Source of the DNA: Mycobacterium conspicuum
Lineage (GTDB): Bacteria > Actinomycetota > Actinomycetes > Mycobacteriales > Mycobacteriaceae
Length of the DNA stretch: 32,000 nt
Assembly (NCBI RefSeq): GCF_010730195.1
Contig: NZ_AP022613.1
Coordinates: 2,626,097-2,658,096 of the forward strand
Direction: 5' to 3'
Part shown: piece by piece, positions 1 to 32,000 of the stretch
Position numbering within the stretch: position 1 is the stretch's first letter
Layout: each line of letters opens with the position of its first letter
Notes under the pieces: model-generated
The model's input: the letters and a program-made list of their open reading frames with translations, nothing else
Told to the model about the DNA's origin: nothing
Databases searched by the model: none
Translations under genes and position numbers: made by a program

Positions 1-56
1 GCGTCGTCTACGTGGTCCAACTCGGCTGCCCGGCCGTAGAGATTCAGCCGAGCCAT
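1..56 (-). CDS. Possible 5' end of a leftward CDS that leaves the window (MARLNLYGRAAELDHVDD...)
   Basis: ATG at 56..54 on the minus strand, open to the window edge. The L-x-G-R-x-x-E-L start resembles N-termini of large ATP-binding LuxR/AAA-type regulators. Only 18 codons are visible, so no assignment is possible. Confidence 0.25.
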   Translation of the reverse strand, partial: MARLNLYGRAAELDHVDD

Positions 57-324
57 GCTTCTGACTCTGCTTTCGGTGGCTCGGTGAATACCCGCTCGTG
101 ACGCTTCATGCCAACGCCGGTCTGCATCCAGACGCTATTCCAGATCGGTGTCGATCGTACTCGGTTGACGGCAAGGCTCGGCACGACGCCGTGACCTTGT
201 GGTCGAAGCGAAGTCATCTAGGACAGACGAGCAAGGACCAGCGGTTGTTCGTCGGGTGACCACGTTCAGTCGATGCGTACCGAAAGGAGCATGCACGCAT
301 CAGAAACGCAACAGTATACGGAGT

Positions 325-876
325 TTAATTGCGGGCCAATGCCTTCCGTTCCAGGCTTTGCGCGTAAAGCGCCGTCTCGCGACGGTTGTGGTCATCGGTG
401 GCGGCTTGGCGGTCGGCCACGGCGTCTTCGAACGGGATCCCGATCCTCTCGAGCATTTCCAGGAATGCCGATGTCGGGTAACTGATTACCTGGTTGGTGT
501 ATCGGCAGCTGGCAGGGCCCACTGCGGTGACGCTGAGGTCCCAGATCACCTGGATCTTTGTCCAACCGCCCGGCACTTGCACGTCGCTGAGCGACACCAT
601 CCGGCAATGGTGGGGTTCGTGGACCTCGGCGACGTAGTGCTGCACCATGAGCGTGCCGCCGATCTGCTCCACGTTGATCGACATCGGCCGGCCGTCGTCG
701 GTCGTCGTTGTTCCGGCGGCGATGTGATCCGGTGGCGCGCAACGCTGGTACTCGGCGTCGGGCAGGTGCAGTAGCCAGTCGGCGATGTCGACGCGGTCTA
801 TCCCGGCGTGGATGGTGGCGGTCTTTTTGGATTCGACCAACACTGTGTCGGTCAGGATGTTTGTGGACGTGGTCAT
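325..876 (-). CDS. Hypothetical protein (183 aa); possible SRPBCC/START-like fold, product not assignable
   Basis: Complete ORF with ATG at 876 and TAA at 325..327. Its amino-acid composition is balanced, whereas the overlapping ORFs on both strands (e.g. 199..774 +, 392..883 -) translate to Arg/Pro-rich junk. I recognise no diagnostic motif. Confidence 0.6.
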   Translation of the reverse strand: MTTSTNILTDTVLVESKKTATIHAGIDRVDIADWLLHLPDAEYQRCAPPDHIAAGTTTTDDGRPMSINVEQIGGTLMVQHYVAEVHEPHHCRMVSLSDVQVPGGWTKIQVIWDLSVTAVGPASCRYTNQVISYPTSAFLEMLERIGIPFEDAVADRQAATDDHNRRETALYAQSLERKALARN

Positions 877-907
877 GTTTCACGCGCTCGTTTTCTCGTT
901 GGTAGGT

Positions 908-1744
908 CTAGCTTTTCGGCGCGGTGTCGGCTCGGTCCCACCAGCCGGTGAGCAACGCGGCGTATTCGGTCGGTTTTTCCTCCCAGCAGAAGTGACCCGC
1001 GCCGGCAATGAGATCGACTTGGGAGTTGGGCAGTCGCTCATGCAGGAACTCGGCATTGGTCGTGGGCACCACGTCGTCGTCGGCGCCGGCGACGATGCGG
1101 ACCGGCGTCGGGATACCGGGCAACAACTCGGCAAGTTGCGGGAGGTATTCGCGGTAGCTCTGGGCGTAGGGGATGGTGTCGGCGAAGCGTTCGCCCTCAT
1201 AGCAAGACATGTAGTCTTCGCGGATCTCGTCCGGAGGGGCGTAGCCCGCGATCGTGCCGAGAGCGATCTCGACGATCTTGCGCCCGCCGATCTCGCGGTA
1301 GGGCTGTAGGTCGGACGCTTCGACCCAGTCCTTGAGAACACCGCTCACATCCAGCGGCACCGCCGCCCCGCCGCTGCCGACCACGACGCTGCGGAATCGG
1401 CCCGGTTCGGTGGCGGCGGCAAACAGCACCGAGGAGGTCCCGATGTCCGGGCCGACGATGTGCGGGTTGTCCAGCCCCAAAGCGTCGGCGATGCGAAGGA
1501 TGAACTGTCCCATTGCCTTCGGGTTCATCAGCTCCGGGCGGTAGTCCGATCCGCCGAAGCCCGGGGGATCGATGGCGATCAGGTGCGCGGCGGACGCCAG
1601 CTGCAGCCAGGCCGGCTCGAAGGCGTACACGCTTTCCGGCCAGGGGCTCATCAGGACCGCGTCGGGACCGTCTTGGCCGCCCTCGGCGTAGCGAACCGAC
1701 ACTCCGTCGACCGTGGTTTTCTTCGGGTGAATCAGGGCGCTCAT
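908..1744 (-). CDS. Alpha/beta hydrolase with Asp nucleophile (haloalkane dehalogenase / epoxide hydrolase-like class)
   Basis: The ORF spans 908..1780. The internal ATG at 1744 (MSALIHPKK...) gives a typical hydrolase N-terminus. Nucleophile elbow is IVGPDIGTS (Asp in the nucleophile position) and the C-terminal His motif is GAGHFCWEE. Confidence 0.85.
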   Translation of the reverse strand: MSALIHPKKTTVDGVSVRYAEGGQDGPDAVLMSPWPESVYAFEPAWLQLASAAHLIAIDPPGFGGSDYRPELMNPKAMGQFILRIADALGLDNPHIVGPDIGTSSVLFAAATEPGRFRSVVVGSGGAAVPLDVSGVLKDWVEASDLQPYREIGGRKIVEIALGTIAGYAPPDEIREDYMSCYEGERFADTIPYAQSYREYLPQLAELLPGIPTPVRIVAGADDDVVPTTNAEFLHERLPNSQVDLIAGAGHFCWEEKPTEYAALLTGWWDRADTAPKS

Positions 1745-1964
1745 GGATTTAAGTCTTGCGCGTGTCGCGTGGGATGGCATCGCACGATCGGGTGAGAGCT
1801 AAGGCCCCGTCGTCGCGCGAAGATCACAGCCGCGACATCGGTCATTCGGGCGATGTGACCGGCTTGTCGCGCACCTAGCGTCAGAACGGTGCCCACGGGT
1901 CTTGCCGGCTGGCCCTCGTGGGGCACGGCACCGAGTTCCGGCGATCAAGTTTTGGCAGGTGACG

Positions 1965-3620
1965 ATGACAGCTTCCGAGCACGACAACAGCTCGGCCGAT
2001 TTCGCCGCGTTGGCCCGCGCTAACCAGGAGCGCTTGGCGGCGGAATGGAATACGCGGGACTACGACTTCATCGTGTGCGGCGCCGGCACGTCGGGCTCGG
2101 TGCTGGCGCGCCGGCTGGCCGAGAACCCATCGGTCAGGGTGCTGCTGCTGGAGGCCGGGGGACCCGATGACGACCCCGCCATCCGGATTCCCGACCTGTG
2201 GCCGACCAACTTGGGCAGCGAACGGGACTGGGCCTTTCAGAGCGAGCCCAACCCGTGCGTCAACGGCCGCGCGTTGACGTTTTCGATGGGCAAGGCTCTG
2301 GGCGGCGGGTCGGCCATCAACGTCATGTTGTGGGCACGCGGCCACAAAGCCGACTGGGACTTCGTCGCGTCGGAAGCCGGCGATCCGGCCTGGGGCTACG
2401 AGTCGGTGCTCGACATCTACCGGGCGGTCGAAAATTGGCACGGCAAACCCGATCCGCGTTACCGCGGAACGGCGGGTCCCGTGTTCGTTGCGCCGGCACC
2501 CGACCCGCACCCGCTGGCGCACGCGGTCGTGGAGGCGGCAGGTTCGCTGGCCGTGCCGACGTTCGAGAACGCCAATGGTCGGCTGATGGAAGCCACTGCG
2601 GGGGCATCGATCTCGGACTTGAGGGTCCGCGACGGCACCCGCGAATCGGTGTTCCGGTCGTACGTCTACCCGTACCTGGACCGCCCGAACCTGACGGTGC
2701 TGACCGGCGCCGTGGTTCGGCGCGTCGTCTTCGACGGCCCGGTCGCCACCGGCGTCGAGGTCGCTTACGGCGCGGCGGTCCATCGGGTCGCGGCTCAGGC
2801 CGAGGTGATCCTGTCCATGGGTGCCGTCAACACGCCGAGGGTGCTGATGGTCTCCGGTGTGGGCAACGAACCTGACCTGGTTCGGGTCGGGATTCCTGTC
2901 GTCGCGCATCTGCCCGGTGTCGGCGCCAACTTTCAGGACCATGTCGGAGTGGACTGCGTCTGGCGGTTTCGCGACGTCCCGCCGCCCAACGCCAGATCCG
3001 AAGCCGTCGTGTACTGGCAACACGAAACCGGCGCCTGCTCACCGGAGCTGTTTGCGTACCTGGGCACCTTTCCGCACGCCAGCTCGGAGAACGCTGCGCG
3101 ATTCGGATTGCCCGACGACAGTTGGGTTCTGTTCGGCGGCGTCTCGCATCCACAAAGCCGCGGTCGTGTCCGGCTGACAGGAGCGGATCCAACCGACCCC
3201 GTGCGAATCGAAGCGAACACGCTGTGCGAGAACGCAGACGTGCAAGGGGCCGTGGCATGTGTCGAATTCCTGCGGGAAGTCGGCAATTCCGCGTCGGTAC
3301 GGCCTTTCGTAAAGGTCGAGGTGATGCCCGGAGCACTCGCGGGGGCGGAGCTGCAGCACTATGTTCGCGATGCCGCCCTGTCGTATTGGCACGGAGTGGG
3401 TACCGCCAGGATCGGCCGCGATTCAATGGCCGTCGTCGATAGCGGCCTCAAGGTGTACGGGATCGATCATCTGCGGATCGCGGACGCTTCGGTGCTGCCG
3501 CGGCTGCCCACCTCGAACACCATGGCCTCGTGCGTGGCCATCGGCGAGCGAGCCGCGGCGCTGATCGCGGCCGAACAGGGTTTGTCAGCCTCACTCACCT
3601 CAGCCGAGAACGAAAACTAA
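1965..3620 (+). CDS. GMC family FAD-dependent oxidoreductase (choline dehydrogenase-like)
   Basis: N-terminal Rossmann motif DYDFIVCGAGTSGSVLARRLAE. Also GGGSAINVMLW, and C-terminal HGVGTARIG and LRIADASVLP, all typical of GMC enzymes. Start chosen at ATG 1965 (MTASEHD...); the ORF opens at 1902. Confidence 0.9.
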   Translation: MTASEHDNSSADFAALARANQERLAAEWNTRDYDFIVCGAGTSGSVLARRLAENPSVRVLLLEAGGPDDDPAIRIPDLWPTNLGSERDWAFQSEPNPCVNGRALTFSMGKALGGGSAINVMLWARGHKADWDFVASEAGDPAWGYESVLDIYRAVENWHGKPDPRYRGTAGPVFVAPAPDPHPLAHAVVEAAGSLAVPTFENANGRLMEATAGASISDLRVRDGTRESVFRSYVYPYLDRPNLTVLTGAVVRRVVFDGPVATGVEVAYGAAVHRVAAQAEVILSMGAVNTPRVLMVSGVGNEPDLVRVGIPVVAHLPGVGANFQDHVGVDCVWRFRDVPPPNARSEAVVYWQHETGACSPELFAYLGTFPHASSENAARFGLPDDSWVLFGGVSHPQSRGRVRLTGADPTDPVRIEANTLCENADVQGAVACVEFLREVGNSASVRPFVKVEVMPGALAGAELQHYVRDAALSYWHGVGTARIGRDSMAVVDSGLKVYGIDHLRIADASVLPRLPTSNTMASCVAIGERAAALIAAEQGLSASLTSAENEN

Positions 3621-4462
3621 TGACCAGCTACGAGAGTGTGCGCTCCTCAACGGCCTTGGGCGCCAATGGAATCAGCTACCGTTATCGCCGCGTCGGCAAC
3701 CCGGCCGCACGGCCACTGGTGTTGCTGCAGCACTTTCGCGGCAACCTGGACAACTGGGATCCGGCGCTGCTGGACGCGCTGGCCGGCAGCCGCGAAGTCG
3801 TGGCGTTCGACAACGTCGGCGTGGGCGGCAGCACCGGGAGGGTACCGCCCTCGGTCACCCAGATGGCCCACGACGCGATCAGTTTCATCACCGCGGTGGG
3901 GCTGGACCGTGTCGACATCCTCGGCTACTCCCTGGGCGGTTTCGTCGCCCAGGAGATCACGCTGATTCGGCCCGACCTGGTCGAACGAATGGTGTTGGCG
4001 GCCACCGCACCACAGGGCGCGCCGGGCATGCACGGCTGGGTCGGGGACATCATCGATGCGGTGGGCTCAGAGCACACCACCGGCGACCAACTGCTGCACG
4101 CCTTCTTCACCGACAGCGCGGCCAGCCGCGCGGCAGGCGGGGAATTCCTGGGCCGGATATTCGCCCGCGCCGAGGGCCGCGACGAGGCCACCGACTGGGC
4201 GACTCGGCAGGCTCACTACGACGCAGTCGTGCAGTGGGGCGTCCCCAACCACAGCATGCTCGAACGGCTGGCCGCGATCAGCCAACCCGTGCTGGTCGCC
4301 AACGGCGACAGCGACCGGATGATCCTGCCCCGCTACAGCCACCTGTCGGTGAGCCTGCTGCCCAACGCCACCATCAAGATTTATCCCGATGCCGCCCACG
4401 GGTTCCTTTTCCAGCACCACAGCGCGTTCGCCGACGACGTCTGCGGGTTCCTCGACACGTAG
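3620..4462 (+). CDS. Alpha/beta hydrolase (Ser nucleophile)
   Basis: Its ATG overlaps the GMC stop (TAATG, 3618-3622). Nucleophile elbow is GYSLGG and the C-terminal His region is PDAAHGFLFQH. The ORF-track start at 3530 is an upstream extension lying inside the GMC gene. Confidence 0.9.
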   Translation: MTSYESVRSSTALGANGISYRYRRVGNPAARPLVLLQHFRGNLDNWDPALLDALAGSREVVAFDNVGVGGSTGRVPPSVTQMAHDAISFITAVGLDRVDILGYSLGGFVAQEITLIRPDLVERMVLAATAPQGAPGMHGWVGDIIDAVGSEHTTGDQLLHAFFTDSAASRAAGGEFLGRIFARAEGRDEATDWATRQAHYDAVVQWGVPNHSMLERLAAISQPVLVANGDSDRMILPRYSHLSVSLLPNATIKIYPDAAHGFLFQHHSAFADDVCGFLDT

Positions 4463-4470
4463 GCCCGATC

Positions 4471-5376
4471 ATGGTGGCGCGAAACGACATCGAATTCACT
4501 GGCGAAGGCGGTGTCACCTTGCGCGGCTGGCTGTTCGTTCCCGATTCCGCGCCACCGCATCCCGCGATCACGATGGCGCACGGTTTCGCCGGCGTCAAGG
4601 AACATGGGCTGGCGCGATTCGCGGAGTTTTTCGCCGGCGCCGGGTTCGTGGTGTTGGTGCACGACCATCGCGGATTCGGGTCCAGCGACGGTGAACCGCG
4701 CTACGACGTCGACCCATGGCAGCAGGTAGCCGACTGGCGGCGCGCCGTCTCCTATCTGGAGAGCAACCCGGATGTCGACCCGGACCGCGTTGGCCTGTGG
4801 GGTAGCAGCTACGCAGGTGGGCACGCAATTGTGTTGGGCGCCAGCGATCGTCGATTGCGCGCCGTGGTCGCGCAGGTTCCCACCGTCAGCGGCTACCAGC
4901 AGAGCCTGCGGCGGGTTCCACCCGATCAGGTGGCGTCCCTGGAAGCCAGTTTTATCGCCGACGAACGCGGCCAGTTCCACGGCGCGGCGCCGGCCACCCA
5001 GGCGGTCGCCGGTGCCGACCCCGATGTGCCCGCCGCCTACCGATCCGCCGAAGCAATCGCGTTCTACAACCAGGCCGTGCCCGAAGGCGTCTGGGACAAC
5101 ATCGTCACGGTGCGGTCCACCCGCGCTGCACGCATGTATGAGCCGGGCACGTTCATCGAAAGGGTCTCACCTACACCCTTGCTGATGATCGTGGGCTTGT
5201 ACGACACGGTGACGATTGCCGACCTGGCTCTGGCCGGCTACGAACGCGCACTGCAGCCCAAGCGACTGGTCACCATCGCCGGAGGGCATTTCGATCCCTA
5301 CCTGGGCCGGTTCGGTGAGGCCAGCAGCGCCGCGTGCTCCTGGTTCACCGAGCACCTCGGAAGCAGGCGTAGATAA
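4471..5376 (+). CDS. Alpha/beta hydrolase (dienelactone hydrolase/COG1073-like)
   Basis: ATG at 4471 lies 8 nt after the previous stop (MVARNDIEFTGEGGVTLRGWLF...). Motifs are AHGFAG, HDHRGFGSSDG, nucleophile elbow GSSYAGG and C-terminal GGHFDPY. Confidence 0.85.
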   Translation: MVARNDIEFTGEGGVTLRGWLFVPDSAPPHPAITMAHGFAGVKEHGLARFAEFFAGAGFVVLVHDHRGFGSSDGEPRYDVDPWQQVADWRRAVSYLESNPDVDPDRVGLWGSSYAGGHAIVLGASDRRLRAVVAQVPTVSGYQQSLRRVPPDQVASLEASFIADERGQFHGAAPATQAVAGADPDVPAAYRSAEAIAFYNQAVPEGVWDNIVTVRSTRAARMYEPGTFIERVSPTPLLMIVGLYDTVTIADLALAGYERALQPKRLVTIAGGHFDPYLGRFGEASSAACSWFTEHLGSRRR

Positions 5377-5413
5377 TGCCCCAGTCCTGTTGTCCACGAG
5401 ACGGATTCAGCTC

Positions 5414-6250
5414 ATGACCGAGCTCAATTACCAGGTCTTTGTCAACGACGGCGTCCCCCGTCAACGTCGCCAACGGTTGCCCGGCGGCAGTCAAATCGTA
5501 TCCTCGCCACTGGCGACCACGCTGATCTACGGCGAACGCGAAGCCACTCTCGTCGACCCCCCGTTCACCTCCGAGCAGGTGGCGCGGGTGGCTGACTGGG
5601 TTGAGGGTTTGGGAAGACGGGTGACGCGCATCTACGCCACTCACGGGCACGGCGATCACTGGTTCGGGACTGATCTGCTGATGCGCCGGCTCGGCCACGC
5701 GGACGCCTATGCCACGGAGGGCACCATCTCGATGATGTACGCCCAGGCGAGGGGGCGATCCGGCCACTGGGACGTCGACTTCCCCGGCGCCATCCCCGAC
5801 AGTCCCGTGGTGTACCAACCCATCTCACCCGATGGGTTCGAGCTGGAAGGCCATCAGCTCGTCGCGGTCGAGACCGGCCACACCGACACCGACGACACCA
5901 CCGTCCTGCATGTGCCCTGCATCGGGCTCATCGTCGCCGGGGACGTGGCATACAACGGCGTGCACCAGTATCTGCTCGAAAGCGCCGGCGCCGGAATTGA
6001 TTCGTGGCTGGCCGCCATCGACGAGGTCTCCGCGCTGGCCCCGCGGGCCGTGGTCGCCGGGCACAAGAACAGGGATCTGCCCGACGATCCGGCCATCCTC
6101 GGACAAACCCGCGACTACCTCCGCGACGCGCGGCGCCTGCTCGCGCGTTCGCGGAATCCGAGAGAGTTCTACGACGGGATGATCGAGCTCTACCCGGACC
6201 GGTTGAACGTCGGCCCGCTCTGGTATAGCGCGGTGGAGTTGCTGTCGTGA
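5414..6250 (+). CDS. MBL-fold metallo-hydrolase
   Basis: HxHxDH motif ATHGHGDHW, plus the later ligand-like motifs GHTDTDD, NGVHQY and AGHKN. ATG at 5414 lies 37 nt after the previous stop. Confidence 0.9.
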   Translation: MTELNYQVFVNDGVPRQRRQRLPGGSQIVSSPLATTLIYGEREATLVDPPFTSEQVARVADWVEGLGRRVTRIYATHGHGDHWFGTDLLMRRLGHADAYATEGTISMMYAQARGRSGHWDVDFPGAIPDSPVVYQPISPDGFELEGHQLVAVETGHTDTDDTTVLHVPCIGLIVAGDVAYNGVHQYLLESAGAGIDSWLAAIDEVSALAPRAVVAGHKNRDLPDDPAILGQTRDYLRDARRLLARSRNPREFYDGMIELYPDRLNVGPLWYSAVELLS

Positions 6251-6777
6251 CGTCAACGCAGAGGGGGCGCCCCGTGAGCGATTCGAACGTCGACGCAATC
6301 GCGGTCCGCGACGAGGTGTCCCAGTGGTTCTTCGACCGCTACCTGCCCGCCTGGGTGGGAGTGGGAAACGGAACCCGTGACCTGGACCCCGATTTCATCC
6401 TCGATTACTGGGGGGTGCCGCTGCACCACTGCATGCCCAACGCGAGTGTGTGGCTGCTCGACGCCGCCGCGGTCGTCGACTTTCTCAAACGGCGGCACCG
6501 TGAACTGCGGGCCAGGGGCTACGCCTACACCGCCGTGCCGGACCGCAGCATCGTCGTCTACCACTCACATGGGGCCGCCATCGAAGTGATCTGGTCCCGC
6601 TGCCGCAGCACTGGCAGCGAGATCGAGCGCCTGGCAGTGCATTTCGAGGCGGCGCGGGCGTCAGACGGCTGGCGGATCGTGGGTATTCAAGCCGCACCCA
6701 CCAGTGCCGACACCCTGCGAGCGGCATGGCCGAACGGCCAGAAAACACTGAACCGAGGATCGGGGGTCCAATCGTGA
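6247..6777 (+). CDS. Hypothetical protein, possibly NTF2/SnoaL-like fold
   Basis: GTG at 6247 overlaps the MBL stop (GTGA). The 176-aa ORF ends by overlapping the next gene's GTG start. Coding is supported by operon context and composition. The fold guess is weak. Confidence 0.6.
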   Translation: MTSTQRGRPVSDSNVDAIAVRDEVSQWFFDRYLPAWVGVGNGTRDLDPDFILDYWGVPLHHCMPNASVWLLDAAAVVDFLKRRHRELRARGYAYTAVPDRSIVVYHSHGAAIEVIWSRCRSTGSEIERLAVHFEAARASDGWRIVGIQAAPTSADTLRAAWPNGQKTLNRGSGVQS

Positions 6778-7799
6778 AAGGGATTCAGTTCAGCCACTAC
6801 GGTGAGCCCAAAGAAGTTCTGAAAGTCACGGACAGCCCGATACCCGAACCTGGCGAAGGCCAAGTCCGCGTTCGTGTCCTGCTCAGCCCGATAAACCCCT
6901 CGGACTTGTTGTATGTCCGGGGCCGCTACTCCGGGGTCACGCCGGTGTTTCCGGCACCGGCCGGGTTCGAAGGCGTGGGCATCGTGGACGCCCTGGGGCC
7001 AGGCGTGGACCATCCGGCCGTCGGTCAGCGCGTCATCTGCCGAAACTCGCAGGGCGGCAACTGGGCTGAGTACGCTGTCATCCAGGCCGCCAAGGTCTAC
7101 CCGGCACCCGACGGCATACCCGACGAGCAGGTGGCATCCTTCCTGATCAACCCCGCCTCGGCGATCCTCATGGTGCGCCACGTGCTGGCCGTGCCGCCCG
7201 GAGAGTGGCTGTTGCAGTCGGCCGCGGGCTCCGAGCTGGGCCGCATGATCATCAGGCTGGCCAAGCGAGACGGAATCAAGACGCTCAACATCGTGCGCCG
7301 CAGGGAGGCCGTGGCCGAGCTGCGGGCCCTCGGCGCCGACGCGGTGCTCGTGTCCACCGACGCGCCCATCGACGAGCAGGTCCGCAACATCGTCGGGCCT
7401 GACGGTGTCAATTACGCCGTCGACCCCGTGGCGGGGCAGACCGGAACCGAAATGTTCCGCTCGCTTAGCGTCGACGGCCGGATGCTGCTATACGGGTCAT
7501 TGACCGACGAGCCCGTCCGGGTCGGCGAGGACCCCCGCTTCACCCTGTCGGGACGCCGACGGCTCGAGGTCTACTGGCTGGGCTACTGGCTACCGCGTCT
7601 CGACGCGAGCGGCTTCTTCCCGACGGGACGCTCGGCCGTCGCCCAACTCATCGACGAGATCGGCGGTCTCGTGCGTGAAGGCGTCCTCACAACCACCCCG
7701 GGCTCAACGTACCCGCTCGACCTCATCCGCGATGCCGTGACCGAAGCCGAATGCCCCGGCCGCGACGGCAAGGTGGTCATCGCCCCTGGCCAAAGCTAA
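6774..7799 (+). CDS. Zinc-type/MDR-family NAD(P)H quinone oxidoreductase
   Basis: GTG at 6774 overlaps the previous stop (GTGA). Motifs are VKGIQFSHYGEPKEVLKV...GEGQVRVRVLLSPINPSD, GFEGVGIVDALG and the nucleotide-binding stretch QSAAGSELGRMIIRLAK. Confidence 0.9.
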   Translation: MKGIQFSHYGEPKEVLKVTDSPIPEPGEGQVRVRVLLSPINPSDLLYVRGRYSGVTPVFPAPAGFEGVGIVDALGPGVDHPAVGQRVICRNSQGGNWAEYAVIQAAKVYPAPDGIPDEQVASFLINPASAILMVRHVLAVPPGEWLLQSAAGSELGRMIIRLAKRDGIKTLNIVRRREAVAELRALGADAVLVSTDAPIDEQVRNIVGPDGVNYAVDPVAGQTGTEMFRSLSVDGRMLLYGSLTDEPVRVGEDPRFTLSGRRRLEVYWLGYWLPRLDASGFFPTGRSAVAQLIDEIGGLVREGVLTTTPGSTYPLDLIRDAVTEAECPGRDGKVVIAPGQS

Positions 7800-7818
7800 C
7801 GCGTGCCGCGAAAACCCG

Positions 7819-7835
7819 GCCGCTACTACGGCGGC
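7819..7835 (+). terminator. Candidate stem-loop downstream of the operon (GCCGC-TACTAC-GGCGGC)
   Basis: 5-6 bp G/C stem with a 5-nt loop, 20 nt after the 7799 stop. There is no U-tract, so this is only a weak candidate. Confidence 0.2.
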
Positions 7836-7989
7836 GAAGATGCCTGGTATTCGAGGCAACTTTGATACAGCTGATCGATGATCAGAAACCGCCAGCCCAA
7901 AAGGTTGGCACTCATACCACGCTAATTCGTTCCGGTCGTACGGCTGTGCGCGCCAGCGACCCGAACCAAGTTCGACGCGCGCCGCCGGC

Positions 7990-8268
7990 CCCTTTGTGCG
8001 AACGCAGGGCGGTTTGTGCATCCGCCACCGCCGTCGAAGCCCCGGGTGAAGTCCGATGGTGCGGACCCGTTCGGCTTGCCGTATTGGAAATTGCTCACGA
8101 TCTCCAGGCCGACAGTACGCAGCGCGTCGGCGTACTTTCGCGTTGCCGGTTTGGCGCCGAAGTTGTCCCCTGGGCGCGATTCCGAGACGTAGGTAATTAC
8201 ACCGCCGTACCCGGCAGCCTTGATTTGATCCGGTAGGATCTCCCGCGCAGAAAGTCGATAAGCCTCAT
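7990..8268 (-). pseudogene. Decayed remnant of a DUF1906 / Rv2525c-like glycoside-hydrolase-like gene
   Basis: The minus-strand translation ILPDQIKAAGYGGVITYVSESRPGDNFGAKPATRKYADALRTVGLEIVSNFQYGKPNGSAPSDFTRGFDGG matches my memory of the N-terminal half of Rv2525c-type proteins (...AIKAAGY.GAVRYVS..RPG...GKP......A..L...GL.IVS.YQYGK). A plausible start, ATG 8268 (MRLIDF), is in a different frame. After GFDGG the similarity continues only in another frame (AVADAQTALRSHKGAGGA) and then stops, so about two thirds of the gene is missing. Confidence 0.5.
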
Positions 8269-8840
8269 GGCTTCCTCTCTCAAGGGGAGCGTTCTGGGTC
8301 CGGTGACTCAACGCCGGATGCGGTTGCAATACACGAAGGCTGGATCCGCACCAAGCGTCCGGCGCGATTCTCCGATGCCGATCGCTCGCTTGGGATGCGT
8401 GGTTGACTACTCGATCCCGCGTAGCGACTACCGATTTCTCGCGTGCAGCGTTATGCACGAGTCTTCGAGACTTAGGGGGCAGCCACGCTGGCCGGCTATC
8501 CATAGCCCGGGCGCAAATGTTGCCGGCGGGGGAACCGTCATCGCCGTCCGGGTATAGAGCGTGGCCCCGGTTCGGTATCGCTAATGGCTCCGCGGGCAGC
8601 CGGACTGCGGCCCGGCGAGTTGATCCCCAAGTGACGGCCACGACCACCCCTATTTGGATTCACCGCCGAGCAGACGAATGCGAGTTATTGACGGCATCAC
8701 GGGCGCGGCGTCAGTCCCCAGAAGGCCGTGATCGGGTTGAGCGGTGTCCGCGGTGTGAACCGGGGCTGGGTCGATCAAGCCGTTGTCGCCGGGTCCCGGC
8801 ATCGGTGAACCACCCTCACGGCGTTGCGCTATGGCAGAGC

Positions 8841-9758
8841 ATGATGACCGTGATGGACGCTGAACTGAAACGCTGGCTGGATTCCGGACAGACCTTCGAC
8901 TACCTCGGCTTCGACATCTTCTACCGCGTAGAAGGTGGCGGACCGCCGCTGCTGCTGATCCACGGTTATCCGTTCAATTCCTACGACTGGGCGCCGATGT
9001 GGCCCACTCTGTCCAAGCGGTTCACCGTCATCGCCCCGGACATGATGGGCATGGGGTTCTCGGCGAAGCCCGTGGCCTACGAGTACTCGGTGACAGACCA
9101 CGCCGACATGCACGAAGCGCTGCTGGCGCACCTCGACATCGGCAACGCGCACATCCTGGCCCACGACATCGGCGACTCGGTGGGCCAAGAACTGTTGGCC
9201 CGTCACGAGTTTGGGCAACAGGCCTACGGCGCGCTGCGCATCGATTCGATCACCTGGCTCAACGGAGGCATGTTCATCGAGGCCTATACGCCCAGGGCGG
9301 CCCAAAAGCTCATGTCGCGAACGCCGTTGGGGGACATCCTCAGTCATGTGCAGGACAGCCCGCTGTCCCGACGGCTGCTGGAACCGACGCTGCGGGAGAT
9401 GTTCGGCCCGAATACCAAGCCGACCCGGCACATGATGGACGTGTTCAACCAGATCTTGGACTACAACGACGGCCGGCGGGTGCTGCACAAGGTCGGCCGG
9501 TTCATCAATGATCGCTACACGCACCGCAACCGGTGGGTACGTGCCATGCGGCAGACCCCGGTTCCGATGCGGTTGATCGACGGGCCGATCGACCCCAACT
9601 CCGGTGCCCACATGGCGCGCCGATATGCCGAGGTGATACCCGATCCCGATGTGGTGATGCTGGCCGACGACATCGGGCACTGGCCGCAACTCGAAGCGCC
9701 CGATGCGGTGCTCACCCACTTCCTCGCCCACATCGACCGCATCGCGCTGAACGAATAG
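8841..9758 (+). CDS. MEST-like alpha/beta hydrolase (MesT/epoxide-hydrolase family, Asp nucleophile)
   Basis: The MMTVMDAELKRWL... start sits inside ORF 8403..9758. Motifs are LLLIHGYPFNSYDW and nucleophile elbow ILAHDIGDSVGQELL. The C-terminal half (LNGGMF, RRVLHKVGRFINDRYTHRNRW, PMRLIDGPIDP, DDIGHWPQLE) parallels the human MEST / mycobacterial MesT sequences as I recall them. Confidence 0.85.
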   Translation: MMTVMDAELKRWLDSGQTFDYLGFDIFYRVEGGGPPLLLIHGYPFNSYDWAPMWPTLSKRFTVIAPDMMGMGFSAKPVAYEYSVTDHADMHEALLAHLDIGNAHILAHDIGDSVGQELLARHEFGQQAYGALRIDSITWLNGGMFIEAYTPRAAQKLMSRTPLGDILSHVQDSPLSRRLLEPTLREMFGPNTKPTRHMMDVFNQILDYNDGRRVLHKVGRFINDRYTHRNRWVRAMRQTPVPMRLIDGPIDPNSGAHMARRYAEVIPDPDVVMLADDIGHWPQLEAPDAVLTHFLAHIDRIALNE

Positions 9759-9849
9759 GTGCGCCTAGCACAGAGCGGACAGCCCAACGCGGGCCGGAAA
9801 TTCAGCACCCACAAGGCATTTTGCCGACCCAGCAGCCTTACGTGCCGGC

Positions 9850-9866
9850 GCCCGGTGGCACCGGGC
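9850..9866. terminator. Candidate bidirectional hairpin between convergent genes (GCCCGG-TGGCA-CCGGGC)
   Basis: Perfect 6-bp (up to 8-bp) G/C inverted repeat in the 126-bp gap between the stops at 9758 (+) and 9885 (-). No U-tract. Confidence 0.3.
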
Positions 9867-9884
9867 ACCAGCCCGGACCGCAGT

Positions 9885-10181
9885 TCATCCGGGGATGCTG
9901 CCCTCGACGGTGTCGGAGAGGCTGGCGCCGTTGCCTTGATCGATCCATCGGCGGTGCCAGTCGTCGCAGCTGTTCATGTCCCAGTTCAGATCGGGGGCCA
10001 GGGTGGCAACCAGTCTGATCCCGCCGTCGGGGCCCTTCTGGTACTTGTACGGCACCGGCAACGGCTGGCCCGGACACCACGTTCCGTAGCCCTTGTCGGC
10101 CTGGGCAATTCCGGTCGCCGGCCCAAATGCGGCCAACGCCAGCCCGCCACCGAGCAGCGCACCGGCGATCACCTTCTGCAT
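9885..10181 (-). CDS. Small secreted protein (98 aa, Sec signal peptide, two Cys)
   Basis: ATG at 10181 is preceded by GAAAGGA. The signal peptide is MQKVIAGALLGGGLALAAFGPATGIAQA|DKG. The mature part contains WCPGQPLP and NWDMNSCDDW, which resembles a family of small mycobacterial secreted proteins. The ORF-track start at 10325 adds a non-signal extension. Confidence 0.7.
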   Translation of the reverse strand: MQKVIAGALLGGGLALAAFGPATGIAQADKGYGTWCPGQPLPVPYKYQKGPDGGIRLVATLAPDLNWDMNSCDDWHRRWIDQGNGASLSDTVEGSIPG

Positions 10182-10361
10182 CAACACGGTCGTCGTCCTT
10201 TCTGCTTCGGCTTGTGTGTTCTGCCGACAGCTCACAGGACGAGGCCAGCTACCGATCCCAAATAACGTCGGCCGCTGCGCCTTCATCAAGCTCATGGCAT
10301 CCAAATACTGAGCGTTGTAGCACATTTTGGGTTGTGCGCCGGTACCGTTCTACTCACGCTC

Positions 10362-12098
10362 ATGTCGACCGTGATCGCAGCACCGGCAATGGTTGCCGCG
10401 TCGGCCGCCGACCTGGCCCGCGTCGGGTCGGCCTTGAGCGCTGCCACTGCACTGGCGGCCCGACCCACCACCGCAGTGGTGACGGCCGCCGCGGATGAAG
10501 TGTCGGCGGCCATCGCGTCGCTGTTCTCCCGGCACGGTCAGCGATTCCAGGCGCTCAGCGCCCACGCGGCCGCGTTCCATGCCAACTTTGTGCAGGCCCT
10601 CGACGGGGCAGCGACCGCCTACAAAGCCGCCGAAGCCGCCAACGCCTCTCCGTTGCAGGCGGTGGTGCGCACCGCCCAGATCCTGGCGCTGTTTTCACCC
10701 GTCGCGGCGGCCACCGGGCGCCCGCTGGTCGGCAACGGCGCCAGCGGAACTCCGGGCACCGGACAGGCCGGGAAAGCCGGGGGATGGCTCTATGGAAACG
10801 GCGGCGACGGCGGGTCCGGCGCCCAGGGGCAGGCCGGCGGCAACGGCGGAGACGCCGGCCTGATCGGCAACGGCGGCAGGGGCGGTGCCGGCGGTAAGGG
10901 CGCGGATGGCGCCACCGGAGGCAACGGTGGTGCCGGCGGGCGCGGCGGACTGTTGTACGGCAACGGCGGCGACGGCGGTGATGGTGGCAAGGGCGGCGAC
11001 GGCGCCACCGGCGGCGACGGCGGCGTGGGTGGGCTCGGCGGGCAAGGCGCGGCCTTCTTCAGCCACGCGGGCAGCGCGGGCGCCAACGGCCAAGCCGGCA
11101 CCAGCCTCGGCGACGGTGGTGGCGGTGGTGGCGGCGGCGGGTCGACGTCGGGGGAGTACTCGCCCTACGTCGACATCACGCTCTACCCCGGGCCCAACGG
11201 CTACGACTTCGCGGCCGCCGGCCAGGCGGGGGTCAACAACGCCACGCTCGCCTTCATCACCGCCGACCCCAACGGTCAACCGGCCTGGGGCGGCTACACG
11301 GCCTACGACATCGCCGGCGGCTCGCAGATCTCCTACATCAACAACCAGATCACCAACATGCACACCGCGGGCATCAACGGGACCATCTCGTTCGGGGGCG
11401 CGGCCGGCACGGATCTGTCCGCGGTGCCGGGGCAGACCCCCGCTGCACTAGAGCAGGACTACCTGACCGTCGTAAACACCTACCACATCTACAATCTCGA
11501 CTTCGATGTGGAAGGCGCGCTGCAGGGCAACACCCAGGCACTGACCACTCAGGCGCAGGCGATCGCCATGTTGCAGGCGGAGGAGGCGGCCGCCGGCACA
11601 CCCATCACGGTCTCCTACACGCTGCCGGTGCTGCCGACCGGTTTGGTCGAGGGACAGGGCGGCGGATACAACGTCCTGCAGATCGCTAACACCAACGGCG
11701 TCACCGTCTCTCGCGTGAACGTCATGGCGATGGACTATTACGATCCGTCGGTCACCGACATGGGAACCGCGGCGATCGACGCCGCGACGGCAACACACAC
11801 CCAGTTGATGACGCTGTATCCGTCGCTCACCAGCCAGCAGGCCTGGAACCTGGTCGGCGTGACGCCGCTGATCGGAATCAACGATGACCCAAGCGAGATC
11901 TTCACCCTCGCCGACGCCCACCAGCTGACCACCTTCGCCCAGCAGAACGGCATCGGTGAACTGTCCATGTGGGAGTTGCCGCGCGACGTCACCGGCACGT
12001 TGGGCTCGGTAGACGCCGTCGACGGCAGCGGAATCACCCAGACCCCGTTTGAGTTCTCGCAGATCTTCGAGCAGATCGAGAACGCATCCCAAACCTGA
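10362..12098 (+). CDS. PE-PGRS family protein with a C-terminal GH18 (chitinase-like) domain
   Basis: PE domain [25 protein letters not shown]...[36 protein letters not shown]...AYKAAE. Gly-rich GGxGG repeats follow. Then a ~310-aa domain carries ISFGG, LDFDVEG (DxDxE, nt 11499-11513), MAMDYY and SMWELPRD. Confidence 0.9.
10719..11147 (+). repeat. PGRS Gly-rich coding repeats, ending in nine consecutive Gly codons (11115-11141)
   Basis: Repeated GNGGxGG/GGAGG units are read directly from the translation. The run is GGT GGT GGC GGT GGT GGC GGC GGC GGG. Confidence 0.9.
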
Positions 12099-12200
12099 CT
12101 TCTATTTGAAAAGCGAACGGCACGATATCCCGGCCGTTTATGATGCCGAAGTGTTTGCGGCGAAGGTGCCGACTACATTGCTGCCGGGCGTGAGGCCACG

Positions 12201-13979
12201 GTGATGCTCGATTCTGCTTCCGGTCAGCCCGCGAATTGGCTCGCCGACGATCCCTCGGCTGAAGTTCATGAATCGATGCGCTTGCGCAAGTTAGATTCCC
12301 TTGCGATCTTGGATACGCCGCCCGAACCGGAGTTCGACCAGCTGATCGCGCTGGCGGCGGTCGTGTGTGCGGCACCGGCGGCACTGATGTGCCTAGCCGA
12401 CGCCGAGCGGCTTTGGTTCAAGTCCGGATATTGTCCCAGCGCGAATTCGCTTGGAGCTGAGGAACTATGCGGCCGTGAGGTGGCCATGGCACCCGCCGGC
12501 CCCGTCGACGAACACGTCATCGGCGACGCCCTTTTGGCCGCCTACCCGGAGCTGAGCTTTTATGCCGCGGCGCCGCTGGTAACCACCGACGGCTACGTCG
12601 TGGGTGCGCTATGCGTGTTGGACCGACGGCCGCGGACTCTGACTGGGCCTCAAGAAGAACATTTGCGCGATCTGGCTGCCCAGGTGGTGAGCCACTTGGA
12701 ATGCCGTAGCCGGACCCGGCTGCTCGAATCGGAGCTCAGCGTGAAATCAGCCGAACTGGCCGCGCTGCGCGAACGGCAGCGGGTCCTCGATGGCGTCCTC
12801 AACCACACCGACGTCCTGATTTACGCCAAGGATCTCGACGGCCGCTTTCTCATGACCAACCCGGCCGTGGAACGGGCGACCCGGATATTGGACGGCCGAC
12901 TGATCGGGCACACCGACCACGACTTTTTCGATAAGCAGATAGCCGACGCATATCGCCACAACGACCTGCACATCATCGAGACCAGACAATGGCAGATCTT
13001 CGATGAAGACCTCCTTCATGCCGACGGATCTCGGCATACCTACCGTTCGACGAAGTTCCCGCTCCTCGACGAGACAGGCGCGGTGATCGGGATCGGCGGC
13101 GTGTCCACCGATGTCACCGAACTCGCCGCGGCCCGAGCGGCGCACGCCGAGGCCGAACAACGGTGGCGAGAGCTGGTCGAACAGTCCTTGATCGCGGTGG
13201 CAGTCACCGACAGCGACGGGCTGGTGGTCTACGCGAACCCACAAGCCGCGACCCTCTGTGGTGCCTCGTCGGCCGCCGACATCGAAGGTCGCCCACTCGT
13301 GGACTTCGCCGGCCCCGGCACCGAAAATGCGTTGTGCGCCATGATGGAGTCGATCCTGGCGGGCGGGCCGCCAATGTGTGCGCAGCGAGGTCGTCTGCAA
13401 CAACTCAGCGGTGCCCAGATCGTCGTGGAGTTCAGTGCCACCGCCATCAATTACGGCGGCGGCACGGCGTTACAGCTAGAGGTCCGCGACGTCACCGCCG
13501 CCGCCAACGCGCAAGCCGCACTCCGGCATTCGGCCTCAACCGACGCCCTCACGGGTTTGTTGAACCGCCGCGGGTGGGACACAGCCTTGAAGGCGCTGCT
13601 CGACCAAGAATCGATCATCGCGTTGATCGATCTGGACAACTTCAAGTCGTACAACGATGCGCACGGGCACAACGCCGGCGACGCGCTGCTTCGAGATTTC
13701 GCCGCCGCCGTCCGCTCGGGGCTACGCCAGCATGACGTGTTCGCGCGCTGGGGCGGAGAGGAATTCATCATCGCGCTGCCCGACACCGAAGTCGACCATG
13801 CCACCCACCTGCTCGACGGTATCCGCTGCTCCGTCCCGGCGACTCAAACGTGTTCTATCGGTTTCACGACCTGGCGACCCCCCGAGCCGTTCGCCCATGC
13901 CCTGACCCGCGCCGACCGCGCCCTGTATCAGGCCAAAAACCAAGGGCGGGACCGGATCGCCGGTGCCGCAGCGCACTGA
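12201..13979 (+). CDS. GAF-PAS-PAS-GGDEF diguanylate cyclase (no EAL domain)
   Basis: The start is GTG 12201 or ATG 12204. The N-terminal GAF carries LRKLDSLAILDTPPEPEFDQLIALAA. Two PAS-like segments carry VLIYAKDLDGRFLMTNPA and IAVAVTDSDGLVVYANPQ. The GGDEF domain has active site GGEEF (13752-13766) and I-site RQHD (13725-13736) exactly 5 residues upstream. Confidence 0.9.
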   Translation: MMLDSASGQPANWLADDPSAEVHESMRLRKLDSLAILDTPPEPEFDQLIALAAVVCAAPAALMCLADAERLWFKSGYCPSANSLGAEELCGREVAMAPAGPVDEHVIGDALLAAYPELSFYAAAPLVTTDGYVVGALCVLDRRPRTLTGPQEEHLRDLAAQVVSHLECRSRTRLLESELSVKSAELAALRERQRVLDGVLNHTDVLIYAKDLDGRFLMTNPAVERATRILDGRLIGHTDHDFFDKQIADAYRHNDLHIIETRQWQIFDEDLLHADGSRHTYRSTKFPLLDETGAVIGIGGVSTDVTELAAARAAHAEAEQRWRELVEQSLIAVAVTDSDGLVVYANPQAATLCGASSAADIEGRPLVDFAGPGTENALCAMMESILAGGPPMCAQRGRLQQLSGAQIVVEFSATAINYGGGTALQLEVRDVTAAANAQAALRHSASTDALTGLLNRRGWDTALKALLDQESIIALIDLDNFKSYNDAHGHNAGDALLRDFAAAVRSGLRQHDVFARWGGEEFIIALPDTEVDHATHLLDGIRCSVPATQTCSIGFTTWRPPEPFAHALTRADRALYQAKNQGRDRIAGAAAH

Positions 13980-13983
13980 AGGT

Positions 13984-14412
13984 TCAGTCGTAAATAACAG
14001 CCTTCCCTTGCCGCTCAAGATCGGCCAGCCCGGCCCGCATGGCCCGCAGCTGTTCGGGTGAATGCCCCGCCCAATCCGTCAGCTCACCAACGATTTTCAC
14101 GGGCTCTCGGGTGCGGAAGGAGTGCGTCGGATTTCCCGGGAACTTCTTGTCGGTCACGTTGGGGTCGTCCTCGAGGGCGCCTAGCGGTTCCACGATGTAG
14201 ATGCGGCCCGGGCCGTCGCCCGCGGCAAGTTCGGCTCCCCACACCGCGGCATCCAACGTGCGTGTCACGTAGACATGATTTGCGATGCGTCCTGTGCCGT
14301 AATTCGCCTGGTGCCCGGGCACGAGCAGATCACCGACGGCAAGATCGGCTTTCGTGCCGTGCAGAAGGGCGCCCGACTCGTGCAACTCAAACGGCTTCGG
14401 CCTAGCCGGCAC
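13984..14412 (-). CDS. arr: Rifampin ADP-ribosyltransferase (Arr)
   Basis: 142 aa from GTG 14412, with a GGGGGG RBS-like tract upstream. LLHGTKADLAVGDLLVPG...HVYVTRTLDAAVWGAELAA...GRIYIVEPLGALEDDPNVTDKKFPGNPTHSFRTREPVKIVGELTDWAGH closely parallels M. smegmatis Arr as I recall it (FYHGTKANLAIGDLL...AVWGAELA...YIYIVEPTGPFEDDPNLTNKRFPGNPTQSYRT). The length matches too. Confidence 0.9.
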   Translation of the reverse strand: MPARPKPFELHESGALLHGTKADLAVGDLLVPGHQANYGTGRIANHVYVTRTLDAAVWGAELAAGDGPGRIYIVEPLGALEDDPNVTDKKFPGNPTHSFRTREPVKIVGELTDWAGHSPEQLRAMRAGLADLERQGKAVIYD

Positions 14413-14434
14413 CGAGACCCCCCATCGAATCCGG

Positions 14435-15883
14435 TCAGTGGCAGATGTAGACCGCCTTGGTGTTGAAGTATTCCTCAATACCCTTCTTGCCGCGCTCGCC
14501 ACCCCAGCCCGACTGCTTGTGCCCGCAGATGGGCATCGCCGGGTCGGCGCCAAGGGCGCAGTTCACCCAGACCTGGCCCGCGCGAAGCTCATTCGCGACG
14601 CGGTGCGCACGCCCGACGTTTTCAGTCCAGATGGCGCCGGCCAAACCGTATTCGGTGTCGTTGGCCGCGGCGAGGACCTCGTCCTCGTCGTCAAACGGGA
14701 TGACGCTGCCAACCGGCCCGAAGATCTCCTCGCGGATGAGTCGCATGTCGGGCGTCGTGTTCGTCATGATCGTCGCCTCGTAGAAGTAACCCTTGCGGTC
14801 CATCCGTTTGCCGCCGGTGATCACCTCGGCACCCTTCGAAACGCCCTCGGCCACAATACCTTCCACGCGCTGGCGCTGCTTCTCGCTGATCAGCGGCCCA
14901 AGCACCGAGACGGGATCCTCGCTGCCGCCCATCGGCAGCATTTTGGCGAAAGCGGCCAGCCCCTCCACGACCTGGTCGTAGATGGGGCGCTGGACGTAGA
15001 TGCGCGACGTGCAGGAACAGTTCTGCCCCGACCCGACCAGCAGGCCCAGGCCCGCGTTCATGATCGCCTTGTCGAGGTTGGCGTCGTCGAACATGATCAG
15101 CGGCGACTTGCCGCCGAGCTCGAGGGTCAGCCGCTTGAGGTTGCCCGCCGCGGCCTGCACGATCAGCTTGCCGACCTCCGTCGAACCGGTGAACGAGATC
15201 TTGTCGACGTCGGGGTGCGCGGCGAGTGCGGCACCGGTCGTCTCGCCGTAGCCGGTGATGACGTTGAAGACGCCCTCGGGCACTCCCGCCTCGCGGAAGA
15301 TCTGCTCCATCATTAGCGCGGTGAGCGGGGTCTCCTCGGCGGGCTTGAGGACGCAGCTGCAGCCCGCGGCCAGGGCCGGCGCGGCCTTGAGCATCGCGAC
15401 GAAGAACGGCCCGTTCCAGGGAATGATCAGCCCGGCGACGCCGATCGGCTCGAGCTGGGTGAAGTTGTGGAAGTTGTCGTAGTGGCCGAGCAGGCCGTCG
15501 GTGACGACGTTGCTCGACTCGCCATGGATCTTGCCGACCCAGCCCGCGTAATACAGCAGCATGTCGTTGGCCACCTTGATGATCTGCTGCGCAGCGGTGG
15601 CATTCATGCCGTTGTCTTTGGACTCGGCGGCGGCGAGCTCGTCGAGGCGTTCCTTGATGATGGCGTTGGCGCGGAAGAGGATCTCGGCGCGCTGCTGGTG
15701 GGGCAGTTTGCGCCACACGCCCGACTCGAACGTCTCCCGGGCCCGGGCCACTGCCGCGTCCACGGCGGCCTGGTCGGAGTCGGGCACCTCCGCGATCTGC
15801 TCCTCCGTGGACGGGTTGAAGACCGGAACGATGCCCGAGCTGCGGCCTTCGACCGCAGGATCGGTGTCGATGGCGTTACTCAC
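14435..15883 (-). CDS. NAD(P)+-dependent aldehyde dehydrogenase
   Basis: 482 aa, GTG start at 15883 preceded by GAAGGA. Catalytic Glu motif is LELGGKSP, catalytic Cys motif is GQNCSCTSR, and FTGSTEVGK is present. Confidence 0.93.
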   Translation of the reverse strand: MSNAIDTDPAVEGRSSGIVPVFNPSTEEQIAEVPDSDQAAVDAAVARARETFESGVWRKLPHQQRAEILFRANAIIKERLDELAAAESKDNGMNATAAQQIIKVANDMLLYYAGWVGKIHGESSNVVTDGLLGHYDNFHNFTQLEPIGVAGLIIPWNGPFFVAMLKAAPALAAGCSCVLKPAEETPLTALMMEQIFREAGVPEGVFNVITGYGETTGAALAAHPDVDKISFTGSTEVGKLIVQAAAGNLKRLTLELGGKSPLIMFDDANLDKAIMNAGLGLLVGSGQNCSCTSRIYVQRPIYDQVVEGLAAFAKMLPMGGSEDPVSVLGPLISEKQRQRVEGIVAEGVSKGAEVITGGKRMDRKGYFYEATIMTNTTPDMRLIREEIFGPVGSVIPFDDEDEVLAAANDTEYGLAGAIWTENVGRAHRVANELRAGQVWVNCALGADPAMPICGHKQSGWGGERGKKGIEEYFNTKAVYICH

Positions 15884-16065
15884 TATCCTTCATCCTTTCG
15901 TCGAGCCCCCTCTGACATGAAGAAGCGCGGGTAACCAACCCGGAGATTACGCGCTTAACTAGGCAGGCGTCCAGTGGTCCGGGACCCGTTTGACGGCCCG
16001 ATTGTGGGCCGTGCCGGGCGCGACCACCGCGGTTTACCCTGAAGAGAAATTAGGAAAGGTGCGCG

Positions 16066-16602
16066 ATGCTCGCAGCGTTCGGATTTGAAGCCATGGGTGT
16101 AGTCGTCGGGGACATGTATTTCGTCGATCCCAACCCGCTCGAAGGCCAAGAAACCCCGGAACGAGGCGTCAGACTGGAACTTCGCCTCGTGGACCGGGAC
16201 GAGCCGCAGGGGTCGATCTACGCGGGTGTCCCAATCGCCTTCACCCGGCCGGTGTGGCGGGTGGACCTCTTCGGGTCCACCGAAAGCCCGCCCGGGACGC
16301 TGGACCGGGCCCATCACCACCCCCGGTTCAATGGGTGGGAACCCGGGCGCCGCAACTTCGTCCCCGAGTTGTCCGCAGACCCGGTAGGTTGGCTGGCCGG
16401 TCAGCTGGCCGACCCGGCCGCCGTCCTGGACCGGGCCGGTGTCGATCCAGATGCGGTCAGCGACGCCGACAAGCGCGGCCTGGCCGCGGCGGCCCCGGAG
16501 ATTGTCGCCGCGGTGCAGCGGATGCTCGACGGCGTGCGCGACGGGGACTTGGCACCGTCGCCGCCCGAGCCCGTTGCCGCCGCCCGCACCGGTTGGCTCT
16601 GA
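16066..16602 (+). CDS. Hypothetical protein (178 aa)
   Basis: ATG at 16066 is preceded by AGGAAAGG. It is divergent from the aldehyde dehydrogenase gene. I recognise no motif. Confidence 0.6.
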   Translation: MLAAFGFEAMGVVVGDMYFVDPNPLEGQETPERGVRLELRLVDRDEPQGSIYAGVPIAFTRPVWRVDLFGSTESPPGTLDRAHHHPRFNGWEPGRRNFVPELSADPVGWLAGQLADPAAVLDRAGVDPDAVSDADKRGLAAAAPEIVAAVQRMLDGVRDGDLAPSPPEPVAAARTGWL

Positions 16603-16608
16603 CTTCGA

Positions 16609-17565
16609 CTAGGCGCGCCAAGCCTGTCGAGCCACCCGAAAAAAGTTGCCCCCCAAGGCCGCACGGATGTCCTCGTCGCTCCAGCCACGCCCGACGAGGT
16701 GCGTGCCGAGCGTCAGCAACGTCTCGGGCGGCATCCACTGGATCGGTCCCCAACGTGTGTAGCTGTCGTCGAACGAGTGCGGATTGCGCATGAGTTCGTC
16801 GATGAAATCGGCTGCGTCGAAAGAGAAGTCACTGCTGATGCCGACGTGGTCGATGCCGATGAGGTCGACGGCGTATTCCAGGTGTCGGGTCATCGCCTCG
16901 AGCGTGGGCGTGTTGGGGCCCAAAAAGATACCGACGCCGGTGATGCCGACGACGCCGCCGGTGGCCGCGCAGGCGCGGGCCTGGTCGTCGGTGATGTTGC
17001 GCGGGTGATCCCAGATCGCGCGCATGCAGGAATGGCTGTAAACCATTGGGCCGGAGGAGATCTCGCACATATCCAGTCCGGTACGGGCGCTGCAGTGCGA
17101 GCCGTCGGGAACGATGCCGACGCGGTTCATCTCGGCGACCATCGAGCGCCCCCACCCGCTGAGGCCGGTGTCGGTGGTATCCAGGCATCCGCTGCCGGCT
17201 CGGTTGGCGCGGTTGTAGCTGGGCAGCAGCGTGCGCACCCCGAGGTCGGCCACGACGGCGAGGTTATCGAGGTCGTCGTCGAGCGGACGCGAATCCTCCA
17301 GATCGAACACCACCGCGATGCGGCCGCTTCCGGCGATTGCCGCGACGTCGTCGACACTGGCCGCCAGCTGTAGGTCCGGGTGCGCCTCGATCGCGCCCCG
17401 GTAGTGGCGCAGCAACGCCAGCGTGTCCGACAGGCTGTGGGGCGCATATCCCGCGTTGACCGAAACGAATGCGCCGCCGGGACGCCGGTAGCGGGCCAGC
17501 GGAGCGATATCGGCGTCGGCCTGCAGCGGCAGGCACAGATGCTGGTCCCAGAGCAAAGAATGCAT
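16609..17565 (-). CDS. Peptidase M19 (membrane/renal dipeptidase family) homologue
   Basis: ATG at 17565 overlaps the upstream gene's stop (TAATG on the minus strand). M19-like motifs are FDLEDS, YNRANRAGSG, VAEMNRVGIVPDGSH, VYSHS and HPRNITDDQ. The first metal motif reads DQHLC instead of the canonical DGHND. Confidence 0.8.
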   Translation of the reverse strand: MHSLLWDQHLCLPLQADADIAPLARYRRPGGAFVSVNAGYAPHSLSDTLALLRHYRGAIEAHPDLQLAASVDDVAAIAGSGRIAVVFDLEDSRPLDDDLDNLAVVADLGVRTLLPSYNRANRAGSGCLDTTDTGLSGWGRSMVAEMNRVGIVPDGSHCSARTGLDMCEISSGPMVYSHSCMRAIWDHPRNITDDQARACAATGGVVGITGVGIFLGPNTPTLEAMTRHLEYAVDLIGIDHVGISSDFSFDAADFIDELMRNPHSFDDSYTRWGPIQWMPPETLLTLGTHLVGRGWSDEDIRAALGGNFFRVARQAWRA

Positions 17566-17942
17566 TAGTAGGTCTCGAATGCCGGCAGCTCGTTCCAGCT
17601 TGGCCACGTCGTCTCCCAGACGCGGCTGATCCGGCCGTCGATGAACGCGGCGATCAGCACCACCTCGATGCGAGTGGGGTCCTCGTCCGGGCGGCTGGTC
17701 GTGATCCATACCCGGCCGGCGACCTTGTCGGCCGCTTCAACCCACGCATCTTCGTCGTACTCGATGGAGTAGGAGATCGGCGTGTCGTAGATCGTGCGGT
17801 GGCTTGCGGCGAACGCGTCGAAATCCTGGGTGATGCCGTTGGAGAACATGATGAAGGACGGATCGTAGAACCGGTCGATGGCCGTAGGGTCCTTCTTCAC
17901 CACCATCTGCTCGAACATCCGACGCAGCACCGCGATGCTCAT
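17565..17942 (-). CDS. NTF2/SnoaL-like small protein
   Basis: 125 aa from ATG 17942 ([19 protein letters not shown]...). The ORF-track start at 17981 is a TTG. It is translationally coupled to the dipeptidase gene. The fold call rests on size and pattern only. Confidence 0.65.
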
Positions 17943-18009
17943 GGACCCCAGTCTAGGGTTCTCCGCCAGGACGACCGGCAACTACAGCTTGCCCGCCGCG
18001 CGTGAAACG

Positions 18010-19608
18010 TCAGGGCTGATCGAAGATGGTCATCCCGAGGCCGCTGGGGCTGTTCTGGATATACACCGGTGTCAGCAGGAACGGCGCCATCCCGGTATTG
18101 AACGCCCCGAAGCTGGACGGGTCGGTCGACGTGACCAACGGGCCGGTCGACGCCGTTGTCGTATACGAATACAGCAGCGTCGCACCGTCACTGGTGTAGA
18201 CGGAGATGGTTGTCCCGGCCGGCATGGCCTGGCCGAGCGAGAAGGGGCCGATGGTGATCGGGATTGTGTCGCCGCCGTAAATGGCTGCCGGGATGGCTCC
18301 ATACTGACCACCGGAATCGATCGCCGTGGTAACCGGTTGCGGCGCTCCGCCATTGATCGATACCTCCACGGTGGTCAACGGGGCGCCCGGGACCGACGCG
18401 TTGGGAATCGGCGTCAACGGGTTGGGGCCGAACTCCAGGTAACCCGCGGTGGGGCTGGTTGCGTTGATGAGCACACCCTGACTCAGTTGTCCGGGCAGGG
18501 CCGCGGTCACCGGGGAGGTGTTGGGGCCCAATGCATTTGGGCCGATACCCAGAATGCCGGTACCGCTATCACCCCAGTTGGTGAAGGGTGGCACGTCGGG
18601 GAACACCCACTCGATGGTCGGTAGCTTGGTGATCTCGATCGGGGAAAGGCCTCCGGGGAGCGGGATTTCGATCGGATGCGCCAGGCTCAAGGTGATGCCG
18701 CGGAGTGAAAAGAGCGGGACGTCAACGTTGATCGGCGTGGTCGCGATCCCATTTCCGAAATTCACGGTCGTGTTGAACGTGAGGCAGTAATCGGTGATGA
18801 AATTCCCCGAGCCGGGTTCGCCGTAGGTCACGTGAGTGAACCCGGTGGGCATGCCGAGGTGCTGGAGTCCGATGTCGGTGACGGGGATGACGAGGCCGGC
18901 GGATCCGGTGTCGACGATCACCGACACGCTGCGCCCGCCGTTGACCGAGATATTGACCATCTCGTCGATCGACCCCGAGTTCGTCCCGGTGGTGGACACC
19001 TGGTGCAGCGGGACGGTCGCGTTCACCGCCGTCCCGGCGCCGGCCACCCCGTTCTTGCCGGACAGCCAGCCGCCGAGGCCTCCGACACCCCCGACCGCGC
19101 CGGCACCGCCGGAGCCCCCAGCACCCCCATTGCCGATCAGCCCCGCGTTACCGCCGCTTCCGCCGGCGAGCCCCGCTGCCGTTTGGGAGTAACCGTTGCC
19201 ACCGTTGCCGTACAGGATTCCGCCGGGCTTGCCGTTGGGGTGCGCGGCCGTCCCGTTCGCGCCGTCGCCCACGAGCGGGCGCCCGGTCAGCGCCGCGACG
19301 GGCGAAAACACGGCCAGGCTCTGAGCGCCCGACGCCTCGGCGGCGGCGTACGCACTCTCCGCCGCGCTCAGGGCCTGCACGAACCGCGCATGAAACGCCG
19401 CCGCCCGCGCACTGAGCGCGTGGAACTGCTGGCCGTGACCGGAAAACAGTGACGCGATCGCCGCCGATACCTCATCACCGGCCGCGGCGATCACCCTGGT
19501 GGTCCGGGCCGCTGCGGCCGCATTGACCGCGTCGAGCGACGACCCGATGCTCGCCGCATCTTGCGCGGCCGCCGCCACCACCTCGGGTGCGGTGATCAGG
19601 TAAGACAT
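18010..19608 (-). CDS. PE-PGRS protein with C-terminal PecA-type aspartic protease domain
   Basis: PE domain MSYLITAPEVVAAAAQDAASIGSSL...YAAAE, followed by a short PGRS. The protease domain carries both catalytic triplets: VIVDTGSAGLVIP (Asp codon 18910-18912) and AIDSGGQYGAIP (Asp codon 18316-18318). Confidence 0.9.
   Translation of the reverse strand: MSYLITAPEVVAAAAQDAASIGSSLDAVNAAAAARTTRVIAAAGDEVSAAIASLFSGHGQQFHALSARAAAFHARFVQALSAAESAYAAAEASGAQSLAVFSPVAALTGRPLVGDGANGTAAHPNGKPGGILYGNGGNGYSQTAAGLAGGSGGNAGLIGNGGAGGSGGAGAVGGVGGLGGWLSGKNGVAGAGTAVNATVPLHQVSTTGTNSGSIDEMVNISVNGGRSVSVIVDTGSAGLVIPVTDIGLQHLGMPTGFTHVTYGEPGSGNFITDYCLTFNTTVNFGNGIATTPINVDVPLFSLRGITLSLAHPIEIPLPGGLSPIEITKLPTIEWVFPDVPPFTNWGDSGTGILGIGPNALGPNTSPVTAALPGQLSQGVLINATSPTAGYLEFGPNPLTPIPNASVPGAPLTTVEVSINGGAPQPVTTAIDSGGQYGAIPAAIYGGDTIPITIGPFSLGQAMPAGTTISVYTSDGATLLYSYTTTASTGPLVTSTDPSSFGAFNTGMAPFLLTPVYIQNSPSGLGMTIFDQP
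19039..19281 (-). repeat. PGRS Gly-rich coding repeats
   Basis: GNGGNG/GGAGGSGGAG units in the translation of 18010..19608. Confidence 0.85.
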
Positions 19609-19786
19609 CGCCCATAGGTACCACGAGGCGACGGCGCGTTTCTCGGTTTTGGCGGCCGGTTCGCTCGCCGTTCAAGCTTGCGCTTGAGCCCCGAACGGTC
19701 GAGGGTCCGATTCCACCAATTAGGTTTGTGGGTATGGGCGTGACAACCGGGTACCCGGGTTCAATGGGCAGGGCTGGCCCGGGCCG

Positions 19787-22303
19787 GTGAGTGGCGCGAG
19801 CGAACAGCTTGACGAACTGGTGGCGGCTCGCGATCAGATGGAACATCTGGTGCGGGTCATCGTCGAGATCGGTTCCGATCTGGACCTGGATGTGACGTTG
19901 CGTCGGATCGTCAGTGCGGCGGTGGAACTGAGCGGCGCCCGGTACGGAGCTTTGAAACTGCGTGCCACCGACGCCAGCCCGTCCTCCGTTGTGCGCGCCG
20001 GAATCAACGACGACGCGGCGCGGCGGCTCAGTGGTCTGCCAGTAGGAGCGGGTATCCGGATCGACGATCTGACCGCTGATCCCGAAGGCGCCGCGCTGCT
20101 CGGTGGCGATCCGCCGATGCGGGCACTCCTCGGCCTACCGATCACCGTGCGCGCGGCCGACTTCGGGAGCCTCTACCTGCTCGACGACCGGCCCGGCCAT
20201 GTGTTCTCTGACTCGCAGGAGAACGCCGTGCGGGCGTTGGCCACTGCGGCGGCGGCGGCCATCGACAACGCGCGGCTGTTCGTGCGGGAACGTGAATCGG
20301 CGAAGTGGACGAAGGCCAGCCGCGAGATCACGACGGCATTGTTGTCCGGCGACCCCCGGACGAGGCCGTTGCAACTCATCGTGAACCGCGCGCTGGAGTT
20401 GGCCGGAGCCGAGCAGGCAATCTTGTTGATCCCCAGCGAACCCGATCTGCCCGCCGACCAGGTCGACGCGCTCGTGGTGGCCGCCACGGCAGGCCGCTAC
20501 TCCTCCGAAGTGATCGGCCGGCAGGTGCCGATGGCCGGCTCCACCACGGGCGGTGTCGCGCGTCGCGGCCTGCCGCTGATTACCGATTCCTTTCAATACC
20601 CGATCGAGGGATTCACCGATGTCGGCGAGCGCTCGGCGATCGTCATGCCGCTGATCGCCGACGACGCGGTGCTGGGTGTGATCGCGGTGGCGCGTGACCC
20701 GCGGCAGCCGCCGTTCGACAGCGATTACCTCGAACTTGTCAGTGACTTCGCCCGCCACGCGGCGATTGCCTTGGCGCTGGCGGCGGGTCGCGAACATGCG
20801 CTCAACCAGGAACTCGCTCAAGCCGACAACGTCGATGACGCGGTGCATACCGCGGCGGAGGAATTGCGTCGGATCTGGCGGGCACGCCGGGTCCTGGCCG
20901 TGACCTTCCCCAGCCGCCCTTCCTCCGCTGAGGCAGCGTCCGGGGCACCGCGGCTGGTCTCGGTCGGCGAACCCGCACAGTGGTTCGATCTGCCGCCCCA
21001 GACTCGTCAGCTGCTCGGCTCGGTGCGCGCCGGCGACCTGCTGACCCCCAACACCACGCAGCCCGGAACGGCGGCCATCGCGCTGCAGCATCCCGACGGT
21101 GTGCTCGTCGTCTGGATCGATCTGGCAGAAGAACGGCCGTTCACCCTCGAGGACCAGACCCGGCTCACCGTGCTGGCCGGTCGCCTCGGCCAGGCGCTGC
21201 AGCGGGTGCACCAGGTCGACCAACAGCGCGAAACCGCGCTCGCGCTGCAACACGCCATCCTGGGCCCGGCTGACCTGCCGCACGGGTTCGCGGTGCGCTA
21301 TCAGGCCGCCGCCCGCCCGTTACAGGTCGGCGGCGACTGGTATGACGTCGTCGAGTTGGAGGACGGCCGGATCGCGTTGATCGTCGGCGACTGTGTCGGC
21401 CATGGGCTGGACGCTGCCACCGTGATGGGGCAGCTGCGCAGCGCCTGCCGCGCGCTACTTTTCCAAAATCCAAGTCCCGCAACCGCTCTCGAGTGGCTGG
21501 ACCGGTTCGCGGCCCGGCTGCCCGGCGCCCAGTGCACCACCGCCGTGTGCGCGGTGCTCAACCGCGAGACCGGTGAACTCGTGTACTCCAGCGCCGGGCA
21601 CCCGCCGCCGATCGTGGCGCACGCCGACGGGACCACCCGGATACTCGACGATGGCCACACCATCGCTTTGGGCATCCGACCCCACCGGTCGCGCCCCGAA
21701 GCCAGCGTGATCCTGCCGGCGCGCGGCTGCCTGGTGCTCTACACCGACGGTCTGGTCGAACGTCGCCGCATACCGCTCGATGACGGCATCGCCCGCGCGG
21801 CCGCCTTCGTTCAAGAGGGCCTCGCCGCCCCGCTGGATGACTTGGCGGACCAGATCATGTCCCGTCTCGCCCCCAGCGGCGGCTATCAGGACGACGTGGC
21901 GCTCCTCATGTACCGCCACCCCGCCCCGCTGGAGCTGGAGTTTCCCGCCCACGTCAGCCAGGTCGCGACGACCCGGATGGCGTTACGCAGCTGGTTGAAA
22001 CGAGCCGGGGTGAACGCCGCCGAGACGATGAAGGTGCTGATTGCCGCGGGCGAGGCGGTCGCCAACGCCATCGAACACGGACACCGCAAAAATCCGGACT
22101 GCACGATTCGTCTGGACGCGACCGCGCTGGTCGACGAGGTGCAGTTGACCATCGCCGACACCGGCTCGTGGAAGACCCCCCAACCGGCCGTCAACGCCCA
22201 TCGCGGTCGCGGTATCACCCTCATGCGAGGCCTGATGCACGACGTCACGATCGACCCCGACGCCGCCGGGACAACCGTCCACCTATCCGCGAGGATCACA
22301 TGA
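19787..22303 (+). CDS. Multidomain partner-switching regulator: tandem DevS/DosT-like GAF domains, third GAF-like region, PP2C (SpoIIE) phosphatase, RsbW-like HATPase_c kinase
   Basis: GTG 19787, 838 aa. GAF-A/GAF-B carry LDVTLRRIVSAAVELSGARYGAL, DPPMRALLGLPI, FGSLYLLDD, AIDNARLF and REITTALLSG. The PP2C domain carries VGGDWYDV and GDCVGHGLDAA. The kinase domain carries GEAVANAIEHG, ADTGSW and GRGITLMRGL. Confidence 0.9.
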   Translation: MSGASEQLDELVAARDQMEHLVRVIVEIGSDLDLDVTLRRIVSAAVELSGARYGALKLRATDASPSSVVRAGINDDAARRLSGLPVGAGIRIDDLTADPEGAALLGGDPPMRALLGLPITVRAADFGSLYLLDDRPGHVFSDSQENAVRALATAAAAAIDNARLFVRERESAKWTKASREITTALLSGDPRTRPLQLIVNRALELAGAEQAILLIPSEPDLPADQVDALVVAATAGRYSSEVIGRQVPMAGSTTGGVARRGLPLITDSFQYPIEGFTDVGERSAIVMPLIADDAVLGVIAVARDPRQPPFDSDYLELVSDFARHAAIALALAAGREHALNQELAQADNVDDAVHTAAEELRRIWRARRVLAVTFPSRPSSAEAASGAPRLVSVGEPAQWFDLPPQTRQLLGSVRAGDLLTPNTTQPGTAAIALQHPDGVLVVWIDLAEERPFTLEDQTRLTVLAGRLGQALQRVHQVDQQRETALALQHAILGPADLPHGFAVRYQAAARPLQVGGDWYDVVELEDGRIALIVGDCVGHGLDAATVMGQLRSACRALLFQNPSPATALEWLDRFAARLPGAQCTTAVCAVLNRETGELVYSSAGHPPPIVAHADGTTRILDDGHTIALGIRPHRSRPEASVILPARGCLVLYTDGLVERRRIPLDDGIARAAAFVQEGLAAPLDDLADQIMSRLAPSGGYQDDVALLMYRHPAPLELEFPAHVSQVATTRMALRSWLKRAGVNAAETMKVLIAAGEAVANAIEHGHRKNPDCTIRLDATALVDEVQLTIADTGSWKTPQPAVNAHRGRGITLMRGLMHDVTIDPDAAGTTVHLSARIT

Positions 22304-22614
22304 TGCCCACCTCGCTCACCCTCGACACCGCACGCTGCAGCGAAGGGAAGCTCACGTTGAGGGCAGCGGGGGAGATCGACCTGAGCAATGTCGACGTATT
22401 CGACCAGACCCTCGGCGCTGCCACGGCCGAGGCCGCCGGACGCGGGGAAACCCTCACCGTCGACCTCACCGCGGTGGAGTACCTGGACAGCGCCGCAATC
22501 AACGTGCTGTTCACCCGCGCGGACCATATCCGCCTGCTCGCGAATCCACTGCTGATACCCGTTTTCAAAGTCAGCGGCCTGTCCGAGCTGGTCGCCGTCG
22601 AATCGGCGGGTTGA
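22300..22614 (+). CDS. STAS-domain anti-sigma-factor antagonist
   Basis: Its ATG overlaps the upstream stop (ATGA, 22300-22303). 104 aa with LRAAGEIDLSNVDVF and LTVDLTAVEYLDSAAINVL, where the Ser sits in the usual phospho-acceptor context. Confidence 0.85.
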   Translation: MMPTSLTLDTARCSEGKLTLRAAGEIDLSNVDVFDQTLGAATAEAAGRGETLTVDLTAVEYLDSAAINVLFTRADHIRLLANPLLIPVFKVSGLSELVAVESAG

Positions 22615-22672
22615 CGGCCAAAGGCGTTGCTGCGCAGGATTTTTCAGGCAGCGTCCAAACGGCCGTGAACGG

Positions 22673-23377
22673 TTATTGCGGCGGAGTCGGGGTCATGGAG
22701 CCGATGTAGTAGGTTTCGTGCCCGGTCGGGTAGCCGCCGCCGTCGGTGCAGATATGAACGTGGTCGTAGTGGTTGGCGGTTTCGTTCCCAAGGTCGGCCG
22801 TCCAACTCCCGGACGTGGGTCCCAGGTAGATCTTCTGCCGCCAGATGACGTGGTTGATGCCCCAACGTTTGGCATTCGCCAGGGCGAAGCCGGCGATTTG
22901 GTTGCCGAGTTCGATGCCTTCCGGGCTGTTGTGGTCCGGGATCATCACGTCGATCGCCAATCCGTTGGGATGCCAGGGCAGGGCGTCTTGCCGGTACCCG
23001 TAGATGGTCTTGATCTGTGGAAACAACACGCCGATGACACGCGCCGCCCAGATGGTCTTGACCTGCAGCCTGTCTTCGGACGCGACGCCGGCGGACAACG
23101 CGACCTGGAACTGTTGGCCGGGGCTGGGCGCGTTGGCGGCCAACGATTCGACCTCGGCGGGACTGGCGACGCGGGGGCCGTTGGCCGGCGCGGGCCCCGG
23201 GCTCGGCGGCGGATTGACCTTGGTGGTTTCAACGCGGCTCTGCGGCTGGGGAGGCTGGCCGTGCGACTCGGTGACCTGGGCATAGATCATCGCGGCAGAG
23301 ACGAGGAGCGAGGCGGCGACCGCGGACCAGGCCCCCCGGCTCTTGACTGACGTGCCTTTGTCTCCAAACAAGCCCAC
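22673..23377 (-). CDS. Membrane-anchored/exported LAS-type (M15-like) zinc peptidase homologue
   Basis: GTG at 23377. An N-terminal hydrophobic anchor (AWSAVAASLLVSAAMIYA) is followed by a Pro-rich linker. The C-terminal domain has H-x6-D (WHPNGLAID) and H-x-H (YDHVHI), the LAS metallopeptidase ligand pattern. Confidence 0.75.
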   Translation of the reverse strand: MGLFGDKGTSVKSRGAWSAVAASLLVSAAMIYAQVTESHGQPPQPQSRVETTKVNPPPSPGPAPANGPRVASPAEVESLAANAPSPGQQFQVALSAGVASEDRLQVKTIWAARVIGVLFPQIKTIYGYRQDALPWHPNGLAIDVMIPDHNSPEGIELGNQIAGFALANAKRWGINHVIWRQKIYLGPTSGSWTADLGNETANHYDHVHICTDGGGYPTGHETYYIGSMTPTPPQ

Positions 23378-23513
23378 GCACAGTTACTTTAGTGTCGCGT
23401 GCGACGCGTGTGGCGAACTTCGTCATCTCTGACGCGCCGGTCCGGCGAGTGGGTCACACAGACGGTGCCGCTGGATACCCTTATCAGCACTCGAATCGTG
23501 GTGAAAGGGCGGC

Positions 23514-25028
23514 GTGTCACTTCTGGTCGTGCTCCCCGAGGTAGTGCAGTCGGCGGCCGCCGAGCTGCGTGACATCGGGGCGGAACTGGGTGCGGCGCGG
23601 GTGGTCGCTGCGGCTCCGACGACCGGGCTACCGGCGGCCGGCGCCGACGAGGTATCGGTGGCGGTGGCGGCGCTGTTCACCGGCCACGGTCGGCAGTTCC
23701 ACACGGTTAGCCTGCAGGCCAGCGCGTTTCACCAACGGTTTGTCCGGGCGCTGCACTCGGGGGCCGGGGCGTACCAGCTCACCGAGGCGCTGGGTGGCCG
23801 CCCGCTGATCGGCAACGGCGCCGACGGCGGCCCCGGGCAACCCGGCGGGCCCGGGGGATGGCTCTATGGCAACGGCGGGGCGGGCGGCGCAGGCACGGCG
23901 CCGGGAATGGCCGGTGGGCCCGGCGGGGCCGCGGGGCTGATCGGCGACGGGGGCCGCGGGGGCGCCGGCGGCGCAGGCGCGAATGGGGGGGCCGGCGGCC
24001 GCGGCGGCTTGTTGTTCGGTCACGGCGGAACCGGTGGCCAGGCCGGCAGCGGCGCGGCGGGCGGCGCCGGCGGTGCCGCGGGATTGATCGGCAACGGCGG
24101 CGCGGGGGGTGCCGGCGTGAGCGGGCTTCATGGCGGCCCTGGCGGCAGCGGCGGCGCGCTGCTCGGCCGCACCGGGCCGGTGGGCGCCGGTCCGACGGGC
24201 ACCGTACCGCTGCAGCTCCTCAGCGGCGCTAACGGCGTCGAGCCAGCGATCAACATCTCCGTCAACGGCGGGCCCAGTGTGCCCGTCGTGGTCGATACCG
24301 GATCCGAAGGCCTGGTTATTCCGTTGCGGGACATCGGAATTCTCGGTCTCGGACACCCCACCGGCGTTACCGGCGTCGCCTATGGTTCGGGGATACTTCT
24401 GGTCTGCTGCACCTTTCAAACCACGGTGAATTTCGGGAACGGCATCGTCTCCGCGTCGACTAGCGTCAACATTCCGGTTCTGACGATCCCGATCTCGCTT
24501 GACGGTGTGCGCTTCATGTTGGCGGGCCAGACCTACGGTTACGCCGACGGCATCTTGGGCATCGGGGCCAACGCGACGGCCCCGGGGCCCAGTAGCGTGA
24601 CGACCGCGTTGCCGGGCGAGCTCAACCAGGGTGTGCTGTTCAACGAACCCCAGGGCTACCTGCAGTTCGGGCCCAACCCGCTACCCGCCGGGGTGCCGGT
24701 GGTCGGAGCACCGTTCACCGCCCTGAACGTATCCATCGACAACGGGCCGATGCACAGCGTTTCCGCCATCATCGACAGCGGCGGCGAGCAAGGCTACCTC
24801 CCTTCGTCGATTGGGAGGTCGATCGGGAGCGTGCCGCCGGGCACCACGATCTCGGTCTACACCAGCGACGGGAACACGCTGCTGTACTCGTACACGACAA
24901 CCGCGGGGAACAGCCCGACGGTGGTATCCGGCGACCAGATGAACACCGGCAACGAGCCCTTCGCGCTGGGACCGGTGTACATCTCGTACAGCCCGAGCGG
25001 CGTCGGCGCCACGGTCTTCGACACCTAG
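23514..25028 (+). CDS. PE-PGRS protein with C-terminal PecA-type aspartic protease domain (second copy)
   Basis: GTG 23514 (VSLLVVLPEVVQSAAAELRDIGAEL...), T7SS motif YQLTE, then a longer PGRS. Catalytic motifs are VVVDTGSEGLVIP (Asp codon 24294-24296) and IIDSGGEQGYLP. Its TAG stop overlaps the convergent stop of the next gene (CTAG, 25025-25028). Confidence 0.9.
   Translation: MSLLVVLPEVVQSAAAELRDIGAELGAARVVAAAPTTGLPAAGADEVSVAVAALFTGHGRQFHTVSLQASAFHQRFVRALHSGAGAYQLTEALGGRPLIGNGADGGPGQPGGPGGWLYGNGGAGGAGTAPGMAGGPGGAAGLIGDGGRGGAGGAGANGGAGGRGGLLFGHGGTGGQAGSGAAGGAGGAAGLIGNGGAGGAGVSGLHGGPGGSGGALLGRTGPVGAGPTGTVPLQLLSGANGVEPAINISVNGGPSVPVVVDTGSEGLVIPLRDIGILGLGHPTGVTGVAYGSGILLVCCTFQTTVNFGNGIVSASTSVNIPVLTIPISLDGVRFMLAGQTYGYADGILGIGANATAPGPSSVTTALPGELNQGVLFNEPQGYLQFGPNPLPAGVPVVGAPFTALNVSIDNGPMHSVSAIIDSGGEQGYLPSSIGRSIGSVPPGTTISVYTSDGNTLLYSYTTTAGNSPTVVSGDQMNTGNEPFALGPVYISYSPSGVGATVFDT
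23796..24188 (+). repeat. PGRS Gly-rich coding repeats
   Basis: Repeated GGAGG/GNGGAGG/LIGxGG units in the translation of 23514..25028. Confidence 0.85.
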
Positions 25029-26056
25029 CTGGCCGATATGCGTTGAGCGACTTCGCCATATCGCTCGAAGCGTTCAGCATCGGCGAGTGCGTTATACAAG
25101 ACGATGCGGGTCGCGACTCCTGCGTACTTTGCGACAAGCGCGTCGGCCAAACCATCCCATGTCGACTCGGTGGCGAACACGGCCAGGTGGTCGTCGGTGA
25201 TCTGGGCCGCCATGCCCTTGAAGTCACCGGCCTTCTGCTTCTCCCGCAGCCGGGCGGTCGTGCCCTCAAACCCAGCCTCGTCCAGGATGAAGGAGTAGTT
25301 CGGCGTACTTGCATAGAAACTCATGCTGGCCCGCGCGAGCTCACGCTCGTTGTGGCGTTCTTCGTCGGTGTCGCCGACGATCGTCATGACCGGCACGATG
25401 ACCGCGAGGTCCGACGGTGACCGATTCGATTTCTGCGCTCCGGCAGCAATATTGGGGACGACGTGGCGCGCCAGGTATCCGGGCTCACCGAGCGGATGGA
25501 CGTGGACTCCGTCGGCGACCTCGCCCGCCATGCGCAGCATCCACGGATTGACGGCGGCGATGTCGACCTTGGGGTCGGGCGCATCGATGGATCCCGGGCT
25601 CCACTGCGGCGTGATGAAGTCCAGGTCGTAGAACTCTCCGTGGTGATCGAGCGTCCCCGTCCGGAACGCGGCGAAACACGCCTTCACGGCGTGCACGTAA
25701 TCGTGCAGCCGGGGACCCGGACGCTCGAATTGCACGCCGTATCGCCGCACCACGTGCGTGCGCACCTGGGTGCCCAGGCCCAGCCGGAACTTCCCGTTCG
25801 TCGCCTCTTGGAGTTCCCATGCCGTCGCAGCTGTGACGAACGGGCTACGCGGAAAGGCGACCGCAACGCCGGTCGAGAGCTCCAGACCGGGCGCCGCCTG
25901 AGCTGCCACTGCGGCGTTGAGATAGGCGGTACGGCCGGTTTCGGTGAGCAGGAGGCCAGAAAATCCTGCGGCCTGGGTGCGCCGGGCGGTGTCGCCGATC
26001 AGGGCCAGGGGCAGTGGAACGGTCATCACGTCGACATGCACAGTCGAACGGTACAT
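25025..26056 (-). CDS. LLM-class (luciferase-like) oxidoreductase, probably F420-dependent
   Basis: 343 aa with GFSGLLLTETGR, LSTGVAVAFPRSPF and GKFRLGLGTQVRTHVVRRYG, typical of luciferase-like monooxygenase family proteins in mycobacteria. The start could instead be GTG 26041. Confidence 0.85.
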   Translation of the reverse strand: MYRSTVHVDVMTVPLPLALIGDTARRTQAAGFSGLLLTETGRTAYLNAAVAAQAAPGLELSTGVAVAFPRSPFVTAATAWELQEATNGKFRLGLGTQVRTHVVRRYGVQFERPGPRLHDYVHAVKACFAAFRTGTLDHHGEFYDLDFITPQWSPGSIDAPDPKVDIAAVNPWMLRMAGEVADGVHVHPLGEPGYLARHVVPNIAAGAQKSNRSPSDLAVIVPVMTIVGDTDEERHNERELARASMSFYASTPNYSFILDEAGFEGTTARLREKQKAGDFKGMAAQITDDHLAVFATESTWDGLADALVAKYAGVATRIVLYNALADAERFERYGEVAQRISAS

Positions 26057-26538
26057 CGTTTAACCACGTTGGCGCACCGCCCATTTGGGGGCGGAAGTGC
26101 TCAGTGTGGTGACGGCACCGCCGCGGGTCGTGGTTTCAGGACCAGGCTCACCGCGACCGCGACGACGACAATCCCAGCACAGATCCACCGTGCGGACTGG
26201 AATCATGCTGGCGGTCGCGCTCACCCGCGATCCCCCCGGGTGGCCGAGGTCAACGGGGCGCATCGGCCGCGGCAGCCGGCGAGCAAGAAATCCGCAAGAA
26301 CTTCGCGGTCGTGTCGCAAGCGGCGTGCTGCAACCTGAGTGAAGCCGGCCGCAAAGGTGCGGCCGACCCGCGTCTCTGCAGTCGGCACGGGACCGATAGC
26401 AACGCGGAAGGGCCCCGAACTCAAGGTTGCTGGTGTTATGTTGGCGTCGCCGGTCCGTGACCTGCAGACAGCGTTTTACGGTTCCGCGCTCGCCGGTCTG
26501 GCCCTTGACCCATCTCGAGTAGGCGGTGAGGAGAACGA

Positions 26539-26766
26539 GTGAGCATCAATCCGTTCGACGACGACAGCGGTAGCTTCTTCGTCTTGATCAACGACGAAGA
26601 GCAACACAGCCTGTGGCCGGTTTTCGCCGATGTTCCGGCCGGGTGGCGGGTGGTCTTCGGCGAAGCGGACCGGGCCGCGTGCCTGGAATACATCGAACAG
26701 AACTGGCCCGATATCCGCCCGAAGAGTCTGCGCGAAAGGTTGGCGCAGCCGGGCACCGACTCCTGA
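26539..26766 (+). CDS. mbtH: MbtH-like protein
   Basis: GTG at 26539 is preceded by [69 protein letters not shown] is a near-consensus MbtH signature containing the three invariant Trp. Confidence 0.95.
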
Positions 26767-26769
26767 TCC

Positions 26770-29700
26770 GTGAGCCGTCGGGTTGGCGGTCGAATGAAGC
26801 GTAACGGGGATGAGCCGGTCAAGATCCGTGGCTACCGTGTCGAGCTGGGGGAGGTTCGGGCCGCGCTGGCGGAGCTGGCGGGGGTGGATCGGGCGGCGGT
26901 GATCGTCCGCGAGGACCGCCCCGGCGACCGGCGACTGGTCGGCTATGTCACCGAGTCCCGCCGTGGGGCGGTGGACCCGGCCGGGGCGCGCGCGGGGCTG
27001 GCGGAGCGGTTGCCGTCCTACATGATTCCGGCCGAGGTGCTGGTGCTCGAAGCGCTGCCGTTGACCGCCGACGGCGACGTCGACACCCGCGCCCTGCCGG
27101 CACCGGAGCCGCGCATCGACCCCCGCATCAAGCAAGTGCTGCACGACGTCTTCGCGCGCCTGCTCGGCGTGGACGAGGTCGGCATCGACGAGTCGTTCTT
27201 CGATCTGGGCGGGGATTCGTTGTCGGCGATGCGGGCCATCACCGCGGTCAACGCGGCCCTGGACGTCGACCTCAAGGTGGGCGCCCTGTTCAACTCGCCG
27301 ACGATCGCCCAGTTGGCGGCGCGCATCGACGGCAACTCTGGTGGGCTCATGCCGTTGCGGGCCGGGGCGCGGCCCGCGGTGATTCCGTTGTCGTTCGCGC
27401 AGAGCAGGCTGTGGTTCATCGCCCAATTGCAGGGGCCCTCACCGGTTTACAACCGGTCGATGGCGCTGCGCCTGCGAGGGCAGCTGGATGTCGACGCACT
27501 GCAGGTGGCGCTGGTCGATCTGGTGGGTCGGCACGAGAGCCTGCGCACCGTGTTTTCGGCGGTCGACGGGATACCCCAGCAACTGATCGTTTCGGGCGAT
27601 CGCGCCGACTTCGGCTGGGGGGTCGTGGATGCGACGGGATGGCCGGCGGACACGTTGAGCGAGGCCATCGAAGAGGCGGCGCGTGGCTGTTTCGACCTGG
27701 AAGCCGAAATTCCGTTCCGGGCAAGGCTTTTCCGTGTCGCAGACTGCGAGCACGTGTTGCTCATCACGCTGCACCACATCGCCGGAGACGGTTGGTCGAT
27801 CGGTGTGCTGGCCGCCGATCTGGGAGCGGCCTACGTCAGCCGGTGCGCCGGCCAGGCCCCGGGCTGGGCCGAATTGCCGGTGCAGTACGTCGATTACGCG
27901 CTGTGGCAGCGGGAGAATCTCGGTGATCTGGCGGACCGAAACAGCCCATTGGCGGCCCAAGTCGGCTATTGGGAAGAGGCGCTCGCAGGCATGCCCGACC
28001 GCCTTGCTCTGCCGACCGATCGGCCCTACCCGTTGGTCGCCGACCACCGTGGCGCCAGCGTGGTGGTGGAGTGGTCGGCCGACTTGCAGCGGCGGGTGGG
28101 AAGCGTTGCCCACGAATATAATTCGACCAGCTTCATGGTGGTTCAAGCCGCCCTGGCGGCGCTGTTGTCGCGCCTGAGCAGCAGCGCCGACGTGGCGGTG
28201 GGATTCCCGATCGCCGGCCGCGGAGATCCGGCCCTGGACGGCCTGATCGGATTCTTCGTCAACACCCTGGTGTTGCGGACCGACCTGACCGGGAATCCGA
28301 CCTTCACCGAGCTACTCGATCAGGTACGACAGCGAAGCCTGTCCGCCTACGAGCACCAGGACGTGCCCTTCGAAGCGCTTGTCGATAGGCTCAACCCCCC
28401 GCGATCGCGGACGCATCACCCGCTGATCCAGGTGATGTTGGCCTGGCAGAACTTCACCTGGCAATACGACGACCCCGCCGCCGGGCTGGCGCTGGGGGAT
28501 CTGCAAGCAAGTCCCATGGCGCTGCGCACCCACACCGCCCGCATGGATCTGGTGTTCTCCCTGGCTGAACGCTTCACCGACAACGGTGTGCCCGACGGCA
28601 TCGTCGGGACGGTGGAATTCCGCACCGACGTGTTCGACGCCGCCAGCATCGAGACGCTGGTGCGGCGTTTCGAAAAGGTCTTGGTCGCGGTGACGGCCGA
28701 CCCGACGGCGCGGGTGTCGTCGTTGGATCTGCTCGACGCCGGGGAACGGGCCCTGCTGCAGGGCTGGGGTAACCGGTCGGCATTGACTCGGGCCGCGCCC
28801 GCGGCTGTGGCGATTCCCGAGGTGTTTGCCGCCCAGGCCGCGCGGTCGCCCGACTCGGTGGCGCTGGTGTGCGCAGACCGCTCGTGGACGTACCGGGACG
28901 TCGAGGAAGCGTCGAATCGGTTGGCGCACTTACTTGTTGACCGTGGCATCGGCTCGGGCGCGTGTGTGGCGTTGCTGTGTGAGCGGTCGGCGGAGGCGAT
29001 CGTCGCGATCCTGGCGGTGCTCAAGACCGGGGCGGCGTACGTACCGCTGGACCCGGCCCACCCGGCGGCGCGTACCGATTTCATGCTCGGGGATGCCGCG
29101 CCGACGGCCGCGATCACCACCGCCGCACTGCGCCCGCGGCTGGATGGACACGACTTGCCCGTCCTCGACGTCGCCGACCCGTGCATCGCCGGCTACCCGT
29201 GCACGAGCTTGCCCGCGCCGGCGGCGGACGGCATCGCGTACGTCATCTACACCTCGGGCACGACCGGTGCGCCCAAGGGTGTGGCCATTACGCATCGCAA
29301 CCTGACCCAGCTGATCGCGTCGCTGGACGCGGGCCTCCCGACGGCCGCGGAGCAGGTGTGGACGCAATGCCACTCCTATGTCTTCGACTTCTCGGTGTGG
29401 GAGACCTGGGGTGCGCTCTTGCGGGGCGGCCGGCTGGTGGTGGTGCCCGAGTCGGTGGCGGGCTCGCCGAGCGACTTCCACGAACTGCTGGTCTCGCAGC
29501 GGGTCAACGTGATCACCCAGACCCCGTCGGCGGTGGGGGCATTGTCGACCGACGGGCTGGACTCCGCGGCCTTGCTGGTGGGCGGCGAGGCATGCCCGGC
29601 CGAGGTGGTGGATCGGTGGGCCCCCGGGCGGGTGATGATCAACGCCTACGGTCCCACCGAAACCACCATCTATGTGGCGCTGAGCGGAGCCCTGCGGGCG

Positions 29701-32000
29701 CATTCGGGGGTGCCGCCGATCGGGTCGCCCGTGCCCGGGGCGGCCCTGTTCGTGCTGGACGATTGGTTGCAGCCGGTGCCGCCCGGTGTGGTCGGTGAGT
29801 TGTACGTGGCCGGCGCCGGTGTGGGCGTCGGATACCTGCGCCGGGCGGGCCTGACGGCGGCGCGCTTCGTGGCGTGCCCGTTCGGTGGAACCGGTGCCCG
29901 GATGTATCGCACCGGGGACCTGGTGTGCTGGCGCGCTGACGGCGCGCTGACGTACGTCGGGCGCGCGGATGAGCAGGTCAAGCTGCGTGGCTATCGCATC
30001 GAACCCGGCGAGATCCAGGCGGCGCTGGCCGCGCTGCCCGGCGTCGAGCAGGCGGTGGTGATCGCCCGCGAGGATCGCCCCGGGGACAAGCGCCTGGTGG
30101 GTTACATCACGGGCAGCGCGGACCCCGCGGCGGCGCGCGAACTGGTCGCCGAGCGGCTGCCCGGCTACATGGTGCCGGCCGCGGTGGTCGCGGTGGCGGC
30201 GCTGCCGCTGACGGTCAACGGCAAGCTCGACACCGGTGCGCTGCCGGCGCCGGAGTACCACGACGGTGACCGCTACCGCGCGCCGTCCACGCCGATCGAG
30301 GACATCCTGGCCGGCATCTACGCCCGCGTGTTGGGCGTCGAGCGCGTGGGTGTCGAGGATTCTTTCTTCGACCTGGGCGGGGATTCGCTGCTGGCGATGC
30401 GCGTGGTCGCCGCGGCCAGCGCGGCCCTGGACGTCGACCTCAGGGTGGGCGCGCTGTTCGATGCGCCGACGGTCGCGCGGTTGGCCGCTCGCGTCGACGG
30501 CGGCTCCCGGGGGCTGGCGCCGCTGGTGCCGGCGGATCGGCCCGCGGTGATCCCGCTGTCGTACTCCCAAAGCCGGTTGTGGGTCATCGACCAGCTGGAA
30601 GGTCCGTCTCCCCTCTACAACATGGCGATCGCGTTGCGCTGCACCGGCCACCTGGATACCGAGGCGCTGGGCGCGGCACTCGCCGACGTGGTCGGCCGAC
30701 ATGAGAGCCTGCGCACCACGTTTCCCGCCGCCGCCGGGGTGGCGCGGCAGGTCGTTGTGCCCGCGGAGCGCGCGGACTTCGGCTGGGAGGTCGTCGACGC
30801 GGCCGACTGGTCGACGGCCCGGCTGCAGGACAGCGCCGAGGAGGAAGCCCGCAGCCCGTTCGATCTGGCGACCGAAATACCGTTGCGGGCAAAGCTTTTC
30901 CGGATCACCGACTCCGAGCACGTGCTGGTGGCCGTGGTCCACCACATCGCCGCCGATGGCTGGTCGATCGGTGTGCTGGCCGCCGATTTGGCCGCAGCCT
31001 ACGCAAGCCGGTGCGCGGGTCAGGCGCCGGACTGGGCGCCCCTGCCGGTGCAGTACGCCGACTACGCGTTGTGGCAGCACGCGCAGTGGGGTGACCTCGG
31101 CGGGCAGTTGGCGTATTGGGAGCGGGCCCTGGCCGGACTGCCCCAACGCCTGGAGCTGCCCACCGATCGGCCGTATCCGTTGGTGGCCGATCACCGGGGC
31201 GCCAGCGTGACCGTGGAATGGCCGGCCTCGTTGCAGCAACAGCTGGCTTCGGTTGCCCGCGAACACCATTCGACCAGCTTCATGGTGATCCAGGCGGCGC
31301 TCGCGGTGCTGTTGTCGCGGCTGAGCGGCAGCGTCGACGTAGCCGTGGGATTCCCGATCGCCGGTCGCGGCGATCCCGCGCTGGATGGGCTGGTGGGGTT
31401 TTTCGTCAACACCCTCGTGTTGCGCGTCGACCTCGCCGGGGACCCGACCTTCACCGAACTGCTGGCCCAGGTGCGTCGGCGCAGCCTGGCGGCCTACGAG
31501 CATCAAGACGTGCCGTTCGAGGTGCTGGTGGATCGGCTGCAACCCCCACGGTCGCTGAACCATCATCCCCTGATCCAGGTCCTGCTGGCCTGGCAGACCA
31601 ACACCCCGGGCGAGCTGACTCTGGGTGACGCGCGGGCCACCCCGATGCCGATCGAAACCCACACCGCCCGAATGGATTTGGTGTTCTCCCTGACCGAGCG
31701 GCGCACCGGTACCGGTGCGCCGGCCGGGATCGAGGCGACGGTGGAATTCCGGACCGACGTGTTCGACGCGGCCAGCATCGAAACCCTGGTCGACCGGCTG
31801 CGGCGGGTTCTGGTCGCGACGACGGCCAATCCGGGGCTGCGCTTGTCGACGGTGGACCTGCTCGACGAGGGTGAGCACCGCCGCCTCGGACGCTGGGGCA
31901 ACCGGGCGGTGCTGGCCCAGCCCGCGCCGCCCGCGCTGTCGATCCCCGCGGCGTTGGCCGACCAAGTCGAGCGCACGCCCGATGCGGTGGCGGTGAGCTT
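26770..32000 (+). CDS. Non-ribosomal peptide synthetase, 3'-partial (runs off the window). Domain order seen: degenerate A-subdomain, T, C, A, T, C, A(start)
   Basis: This frame is not in the ORF track because it has no stop within the window. I translated it by hand at about 10 points from 26767 to 32000 and saw no stop. The first possible starts are GTG 26770 and ATG 26794. All core motifs are listed in the domain features below. Confidence 0.9.
26794..27105 (+). other. NRPS: C-terminal subdomain of an adenylation domain only (A8-A10), with degenerate A10
   Basis: [16 protein letters not shown] is motif A8. A10 reads [10 protein letters not shown] instead of LPLTxNGKxD, so the invariant Lys codon position (27076-27078) is GAC (Asp). 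No A1-A7 core lies upstream. Confidence 0.8.
27127..27330 (+). other. NRPS: thiolation (PCP) domain 1
   Basis: [15 protein letters not shown], with the phosphopantetheinyl Ser codon at 27217-27219. Confidence 0.85.
27379..28750 (+). other. NRPS: condensation domain 1
   Basis: C1 motif is [12 protein letters not shown]. The active site is HHIAGDG (27772-27792). FFVNTLVLR and YEHQDVPFE are also present. Confidence 0.85.
28807..30240 (+). other. NRPS: complete adenylation domain
   Basis: Motifs are [80 protein letters not shown] and an intact A10, [10 protein letters not shown] (Lys codon 30223-30225). Confidence 0.9.
30289..30490 (+). other. NRPS: thiolation (PCP) domain 2
   Basis: [15 protein letters not shown], with the Ser codon at 30385-30387. 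Confidence 0.85.
30547..31900 (+). other. NRPS: condensation domain 2, followed by the start of the next adenylation domain at ~31936
   Basis: C1 motif is [12 protein letters not shown]. The active site is HHIAADG (30940-30960). [19 protein letters not shown] at the window end is the A1 region of the next module. Confidence 0.85.

Follow-up and report, generated by a model that had tools for sequence, protein, structure and literature searches.

A probable secreted chitinase of Mycobacterium conspicuum with a PE-PGRS region and a GH18 domain

We argue that the product of a Mycobacterium conspicuum gene is probably a secreted chitinase, and that its PE-PGRS region stands where the non-mycobacterial relatives we inspected have a signal peptide, often together with a CBM2. 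The protein is a further member of a PE-GH18 family that has been known by prediction since 2016. The gene lies in a window of 32,000 nucleotides, meaning the whole stretch of DNA that was analysed, and positions below are those of the window.

Domain architecture

The coding sequence is an open ORF of 578 aa at 10362-12098 on the plus strand. Its translation runs from a PE domain through GRPLVGNG, PGRS repeats of about 130 aa and a run of nine glycines to a GH18 domain of 316 aa. A reading made from the sequence alone had proposed this gene and this order of parts, with the nine glycines as a hinge, and the ORF, the Pfam matches and the motif positions bear it out. The features are as follows.

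10362..12098, plus strand: complete CDS, 578 aa and stop, PE-PGRS-GH18 protein of Mycobacterium conspicuum DSM 44136
10362..10661, plus strand: PE domain (aa 1-100), type VII secretion targeting module (PF00934, PDB PE8/PE25, LipY model)
10620..10634, plus strand: YKAAE (aa 87-91), YxxxD/E secretion motif of the YxxAE sub-type, with a predicted PecA site between A90 and E91 (motif position)
10716..10739, plus strand: GRPLVGNG (aa 119-126), conserved junction of PE linker and PGRS (same position in most homologues)
10728..11114, plus strand: Gly-rich PGRS repeats (aa 123-251; PF21526, Gly content)
11115..11141, plus strand: run of exactly nine Gly (aa 252-260), hinge preceding the catalytic domain (motif position)
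11148..12095, plus strand: GH18 catalytic domain (aa 263-578), compact (beta/alpha)8 barrel without the chitinase insertion domain (9buf_A, 2dsk_A, AlphaFold2, Foldseek, dN/dS)
11385..11399, plus strand: ISFGG (aa 342-346), the SxGG motif of GH18 on strand 3 (SFGG invariant in alignment A1)
11499..11513, plus strand: DFDVE (aa 380-384), catalytic DxDxE at the end of strand 4, with E384 as predicted acid/base (aligned with DFDIE of 9BUF and 2DSK)
11724..11741, plus strand: MAMDYY (aa 455-460), motif following strand 6 (aligned with MAMDY of 9BUF and MTMDYY of 2DSK; M-A-M-x-Y invariant in A1)
11970..11972, plus strand: W537 in SMWEL on strand 8, conserved GH18 active-site Trp (invariant W275 of A1; aligned with SMW of 9BUF and AFW of 2DSK)

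From the ATG at 10362 the protein begins MSTVIAAP, much as homologues do with MTFVIAAP or MKFVIAAP. The upstream TTG at 10332 was rejected as an alternative start because the N-terminus homology fits the ATG and lends the TTG no support. An identical protein is found in GCA_002102095.1 (LQOR01000021.1, M. conspicuum DSM 44136) and in one Logan assembly. Around the gene, a search for promoters and terminators gave none, and an Rfam search of the whole window gave zero matches.

The N-terminal 100 residues are a PE domain. Pfam PE (PF00934) matches aa 4-94 over its full length (model positions 1-91 of 91), with E=3.6e-29 and a score of 101 bits where the cut-off is 22. Among PDB sequences the domain matches PE8 (5xfs, E=2e-13) and PE25 (about 1e-4), and the NCBIfam LipY model matches it too, with its N-terminal part (E=1.9e-26). 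PDB matches to WD40 repeats were discarded; they sum many weak repeat matches and no single stretch passes. YKAAE puts a YxxxD/E motif near residue 87, as in type VII substrates, and aligns with YGVTE in the PE8 match. The YxxAE form accounts for 46 of the 54 motif matches counted over 65 related sequences.

The region that follows is of the PE_PGRS subfamily, with the GRPL(I/V)GNG junction and then Gly-Gly-Ala/Asn repeats. Pfam PGRS (PF21526) covers aa 123-190 (E=1.8e-11, 44.7 bits, cut-off 27). Glycine makes up 44% of aa 101-262, and this stretch holds 18 overlapping GGxGG motifs.

The GH18 domain

A Pfam scan had been proposed as a check with the sequence-only reading. It places PE and PGRS above their cut-offs, but Glyco_hydro_18 (PF00704) matches aa 288-486 with E=9e-6 and 26.0 bits, which is under the cut-off of 29.6. 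Some close homologues barely pass it themselves (29.8-31.9 bits), and the PF00704 model is a poor fit to the compact GH18 subfamily. Direct matches to chitinases of solved structure outweigh this low score: phmmer against the PDB finds 9buf_A (E=3.3e-58) and 2dsk_A (E=5.2e-37), both spanning the whole 310-aa domain.

Structure modelling gives the same answer. The AlphaFold2 model of the domain has eight strand-helix units (pLDDT 82, pTM 0.84; the final ~40 residues are of low confidence), and Foldseek returns solved GH18 chitinases as its top matches, with TM 0.84/0.90 and 42% identity to 9BUF and TM 0.82/0.86 and 30% identity to 2DSK. By phmmer, model and Foldseek alike the domain is a (beta/alpha)8 barrel homologous to solved enzymes. 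The insertion domain is absent from the model, where 12 residues separate strand 7 (236-241) from helix 7 (254-267). As modelled, the domain is of the compact 'Clade I / PF-ChiA-like' type. 9BUF, the hydrolase domain of S. venezuelae Chitinase 1, represents GH18 'Clade I', and the catalytic domain AD2 of Pyrococcus furiosus ChiA is the source of 2DSK, 3A4W and 3A4X. 9BUF and AD2 share with the M. conspicuum domain the compact insertion-free (beta/alpha)8 fold (TM 0.82-0.90) as well as the catalytic and strand-end motifs.

The sequence-only reading had called the domain an apparently active GH18, and this is supported. LDFDVEG aligns on VDFDIEG of 9buf_A and LDFDIEA of 2dsk_A, so that D380, D382 and E384 fall on the catalytic triad of both enzymes; the nucleotides given for it, 11499-11513, encode precisely DFDVE. 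The D, F, D, E and G of DFDVEG are invariant in A1, an alignment of 11 diverse family members. The 3A4W chain has Ala where the catalytic Glu stands, which fits its description as a catalytic-site mutant. DxDxE is accompanied by SxGG and by the motifs of strands 6 and 8. A dN/dS of 0.14-0.24 between this domain and close orthologues indicates purifying selection. With all its catalytic signatures conserved, the domain looks catalytically competent, and chitinolytic activity is predicted by analogy with Clade I relatives that have been assayed.

Prior description and relatives

The sequence-only reading also took the fusion for an unrecognised class of effector. This claim fails because Sultana et al. 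had predicted such fusions in 2016 (PMC4758615). For PE proteins they predicted domains of chitinase, GH12 and GH64 type, and they catalogued PE-GH12, PE-GH64 and PE-CBD-GH18. Their PE-chitinases, for which 2DSK was the modelling template and in which DxDxE is conserved, come from M. marinum, M. ulcerans, M. liflandii, M. gastri and M. gordonae. M. conspicuum is absent from the species list of that survey. Homologues are also publicly annotated as 'putative bifunctional chitinase/lysozyme precursor'. The narrower claim that no PE-linked glycoside hydrolase has been characterised does hold for the searchable literature, where our searches met no enzymology or genetics for any of them, only the prediction paper and proteomic listings; the fusion itself, though, was already predicted.

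The PE-chitinases of 2016 (M. marinum ACC40460.1 / WP_012393793.1, M. liflandii WP_015355330.1, M. ulcerans ABL03629.1) and the M. conspicuum protein share, in this order, a PE domain with YxxAE, GRPLxGxG, a Gly-rich PGRS region and, at the C-terminus, a PF-ChiA-like GH18 domain that has DxDxE. The template used for the 2016 models, 2DSK, is also a match of the M. conspicuum domain. Against the M. marinum protein the GH18 identity is ~61-65%, and the M. conspicuum PGRS is the shorter. The M. marinum gene lies between sigA and an Rv2704-like gene, whereas that of M. conspicuum lies between alpha/beta-hydrolase and GGDEF genes. ACC40460.1 is 654 aa long and adjoins sigA. MMAR_2010 is described as 'PE-PGRS 655 AA' with MMAR_2011 sigA as its neighbour, and appears both in a table of identified PE/PPE proteins of M. 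marinum and in an EspG5 pulldown table (PMC11395111). By length and by the sigA neighbour, ACC40460.1 is very probably MMAR_2010.

The spread of homologues, another check proposed at the outset, is wide. In slow-growing mycobacteria a scan of genome contigs finds clusters of the layout PE-(PGRS or CBM2)-GH18, at least dozens of them. No M. tuberculosis-complex protein is named among the GH18-bearing matches listed. One orthologue group holds M. simiae-complex and related strains (M. paraense, Mycobacterium sp. E2327, E796, IEC1808, 1081908.1, 1245805.9). Among the matches listed its members share the PE-PGRS-GH18 layout, are 544-599 aa long and are 78-90% identical in GH18, while their PE domains are only 61-66% identical and clearly more diverged than the catalytic domains. 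Their flanks hold a gene for a small membrane protein on one side and a gene that is P450-like by its N-terminus on the other, then further conserved genes. Several metagenome bins also fall in this group. M. innocens has a degraded copy (L013).

Other relatives differ in the middle of the protein. PE-CBM2-GH18 proteins of the M. gordonae group (P0040), M. basiliense (P0042) and M. saskatchewanense (P0039) have an N-terminal PE domain and a C-terminal GH18 domain 70-75% identical to that of M. conspicuum, but carry one or two CBM2 where the M. conspicuum protein has PGRS only. M. marinum, too, has a PE-CBM2-GH18 paralogue, ACC42687.1. The PGRS and CBM2 types interleave on the GH18 tree, which suggests that these modules have been swapped. 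From these sequences the two look interchangeable. Outside the mycobacteria, the relatives inspected in Streptomyces, Streptacidiphilus and Parafrankia have a signal peptide, mostly with CBM2, in place of PE; those of Streptomyces have neither PE nor PGRS.

Secretion, processing and genomic context

It is worth considering how such a protein could reach its substrate. LipY, a PE-lipase of M. tuberculosis, and the PE-cutinase MMAR_0369 are also built from a PE export module, a linker and a C-terminal hydrolase; their cargo is an esterase, whereas here it is a glycoside hydrolase. PecA strips the PE domain from both at the cell surface (PMC6819658, PMC13578627). It cleaves after Ala, often within YxxAE, which is reported as the preferred context, and frees the C-terminal hydrolase from a PE protein (PMC13578627). 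YKAAE has the Ala at P1 and the YxxAE context often found in PecA substrates. Two PecA-family genes lie 6 and 11 kb downstream of the chitinase gene.

18010..19608, minus strand: PecA-family PE-PGRS aspartic protease gene, candidate processing protease for the chitinase (Pfam PE, PGRS, PE-PGRS_C E=4e-81)
23514..25028, plus strand: second PecA-family PE-PGRS aspartic protease gene, likewise a candidate processing protease (Pfam PE, PGRS, PE-PGRS_C E=5e-101)

Pfam scans of the flanking genes find hydrolases, a GGDEF protein, Arr, an aldehyde dehydrogenase and similar. By the same scans no PPE gene adjoins the chitinase gene, and no genes for chitin uptake, GlcNAc catabolism or chitobiose occur within the window. 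Five window neighbours give zero tblastn matches at nine GH18 loci of mycobacteria, those of close relatives and of M. marinum, searched with flanks of ~4 kb per locus, or 8 kb for M. marinum, where available. The gene and its closest homologues do not share synteny, so context yields no functional support.

We propose the following route. As partners the PE domain would have EspG5 and a PPE protein encoded elsewhere, and export of the protein would run through ESX-5. Once outside, it would be kept at or close to the mycomembrane by the PGRS region. The PE domain could then be removed by a surface aspartic protease of the PecA type, with a cut after Ala90, between YKAA and E; a further cut may follow in the Gly/Ala-rich linker. 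At or near the cell surface the GH18 domain would hydrolyse beta-1,4-GlcNAc linkages by a retaining, substrate-assisted mechanism, with E384 as the predicted acid/base and D382 positioning the N-acetyl group. Absence of the insertion domain suggests an open cleft and a mixed endo/exo, non-processive action.

Substrate and role

Chitin is the substrate we favour, and other readings of the domain have to be weighed against it. One can imagine a host-directed effector that acts mainly on non-chitin GlcNAc glycans such as host N-glycans, LacNAc/LacdiNAc or mucin-type glycans. Delivery by a virulence-associated secretion route would suit this, and M. conspicuum can infect humans. The ChiA proteins of L. 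monocytogenes and L. pneumophila, chitinases linked to host interaction, do appear at lower ranks of the Foldseek list. However, they match far worse (TM ~0.6, 13-15% identity) than the best matches, which are true chitinases of soil and archaeal origin (42% and 30% identity, TM >0.8). The closest relatives are not ENGases, and no enzyme of the EndoH, EndoF or EndoS type occurs in the PDB sequence matches or the 50 listed Foldseek matches. The CBM2 in the sister PE-CBM2-GH18 proteins is typical of enzymes on insoluble polysaccharides and indicates a substrate of that kind, and the lack of a named M. tuberculosis-complex protein among the GH18-bearing matches listed also speaks against a host target. 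We therefore consider a host-glycan enzyme unlikely.

It is very unlikely that the enzyme attacks peptidoglycan, as a hydrolase or lysozyme directed at the cell's own wall or at competitors. Some GH18 enzymes, hevamine for example, have weak lysozyme activity, but the 'bifunctional chitinase/lysozyme' label of the homologues is an automatic transfer and no lysozyme or muramidase is found in the sequence matches or the 50 listed fold matches. The sequence-only reading had entertained both an endo-N-acetylglucosaminidase and a lysozyme; neither gains support, since all 50 listed Foldseek matches are chitinases or related GH18 proteins. Lastly, the domain might be a non-catalytic chitin- or glycan-binding lectin of the chi-lectin kind, or the gene a decaying remnant. 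The chi-lectins SPS-40 and SPP-40 stand low in the fold list, and M. innocens has its degraded copy. Against this, DxDxE, SxGG, MxMDY and the strand-8 Trp are intact and invariant, the ORF is full-length and identical in two independent assemblies, and dN/dS is 0.14-0.24. We give this reading hardly any weight.

The secreted chitinase that we prefer most likely lets a slow grower of water and soil exploit the chitin of its surroundings, such as that of fungi and arthropods; a function specific to vertebrate hosts is less likely. It must be noted that the M. ulcerans data complicate this. Chitin promotes growth of M. ulcerans, which has three annotated chitinase genes. In chitin-supplemented medium two of the three are down-regulated and the third is unchanged, and the authors took this pattern as evidence against a simple nutritional use of chitin. 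In a different scenario, PGRS has functionally taken over from CBM2 in this lineage. The chitinase would then be held on the mycomembrane and not on its substrate, as a contact-dependent surface enzyme, and would be an ESX-5 effector in dealings with other kingdoms, not simply an enzyme for nutrition. It might act on the surfaces of fungi, amoebae or arthropods, or on GlcNAc-glycans of a host. We regard this scenario as unlikely.

Significance

The gain from the M. conspicuum gene is small, in that it adds one more species to a family catalogued in 2016. The PE-GH18 family is wider than the list of that year, and its PE domain carries YxxAE, recently reported as a context for PecA cleavage. 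If activity were demonstrated, there would for the first time be biochemical proof that glycoside hydrolases, besides lipases, cutinases and proteases, leave the cell by the PE/ESX-5 route. The tie of environmental slow growers (M. ulcerans, M. marinum and relatives) to chitin-rich niches, long suspected, would also gain a molecular handle.

Gene model and domain layout

The 578-codon open frame at 10362..12098 (+) starts with MSTVIAAP when it is read from the ATG at 10362. Its homologues start with MTFVIAAP or MKFVIAAP, so this ATG is the likely start. The upstream TTG at 10332 was rejected because the same N-termini favour the ATG. An identical protein is encoded on LQOR01000021.1 (GCA_002102095.1, M. 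conspicuum DSM 44136) and in an independent Logan assembly. P0001, a cluster representative from another sample, is a single-residue variant at aa 106 (RTAQSLALF against RTAQILALF in the window protein), despite the 100% identity listed in the search table.

Domains (Pfam) and motifs (scripted check) of the window protein
aa 4-94, PE, E=3.6e-29
aa 87-91, nt 10620-10634 (+), YKAAE
aa 101-262, glycine-rich stretch, 44% glycine
aa 119-126, GRPLVGNG
aa 123-190, PGRS, E=1.8e-11
aa 252-260, run of exactly nine glycines
aa 288-486, Glyco_hydro_18, E=9e-6, 26 bits, under the 29.6-bit cut-off
aa 342-346, ISFGG
aa 380-384, nt 11499-11513 (+), DFDVE
aa 455-460, MAMDYY

The sequence-only reading proposed a PE-PGRS module fused to an apparently active GH18 domain. 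Every motif it named (YKAAE, the nine glycines, ISFGG, DFDVE and MAMDYY) and every coordinate it gave was reproduced by script. In Pfam the PE part of the proposal is clear, and the Glyco_hydro_18 part falls under the cut-off.

The GH18 domain

The C-terminal 323 aa align over their whole length with two chitinases of known structure: the Chitinase 1 hydrolase domain from Streptomyces venezuelae (9BUF, E=3.3e-58) and the catalytic domain of the Pyrococcus furiosus chitinase (2DSK, E=5.2e-37). LDFDVEG aligns on VDFDIEG and LDFDIEA of these two enzymes, which bears out the proposed catalytic DxDxE. The 3A4W chain of the P. furiosus enzyme is described as mutated in the catalytic site, and it carries Ala where the catalytic Glu would be. 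The strand-end motifs of the solved chitinases (PYVD, LAFI, SFGGA, DFDxE, (S/F)(Y/F)TLP, VNxMxMDY, TPxIGxND and xxW) all have a counterpart in the window protein. When 11 diverse relatives are aligned, SFGG, D-F-D-x-E-G, M-A-M-x-Y and the strand-8 Trp do not vary, and comparison of the GH18 part with six close orthologues gives a dN/dS of 0.14-0.24. Judged by these alignments, the C-terminal domain is a real, active-looking GH18.

An AlphaFold2 model of aa 263-578 (mean pLDDT 82, pTM 0.84) has eight strand-helix units. Just 12 residues join strand 7 to helix 7, so the domain lacks a chitinase insertion domain. In a Foldseek search of the PDB, 9BUF is the top match (TM 0.84/0.90, 42% identity) and the P. 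furiosus structures come next (TM 0.82/0.86, 30% identity). The 50 matches listed are all chitinases or their GH18 kin, including chi-lectins; no endo-N-acetylglucosaminidase or lysozyme is among them. The preprint reporting 9BUF assigns it to GH18 Clade I and characterises the members of that clade as compact, without the insertion domain, mostly confined to Actinomycetota and rich in carbohydrate-binding modules.

Neighbouring genes

Other genes in the window
7922..8647 (-), ORF with an Rv2525c-like glycoside-hydrolase-like domain (PF08924, E=1e-10)
9885..10235 (-), small divergent ORF, called with 116 aa in the public assembly, with a hydrophobic, signal-peptide-like start MQKVIAGALLGGGLALAAFGPATGIAQA
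12201..13979 (+), GAF-PAS-PAS-GGDEF diguanylate cyclase, immediately downstream of the chitinase gene
13984..14553 (-), rifampin ADP-ribosyltransferase (Arr-ms, E=9e-49)
18010..19608 (-), PecA-family PE-PGRS aspartic protease (PE + PGRS + PE-PGRS_C, E=4e-81)
23514..25028 (+), PecA-family PE-PGRS aspartic protease (PE + PGRS + PE-PGRS_C, E=5e-101)
about 26767..32000 (+), open frame of at least 1744 codons running past the window end

The Rv2525c-like ORF lies 1.7 kb upstream of the chitinase gene and is called in the Logan assembly and not in the NCBI assembly. The small divergent ORF has no Pfam match and was not found beside the homologues in other species. Both the GGDEF and Arr-ms genes lie directly 3' of the chitinase gene. 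The long frame carries an adenylation-domain end and a carrier-protein motif, which we take to be features of a non-ribosomal peptide synthetase; the long ORFs opposite it are probably antisense artefacts.

Predicted export and PecA processing

Among solved structures, the PE domain matches PE8 (E=2e-13) and PE25. YKAAE aligns with YGVTE of PE8, the YxxxD/E type VII motif, and the GRPLVGNG junction and glycine-rich repeats are features of the PE_PGRS subfamily. The M. marinum homologue ACC40460.1 (654 aa) adjoins a sigA-type gene in a ppgK/suhB/Rv2704-like neighbourhood. Yan et al. 2024 (PMC11395111) list MMAR_2010 as 'PE-PGRS family protein|655 AA', directly preceding MMAR_2011 sigA, and include it in their tables of identified PE/PPE proteins and of the EspG5 pulldown. 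From length and sigA neighbour, in place of a direct accession link, we infer that ACC40460.1 is MMAR_2010. These M. marinum listings would point, indirectly, to ESX-5 dependence of the window protein.

The surface aspartic protease PecA (PE_PGRS35) strips PE domains (PMC6819658). It is reported to cleave after Ala, often within the secretion motif and chiefly in its YxxAE sub-motif, and to free the hydrolase at the C-terminus of the PE-cutinase MMAR_0369 (PMC13578627, 2026). YxxAE accounts for 46 of 54 motif matches counted in 65 related sequences, the window protein reads YKAA|E, and the two PecA-family genes lie 6 and 11 kb downstream of its gene. Together these make cleavage at A90|E91 a concrete prediction. 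By analogy with LipY and MMAR_0369 we infer that the window protein would be exported, and that PecA would process it. Its best description is ESX-5-type PE-PGRS-tethered Clade I GH18 chitinase.

Within 15 kb here, three genes join a PE-PGRS module to an enzymatic C-terminal domain. A second PE-PGRS-GH18 clade (P0044 and P0050-P0055 of the protein search) includes a Mycobacterium sp. TY814 protein. In at least three of its members Phe replaces the motif Tyr (P0044, P0050 and P0053, with FATAE, FASAE and FARAE against YxxAE), and P0051, P0052, P0054 and P0055 have no Y...[DE] motif at that position.

Spread and evolution of the fusion

At 90% identity, the protein search gave upwards of 50 clusters with an N-terminal PE and this GH18 domain. 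Those with a named source come from M. marinum, M. ulcerans, M. liflandii, M. shottsii, M. basiliense, the M. gordonae group, M. saskatchewanense and several further Mycobacterium strains and metagenome bins. The PE-PGRS-GH18 fusion is also present in M. paraense (locus L010). Among the genome-scan matches listed, PE lies upstream of GH18 at seven loci, all in Mycobacterium or close-relative metagenome bins. M. kansasii-complex entries are CBM2-GH18 'partial' records truncated N-terminally. The Streptomyces, Streptacidiphilus and Parafrankia relatives inspected have a signal peptide, mostly with CBM2, whereas the window protein has PE-PGRS. Mycolicibacterium relatives differ in having long N-terminal regions that resemble a signal peptide followed by repeats.

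Some mycobacterial proteins are PE-CBM2-GH18 or PE-CBM2-CBM2-GH18. PGRS-type and CBM2-type proteins interleave on a rough neighbour-joining tree of the GH18 domain, drawn without support values, and this suggests that the middle module has been exchanged repeatedly. The M. conspicuum locus and those of its closest homologues have no neighbour genes in common.

Against the orthologues at L005-L010 the PE domain has 61-66% aa identity (dS 0.86-2.5), and the GH18 domain of the same pairs is much less diverged (78-86%, dS 0.52-0.66). The higher PE divergence could reflect exchange of the PE module with paralogous PE_PGRS genes. At L013 (M. innocens MK13) the match at 4001-4643 covers residues 105-314 only, in a short frame with a scrambled C-terminal end, so this homologue is probably a degraded pseudogene. 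L012 (Mycobacterium sp. metagenome bin VLC_033) is a PE-PGRS-GH18 with a long poly-proline hinge in place of poly-glycine.

Relation to earlier work

The fusion had been put forward as a new effector class, and that does not hold: the architecture is widespread and partly annotated, and its prediction has been in print since 2016. A 'chitinase domain' was described by Sultana et al. 2016 (PMC4758615) for PE proteins from M. liflandii, M. marinum, M. ulcerans, M. gastri and M. gordonae, with 2DSK as the modelling template and D-x-D-x-E conserved. The same authors described PE-GH64, PE-GH12 and a PE-CBD-GH18 protein, and their S5 table includes ACC40460.1 and WP_015355330.1. [quoted passage not shown] Chitin promotes growth of this species; in chitin-supplemented medium two of the three genes are down-regulated and one is unchanged. 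For none of the PE-linked GH18 proteins did the literature searched contain enzymology, secretion genetics or a phenotype. The M. conspicuum protein is an addition to a known, experimentally untouched PE-GH18 family, and the useful leads are the link between YxxAE and PecA and the interchange of PGRS and CBM2.

What the first reader, a model, noticed from the sequence alone, without database searches (positions are those of the whole stretch)
19787..22614. DevS/DosT-type tandem GAF sensor rewired to a PP2C phosphatase + anti-sigma kinase, with an overlapping STAS partner and the heme-ligand His replaced
The first ~340 aa track, block by block, my memory of the GAF-A/GAF-B sensor of the dormancy kinases DevS/DosT: LD..TLR.IV..A..L..ARYGA, ..PPMR.FLG.P., FG.LYL.D, A.ANARL, then W..A.R.I...LLSG. 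The output here is not a HisKA_3 kinase. It is a third GAF-like region, a SpoIIE/PP2C phosphatase and an RsbW-like HATPase, with the STAS antagonist gene overlapping the stop (ATGA). At the position where DevS/DosT carry the proximal heme His (Y-H-PPM, DevS H149 as I recall), this protein reads G-D-PPM (Asp codon 20108-20110). The segment just upstream also looks roughly 10-12 aa shorter. So it may be a DosS-lineage sensor that has lost heme or gas sensing, or binds a different ligand, and feeds a sigma-factor partner-switching cascade. No sigma factor gene is in the window.
Basis: partly seen in the sequence, partly recalled or inferred. Interest (0 to 1): 0.7.

Follow-up and report, generated by a model that had tools for sequence, protein, structure and literature searches.

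The report
Heme-less DevS-like sensor on phosphatase-kinase switch
A Mycobacterium conspicuum two-gene signalling module whose sensor end was copied from the heme-based dormancy-kinase family, lost the heme-binding histidine and a neighbouring helix, and was spliced onto a phosphatase/kinase pair that controls a small switch protein: a clear domain swap, but an ordinary kind of bacterial regulator.

Summary
ORF 19787-22303 (838 aa) is GAF-A, GAF-B, a third reduced GAF, a PP2C/SpoIIE phosphatase and an RsbW-like HATPase_c_2 kinase. A STAS gene overlaps its stop codon.

- **DevS/DosT match.** GAF-A matches solved DevS/DosT GAF-A at E~1e-23. DevS His149 aligns with Asp108, and DevS residues 120-130 are deleted.
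- **Chimera.** Residues 18-340 are 53-61% identical to mycobacterial GAF-GAF-HisKA_3 kinases that almost all keep the His and the segment. DosT-like kinases are only 37% identical. Residues 338-838 are 61-65% identical to the C-terminal 500 aa of ~1380-aa hybrid kinase-receiver-PAS-GAF-PP2C-kinase proteins. The junction is sharp, and the same STAS gene follows in both families.
- **Family pattern.** The deletion is present in all 121 orthologs. The His position varies among them (D/G/H/E/N).

Heme loss is therefore strongly inferred, though untested. No sigma factor gene is nearby, so the output is inferred from Rv1364c and RsfB homology. I rate it a new variant of a known kind of partner-switching regulator, of moderate interest.

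The parts
19787..22303 (+). Gene 1: 838-aa GAF-A / GAF-B / GAF-C / PP2C / HATPase_c_2 protein. It has a GTG start, and NCBI annotates an 821-aa form that starts at M18.
   Evidence: ORF; domains. It is 100% identical to 'SpoIIE family protein phosphatase [Mycobacterium conspicuum]'. The N-terminal 'EQLDELVAARDQ' upstream of M18 is conserved in orthologs, which favours the long form.
19859..20302 (+). GAF-A (aa 25-172), DevS/DosT-type but remodelled.
   Evidence: phmmer to 4ynr/2w3d/2vzw gives E 4e-23 to 1e-22. The AF2 model versus DosS/DosT GAF-A gives TM 0.66-0.71 and rmsd 4-5 A at 40-44% identity. dN/dS is 0.21.
20051..20056 (+). Deletion site (between G89 and I90), where DevS V120-P130 and the equivalent 'GVLGxLIxxPxP' segment of related kinases are missing.
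   Evidence: Alignments. The deletion is present in all 121 orthologs. The segment is full length in 117/119 of the closest kinases.
20108..20110 (+). Asp108 codon (GAT), at the position of the proximal heme ligand DevS His149 / DosT His147.
   Evidence: The position is variable in orthologs: D64/G19/H9/E9/N8. It is His in 116/119 of the closest kinases.
19955..19963 (+). Lys57 and Arg59, at the positions of the DevS distal H-bond residues Glu87 and His89.
   Evidence: Alignment. The roles of E87/H89/Y171 are taken from PMC4082495.
20174..20176 (+). Tyr130, equivalent to the distal Tyr171 of DevS and retained here.
   Evidence: It is Tyr in 120 of 121 aligned sequences.
20348..20797 (+). GAF-B (aa 188-337), preceded by a long inter-GAF helix (aa 142-187, nt 20210-20347). 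This is the most constrained part of the protein.
   Evidence: phmmer to M. smegmatis DevS GAF-B 2vjw gives 2e-10. The model versus 2vjw/2vks gives TM 0.86 and rmsd 1.9-2.2 A. dN/dS is 0.087.
20798..20800 (+). Chimeric junction (Ala338, 'ALNQELAQAD...'). Upstream sequence derives from a GAF-GAF-HisKA_3 kinase lineage, and downstream sequence from a hybrid kinase-REC-PAS-GAF-PP2C-kinase lineage.
   Evidence: BLASTP alignments to three paralogs all begin exactly at aa 338. tblastn matches cover residues 321-821 of the 821-aa query.
20798..21274 (+). GAF-C (aa 338-496). It is a reduced third GAF domain that ends in a ~40-residue helix running into the phosphatase.
   Evidence: Sub-threshold Pfam GAF hits in 9/21 family members. 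AF2 pLDDT is 86. The top 29 Foldseek PDB hits are GAF-containing structures (best E 3e-5); further down a few LuxR-type autoinducer-binding domains appear.
21275..21922 (+). PP2C/SpoIIE (PPM) phosphatase domain (aa 497-712). It carries the motifs GGDWYD, GDCVGHG, YTDGL and QDDVA.
   Evidence: Pfam SpoIIE 9e-48. It aligns to Rv1364c 3ke6 with these motifs matched. The motifs are nearly invariant in orthologs.
21923..22300 (+). HATPase_c_2 (RsbW/SpoIIAB-like) Ser kinase / putative anti-sigma domain (aa 713-838).
   Evidence: Pfam 1.2e-25. It matches 3ke6, SpoIIAB and RsbW structures. The NCBIfam spIIAB/RsbW hits are far below the equivalog cut-offs.
22291..22295 (+). Conserved GAGGA, a Shine-Dalgarno-like element inside the end of gene 1 and upstream of the STAS start.
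   Evidence: The junction 'GCGAGGATCxxCTGATG' is conserved in orthologs and paralogs.
22300..22614 (+). Gene 2: STAS anti-sigma-factor-antagonist-like protein. It is 104 aa from ATG 22300, or 103 aa from the conserved ATG 22303.
   Evidence: Pfam STAS 6e-8. NCBIfam ant_ant_sig 2.7e-10, below cut-off. The best PDB matches are anti-sigma-F antagonist RsfB 8ih8 and 4qtp. The gene immediately follows gene 1 in all 16 orthologous loci and about 20 paralogous loci.
22489..22491 (+). Ser64 of the STAS protein ('YLDS'), the predicted phospho-acceptor.
   Evidence: It is invariant in 37 aligned ortholog and paralog STAS sequences. It aligns with the 'FLGS' serine of RsfB.

Best explanation
This is a self-contained, translationally coupled two-gene partner-switching module of Mycobacterium conspicuum.

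**Components (shown by homology).** Gene 1 encodes a cytoplasmic protein with three GAF domains, a PPM/PP2C phosphatase and an RsbW-type serine kinase. Gene 2 encodes its STAS substrate.

**How it probably works (inferred).** The kinase domain phosphorylates Ser64 of the STAS protein and the phosphatase removes the phosphate. The balance is set by the N-terminal GAF array through the long helix that links GAF-C to the phosphatase. Unphosphorylated STAS then binds the RsbW-like domain, or a stand-alone anti-sigma factor, to free an alternative sigma factor. By analogy with Rv1364c and RsfB this is most plausibly SigF, encoded elsewhere in the genome.

**Evolutionary origin (shown by sequence comparison).** The protein is a chimera. 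Residues 1-337 come from a mycobacterial GAF-GAF-HisKA_3 sensor kinase subfamily of the DevS/DosT heme-sensor superfamily. Residues 338-838, together with the STAS gene, come from a ~1380-aa GAF-HisKA-HATPase-REC-PAS-GAF-PP2C-kinase family. The kinase-receiver-PAS input of that second family was replaced.

**State of GAF-A (inferred).** In this lineage GAF-A lost an 11-residue segment and the proximal heme histidine, and changed two of the three distal H-bond residues. It very probably no longer binds heme. The domain is still under purifying selection. GAF-B is the most constrained part of the protein and is the better candidate for the working sensor or signal-transmitting element.
For: **Domain content.** Pfam and PDB sequence hits, and GAF-C by AF2 plus Foldseek.

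**Specific homology to DevS/DosT.** E 4e-23 and 1e-22 for GAF-A and 2e-10 for GAF-B.

**The parent family outputs through histidine kinases.**
- In an exhaustive scan of 1.84 billion representatives, the close non-fragment hits under 1000 aa are GAF-GAF-HisKA_3 kinases.
- Only one 50%-identity cluster (P0121, Mycolicibacterium obuense) has the PP2C output.

**Heme signature in relatives.**
- About 65 of 72 representatives keep His and the segment.
- 116/119 and 117/119 of the closest mycobacterial kinases do so. Those kinases are 53-61% identical to the query's tandem GAF, against 37% for a DosT-like kinase.

**Heme signature in this family.** The deletion is in 121/121 orthologs, the His position is variable, and 17/121 have no His anywhere in the loop.

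**His149 is needed for heme.** The H149A mutant (Mtb DevS) and the H150A mutant (M. smegmatis) lose heme (PMC4082495).

**Structure.** GAF-A deviates from DosS/DosT GAF-A (TM 0.66-0.71) despite 40% identity. GAF-B superposes on DevS GAF-B at TM 0.86.

**Chimera.**
- The junction is sharp at aa 338, with 61-65% identity over the last 500 aa to the paralogs.
- The paralog architecture is known from Pfam and is widespread in Mycolicibacterium.
- Ortholog and paralog coexist in one genome: L008 and L035 in Mycobacterium sp. TY814, and L012 and P0380 in Mycolicibacterium sp. 018/SC-01/001.

**STAS partner.** It follows gene 1 in all loci with an invariant Ser, and its best structural-sequence match is RsfB.

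**Selection.** dN/dS is 0.09-0.24 in all domains.

**Biochemistry of relatives.**
- The relative Rv1364c phosphorylates and dephosphorylates its own STAS serine and binds SigF in vitro (as summarised in PMC10950880).
- Sensor-PPM signalling through a helical linker, with modular exchange of sensors, is described in PMC12143880.
Against: - No experiment exists on this protein or any ortholog, and no paper on the family was found.
- No sigma factor or stand-alone anti-sigma gene lies in the window. Nothing is conserved next to the operon in other species. The output target is therefore only an analogy.
- Most orthologs, though not this one, carry His at the neighbouring position 107 (95/121), and 9/121 have His at 108. 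Non-canonical heme ligation in parts of the family cannot be excluded.
- Tyr130, the distal Tyr equivalent, and the 'FGxLYL' strand remain invariant. This could reflect a retained ligand pocket or only fold stability.
- The AF2 models rest on shallow alignments (34 and 58 sequences), and I could not inspect their coordinates.
- The kinase G1 box is non-canonical ('DTGSW'), as it also is in Rv1364c.
Confidence: 0.6

Rival explanations
1. GAF-A still binds heme, or another tetrapyrrole or cofactor, through a non-canonical ligand. The module would then remain a gas or redox sensor that simply reports through a phosphatase/kinase switch instead of a histidine kinase.
For: - Tyr130 (= DevS distal Tyr171), Leu84 (= Leu114, part of a ligand gate in PMC9062744) and the PPMR and FGxLYL motifs are conserved.
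- 95/121 orthologs have His at position 107 and 9/121 have His at 108.
- GAF-A is under purifying selection, with dN/dS 0.21.
Against: - This protein has Gly107-Asp108 and no His in the loop from 100 to 110.
- H149A and H150A mutants of DevS lose heme (PMC4082495).
- The 11-residue segment kept by 117/119 of the closest kinases is gone in all orthologs.
- E87 and H89 are replaced by Lys and Arg.
- The loop is the most variable and least confidently modelled part of GAF-A.
Confidence: 0.08
2. The DevS-derived tandem GAF no longer senses anything. It serves as a dimerisation scaffold. Regulation would come from GAF-C, from the phosphorylation state of the STAS protein, or from other partners.
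For: - GAF-A shows loss of its ancestral ligand site.
- GAF-C and its linker helix are inherited unchanged, together with the phosphatase, from the parent family, so the original input-output coupling may run through GAF-C.
- PPM phosphatases of this type are controlled by regulated dimerisation of the linker (PMC12143880).
Against: - GAF-B is the most strongly constrained domain of the protein (dN/dS 0.087, 88% mean identity). That is more than expected for a mere spacer.
- The swap replaced a kinase-receiver-PAS input, which suggests selection for a new input rather than for none.
Confidence: 0.2
3. The module does not control a sigma factor. The STAS protein and the RsbW-like kinase would regulate some other target, such as an enzyme, a transporter or another signalling protein, as some partner-switching systems do.
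For: - No sigma or anti-sigma gene lies in 32 kb.
- Nothing beyond the two genes is conserved in synteny across species.
- The NCBIfam RsbW, SpoIIAB and antagonist models are hit only far below their equivalog cut-offs.
Against: - The closest solved relatives are Rv1364c (3.6e-50) and the anti-sigma-F antagonist RsfB.
- Both belong to the mycobacterial SigF network, according to PMC10950880.
Confidence: 0.15
4. Heme loss came before the rewiring. On this view a histidine kinase had already lost the His and the segment, and that degenerate sensor was later fused to the phosphatase module.
For: - In a neighbour-joining tree of tandem GAFs, the PP2C family is sister to P0127. P0127 is a HisKA_3 kinase that lacks the segment and reads 'RHDP' at the His site, like the ortholog consensus 'AHDPP'.
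Against: - P0127 is a single metagenomic sequence with no relative above 61% identity.
- Its deletion has different boundaries, being 9 residues longer, and it has also lost the Tyr.
- It is only 50% identical to the query, whereas His-bearing kinases reach 61%.
- The tree has no support values.
Confidence: 0.25

Closest known systems
M. tuberculosis DevS/DosS (Rv3132c) and DosT (Rv2027c) heme-GAF sensor kinases
   Same: - Both have a tandem GAF-A/GAF-B joined by a long helix.
- GAF-A is 40-44% identical and GAF-B has the same fold (TM 0.86).
- The motifs ARYGA, PPMR, FGxLYL (distal Tyr) and DNARL are shared.
   Different: - The proximal His is replaced by Asp.
- DevS residues 120-130 are deleted, and E87 and H89 become Lys and Arg.
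- There is no HisKA_3/HATPase_c output and no DevR partner.
- DevS/DosT fall in a distant clade, and a DosT-like representative is only 37% identical over the tandem.
Uncharacterised mycobacterial GAF-GAF-HisKA_3-HATPase_c kinases (P0510, P0517, P0124 and P0430-P0548, found for example in M. nebraskense, M. europaeum and Mycolicibacterium cosmeticum)
   Same: - They are the closest relatives of residues 18-340, at 53-61% identity.
- They occur in the same genera, and even in the same species, as the orthologs.
   Different: - They keep the His (116/119) and the full segment (117/119).
- They output through a histidine kinase.
~1380-aa GAF-HisKA-HATPase_c-REC-PAS-GAF-PP2C-HATPase_c_2 proteins of Mycolicibacterium, Mycobacterium, Amycolatopsis and Frankia (for example M. 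novocastrense, and M. chubuense 'PAS/PAC sensor hybrid histidine kinase')
   Same: - The last 500 aa (GAF-C, PP2C and the RsbW-like kinase) are 61-65% identical.
- A homologous STAS gene follows, with the same overlapping junction.
   Different: - The input there is a phosphorelay (kinase, receiver and PAS) instead of a DevS-type tandem GAF.
M. tuberculosis Rv1364c (PAS-PP2C-RsbW-like kinase-STAS)
   Same: - The PP2C and HATPase_c_2 pair is homologous (E 3.6e-50 over aa 496-837), with matching catalytic motifs.
- The logic is the same: a phosphatase and a kinase act on one STAS serine (PMC10950880).
   Different: - The sensor in Rv1364c is a PAS domain, not three GAFs.
- In Rv1364c the STAS domain is fused, whereas here it is a separate gene.
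GAF-containing partner-switching PPM phosphatases: C. difficile RsbZ (tandem GAF), S. coelicolor OsaC (GAF+PAS), and generic GAF-GAF-PP2C-HATPase_c_2 proteins such as L039
   Same: - GAF sensors are coupled to a PPM phosphatase through a helical linker (PMC12143880).
- L039 has the same overall domain order.
   Different: - Their GAFs are generic. L039's are only about 24% identical to the query and lack the heme-family motifs.
RsbR non-heme globin of the Bacillus stressosome (an analogy, from my own knowledge and the reference list of PMC10950880)
   Same: - A heme-sensor fold has lost heme and feeds a partner-switching cascade.
   Different: - The fold is unrelated (globin, not GAF) and the complex architecture is different.

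Membership tests
DevS/DosT-type heme-GAF sensor module | Specific sequence similarity of GAF-A and GAF-B to DevS/DosT, beyond generic GAF similarity | tested here: met
   E is 4e-23 and 1e-22 for GAF-A and 2e-10 for GAF-B. No other GAF structure reaches E<0.01. The closest non-fragment proteins under 1000 aa in the 1.84-billion-protein scan are GAF-GAF-HisKA_3 kinases.
DevS/DosT-type heme-GAF sensor module | Proximal heme ligand His (DevS H149 / DosT H147 / M. smegmatis H150) | tested here: not met
   The position is Asp108, codon 20108-20110. It is variable in orthologs.
DevS/DosT-type heme-GAF sensor module | Full-length 'GVLGxLIxxPxPLRL' segment (DevS 117-133) between helix 2 and strand 3 | tested here: not met
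   Eleven residues (DevS 120-130) are absent in the query and in all 121 orthologs.
DevS/DosT-type heme-GAF sensor module | Distal Tyr (Y171) and its H-bond partners (E87 in DevS, H89) | tested here: inconclusive
   The Tyr is kept (Y130, Tyr in 120 of 121 aligned sequences). E87 is replaced by K57 and H89 by R59.
DevS/DosT-type heme-GAF sensor module | HisKA_3 + HATPase_c output that phosphorylates a NarL-type regulator | tested here: not met
   No HisKA_3 domain is present. The output is SpoIIE + HATPase_c_2.
DevS/DosT-type heme-GAF sensor module | Binds heme b | not testable with these tools
   This needs recombinant protein and UV-visible spectroscopy.
Partner-switching PPM (SpoIIE/RsbU-type) phosphatase | PPM/SpoIIE catalytic domain with the metal-binding Asp motifs | tested here: met
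   Pfam SpoIIE 9e-48. GGDWYD, GDCVGHG, YTDGL and QDDVA align with Rv1364c and are nearly invariant in orthologs.
Partner-switching PPM (SpoIIE/RsbU-type) phosphatase | N-terminal sensor domain joined to the phosphatase by a long helix | tested here: met
   The GAF-C model ends in a helix at residues 117-155 (aa 454-492) that runs into the SpoIIE domain. The concept comes from PMC12143880.
Partner-switching PPM (SpoIIE/RsbU-type) phosphatase | Cognate STAS substrate with a conserved phosphorylatable Ser | tested here: met
   An adjacent overlapping STAS gene is present in all loci. Ser64 is invariant and aligns with the RsfB serine.
Partner-switching PPM (SpoIIE/RsbU-type) phosphatase | Phosphatase activity on the phospho-STAS protein | not testable with these tools
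   A biochemical assay is needed.
Rv1364c-type multidomain regulator | PP2C fused to an RsbW-like HATPase_c_2 kinase | tested here: met
   One alignment to 3ke6 covers aa 496-837, E 3.6e-50.
Rv1364c-type multidomain regulator | PAS sensor at the N-terminus and a STAS domain fused at the C-terminus | tested here: not met
   There are three GAF domains instead of a PAS domain, and the STAS protein is a separate gene.
RsbW/SpoIIAB anti-sigma factor kinases | HATPase_c_2 fold with N-box and G-boxes | tested here: met
   Pfam 1.2e-25. 'EAVANAIEHG' and 'GRGITLM' are present, and G1 reads 'DTGSW' as in Rv1364c.
RsbW/SpoIIAB anti-sigma factor kinases | Equivalog-level match, and a cognate sigma factor gene in the operon | tested here: not met
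   The NCBIfam spIIAB and RsbW scores are 33-43 bits against cut-offs of 135-155. No sigma gene is in the window or conserved in synteny.
~1380-aa hybrid kinase-REC-PAS-GAF-PP2C-HATPase_c_2 family | C-terminal GAF-C/PP2C/HATPase_c_2 block followed by a STAS gene | tested here: met
   61-65% identity over 500 aa, and the STAS protein is 40-53% identical.
~1380-aa hybrid kinase-REC-PAS-GAF-PP2C-HATPase_c_2 family | N-terminal GAF-HisKA-HATPase_c-REC-PAS input | tested here: not met
   This input is replaced by the DevS-type tandem GAF upstream of aa 338.

The most novel reading that the evidence does not exclude
The transplanted, heme-less DevS-type tandem GAF may be a working sensor for a different signal. 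GAF-B, the most constrained domain at dN/dS 0.087, would be the real ligand-binding or transmitting element. The ortholog family would then hold a natural series of variants: 9/121 with His at the canonical position, 95/121 with His one residue earlier, and 17/121 with none. Some of these might still bind heme. That series would give a direct experimental handle on two open points about DevS-family sensors: what GAF-B does, and how signal leaves GAF-A. It would also be a documented case of one sensor cassette driving either a histidine kinase or a Ser phosphatase/kinase switch.
Probability: 0.15. Interest if true: 0.6.

Novelty: new variant of a known kind. Interest (0 to 1): 0.4.

Why it matters
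Multidomain PP2C/RsbW-type regulators with PAS, GAF or receiver inputs are common in actinobacteria. The system type is therefore not new.

What is new is a cleanly resolved natural domain swap. Both parent families are identifiable, the junction can be placed to the residue, and a heme-sensor module was moved from a histidine-kinase output to a partner-switching output. That module also lost its heme ligand and part of its pocket while staying under purifying selection.

This supports the idea that sensor modules are exchangeable across output classes through helical linkers (PMC12143880). It gives a natural 'heme-minus' DevS-like scaffold for asking how GAF-A and GAF-B transmit signal. It adds an unstudied input to the alternative-sigma (probably SigF) networks of non-tuberculous mycobacteria. 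It also warns against automatic names such as 'Hypoxia sensor ... DosT', which one database gives to an ortholog.

Tried and rejected
1. **GAF-C 'QHP' motif as a heme ligand.** A profile-profile alignment (hhalign, 61% probability) put the nearly invariant 'QHP' motif of GAF-C (His435) opposite the heme 'HHPPM' motif. I rejected this. In the AF2 model the motif sits in the hairpin between strands 4 and 5, not in the loop before strand 4.
2. **P0127 as proof that heme loss preceded the fusion.** It is sister to the family in an NJ tree. However, it is a singleton with different deletion boundaries and lower identity than His-bearing kinases. I kept it only as a rival.
3. **Conserved neighbours or a sigma factor.**
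 - Only the two genes are conserved across 12 orthologous loci.
 - No sigma domains were found in the window.
4. **Sequence-only detection of GAF-C.** A profile search against PDB found nothing relevant, and Pfam is sub-threshold. A structure prediction was needed.
 - PMC5121028 (CO/NO-bound DosS structures) is not held, so I could not cite which secondary-structure element DevS 120-130 forms. That it is a helix lining the heme pocket is my recollection, supported only indirectly by its near-universal conservation and by its loss or alteration in most representatives lacking the His, though one (P0131) keeps the His with an altered segment.
6. **Literature.** Two full-text searches found no paper on this family.
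7. **L039.** This GAF-GAF-PP2C-kinase protein was checked as a possible distant member. Its GAFs are generic, at about 24% identity.

Full report
**Observation**

The + strand ORF 19787..22303 encodes 838 aa, and a 104-aa ORF (22300..22614) overlaps its stop codon. Pfam finds two GAF matches, SpoIIE/PP2C at aa 526-711 (9e-48) and HATPase_c_2 at aa 719-834 (1.2e-25). It finds STAS in the small ORF. The protein is 100% identical to 'SpoIIE family protein phosphatase [Mycobacterium conspicuum]'. NCBI starts that protein at M18. The residues upstream of M18 ('EQLDELVAARDQ') are conserved in orthologs, which favours the longer ORF.

A sequence search of all PDB chains gave the following matches.

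| Query region | Match | E-value |
|---|---|---|
| aa 30-167 | DevS GAF-A (4ynr/2w3d) | 4e-23 |
| aa 30-167 | DosT GAF-A (2vzw) | 1e-22 |
| aa 195-336 | M. smegmatis DevS GAF-B (2vjw) | 2e-10 |
| aa 496-837 | Rv1364c phosphatase-kinase (3ke6) | 3.6e-50 |

No other GAF structure reaches E<0.01.

In these alignments DevS 'PPY-H149-PPMR' lies opposite 'LGG-D108-PPMR'. An 11-residue gap removes DevS V120-P130. The Asp codon is GAT at 20108-20110. DevS Glu87 and His89 correspond to Lys57 and Arg59, and the distal Tyr171 corresponds to Tyr130.

**The third GAF**

Residues 338-496 have no Pfam hit above threshold. Nine of 21 family members give weak GAF hits (best 3.8e-4). An AlphaFold2 model built on 34 ortholog and paralog sequences has mean pLDDT 86 and a helix/strand order typical of a small GAF. 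It ends in a ~40-residue helix. Foldseek against PDB returns GAF-containing structures as its top 29 hits (best E 3e-5, TM about 0.5-0.6), including DosT GAF-A at rank 14; a few LuxR-type autoinducer-binding domains appear further down. The 'third GAF-like region' is real.

**Where the sensor comes from**

HMMER read 1.84 billion representative proteins with aa 18-345 as query and found 227 hits at E<=1e-30.
- Among the best 150 hits, 87 are shorter than 1000 aa.
- Those that are not fragments are almost all GAF-GAF-HisKA_3-HATPase_c kinases.
- Exactly one 50%-identity cluster combines this tandem GAF with PP2C and HATPase_c_2. It is P0121 from Mycolicibacterium obuense.
- About 65 of 72 representatives with an alignable GAF-A keep 'GFPxxHPPM' with the His, and keep the 'GVLGxLIxxPxPLRL' segment.
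- The representatives that lack the His mostly also have an altered or missing segment; one (P0131) keeps the His with an altered segment.

A further search recovered 119 mycobacterial kinases of this type, for example from M. nebraskense, M. europaeum and Mycolicibacterium cosmeticum.
- They are 53-61% identical to the query's tandem GAF, against 37% for a DosT-like representative.
- 116/119 have the His, and 117/119 have the full-length segment.
- Their GAF-A is about 49-53% identical to DevS/DosT GAF-A.

The sensor therefore descends from a heme-signature kinase subfamily that is a paralog of DevS/DosT. It does not descend from DevS/DosT themselves. In a neighbour-joining tree, DosT-like sequences fall in a distant clade.

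**Where the output comes from**

A scan of one genome per species found two classes of match.
- Full-length orthologs at 68-80% identity occur in Mycobacterium (M. nebraskense, M. colombiense, M. arosiense, M. gordonae and others) and in one Mycolicibacterium.
- A second class matches only residues 321-821 of the 821-aa query, at 59-70% identity.

That second class comprises ~1380-aa proteins. Their Pfam architecture is GAF-HisKA-HATPase_c-REC-PAS_4-[GAF-C]-SpoIIE-HATPase_c_2. They are widespread in Mycolicibacterium and also occur in Amycolatopsis and Frankia.

BLASTP alignments to three of them all begin exactly at Ala338 ('ALNQELAQAD') and run to the C-terminus at 61-65% identity. A homologous STAS gene (40-53% identical) follows immediately in every ortholog and paralog locus. 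The junction 'AGGATCxxCTGATG' is conserved, giving an SD-like GAGGA and a stop/start overlap. Both families coexist in single genomes: L008 and L035 in Mycobacterium sp. TY814, and L012 and P0380 in Mycolicibacterium sp. 018/SC-01/001. They are therefore paralogs.

The protein is thus a chimera. A DevS-type tandem GAF replaced the kinase-receiver-PAS input of a pre-existing GAF-C/PP2C/kinase + STAS module.

**Is heme binding lost?**

Evidence for loss:
- His149 (DevS), His147 (DosT) and His150 (M. smegmatis) are the proximal ligands. H149A no longer shows a His-ligated heme spectrum, and H150A does not stably bind heme (PMC4082495).
- Here the residue is Asp. All 121 orthologs carry the deletion.
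- The former ligand position is free to vary (D64/G19/H9/E9/N8), and 17/121 have no His anywhere in the loop.
- The tandem-GAF model (pLDDT 81) shows helix 2 running almost directly into strand 3. Its lowest GAF-A confidence is in the ex-ligand loop.
- GAF-A superposes on DosS/DosT GAF-A with only TM 0.66-0.71 despite 40-44% identity. GAF-B reaches TM 0.86 on DevS GAF-B at 27-29% identity.

Evidence against a dead domain:
- dN/dS among 17 orthologs is 0.21 for GAF-A. The other values are 0.087 (GAF-B), 0.155 (GAF-C), 0.17 (PP2C) and 0.24 (kinase).
- Tyr130 is Tyr in 120 of 121 aligned sequences.

I conclude that canonical heme binding is very probably lost in this protein (about 90%). GAF-A retains a structural or new role, and GAF-B is the most constrained element.

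**Mechanism**

Shown by homology:
- The PP2C motifs GGDWYD, GDCVGHG, YTDGL and QDDVA match those of Rv1364c and are nearly invariant.
- The kinase has the N-box and G2 box, and the same atypical G1 as Rv1364c.
- STAS Ser64 ('YLDS') is invariant in 37 sequences and aligns with the serine of the anti-sigma-F antagonist RsfB.

Inferred by analogy:
- Rv1364c phosphorylates and dephosphorylates its STAS serine and binds SigF in vitro (PMC10950880).
- RsbU-type phosphatases are controlled through a helical linker (PMC12143880).
- By these analogies, the GAF array sets the kinase/phosphatase balance on Ser64. The unphosphorylated STAS protein then engages the RsbW-like domain or a separate anti-sigma factor, and an alternative sigma factor is released.

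Neither the signal nor the sigma factor is known. No sigma gene is in the window, and nothing beyond the two genes is syntenic across species.

**Comparison and novelty**

The kind of system is well known: a partner-switching PPM phosphatase, with or without a fused RsbW-like kinase, carrying a PAS, GAF or receiver input. Examples are Rv1364c, OsaC and RsbZ. A generic GAF-GAF-PP2C-HATPase_c_2 protein (L039) shows that even the domain order is not unique. No curated NCBIfam model covers the family, and no paper on it was found.

Three things are new: the demonstrable origin of the sensor in the heme-GAF kinase superfamily, its loss of the heme signature, and the residue-level chimeric junction. 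I rate it a new variant of a known kind, with interest 0.4.

**Caveats**

- The AF2 alignments are shallow, and I could not inspect the coordinates.
- The tree has no support values.
- The role of DevS 120-130 as a pocket-lining helix is from memory plus co-variation.
- All functional statements are homology-based.

Noticed in passing
window 18010-19608 (-) and 23514-25028 (+): Two PE-PGRS genes, each with a C-terminal PE-PGRS_C aspartyl-peptidase-like domain, flank the operon divergently (Pfam 4e-81 and 5e-101). These flanks are not conserved in other species' loci.
   Followed up: partly
window 22300-22305 and loci L001-L033 junctions: The junction '...GCGAGGATCxxCTGATG' is conserved in orthologs and paralogs. 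The conserved STAS start is therefore the second ATG (22303, 1-nt TGATG overlap). The ATGA overlap at 22300 occurs only in the window and in L003.
   Followed up: yes
window 19787-19837: NCBI annotates the protein from M18 (821 aa). The upstream residues 'EQLDELVAARDQ' are conserved in orthologs, which suggests that the GTG at 19787 (838 aa) is the real start.
   Followed up: partly
window 12201-13979 (+): This ORF encodes a GAF-PAS-PAS-GGDEF diguanylate-cyclase-type protein. It is a second GAF-containing signalling gene, 6 kb upstream.
   Followed up: no
window 13984-14553 (-): This ORF is an Arr-ms rifampin ADP-ribosyltransferase homolog (Pfam 8.6e-49).
   Followed up: no
window 10332-12098 (+): This is a PE + PGRS protein with a weak glycosyl-hydrolase-18-like C-terminal region (E 9.5e-6, below the Pfam cut-off).
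   Followed up: no
window 26767-32000 (+): One + strand frame stays open for more than 1744 codons to the window end and looks like a non-ribosomal peptide synthetase. The ORF list shows only Arg-rich antisense ORFs there, because the gene runs off the window.
   Followed up: partly
window 22673-23377 (-): This 234-aa ORF lies immediately downstream, convergent with the operon. It has a hydrophobic N-terminus and a Pro-rich linker, and ends in '...HYDHVHI...'. It has no Pfam or NCBIfam match.
   Followed up: partly
window 21089-21097 (aa 435-437 'QHP' region of GAF-C): A nearly invariant 'ALQHP' motif occurs in GAF-C across orthologs and paralogs. hhalign placed it opposite the heme His motif, but in the model it lies in the hairpin between strands 4 and 5. 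Its role is unexplained.
   Followed up: partly
window 20348-20797 (GAF-B): GAF-B is the most constrained domain (dN/dS 0.087, against 0.16-0.24 elsewhere), although no ligand is known for DevS-family GAF-B domains.
   Followed up: partly
L012 11264-13036 (Mycolicibacterium sp. 018/SC-01/001): A ~590-aa ORF lies 2.8 kb downstream of the ortholog operon. It is 34-36% identical to the tandem GAF and is probably a DevS-like kinase.
   Followed up: no
P0128 (721-aa metagenomic protein): ECF sigma-factor regions 2 and 4 are fused in one predicted ORF to a GAF-GAF-HisKA_3-HATPase_c kinase that has also lost the heme His. It is either a real sigma-kinase fusion or a gene-calling artefact.
   Followed up: no
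P0412 / UniRef A0A0J6VB23 (Mycolicibacterium obuense ortholog): One database names an ortholog 'Hypoxia sensor histidine kinase response regulator DosT'. This name is misleading, because the protein has neither a histidine kinase domain nor the heme ligand.
   Followed up: partly
L025 and L026 (metagenome-assembled genomes): Shorter relatives of the ~1380-aa family start at REC-PAS (837 and 931 aa), without the N-terminal kinase. They are either split genes or further input variants of the same output module.
   Followed up: partly

Follow-up and report, generated by a model that had tools for sequence, protein, structure and literature searches.

A mycobacterial NRPS that opens with the remnant of an adenylation domain followed by a conserved carrier domain

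The window analysed here, a 32,000-nt stretch of the Mycobacterium conspicuum genome, carries the beginning of an NRPS cluster on its forward strand. The first gene of the cluster (26539-26766) encodes a 75-residue MbtH-like protein that covers the Pfam profile PF03621 over its full length (profile positions 3-53 of 53, E 2.9e-29; 100.7 bits against a cutoff of 27) and has an identical copy in three other assemblies. A 27-nt spacer (26767-26793) separates it from the NRPS gene, whose 5' 5.2 kb (26794-32000), delineated by gene calls, a motif map and Pfam, runs off the window. The full gene encodes 7164 residues and was called intact in two isolate assemblies (GCA_002102095.1 and GCA_025821765.1); its 3' end was reached via the orthologue of the adjoining ABC transporter. 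We took ordered C (HHxxxDG), A (A3, A7, A8, A10) and T (GGxS) domains in repeating modules, with a release domain, as the hallmarks of a modular NRPS. Pfam and the motif map (loci L001 and L087) gave the order a*-T0-C1-A1-T1-C2-A2-T2-E-C3-A3-T3-E-C4-A4-T4-C5-A5-T5-R, with five complete C-A-T modules, two E domains and a terminal R domain behind an adenylation remnant (a*) and a carrier domain (T0).

Inside the window, a* and T0 are followed by C1, a condensation domain of elongation (LCL-like) type (27370-28734, with HHIAGDG at 27772-27792), and by A1, the first complete adenylation domain (28825-30225; core 28825-29838, subdomain to 30225). A1 matches PF00501 at residues 686-1023 and PF13193 at 1081-1152, with motifs A3, A7, A8 and A10 present. 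Pfam and the motif map place T1 at 30316-30519, its serine at 30385-30387, and PF00668 (residues 1260-1706) marks a second LCL-like condensation domain, C2, at 30547-31887. A module-length tandem repeat with a period of about 3159 nt (26804-31994) was detected by blastn, which aligned 26804-28865 with 29963-31994 at 72% DNA identity; at the DNA level, the unit running from a* through T0 and C1 to the A core shares 72-73% identity with the unit behind it. Since the repeat is of module length, the 5' end of the gene can be seen to cut a repeat unit at the A8 hinge.

The remnant a* (26794-27105) is a relic of a C-terminal A subdomain, with motifs A8-A10 and without an A core. Counted from ATG 26794, its residues 6-104 align with residues 430-533 of GrsA PheA and with LgrA A-T didomains (E 1e-50), and the protein starts five residues before the A8 hinge aspartate (PheA D430). 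This alignment confirmed the view of the initial annotation, made from the letters alone, that the first recognisable residues are those of the A8 hinge. Its reading of A10 as having lost lysine to aspartate was borne out as well: GAC occupies the position of the catalytic lysine (PheA K517) at 27076-27078, and GK is kept in the A10 motif of all five complete A domains of the same NRPS. Of the features of a functional A domain, a* thus has neither the A1-A7 core nor the A10 lysine.

The missing core does not lie upstream in the window. Queries for A-core, C and T domains gave a best tblastn E of 0.19 against positions 1-26793 in all frames; A-core similarity upstream of the NRPS start was absent in any frame (best E 0.87), and Pfam identified no adenylate-forming enzyme in the 26.5 kb upstream. 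The earlier statement that neither an A1-A7 core nor a starter C domain precedes the gene therefore holds. The idea that faulty assembly or sequencing conceals an A core further upstream has nothing to recommend it beyond the oddity of the start itself, and its probability is close to negligible. Three further independent assemblies (GCA_002102095.1, GCA_025821765.1 and the Logan assembly of DRR161213) match the 761 nt from 26340 to 27100 at 100% identity, which excludes the assembly error around 26700-26850 that had been flagged for checking, and the same junction occurs in other species.

The NRPS had been described as sharing the frame of mbtH and opening right after its TGA, with GTG 26770 and ATG 26794 as candidate starts, and one of three suggested readings was a relic of an MbtH-NRPS fusion split by a single stop codon. 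The description is accurate: the mbtH frame is uninterrupted from 26767 to the end of the window and both codons are present, the GTG within the spacer and the ATG just 3' of a GGCGG. ATG 26794 is the start annotated in two NCBI assemblies and aligns with the start methionine of all orthologues. A relic of a fusion, or read-through of the TGA that links MbtH to the NRPS, would account for a shared frame with only the TGA and nine sense codons in between. However, the two genes are in frame with each other in only 3 of 8 loci, as expected by chance, and orthologues have spacers of 16-32 nt without a conserved frame relation. A stop codon and a separate NRPS start were found in all eight loci, and the start methionine is conserved, with a GG-rich stretch preceding it, in all loci compared. 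The in-frame relation in the window is in all likelihood a matter of chance, and a fusion or read-through is scarcely credible. A search for the IdeR iron-box (TWAGGTWAGSCTWACCTWA, up to 3 mismatches) returned no match in the window and hence no hint of siderophore-type regulation. The sole hit of an Rfam scan of 25900-27000, Hrs13, stayed below threshold with 21 bits where the gathering score is 52, and was regarded as a chance match; a promoter and terminator scan upstream of mbtH produced nothing exceeding shuffles.

A T0 start following mbtH is common to eleven lineages. The a*-T0 form was found after mbtH in L004/L041, L005, L020, L056, L091, L092 and L093 (L004 and L005 come from frameshift-rich metagenome assemblies), and a T0-only form in M. 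asiaticum (L029 and L045) and in L043. Alignment with orthologous loci had been suggested as the way to distinguish a deletion from a conserved functional architecture, and orthologues with the same start had been named in advance as what would refute a dead or decaying line. Related mycobacteria do have this start, so the architecture is of long standing and functional; neither a sequencing error nor a newly arisen deletion accounts for it. The absence of the A core and of any upstream C domain, together with the loss of the A10 lysine, could be taken to mean that a recent deletion killed the loading module and left the line a decaying pseudogene. Against this, the 7164-codon ORF is intact in the two isolate assemblies, the later A domains all keep their motifs, a 4-nt overlap joins the NRPS stop to the ABC exporter gene and the same start recurs in the eleven lineages, with T0 identities of 65-89%. 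Furthermore, dN/dS lies between 0.19 and 0.30 in every segment of the NRPS (T0 0.27, T1 0.30, C1 0.21, A-core 0.24, Asub1 0.19), ratios that are comparable only between segments since dS is 0.5-1.0 and GC3 extreme. A recent, lethal deletion is very unlikely. The part of this reading that survives is the 5' truncation of the A domain, which did occur, albeit long ago and in a line that is not in decay.

The relic has continued to change since. At least four different deletions or replacements have hit a*, and the T0 serine beside it is unchanged. The series runs from the full relic, through forms lacking 8 residues (the window, relative to orthologues) and 18 residues, to complete loss in M. 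asiaticum and a repeat in its place in one MAG, and the A10 lysine has become D, E or Q in 7 of 9 orthologous relics. To call a* a catalytically useless, dispensable and eroding relic may nonetheless be too strong, because its dN/dS (about 0.28, on the same between-segment scale) is well below 1 and its predicted fold is confident. In the AlphaFold model, residues 11-100 have pLDDT values of 86-93, and 94-103 residues can be superposed on solved A-subdomain structures with an rmsd of 1.0-2.5 Å. a* may be kept for the folding or solubility of the N-terminus.

T0 (27136-27327), an N-terminal carrier (PP-binding) domain without a cognate A core, matches PF00550 at residues 123-186 of the translation that begins at 26770. 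The initial annotation had noted that this T domain keeps its GGDSL serine; the codon is TCG at 27217-27219, and none of the 12 orthologous sequences read departs from the phosphopantetheine-attachment serine or the core motif. With a PP-binding fold, the GGxS serine and purifying selection, T0 is predicted to be a genuine carrier domain, and both T0 and C1 are kept by selection. T0 domains across species are mutual best matches and form an orthologous group, with identities of 63-82% that exceed those to any internal T domain. T0 is a paralogue of T1, A1's own partner, and the two are 60% identical. Excess similarity of T0 and T1 within species could have indicated a shared A partner; within-species identity (57-64%) fell inside the between-species range (45-72%), with no excess.

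T0, and perhaps C1, might simply be carried along unused, with synthesis starting at module 1 and a*-T0 wholly a relic. The visible erosion of the neighbouring a*, the absence of a loader encoded nearby and the loss of the NRPS body itself on one metagenome contig (L092) are consistent with such a state. It would, however, leave unexplained why the T0 serine and core motif stayed invariant through the successive a* deletions and replacements, why the dN/dS of T0 and C1 is as low as that of domains that must work, and why C1 retains HHxxxDG. By NRPS logic, moreover, an elongation C domain that lacks a donor blocks synthesis, and a donor-less C1 would not start it. We consider an unused T0 improbable.

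C1 shares 71-72% identity with C2 and C5 further along the protein, whereas its identity to the starter C domains found in six C-first (GPL-type) mbtH loci is 21-25%. It thus matches the internal C2 and C5 and not the starter C domains of GPL-type lipoinitiation; it is a condensation domain of the ordinary elongation type and no lipid starter. Downstream of the NRPS in M. conspicuum lie ABC, MMPL and MFS exporters, and an MMPL-family exporter adjoins the NRPS in relatives too. An MMPL exporter beside an NRPS, viewed with the mycobacterial peptidolipid tradition, would fit a fatty-acyl starter and speaks against the loading proposed below. FadD/FAAL, free A domain and PKS genes were absent from the 26.5 kb upstream and the 10 kb downstream in M. 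conspicuum and from the downstream regions of two relatives (L086 and L090); in all three genomes the downstream regions held exporters and regulators only. The regions upstream of L020, L056, L029 and L043 contained unrelated, non-syntenic genes and likewise no FadD/FAAL, free A domain or PKS. With non-syntenic upstream regions and no loader nearby, the conserved core comprises only mbtH, the NRPS and the ABC exporter.

These surroundings bear on the possibility that an unlinked FadD-type ligase acylates T0 in trans and that C1 joins the acyl chain to residue 1, giving a lipopentapeptide alcohol or aldehyde. FAAL acyl transfer to carriers is known in mycobacteria from FadD32-Pks13, FadD26-PpsA and FadD10-Nrp, and mycobacterial FAAL genes normally lie beside their synthase. 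The conservation of T0 under selection, the adjoining MMPL-family transporter in M. conspicuum and relatives and the peptidolipid synthetases of GPL type encoded by the sister C-first mbtH loci would all suit a lipid start. So would the FAAL logic for carrier loading, by which acyl chains are passed to holo-carrier domains in mycobacteria (PMC8460268). However, in M. conspicuum fadD is missing from both the 26 kb upstream and the 10 kb downstream, the surroundings of the cluster in the two relatives also lack it, and the fadD adjacent to the synthase that marks a FAAL-primed megasynthase was not found in window positions 1-26500, the 10 kb downstream, L086 or L090. C1 is also of elongation type and remote from acyl-accepting starter C domains. 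On this evidence lipid initiation in trans is unlikely.

What fits best is a further reading given in the initial annotation, a vestigial subdomain followed by a T domain charged by another enzyme. It is favoured by the start shared among eleven lineages, the retained T0 serine and a T0 dN/dS like that of T1; its suggestion of a FadD-type ligase finds no support in the gene context of three genomes. We infer that an adenylating enzyme foreign to T0 charges it, be it A1 within this synthetase or an enzyme encoded at an unlinked site. In the mechanism we propose, an ancestor of a slow-growing mycobacterial clade would have had the first repeat unit of its NRPS cut inside the A domain, just 5' of the A8 hinge, and the gene now opens with the a* relic, then T0, then the normal elongation domain C1. 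a* would be dispensable and eroding, and T0 and C1, kept by selection, would be used. T0 would be phosphopantetheinylated and charged by an adenylating enzyme not its own, most likely its neighbour A1, which would place an amino acid on both T0 and T1; the A1 specificity code, read by hand, hinges at positions 299/301 on an ambiguous one-residue gap. C1 would condense the T0-bound donor with the T1-bound acceptor, four further modules would extend the chain, two of them with epimerisation, and the terminal reductase would release a peptide aldehyde or alcohol for export by the adjacent ABC, MMPL and MFS transporters.

That the truncation is old, the line living, T0 functional and the relic dispensable is, taken together, highly probable. 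The whole explanation, in which T0 of this old and living line is loaded by an A domain of the synthetase, seems to us evenly balanced. Its most specific form, that the initiation A core was lost without a dedicated substitute and that A1 reaches back across C1 to charge both T0 and T1 for a six-residue product, is put forward tentatively. If true, five A domains would make a six-residue peptide alcohol or aldehyde beginning with a homodipeptide, and the cross-species erosion series would be a natural record of initiation-module remodelling after A-core loss.

The locus encodes an uncharacterised NRPS with five modules and a terminal reductase, present in a slow-growing mycobacterium of occasional clinical occurrence and in its relatives. 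It provides a specific example, open to testing, of an initiation carrier whose own activating domain is gone, with the relic at several stages of decay across species, and is useful for studies of NRPS module recombination and A-T-C exchange-unit engineering. For annotation and domain calling, the lesson is that such a start should be taken neither for a pseudogene nor for an assembly fault. Literature searches on the M. conspicuum NRPS and on A-domain remnants with trans loading returned nothing on this locus.

Among the known systems that come closest are the C-first mbtH-NRPS loci of the GPL mps1/pstA type, which also have mbtH immediately upstream of a multimodular synthetase with E domains, a FadD9-like terminal reductase and MMPL-family exporters nearby, and whose MbtH proteins are 84-95% identical to that of the window. 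They differ in their opening, which in 35 of the 80 loci retrieved consists of a starter C and a complete A domain, where the window has a*-T0 and an elongation C, and the window cluster has no pks, fadD, papA or glycosyltransferase genes nearby. In fimsbactin biosynthesis, FbsE contains a truncated A domain, and the predicted loader of its PCP is the FbsF A domain (PMC11291136). This pairing of a degenerate A remnant with a carrier predicted to be served by another module's A domain resembles a*-T0, but the FbsE remnant is internal and belongs to a Gram-negative siderophore pathway, whereas that of the window lies at the very N-terminus. Fimsbactin also has an N-terminal aryl carrier with a clustered free A domain, FbsH, and the window has no clustered free A domain. 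In the thalassospiramide, WS9326A, viomycin and capreomycin systems, A-less carriers are served by an A domain elsewhere or by a free A-PCP (PMC10510592); these are internal C-T modules without a recognisable A relic, in contrast to the initiation carrier with an A subdomain described here. The aryl carriers of MbtB, HMWP2 and PchE (PCP-Cy-A-(E)-PCP; PMC10510592) and the FadD-loaded N-terminal ACPs of mycobacterial PKSs likewise start with a carrier charged by a separate enzyme. There, however, the cluster includes or adjoins the loader gene (mbtA, ybtE, pchD or fadD) and a Cy or KS domain comes next, whereas in the window no loader lies nearby and the next domain is an LCL-like C. Set among these systems, the a*-T0 start is a modest variant of the known A-less NRPS modules and not a new kind of biology.

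The mbtH-like gene lies at 26539-26766 on the forward strand and encodes a 75-aa protein (Pfam PF03621, E 2.9e-29); its reading frame is open from 26767 through the end of the window. Translation from 26770 yields two PP-binding, two Condensation, one AMP-binding core and two AMP-binding_C Pfam matches. Residues 1-104, counted from ATG 26794, match residues 430-533 of the GrsA Phe-activating domain and the LgrA A-T didomains (E 1e-50). Because the NRPS aligns from GrsA 430 on, the protein starts 5 residues before the A8 hinge aspartate, and its N-terminus holds only the small C-terminal subdomain of an adenylation (A) domain, here called a*. The A10 motif of a* carries an aspartate codon (GAC, 27076-27078) in place of the catalytic lysine, and the defining features of a functional A domain are lacking. 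The carrier that follows, T0, has a GGDSL motif with its serine codon at 27217-27219. Upstream of 26794, the best tblastn match to A core, C or T sequence had an E value of only 0.19. Pfam identified no adenylate-forming enzyme upstream in the window; the matches upstream of mbtH were to hydrolases, oxidoreductases, PE-PGRS proteins, signalling proteins and a luciferase-like monooxygenase. The initial annotation, made from the sequence alone, was right in all these details: the frame, the start at the A8 hinge, the A10 aspartate, the T0 serine and the lack of an upstream A core. A module-length DNA repeat (26804-28865 versus 29963-31994, 72% identity, period ~3159 nt) is present, and the gene is made of a-T-C-A core units, the first of which is cut at the hinge by the 5' end of the gene.

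An identical MbtH protein is encoded on contigs of GCA_002102095.1 (LQOR01000084), GCA_025821765.1 and the Logan assembly of DRR161213, and the annotations of both NCBI assemblies place the NRPS start at the position matching ATG 26794, giving a protein of 7164 aa. The four sequences are 100% identical over window 26340-27100, ruling out the assembly error that had been raised as a concern at the junction. Further upstream, agreement between the window and the LQOR assembly is confined to sequence downstream of 23953, and the JACKSP contig stops at 24102; both points fall within a PE-PGRS gene (23514-25028, forward strand). The PGRS repeat breaks or mis-joins short-read assemblies, and the differing upstream genes in L001, the locus with the 5' part of the M. 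conspicuum NRPS, are perhaps an assembly join rather than a true rearrangement.

Other features were identified around the cluster. The PE-PGRS gene at 23514-25028 and another at 18010-19608 (reverse strand) encode a C-terminal aspartyl-peptidase-like domain (PF20729); in a third, at 10332-12098 (forward), similarity to glycosyl hydrolase 18 is weak and falls short of the Pfam cutoff (E 9.5e-6). The intergenic DNA preceding mbtH contains a sub-threshold Rfam match to the Hrs13 sRNA (26338-26433, reverse; 21 bits versus a gathering score of 52, E 0.015) that is most likely due to chance. A GAF-GAF-SpoIIE phosphatase-HATPase_c_2 fusion (19787-22303, forward) and the STAS-domain gene next to it (as called in L003 5762-6076) form a regulatory pair of the partner-switching type a few kb upstream of the cluster. 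In L020, a larger relative with HisKA, receiver, PAS, SpoIIE and HATPase_c_2 domains lies upstream of mbtH.

To compare orthologous mbtH-NRPS loci, species-representative genomes were scanned with the MbtH protein, and in the resulting 80 loci the region after mbtH was classified by a domain-order script. A C domain and a complete A domain open the NRPS in 35 of the 80 (the glycopeptidolipid type), including those of M. europaeum, M. scrofulaceum, M. colombiense, Mycobacteroides franklinii and Mycolicibacterium species; the window-type start recurs in a minority. The order a*-T0-C-A was found in three metagenome genomes (L020, L041, which is L004, and L056) and, through protein matches, in L005, L091, L092 and L093, and T0-C-A without recognisable a* in two M. 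asiaticum genomes (L029, L045) and L043. In all window-type loci the NRPS start Met is homologous, preceded by a GG-rich stretch and located 16-32 nt after the mbtH stop. The frames of the two genes agree in only 3 of 8 loci, which argues against the suggestion that the N-terminus is a relic of an MbtH-NRPS fusion.

In the alignment, a* is fullest in L005, L004 and L020, where it is cut between A7 and A8. It has an 8-residue deletion in M. conspicuum and an 18-residue deletion with loss of the A8 motif in L056; in M. asiaticum it is gone save for an A10/linker trace (TLRGEPDTGASPEPE), and in L043 it is replaced by a five-fold (T/L)EGETT repeat. This tandem repeat (~6256-6400 of L043, from the MAG Mycobacterium sp. 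maxbin.118) occupies the stretch between the start Met, which it adjoins, and the T0 linker. The A10 lysine is changed to D, E or Q in seven of nine a* relics. By comparison, the T0 serine and core motif are kept in 12 of 12 sequences. Across species, T0 domains are mutual best matches (63-82% identity, above every internal T domain), and T0 is therefore an orthologous feature of single origin. In L092 (1729-4010; JGI metagenome 3300086613), a*, T0 and a partial C1 (P0008, 424 aa, last residues out of frame) come after mbtH, with an MMPL gene directly behind them; it seems that the NRPS body was deleted in this lineage or that the contig is chimeric. L092 shares its upstream DUF6632 gene with M. 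asiaticum L029 but retains a complete a*.

Median pairwise Nei-Gojobori dN/dS, estimated from a codon alignment, was 0.27 for T0, 0.30 for T1, 0.21 for C1, 0.24 for the A1 core, 0.19 for the A1 subdomain and ~0.28 for a* between loci retaining it, values meaningful only in comparison between segments because dS is 0.5-1.0 and codon bias extreme. T0 and C1 are constrained like domains that must work, and a* is somewhat relaxed, yet not neutral. In agreement with this, the fold of a* is predicted with confidence (pLDDT 86-93) and superposes on solved A subdomains with 1.0-2.5 Å rmsd. Since M. asiaticum tolerates loss of the whole domain, we read the selection on a* as maintaining a foldable N-terminus rather than catalysis. 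An unused T0 is contradicted by its invariant serine and the selection on T0 and C1, and a decaying pseudogene by the intact line and the dN/dS of the constrained domains. Thus, of the proposal that a deletion left a dead or decaying line, the loss of the first A core stands; that loss is an old one, and the line, still intact, has relatives with the same start.

A motif map of the synthetase, combining L001 (aa 1-3324) with the 3' part in L087 (aa 3832-7164) and leaving out ~500 middle residues including the A3 core, gave the order a*-T0-C1-A1-T1-C2-A2-T2-E-C3-A3-T3-E-C4-A4-T4-C5-A5-T5-R, with the A10 GK retained in 5 of 5 complete A domains. The terminal reductase is similar to FadD9/CAR-type R domains. 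The start of an ABC exporter gene overlaps the NRPS stop by 4 nt (L087 10001-10004), an arrangement suggesting that the two are translationally coupled; beyond the exporter lie genes for a 761-aa MMPL-family protein and an MFS transporter, followed by unrelated genes. The core mbtH-NRPS-ABC exporter is common to two relatives, and because the genes upstream of mbtH vary between species the cluster begins at mbtH. Module number varies among orthologous synthetases (L005/L090, L004/L086 and L001/L087): three modules in the L005 genome, five in M. conspicuum (7164 aa) and a protein of ~5880 aa in the L004 genome. All keep the a*-T0 start, the terminal R domain and the ABC exporter. LCL-type C domains are all ~70% identical whatever their position or species, which suggests that modules have often recombined with one another.

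C1 shares 71-72% identity with C2 and C5 of this synthetase, both LCL-like because no E domain precedes them, and ~30% with C3 and C4, each of which comes after an E domain; with the starter C domains from six C-first mbtH loci it shares only 21-25%. This pattern indicates that C1 is an ordinary elongation domain; the defining feature of the starter-C lipoinitiation type is absent from this NRPS. We infer that T0 receives its substrate from a foreign adenylating enzyme. An A domain within the synthetase itself would provide the aminoacyl donor, a source favoured because C1 is elongation-type and three genomes have no clustered loader. A1 would be the simplest candidate, as T1, with which A1 natively pairs, is closer to T0 than any other paralogue (60% identity); a within-species comparison gave no sign of T0-T1 co-evolution. 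The main rival, acylation of T0 by an unlinked FadD-type ligase to give a lipopentapeptide, has mycobacterial precedent and would suit the adjoining MMPL-family exporter, but C1 is not starter-type and no FadD or fatty acyl-AMP ligase, free A domain or PKS was found in any gene context examined, upstream or downstream, in M. conspicuum and relatives. The initial idea of a vestigial subdomain with a carrier loaded in trans is consistent with a non-functional a* and with the favoured charging of T0 by another enzyme; its example of a FadD loader is disfavoured by the lack of fadD near the cluster in three genomes.

We found no literature on this locus, a modular NRPS with an MbtH partner. It serves as a clean example of evolution and poses a testable question about loading, but it is not a new principle. 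Similar arrangements have been described: in FbsE, whose A domain is truncated, FbsF is predicted to charge the carrier (PMC11291136). Thalassospiramide and WS9326A provide A-less modules, and A domains of the viomycin and capreomycin pathways load several carriers (PMC10510592). By analogy, T0 would resemble A-less modules in being served by a foreign A domain. However, it differs from those known in that the A-less carrier is the initiation carrier and in that the A subdomain persists as a relic, in states of decay that vary across species.
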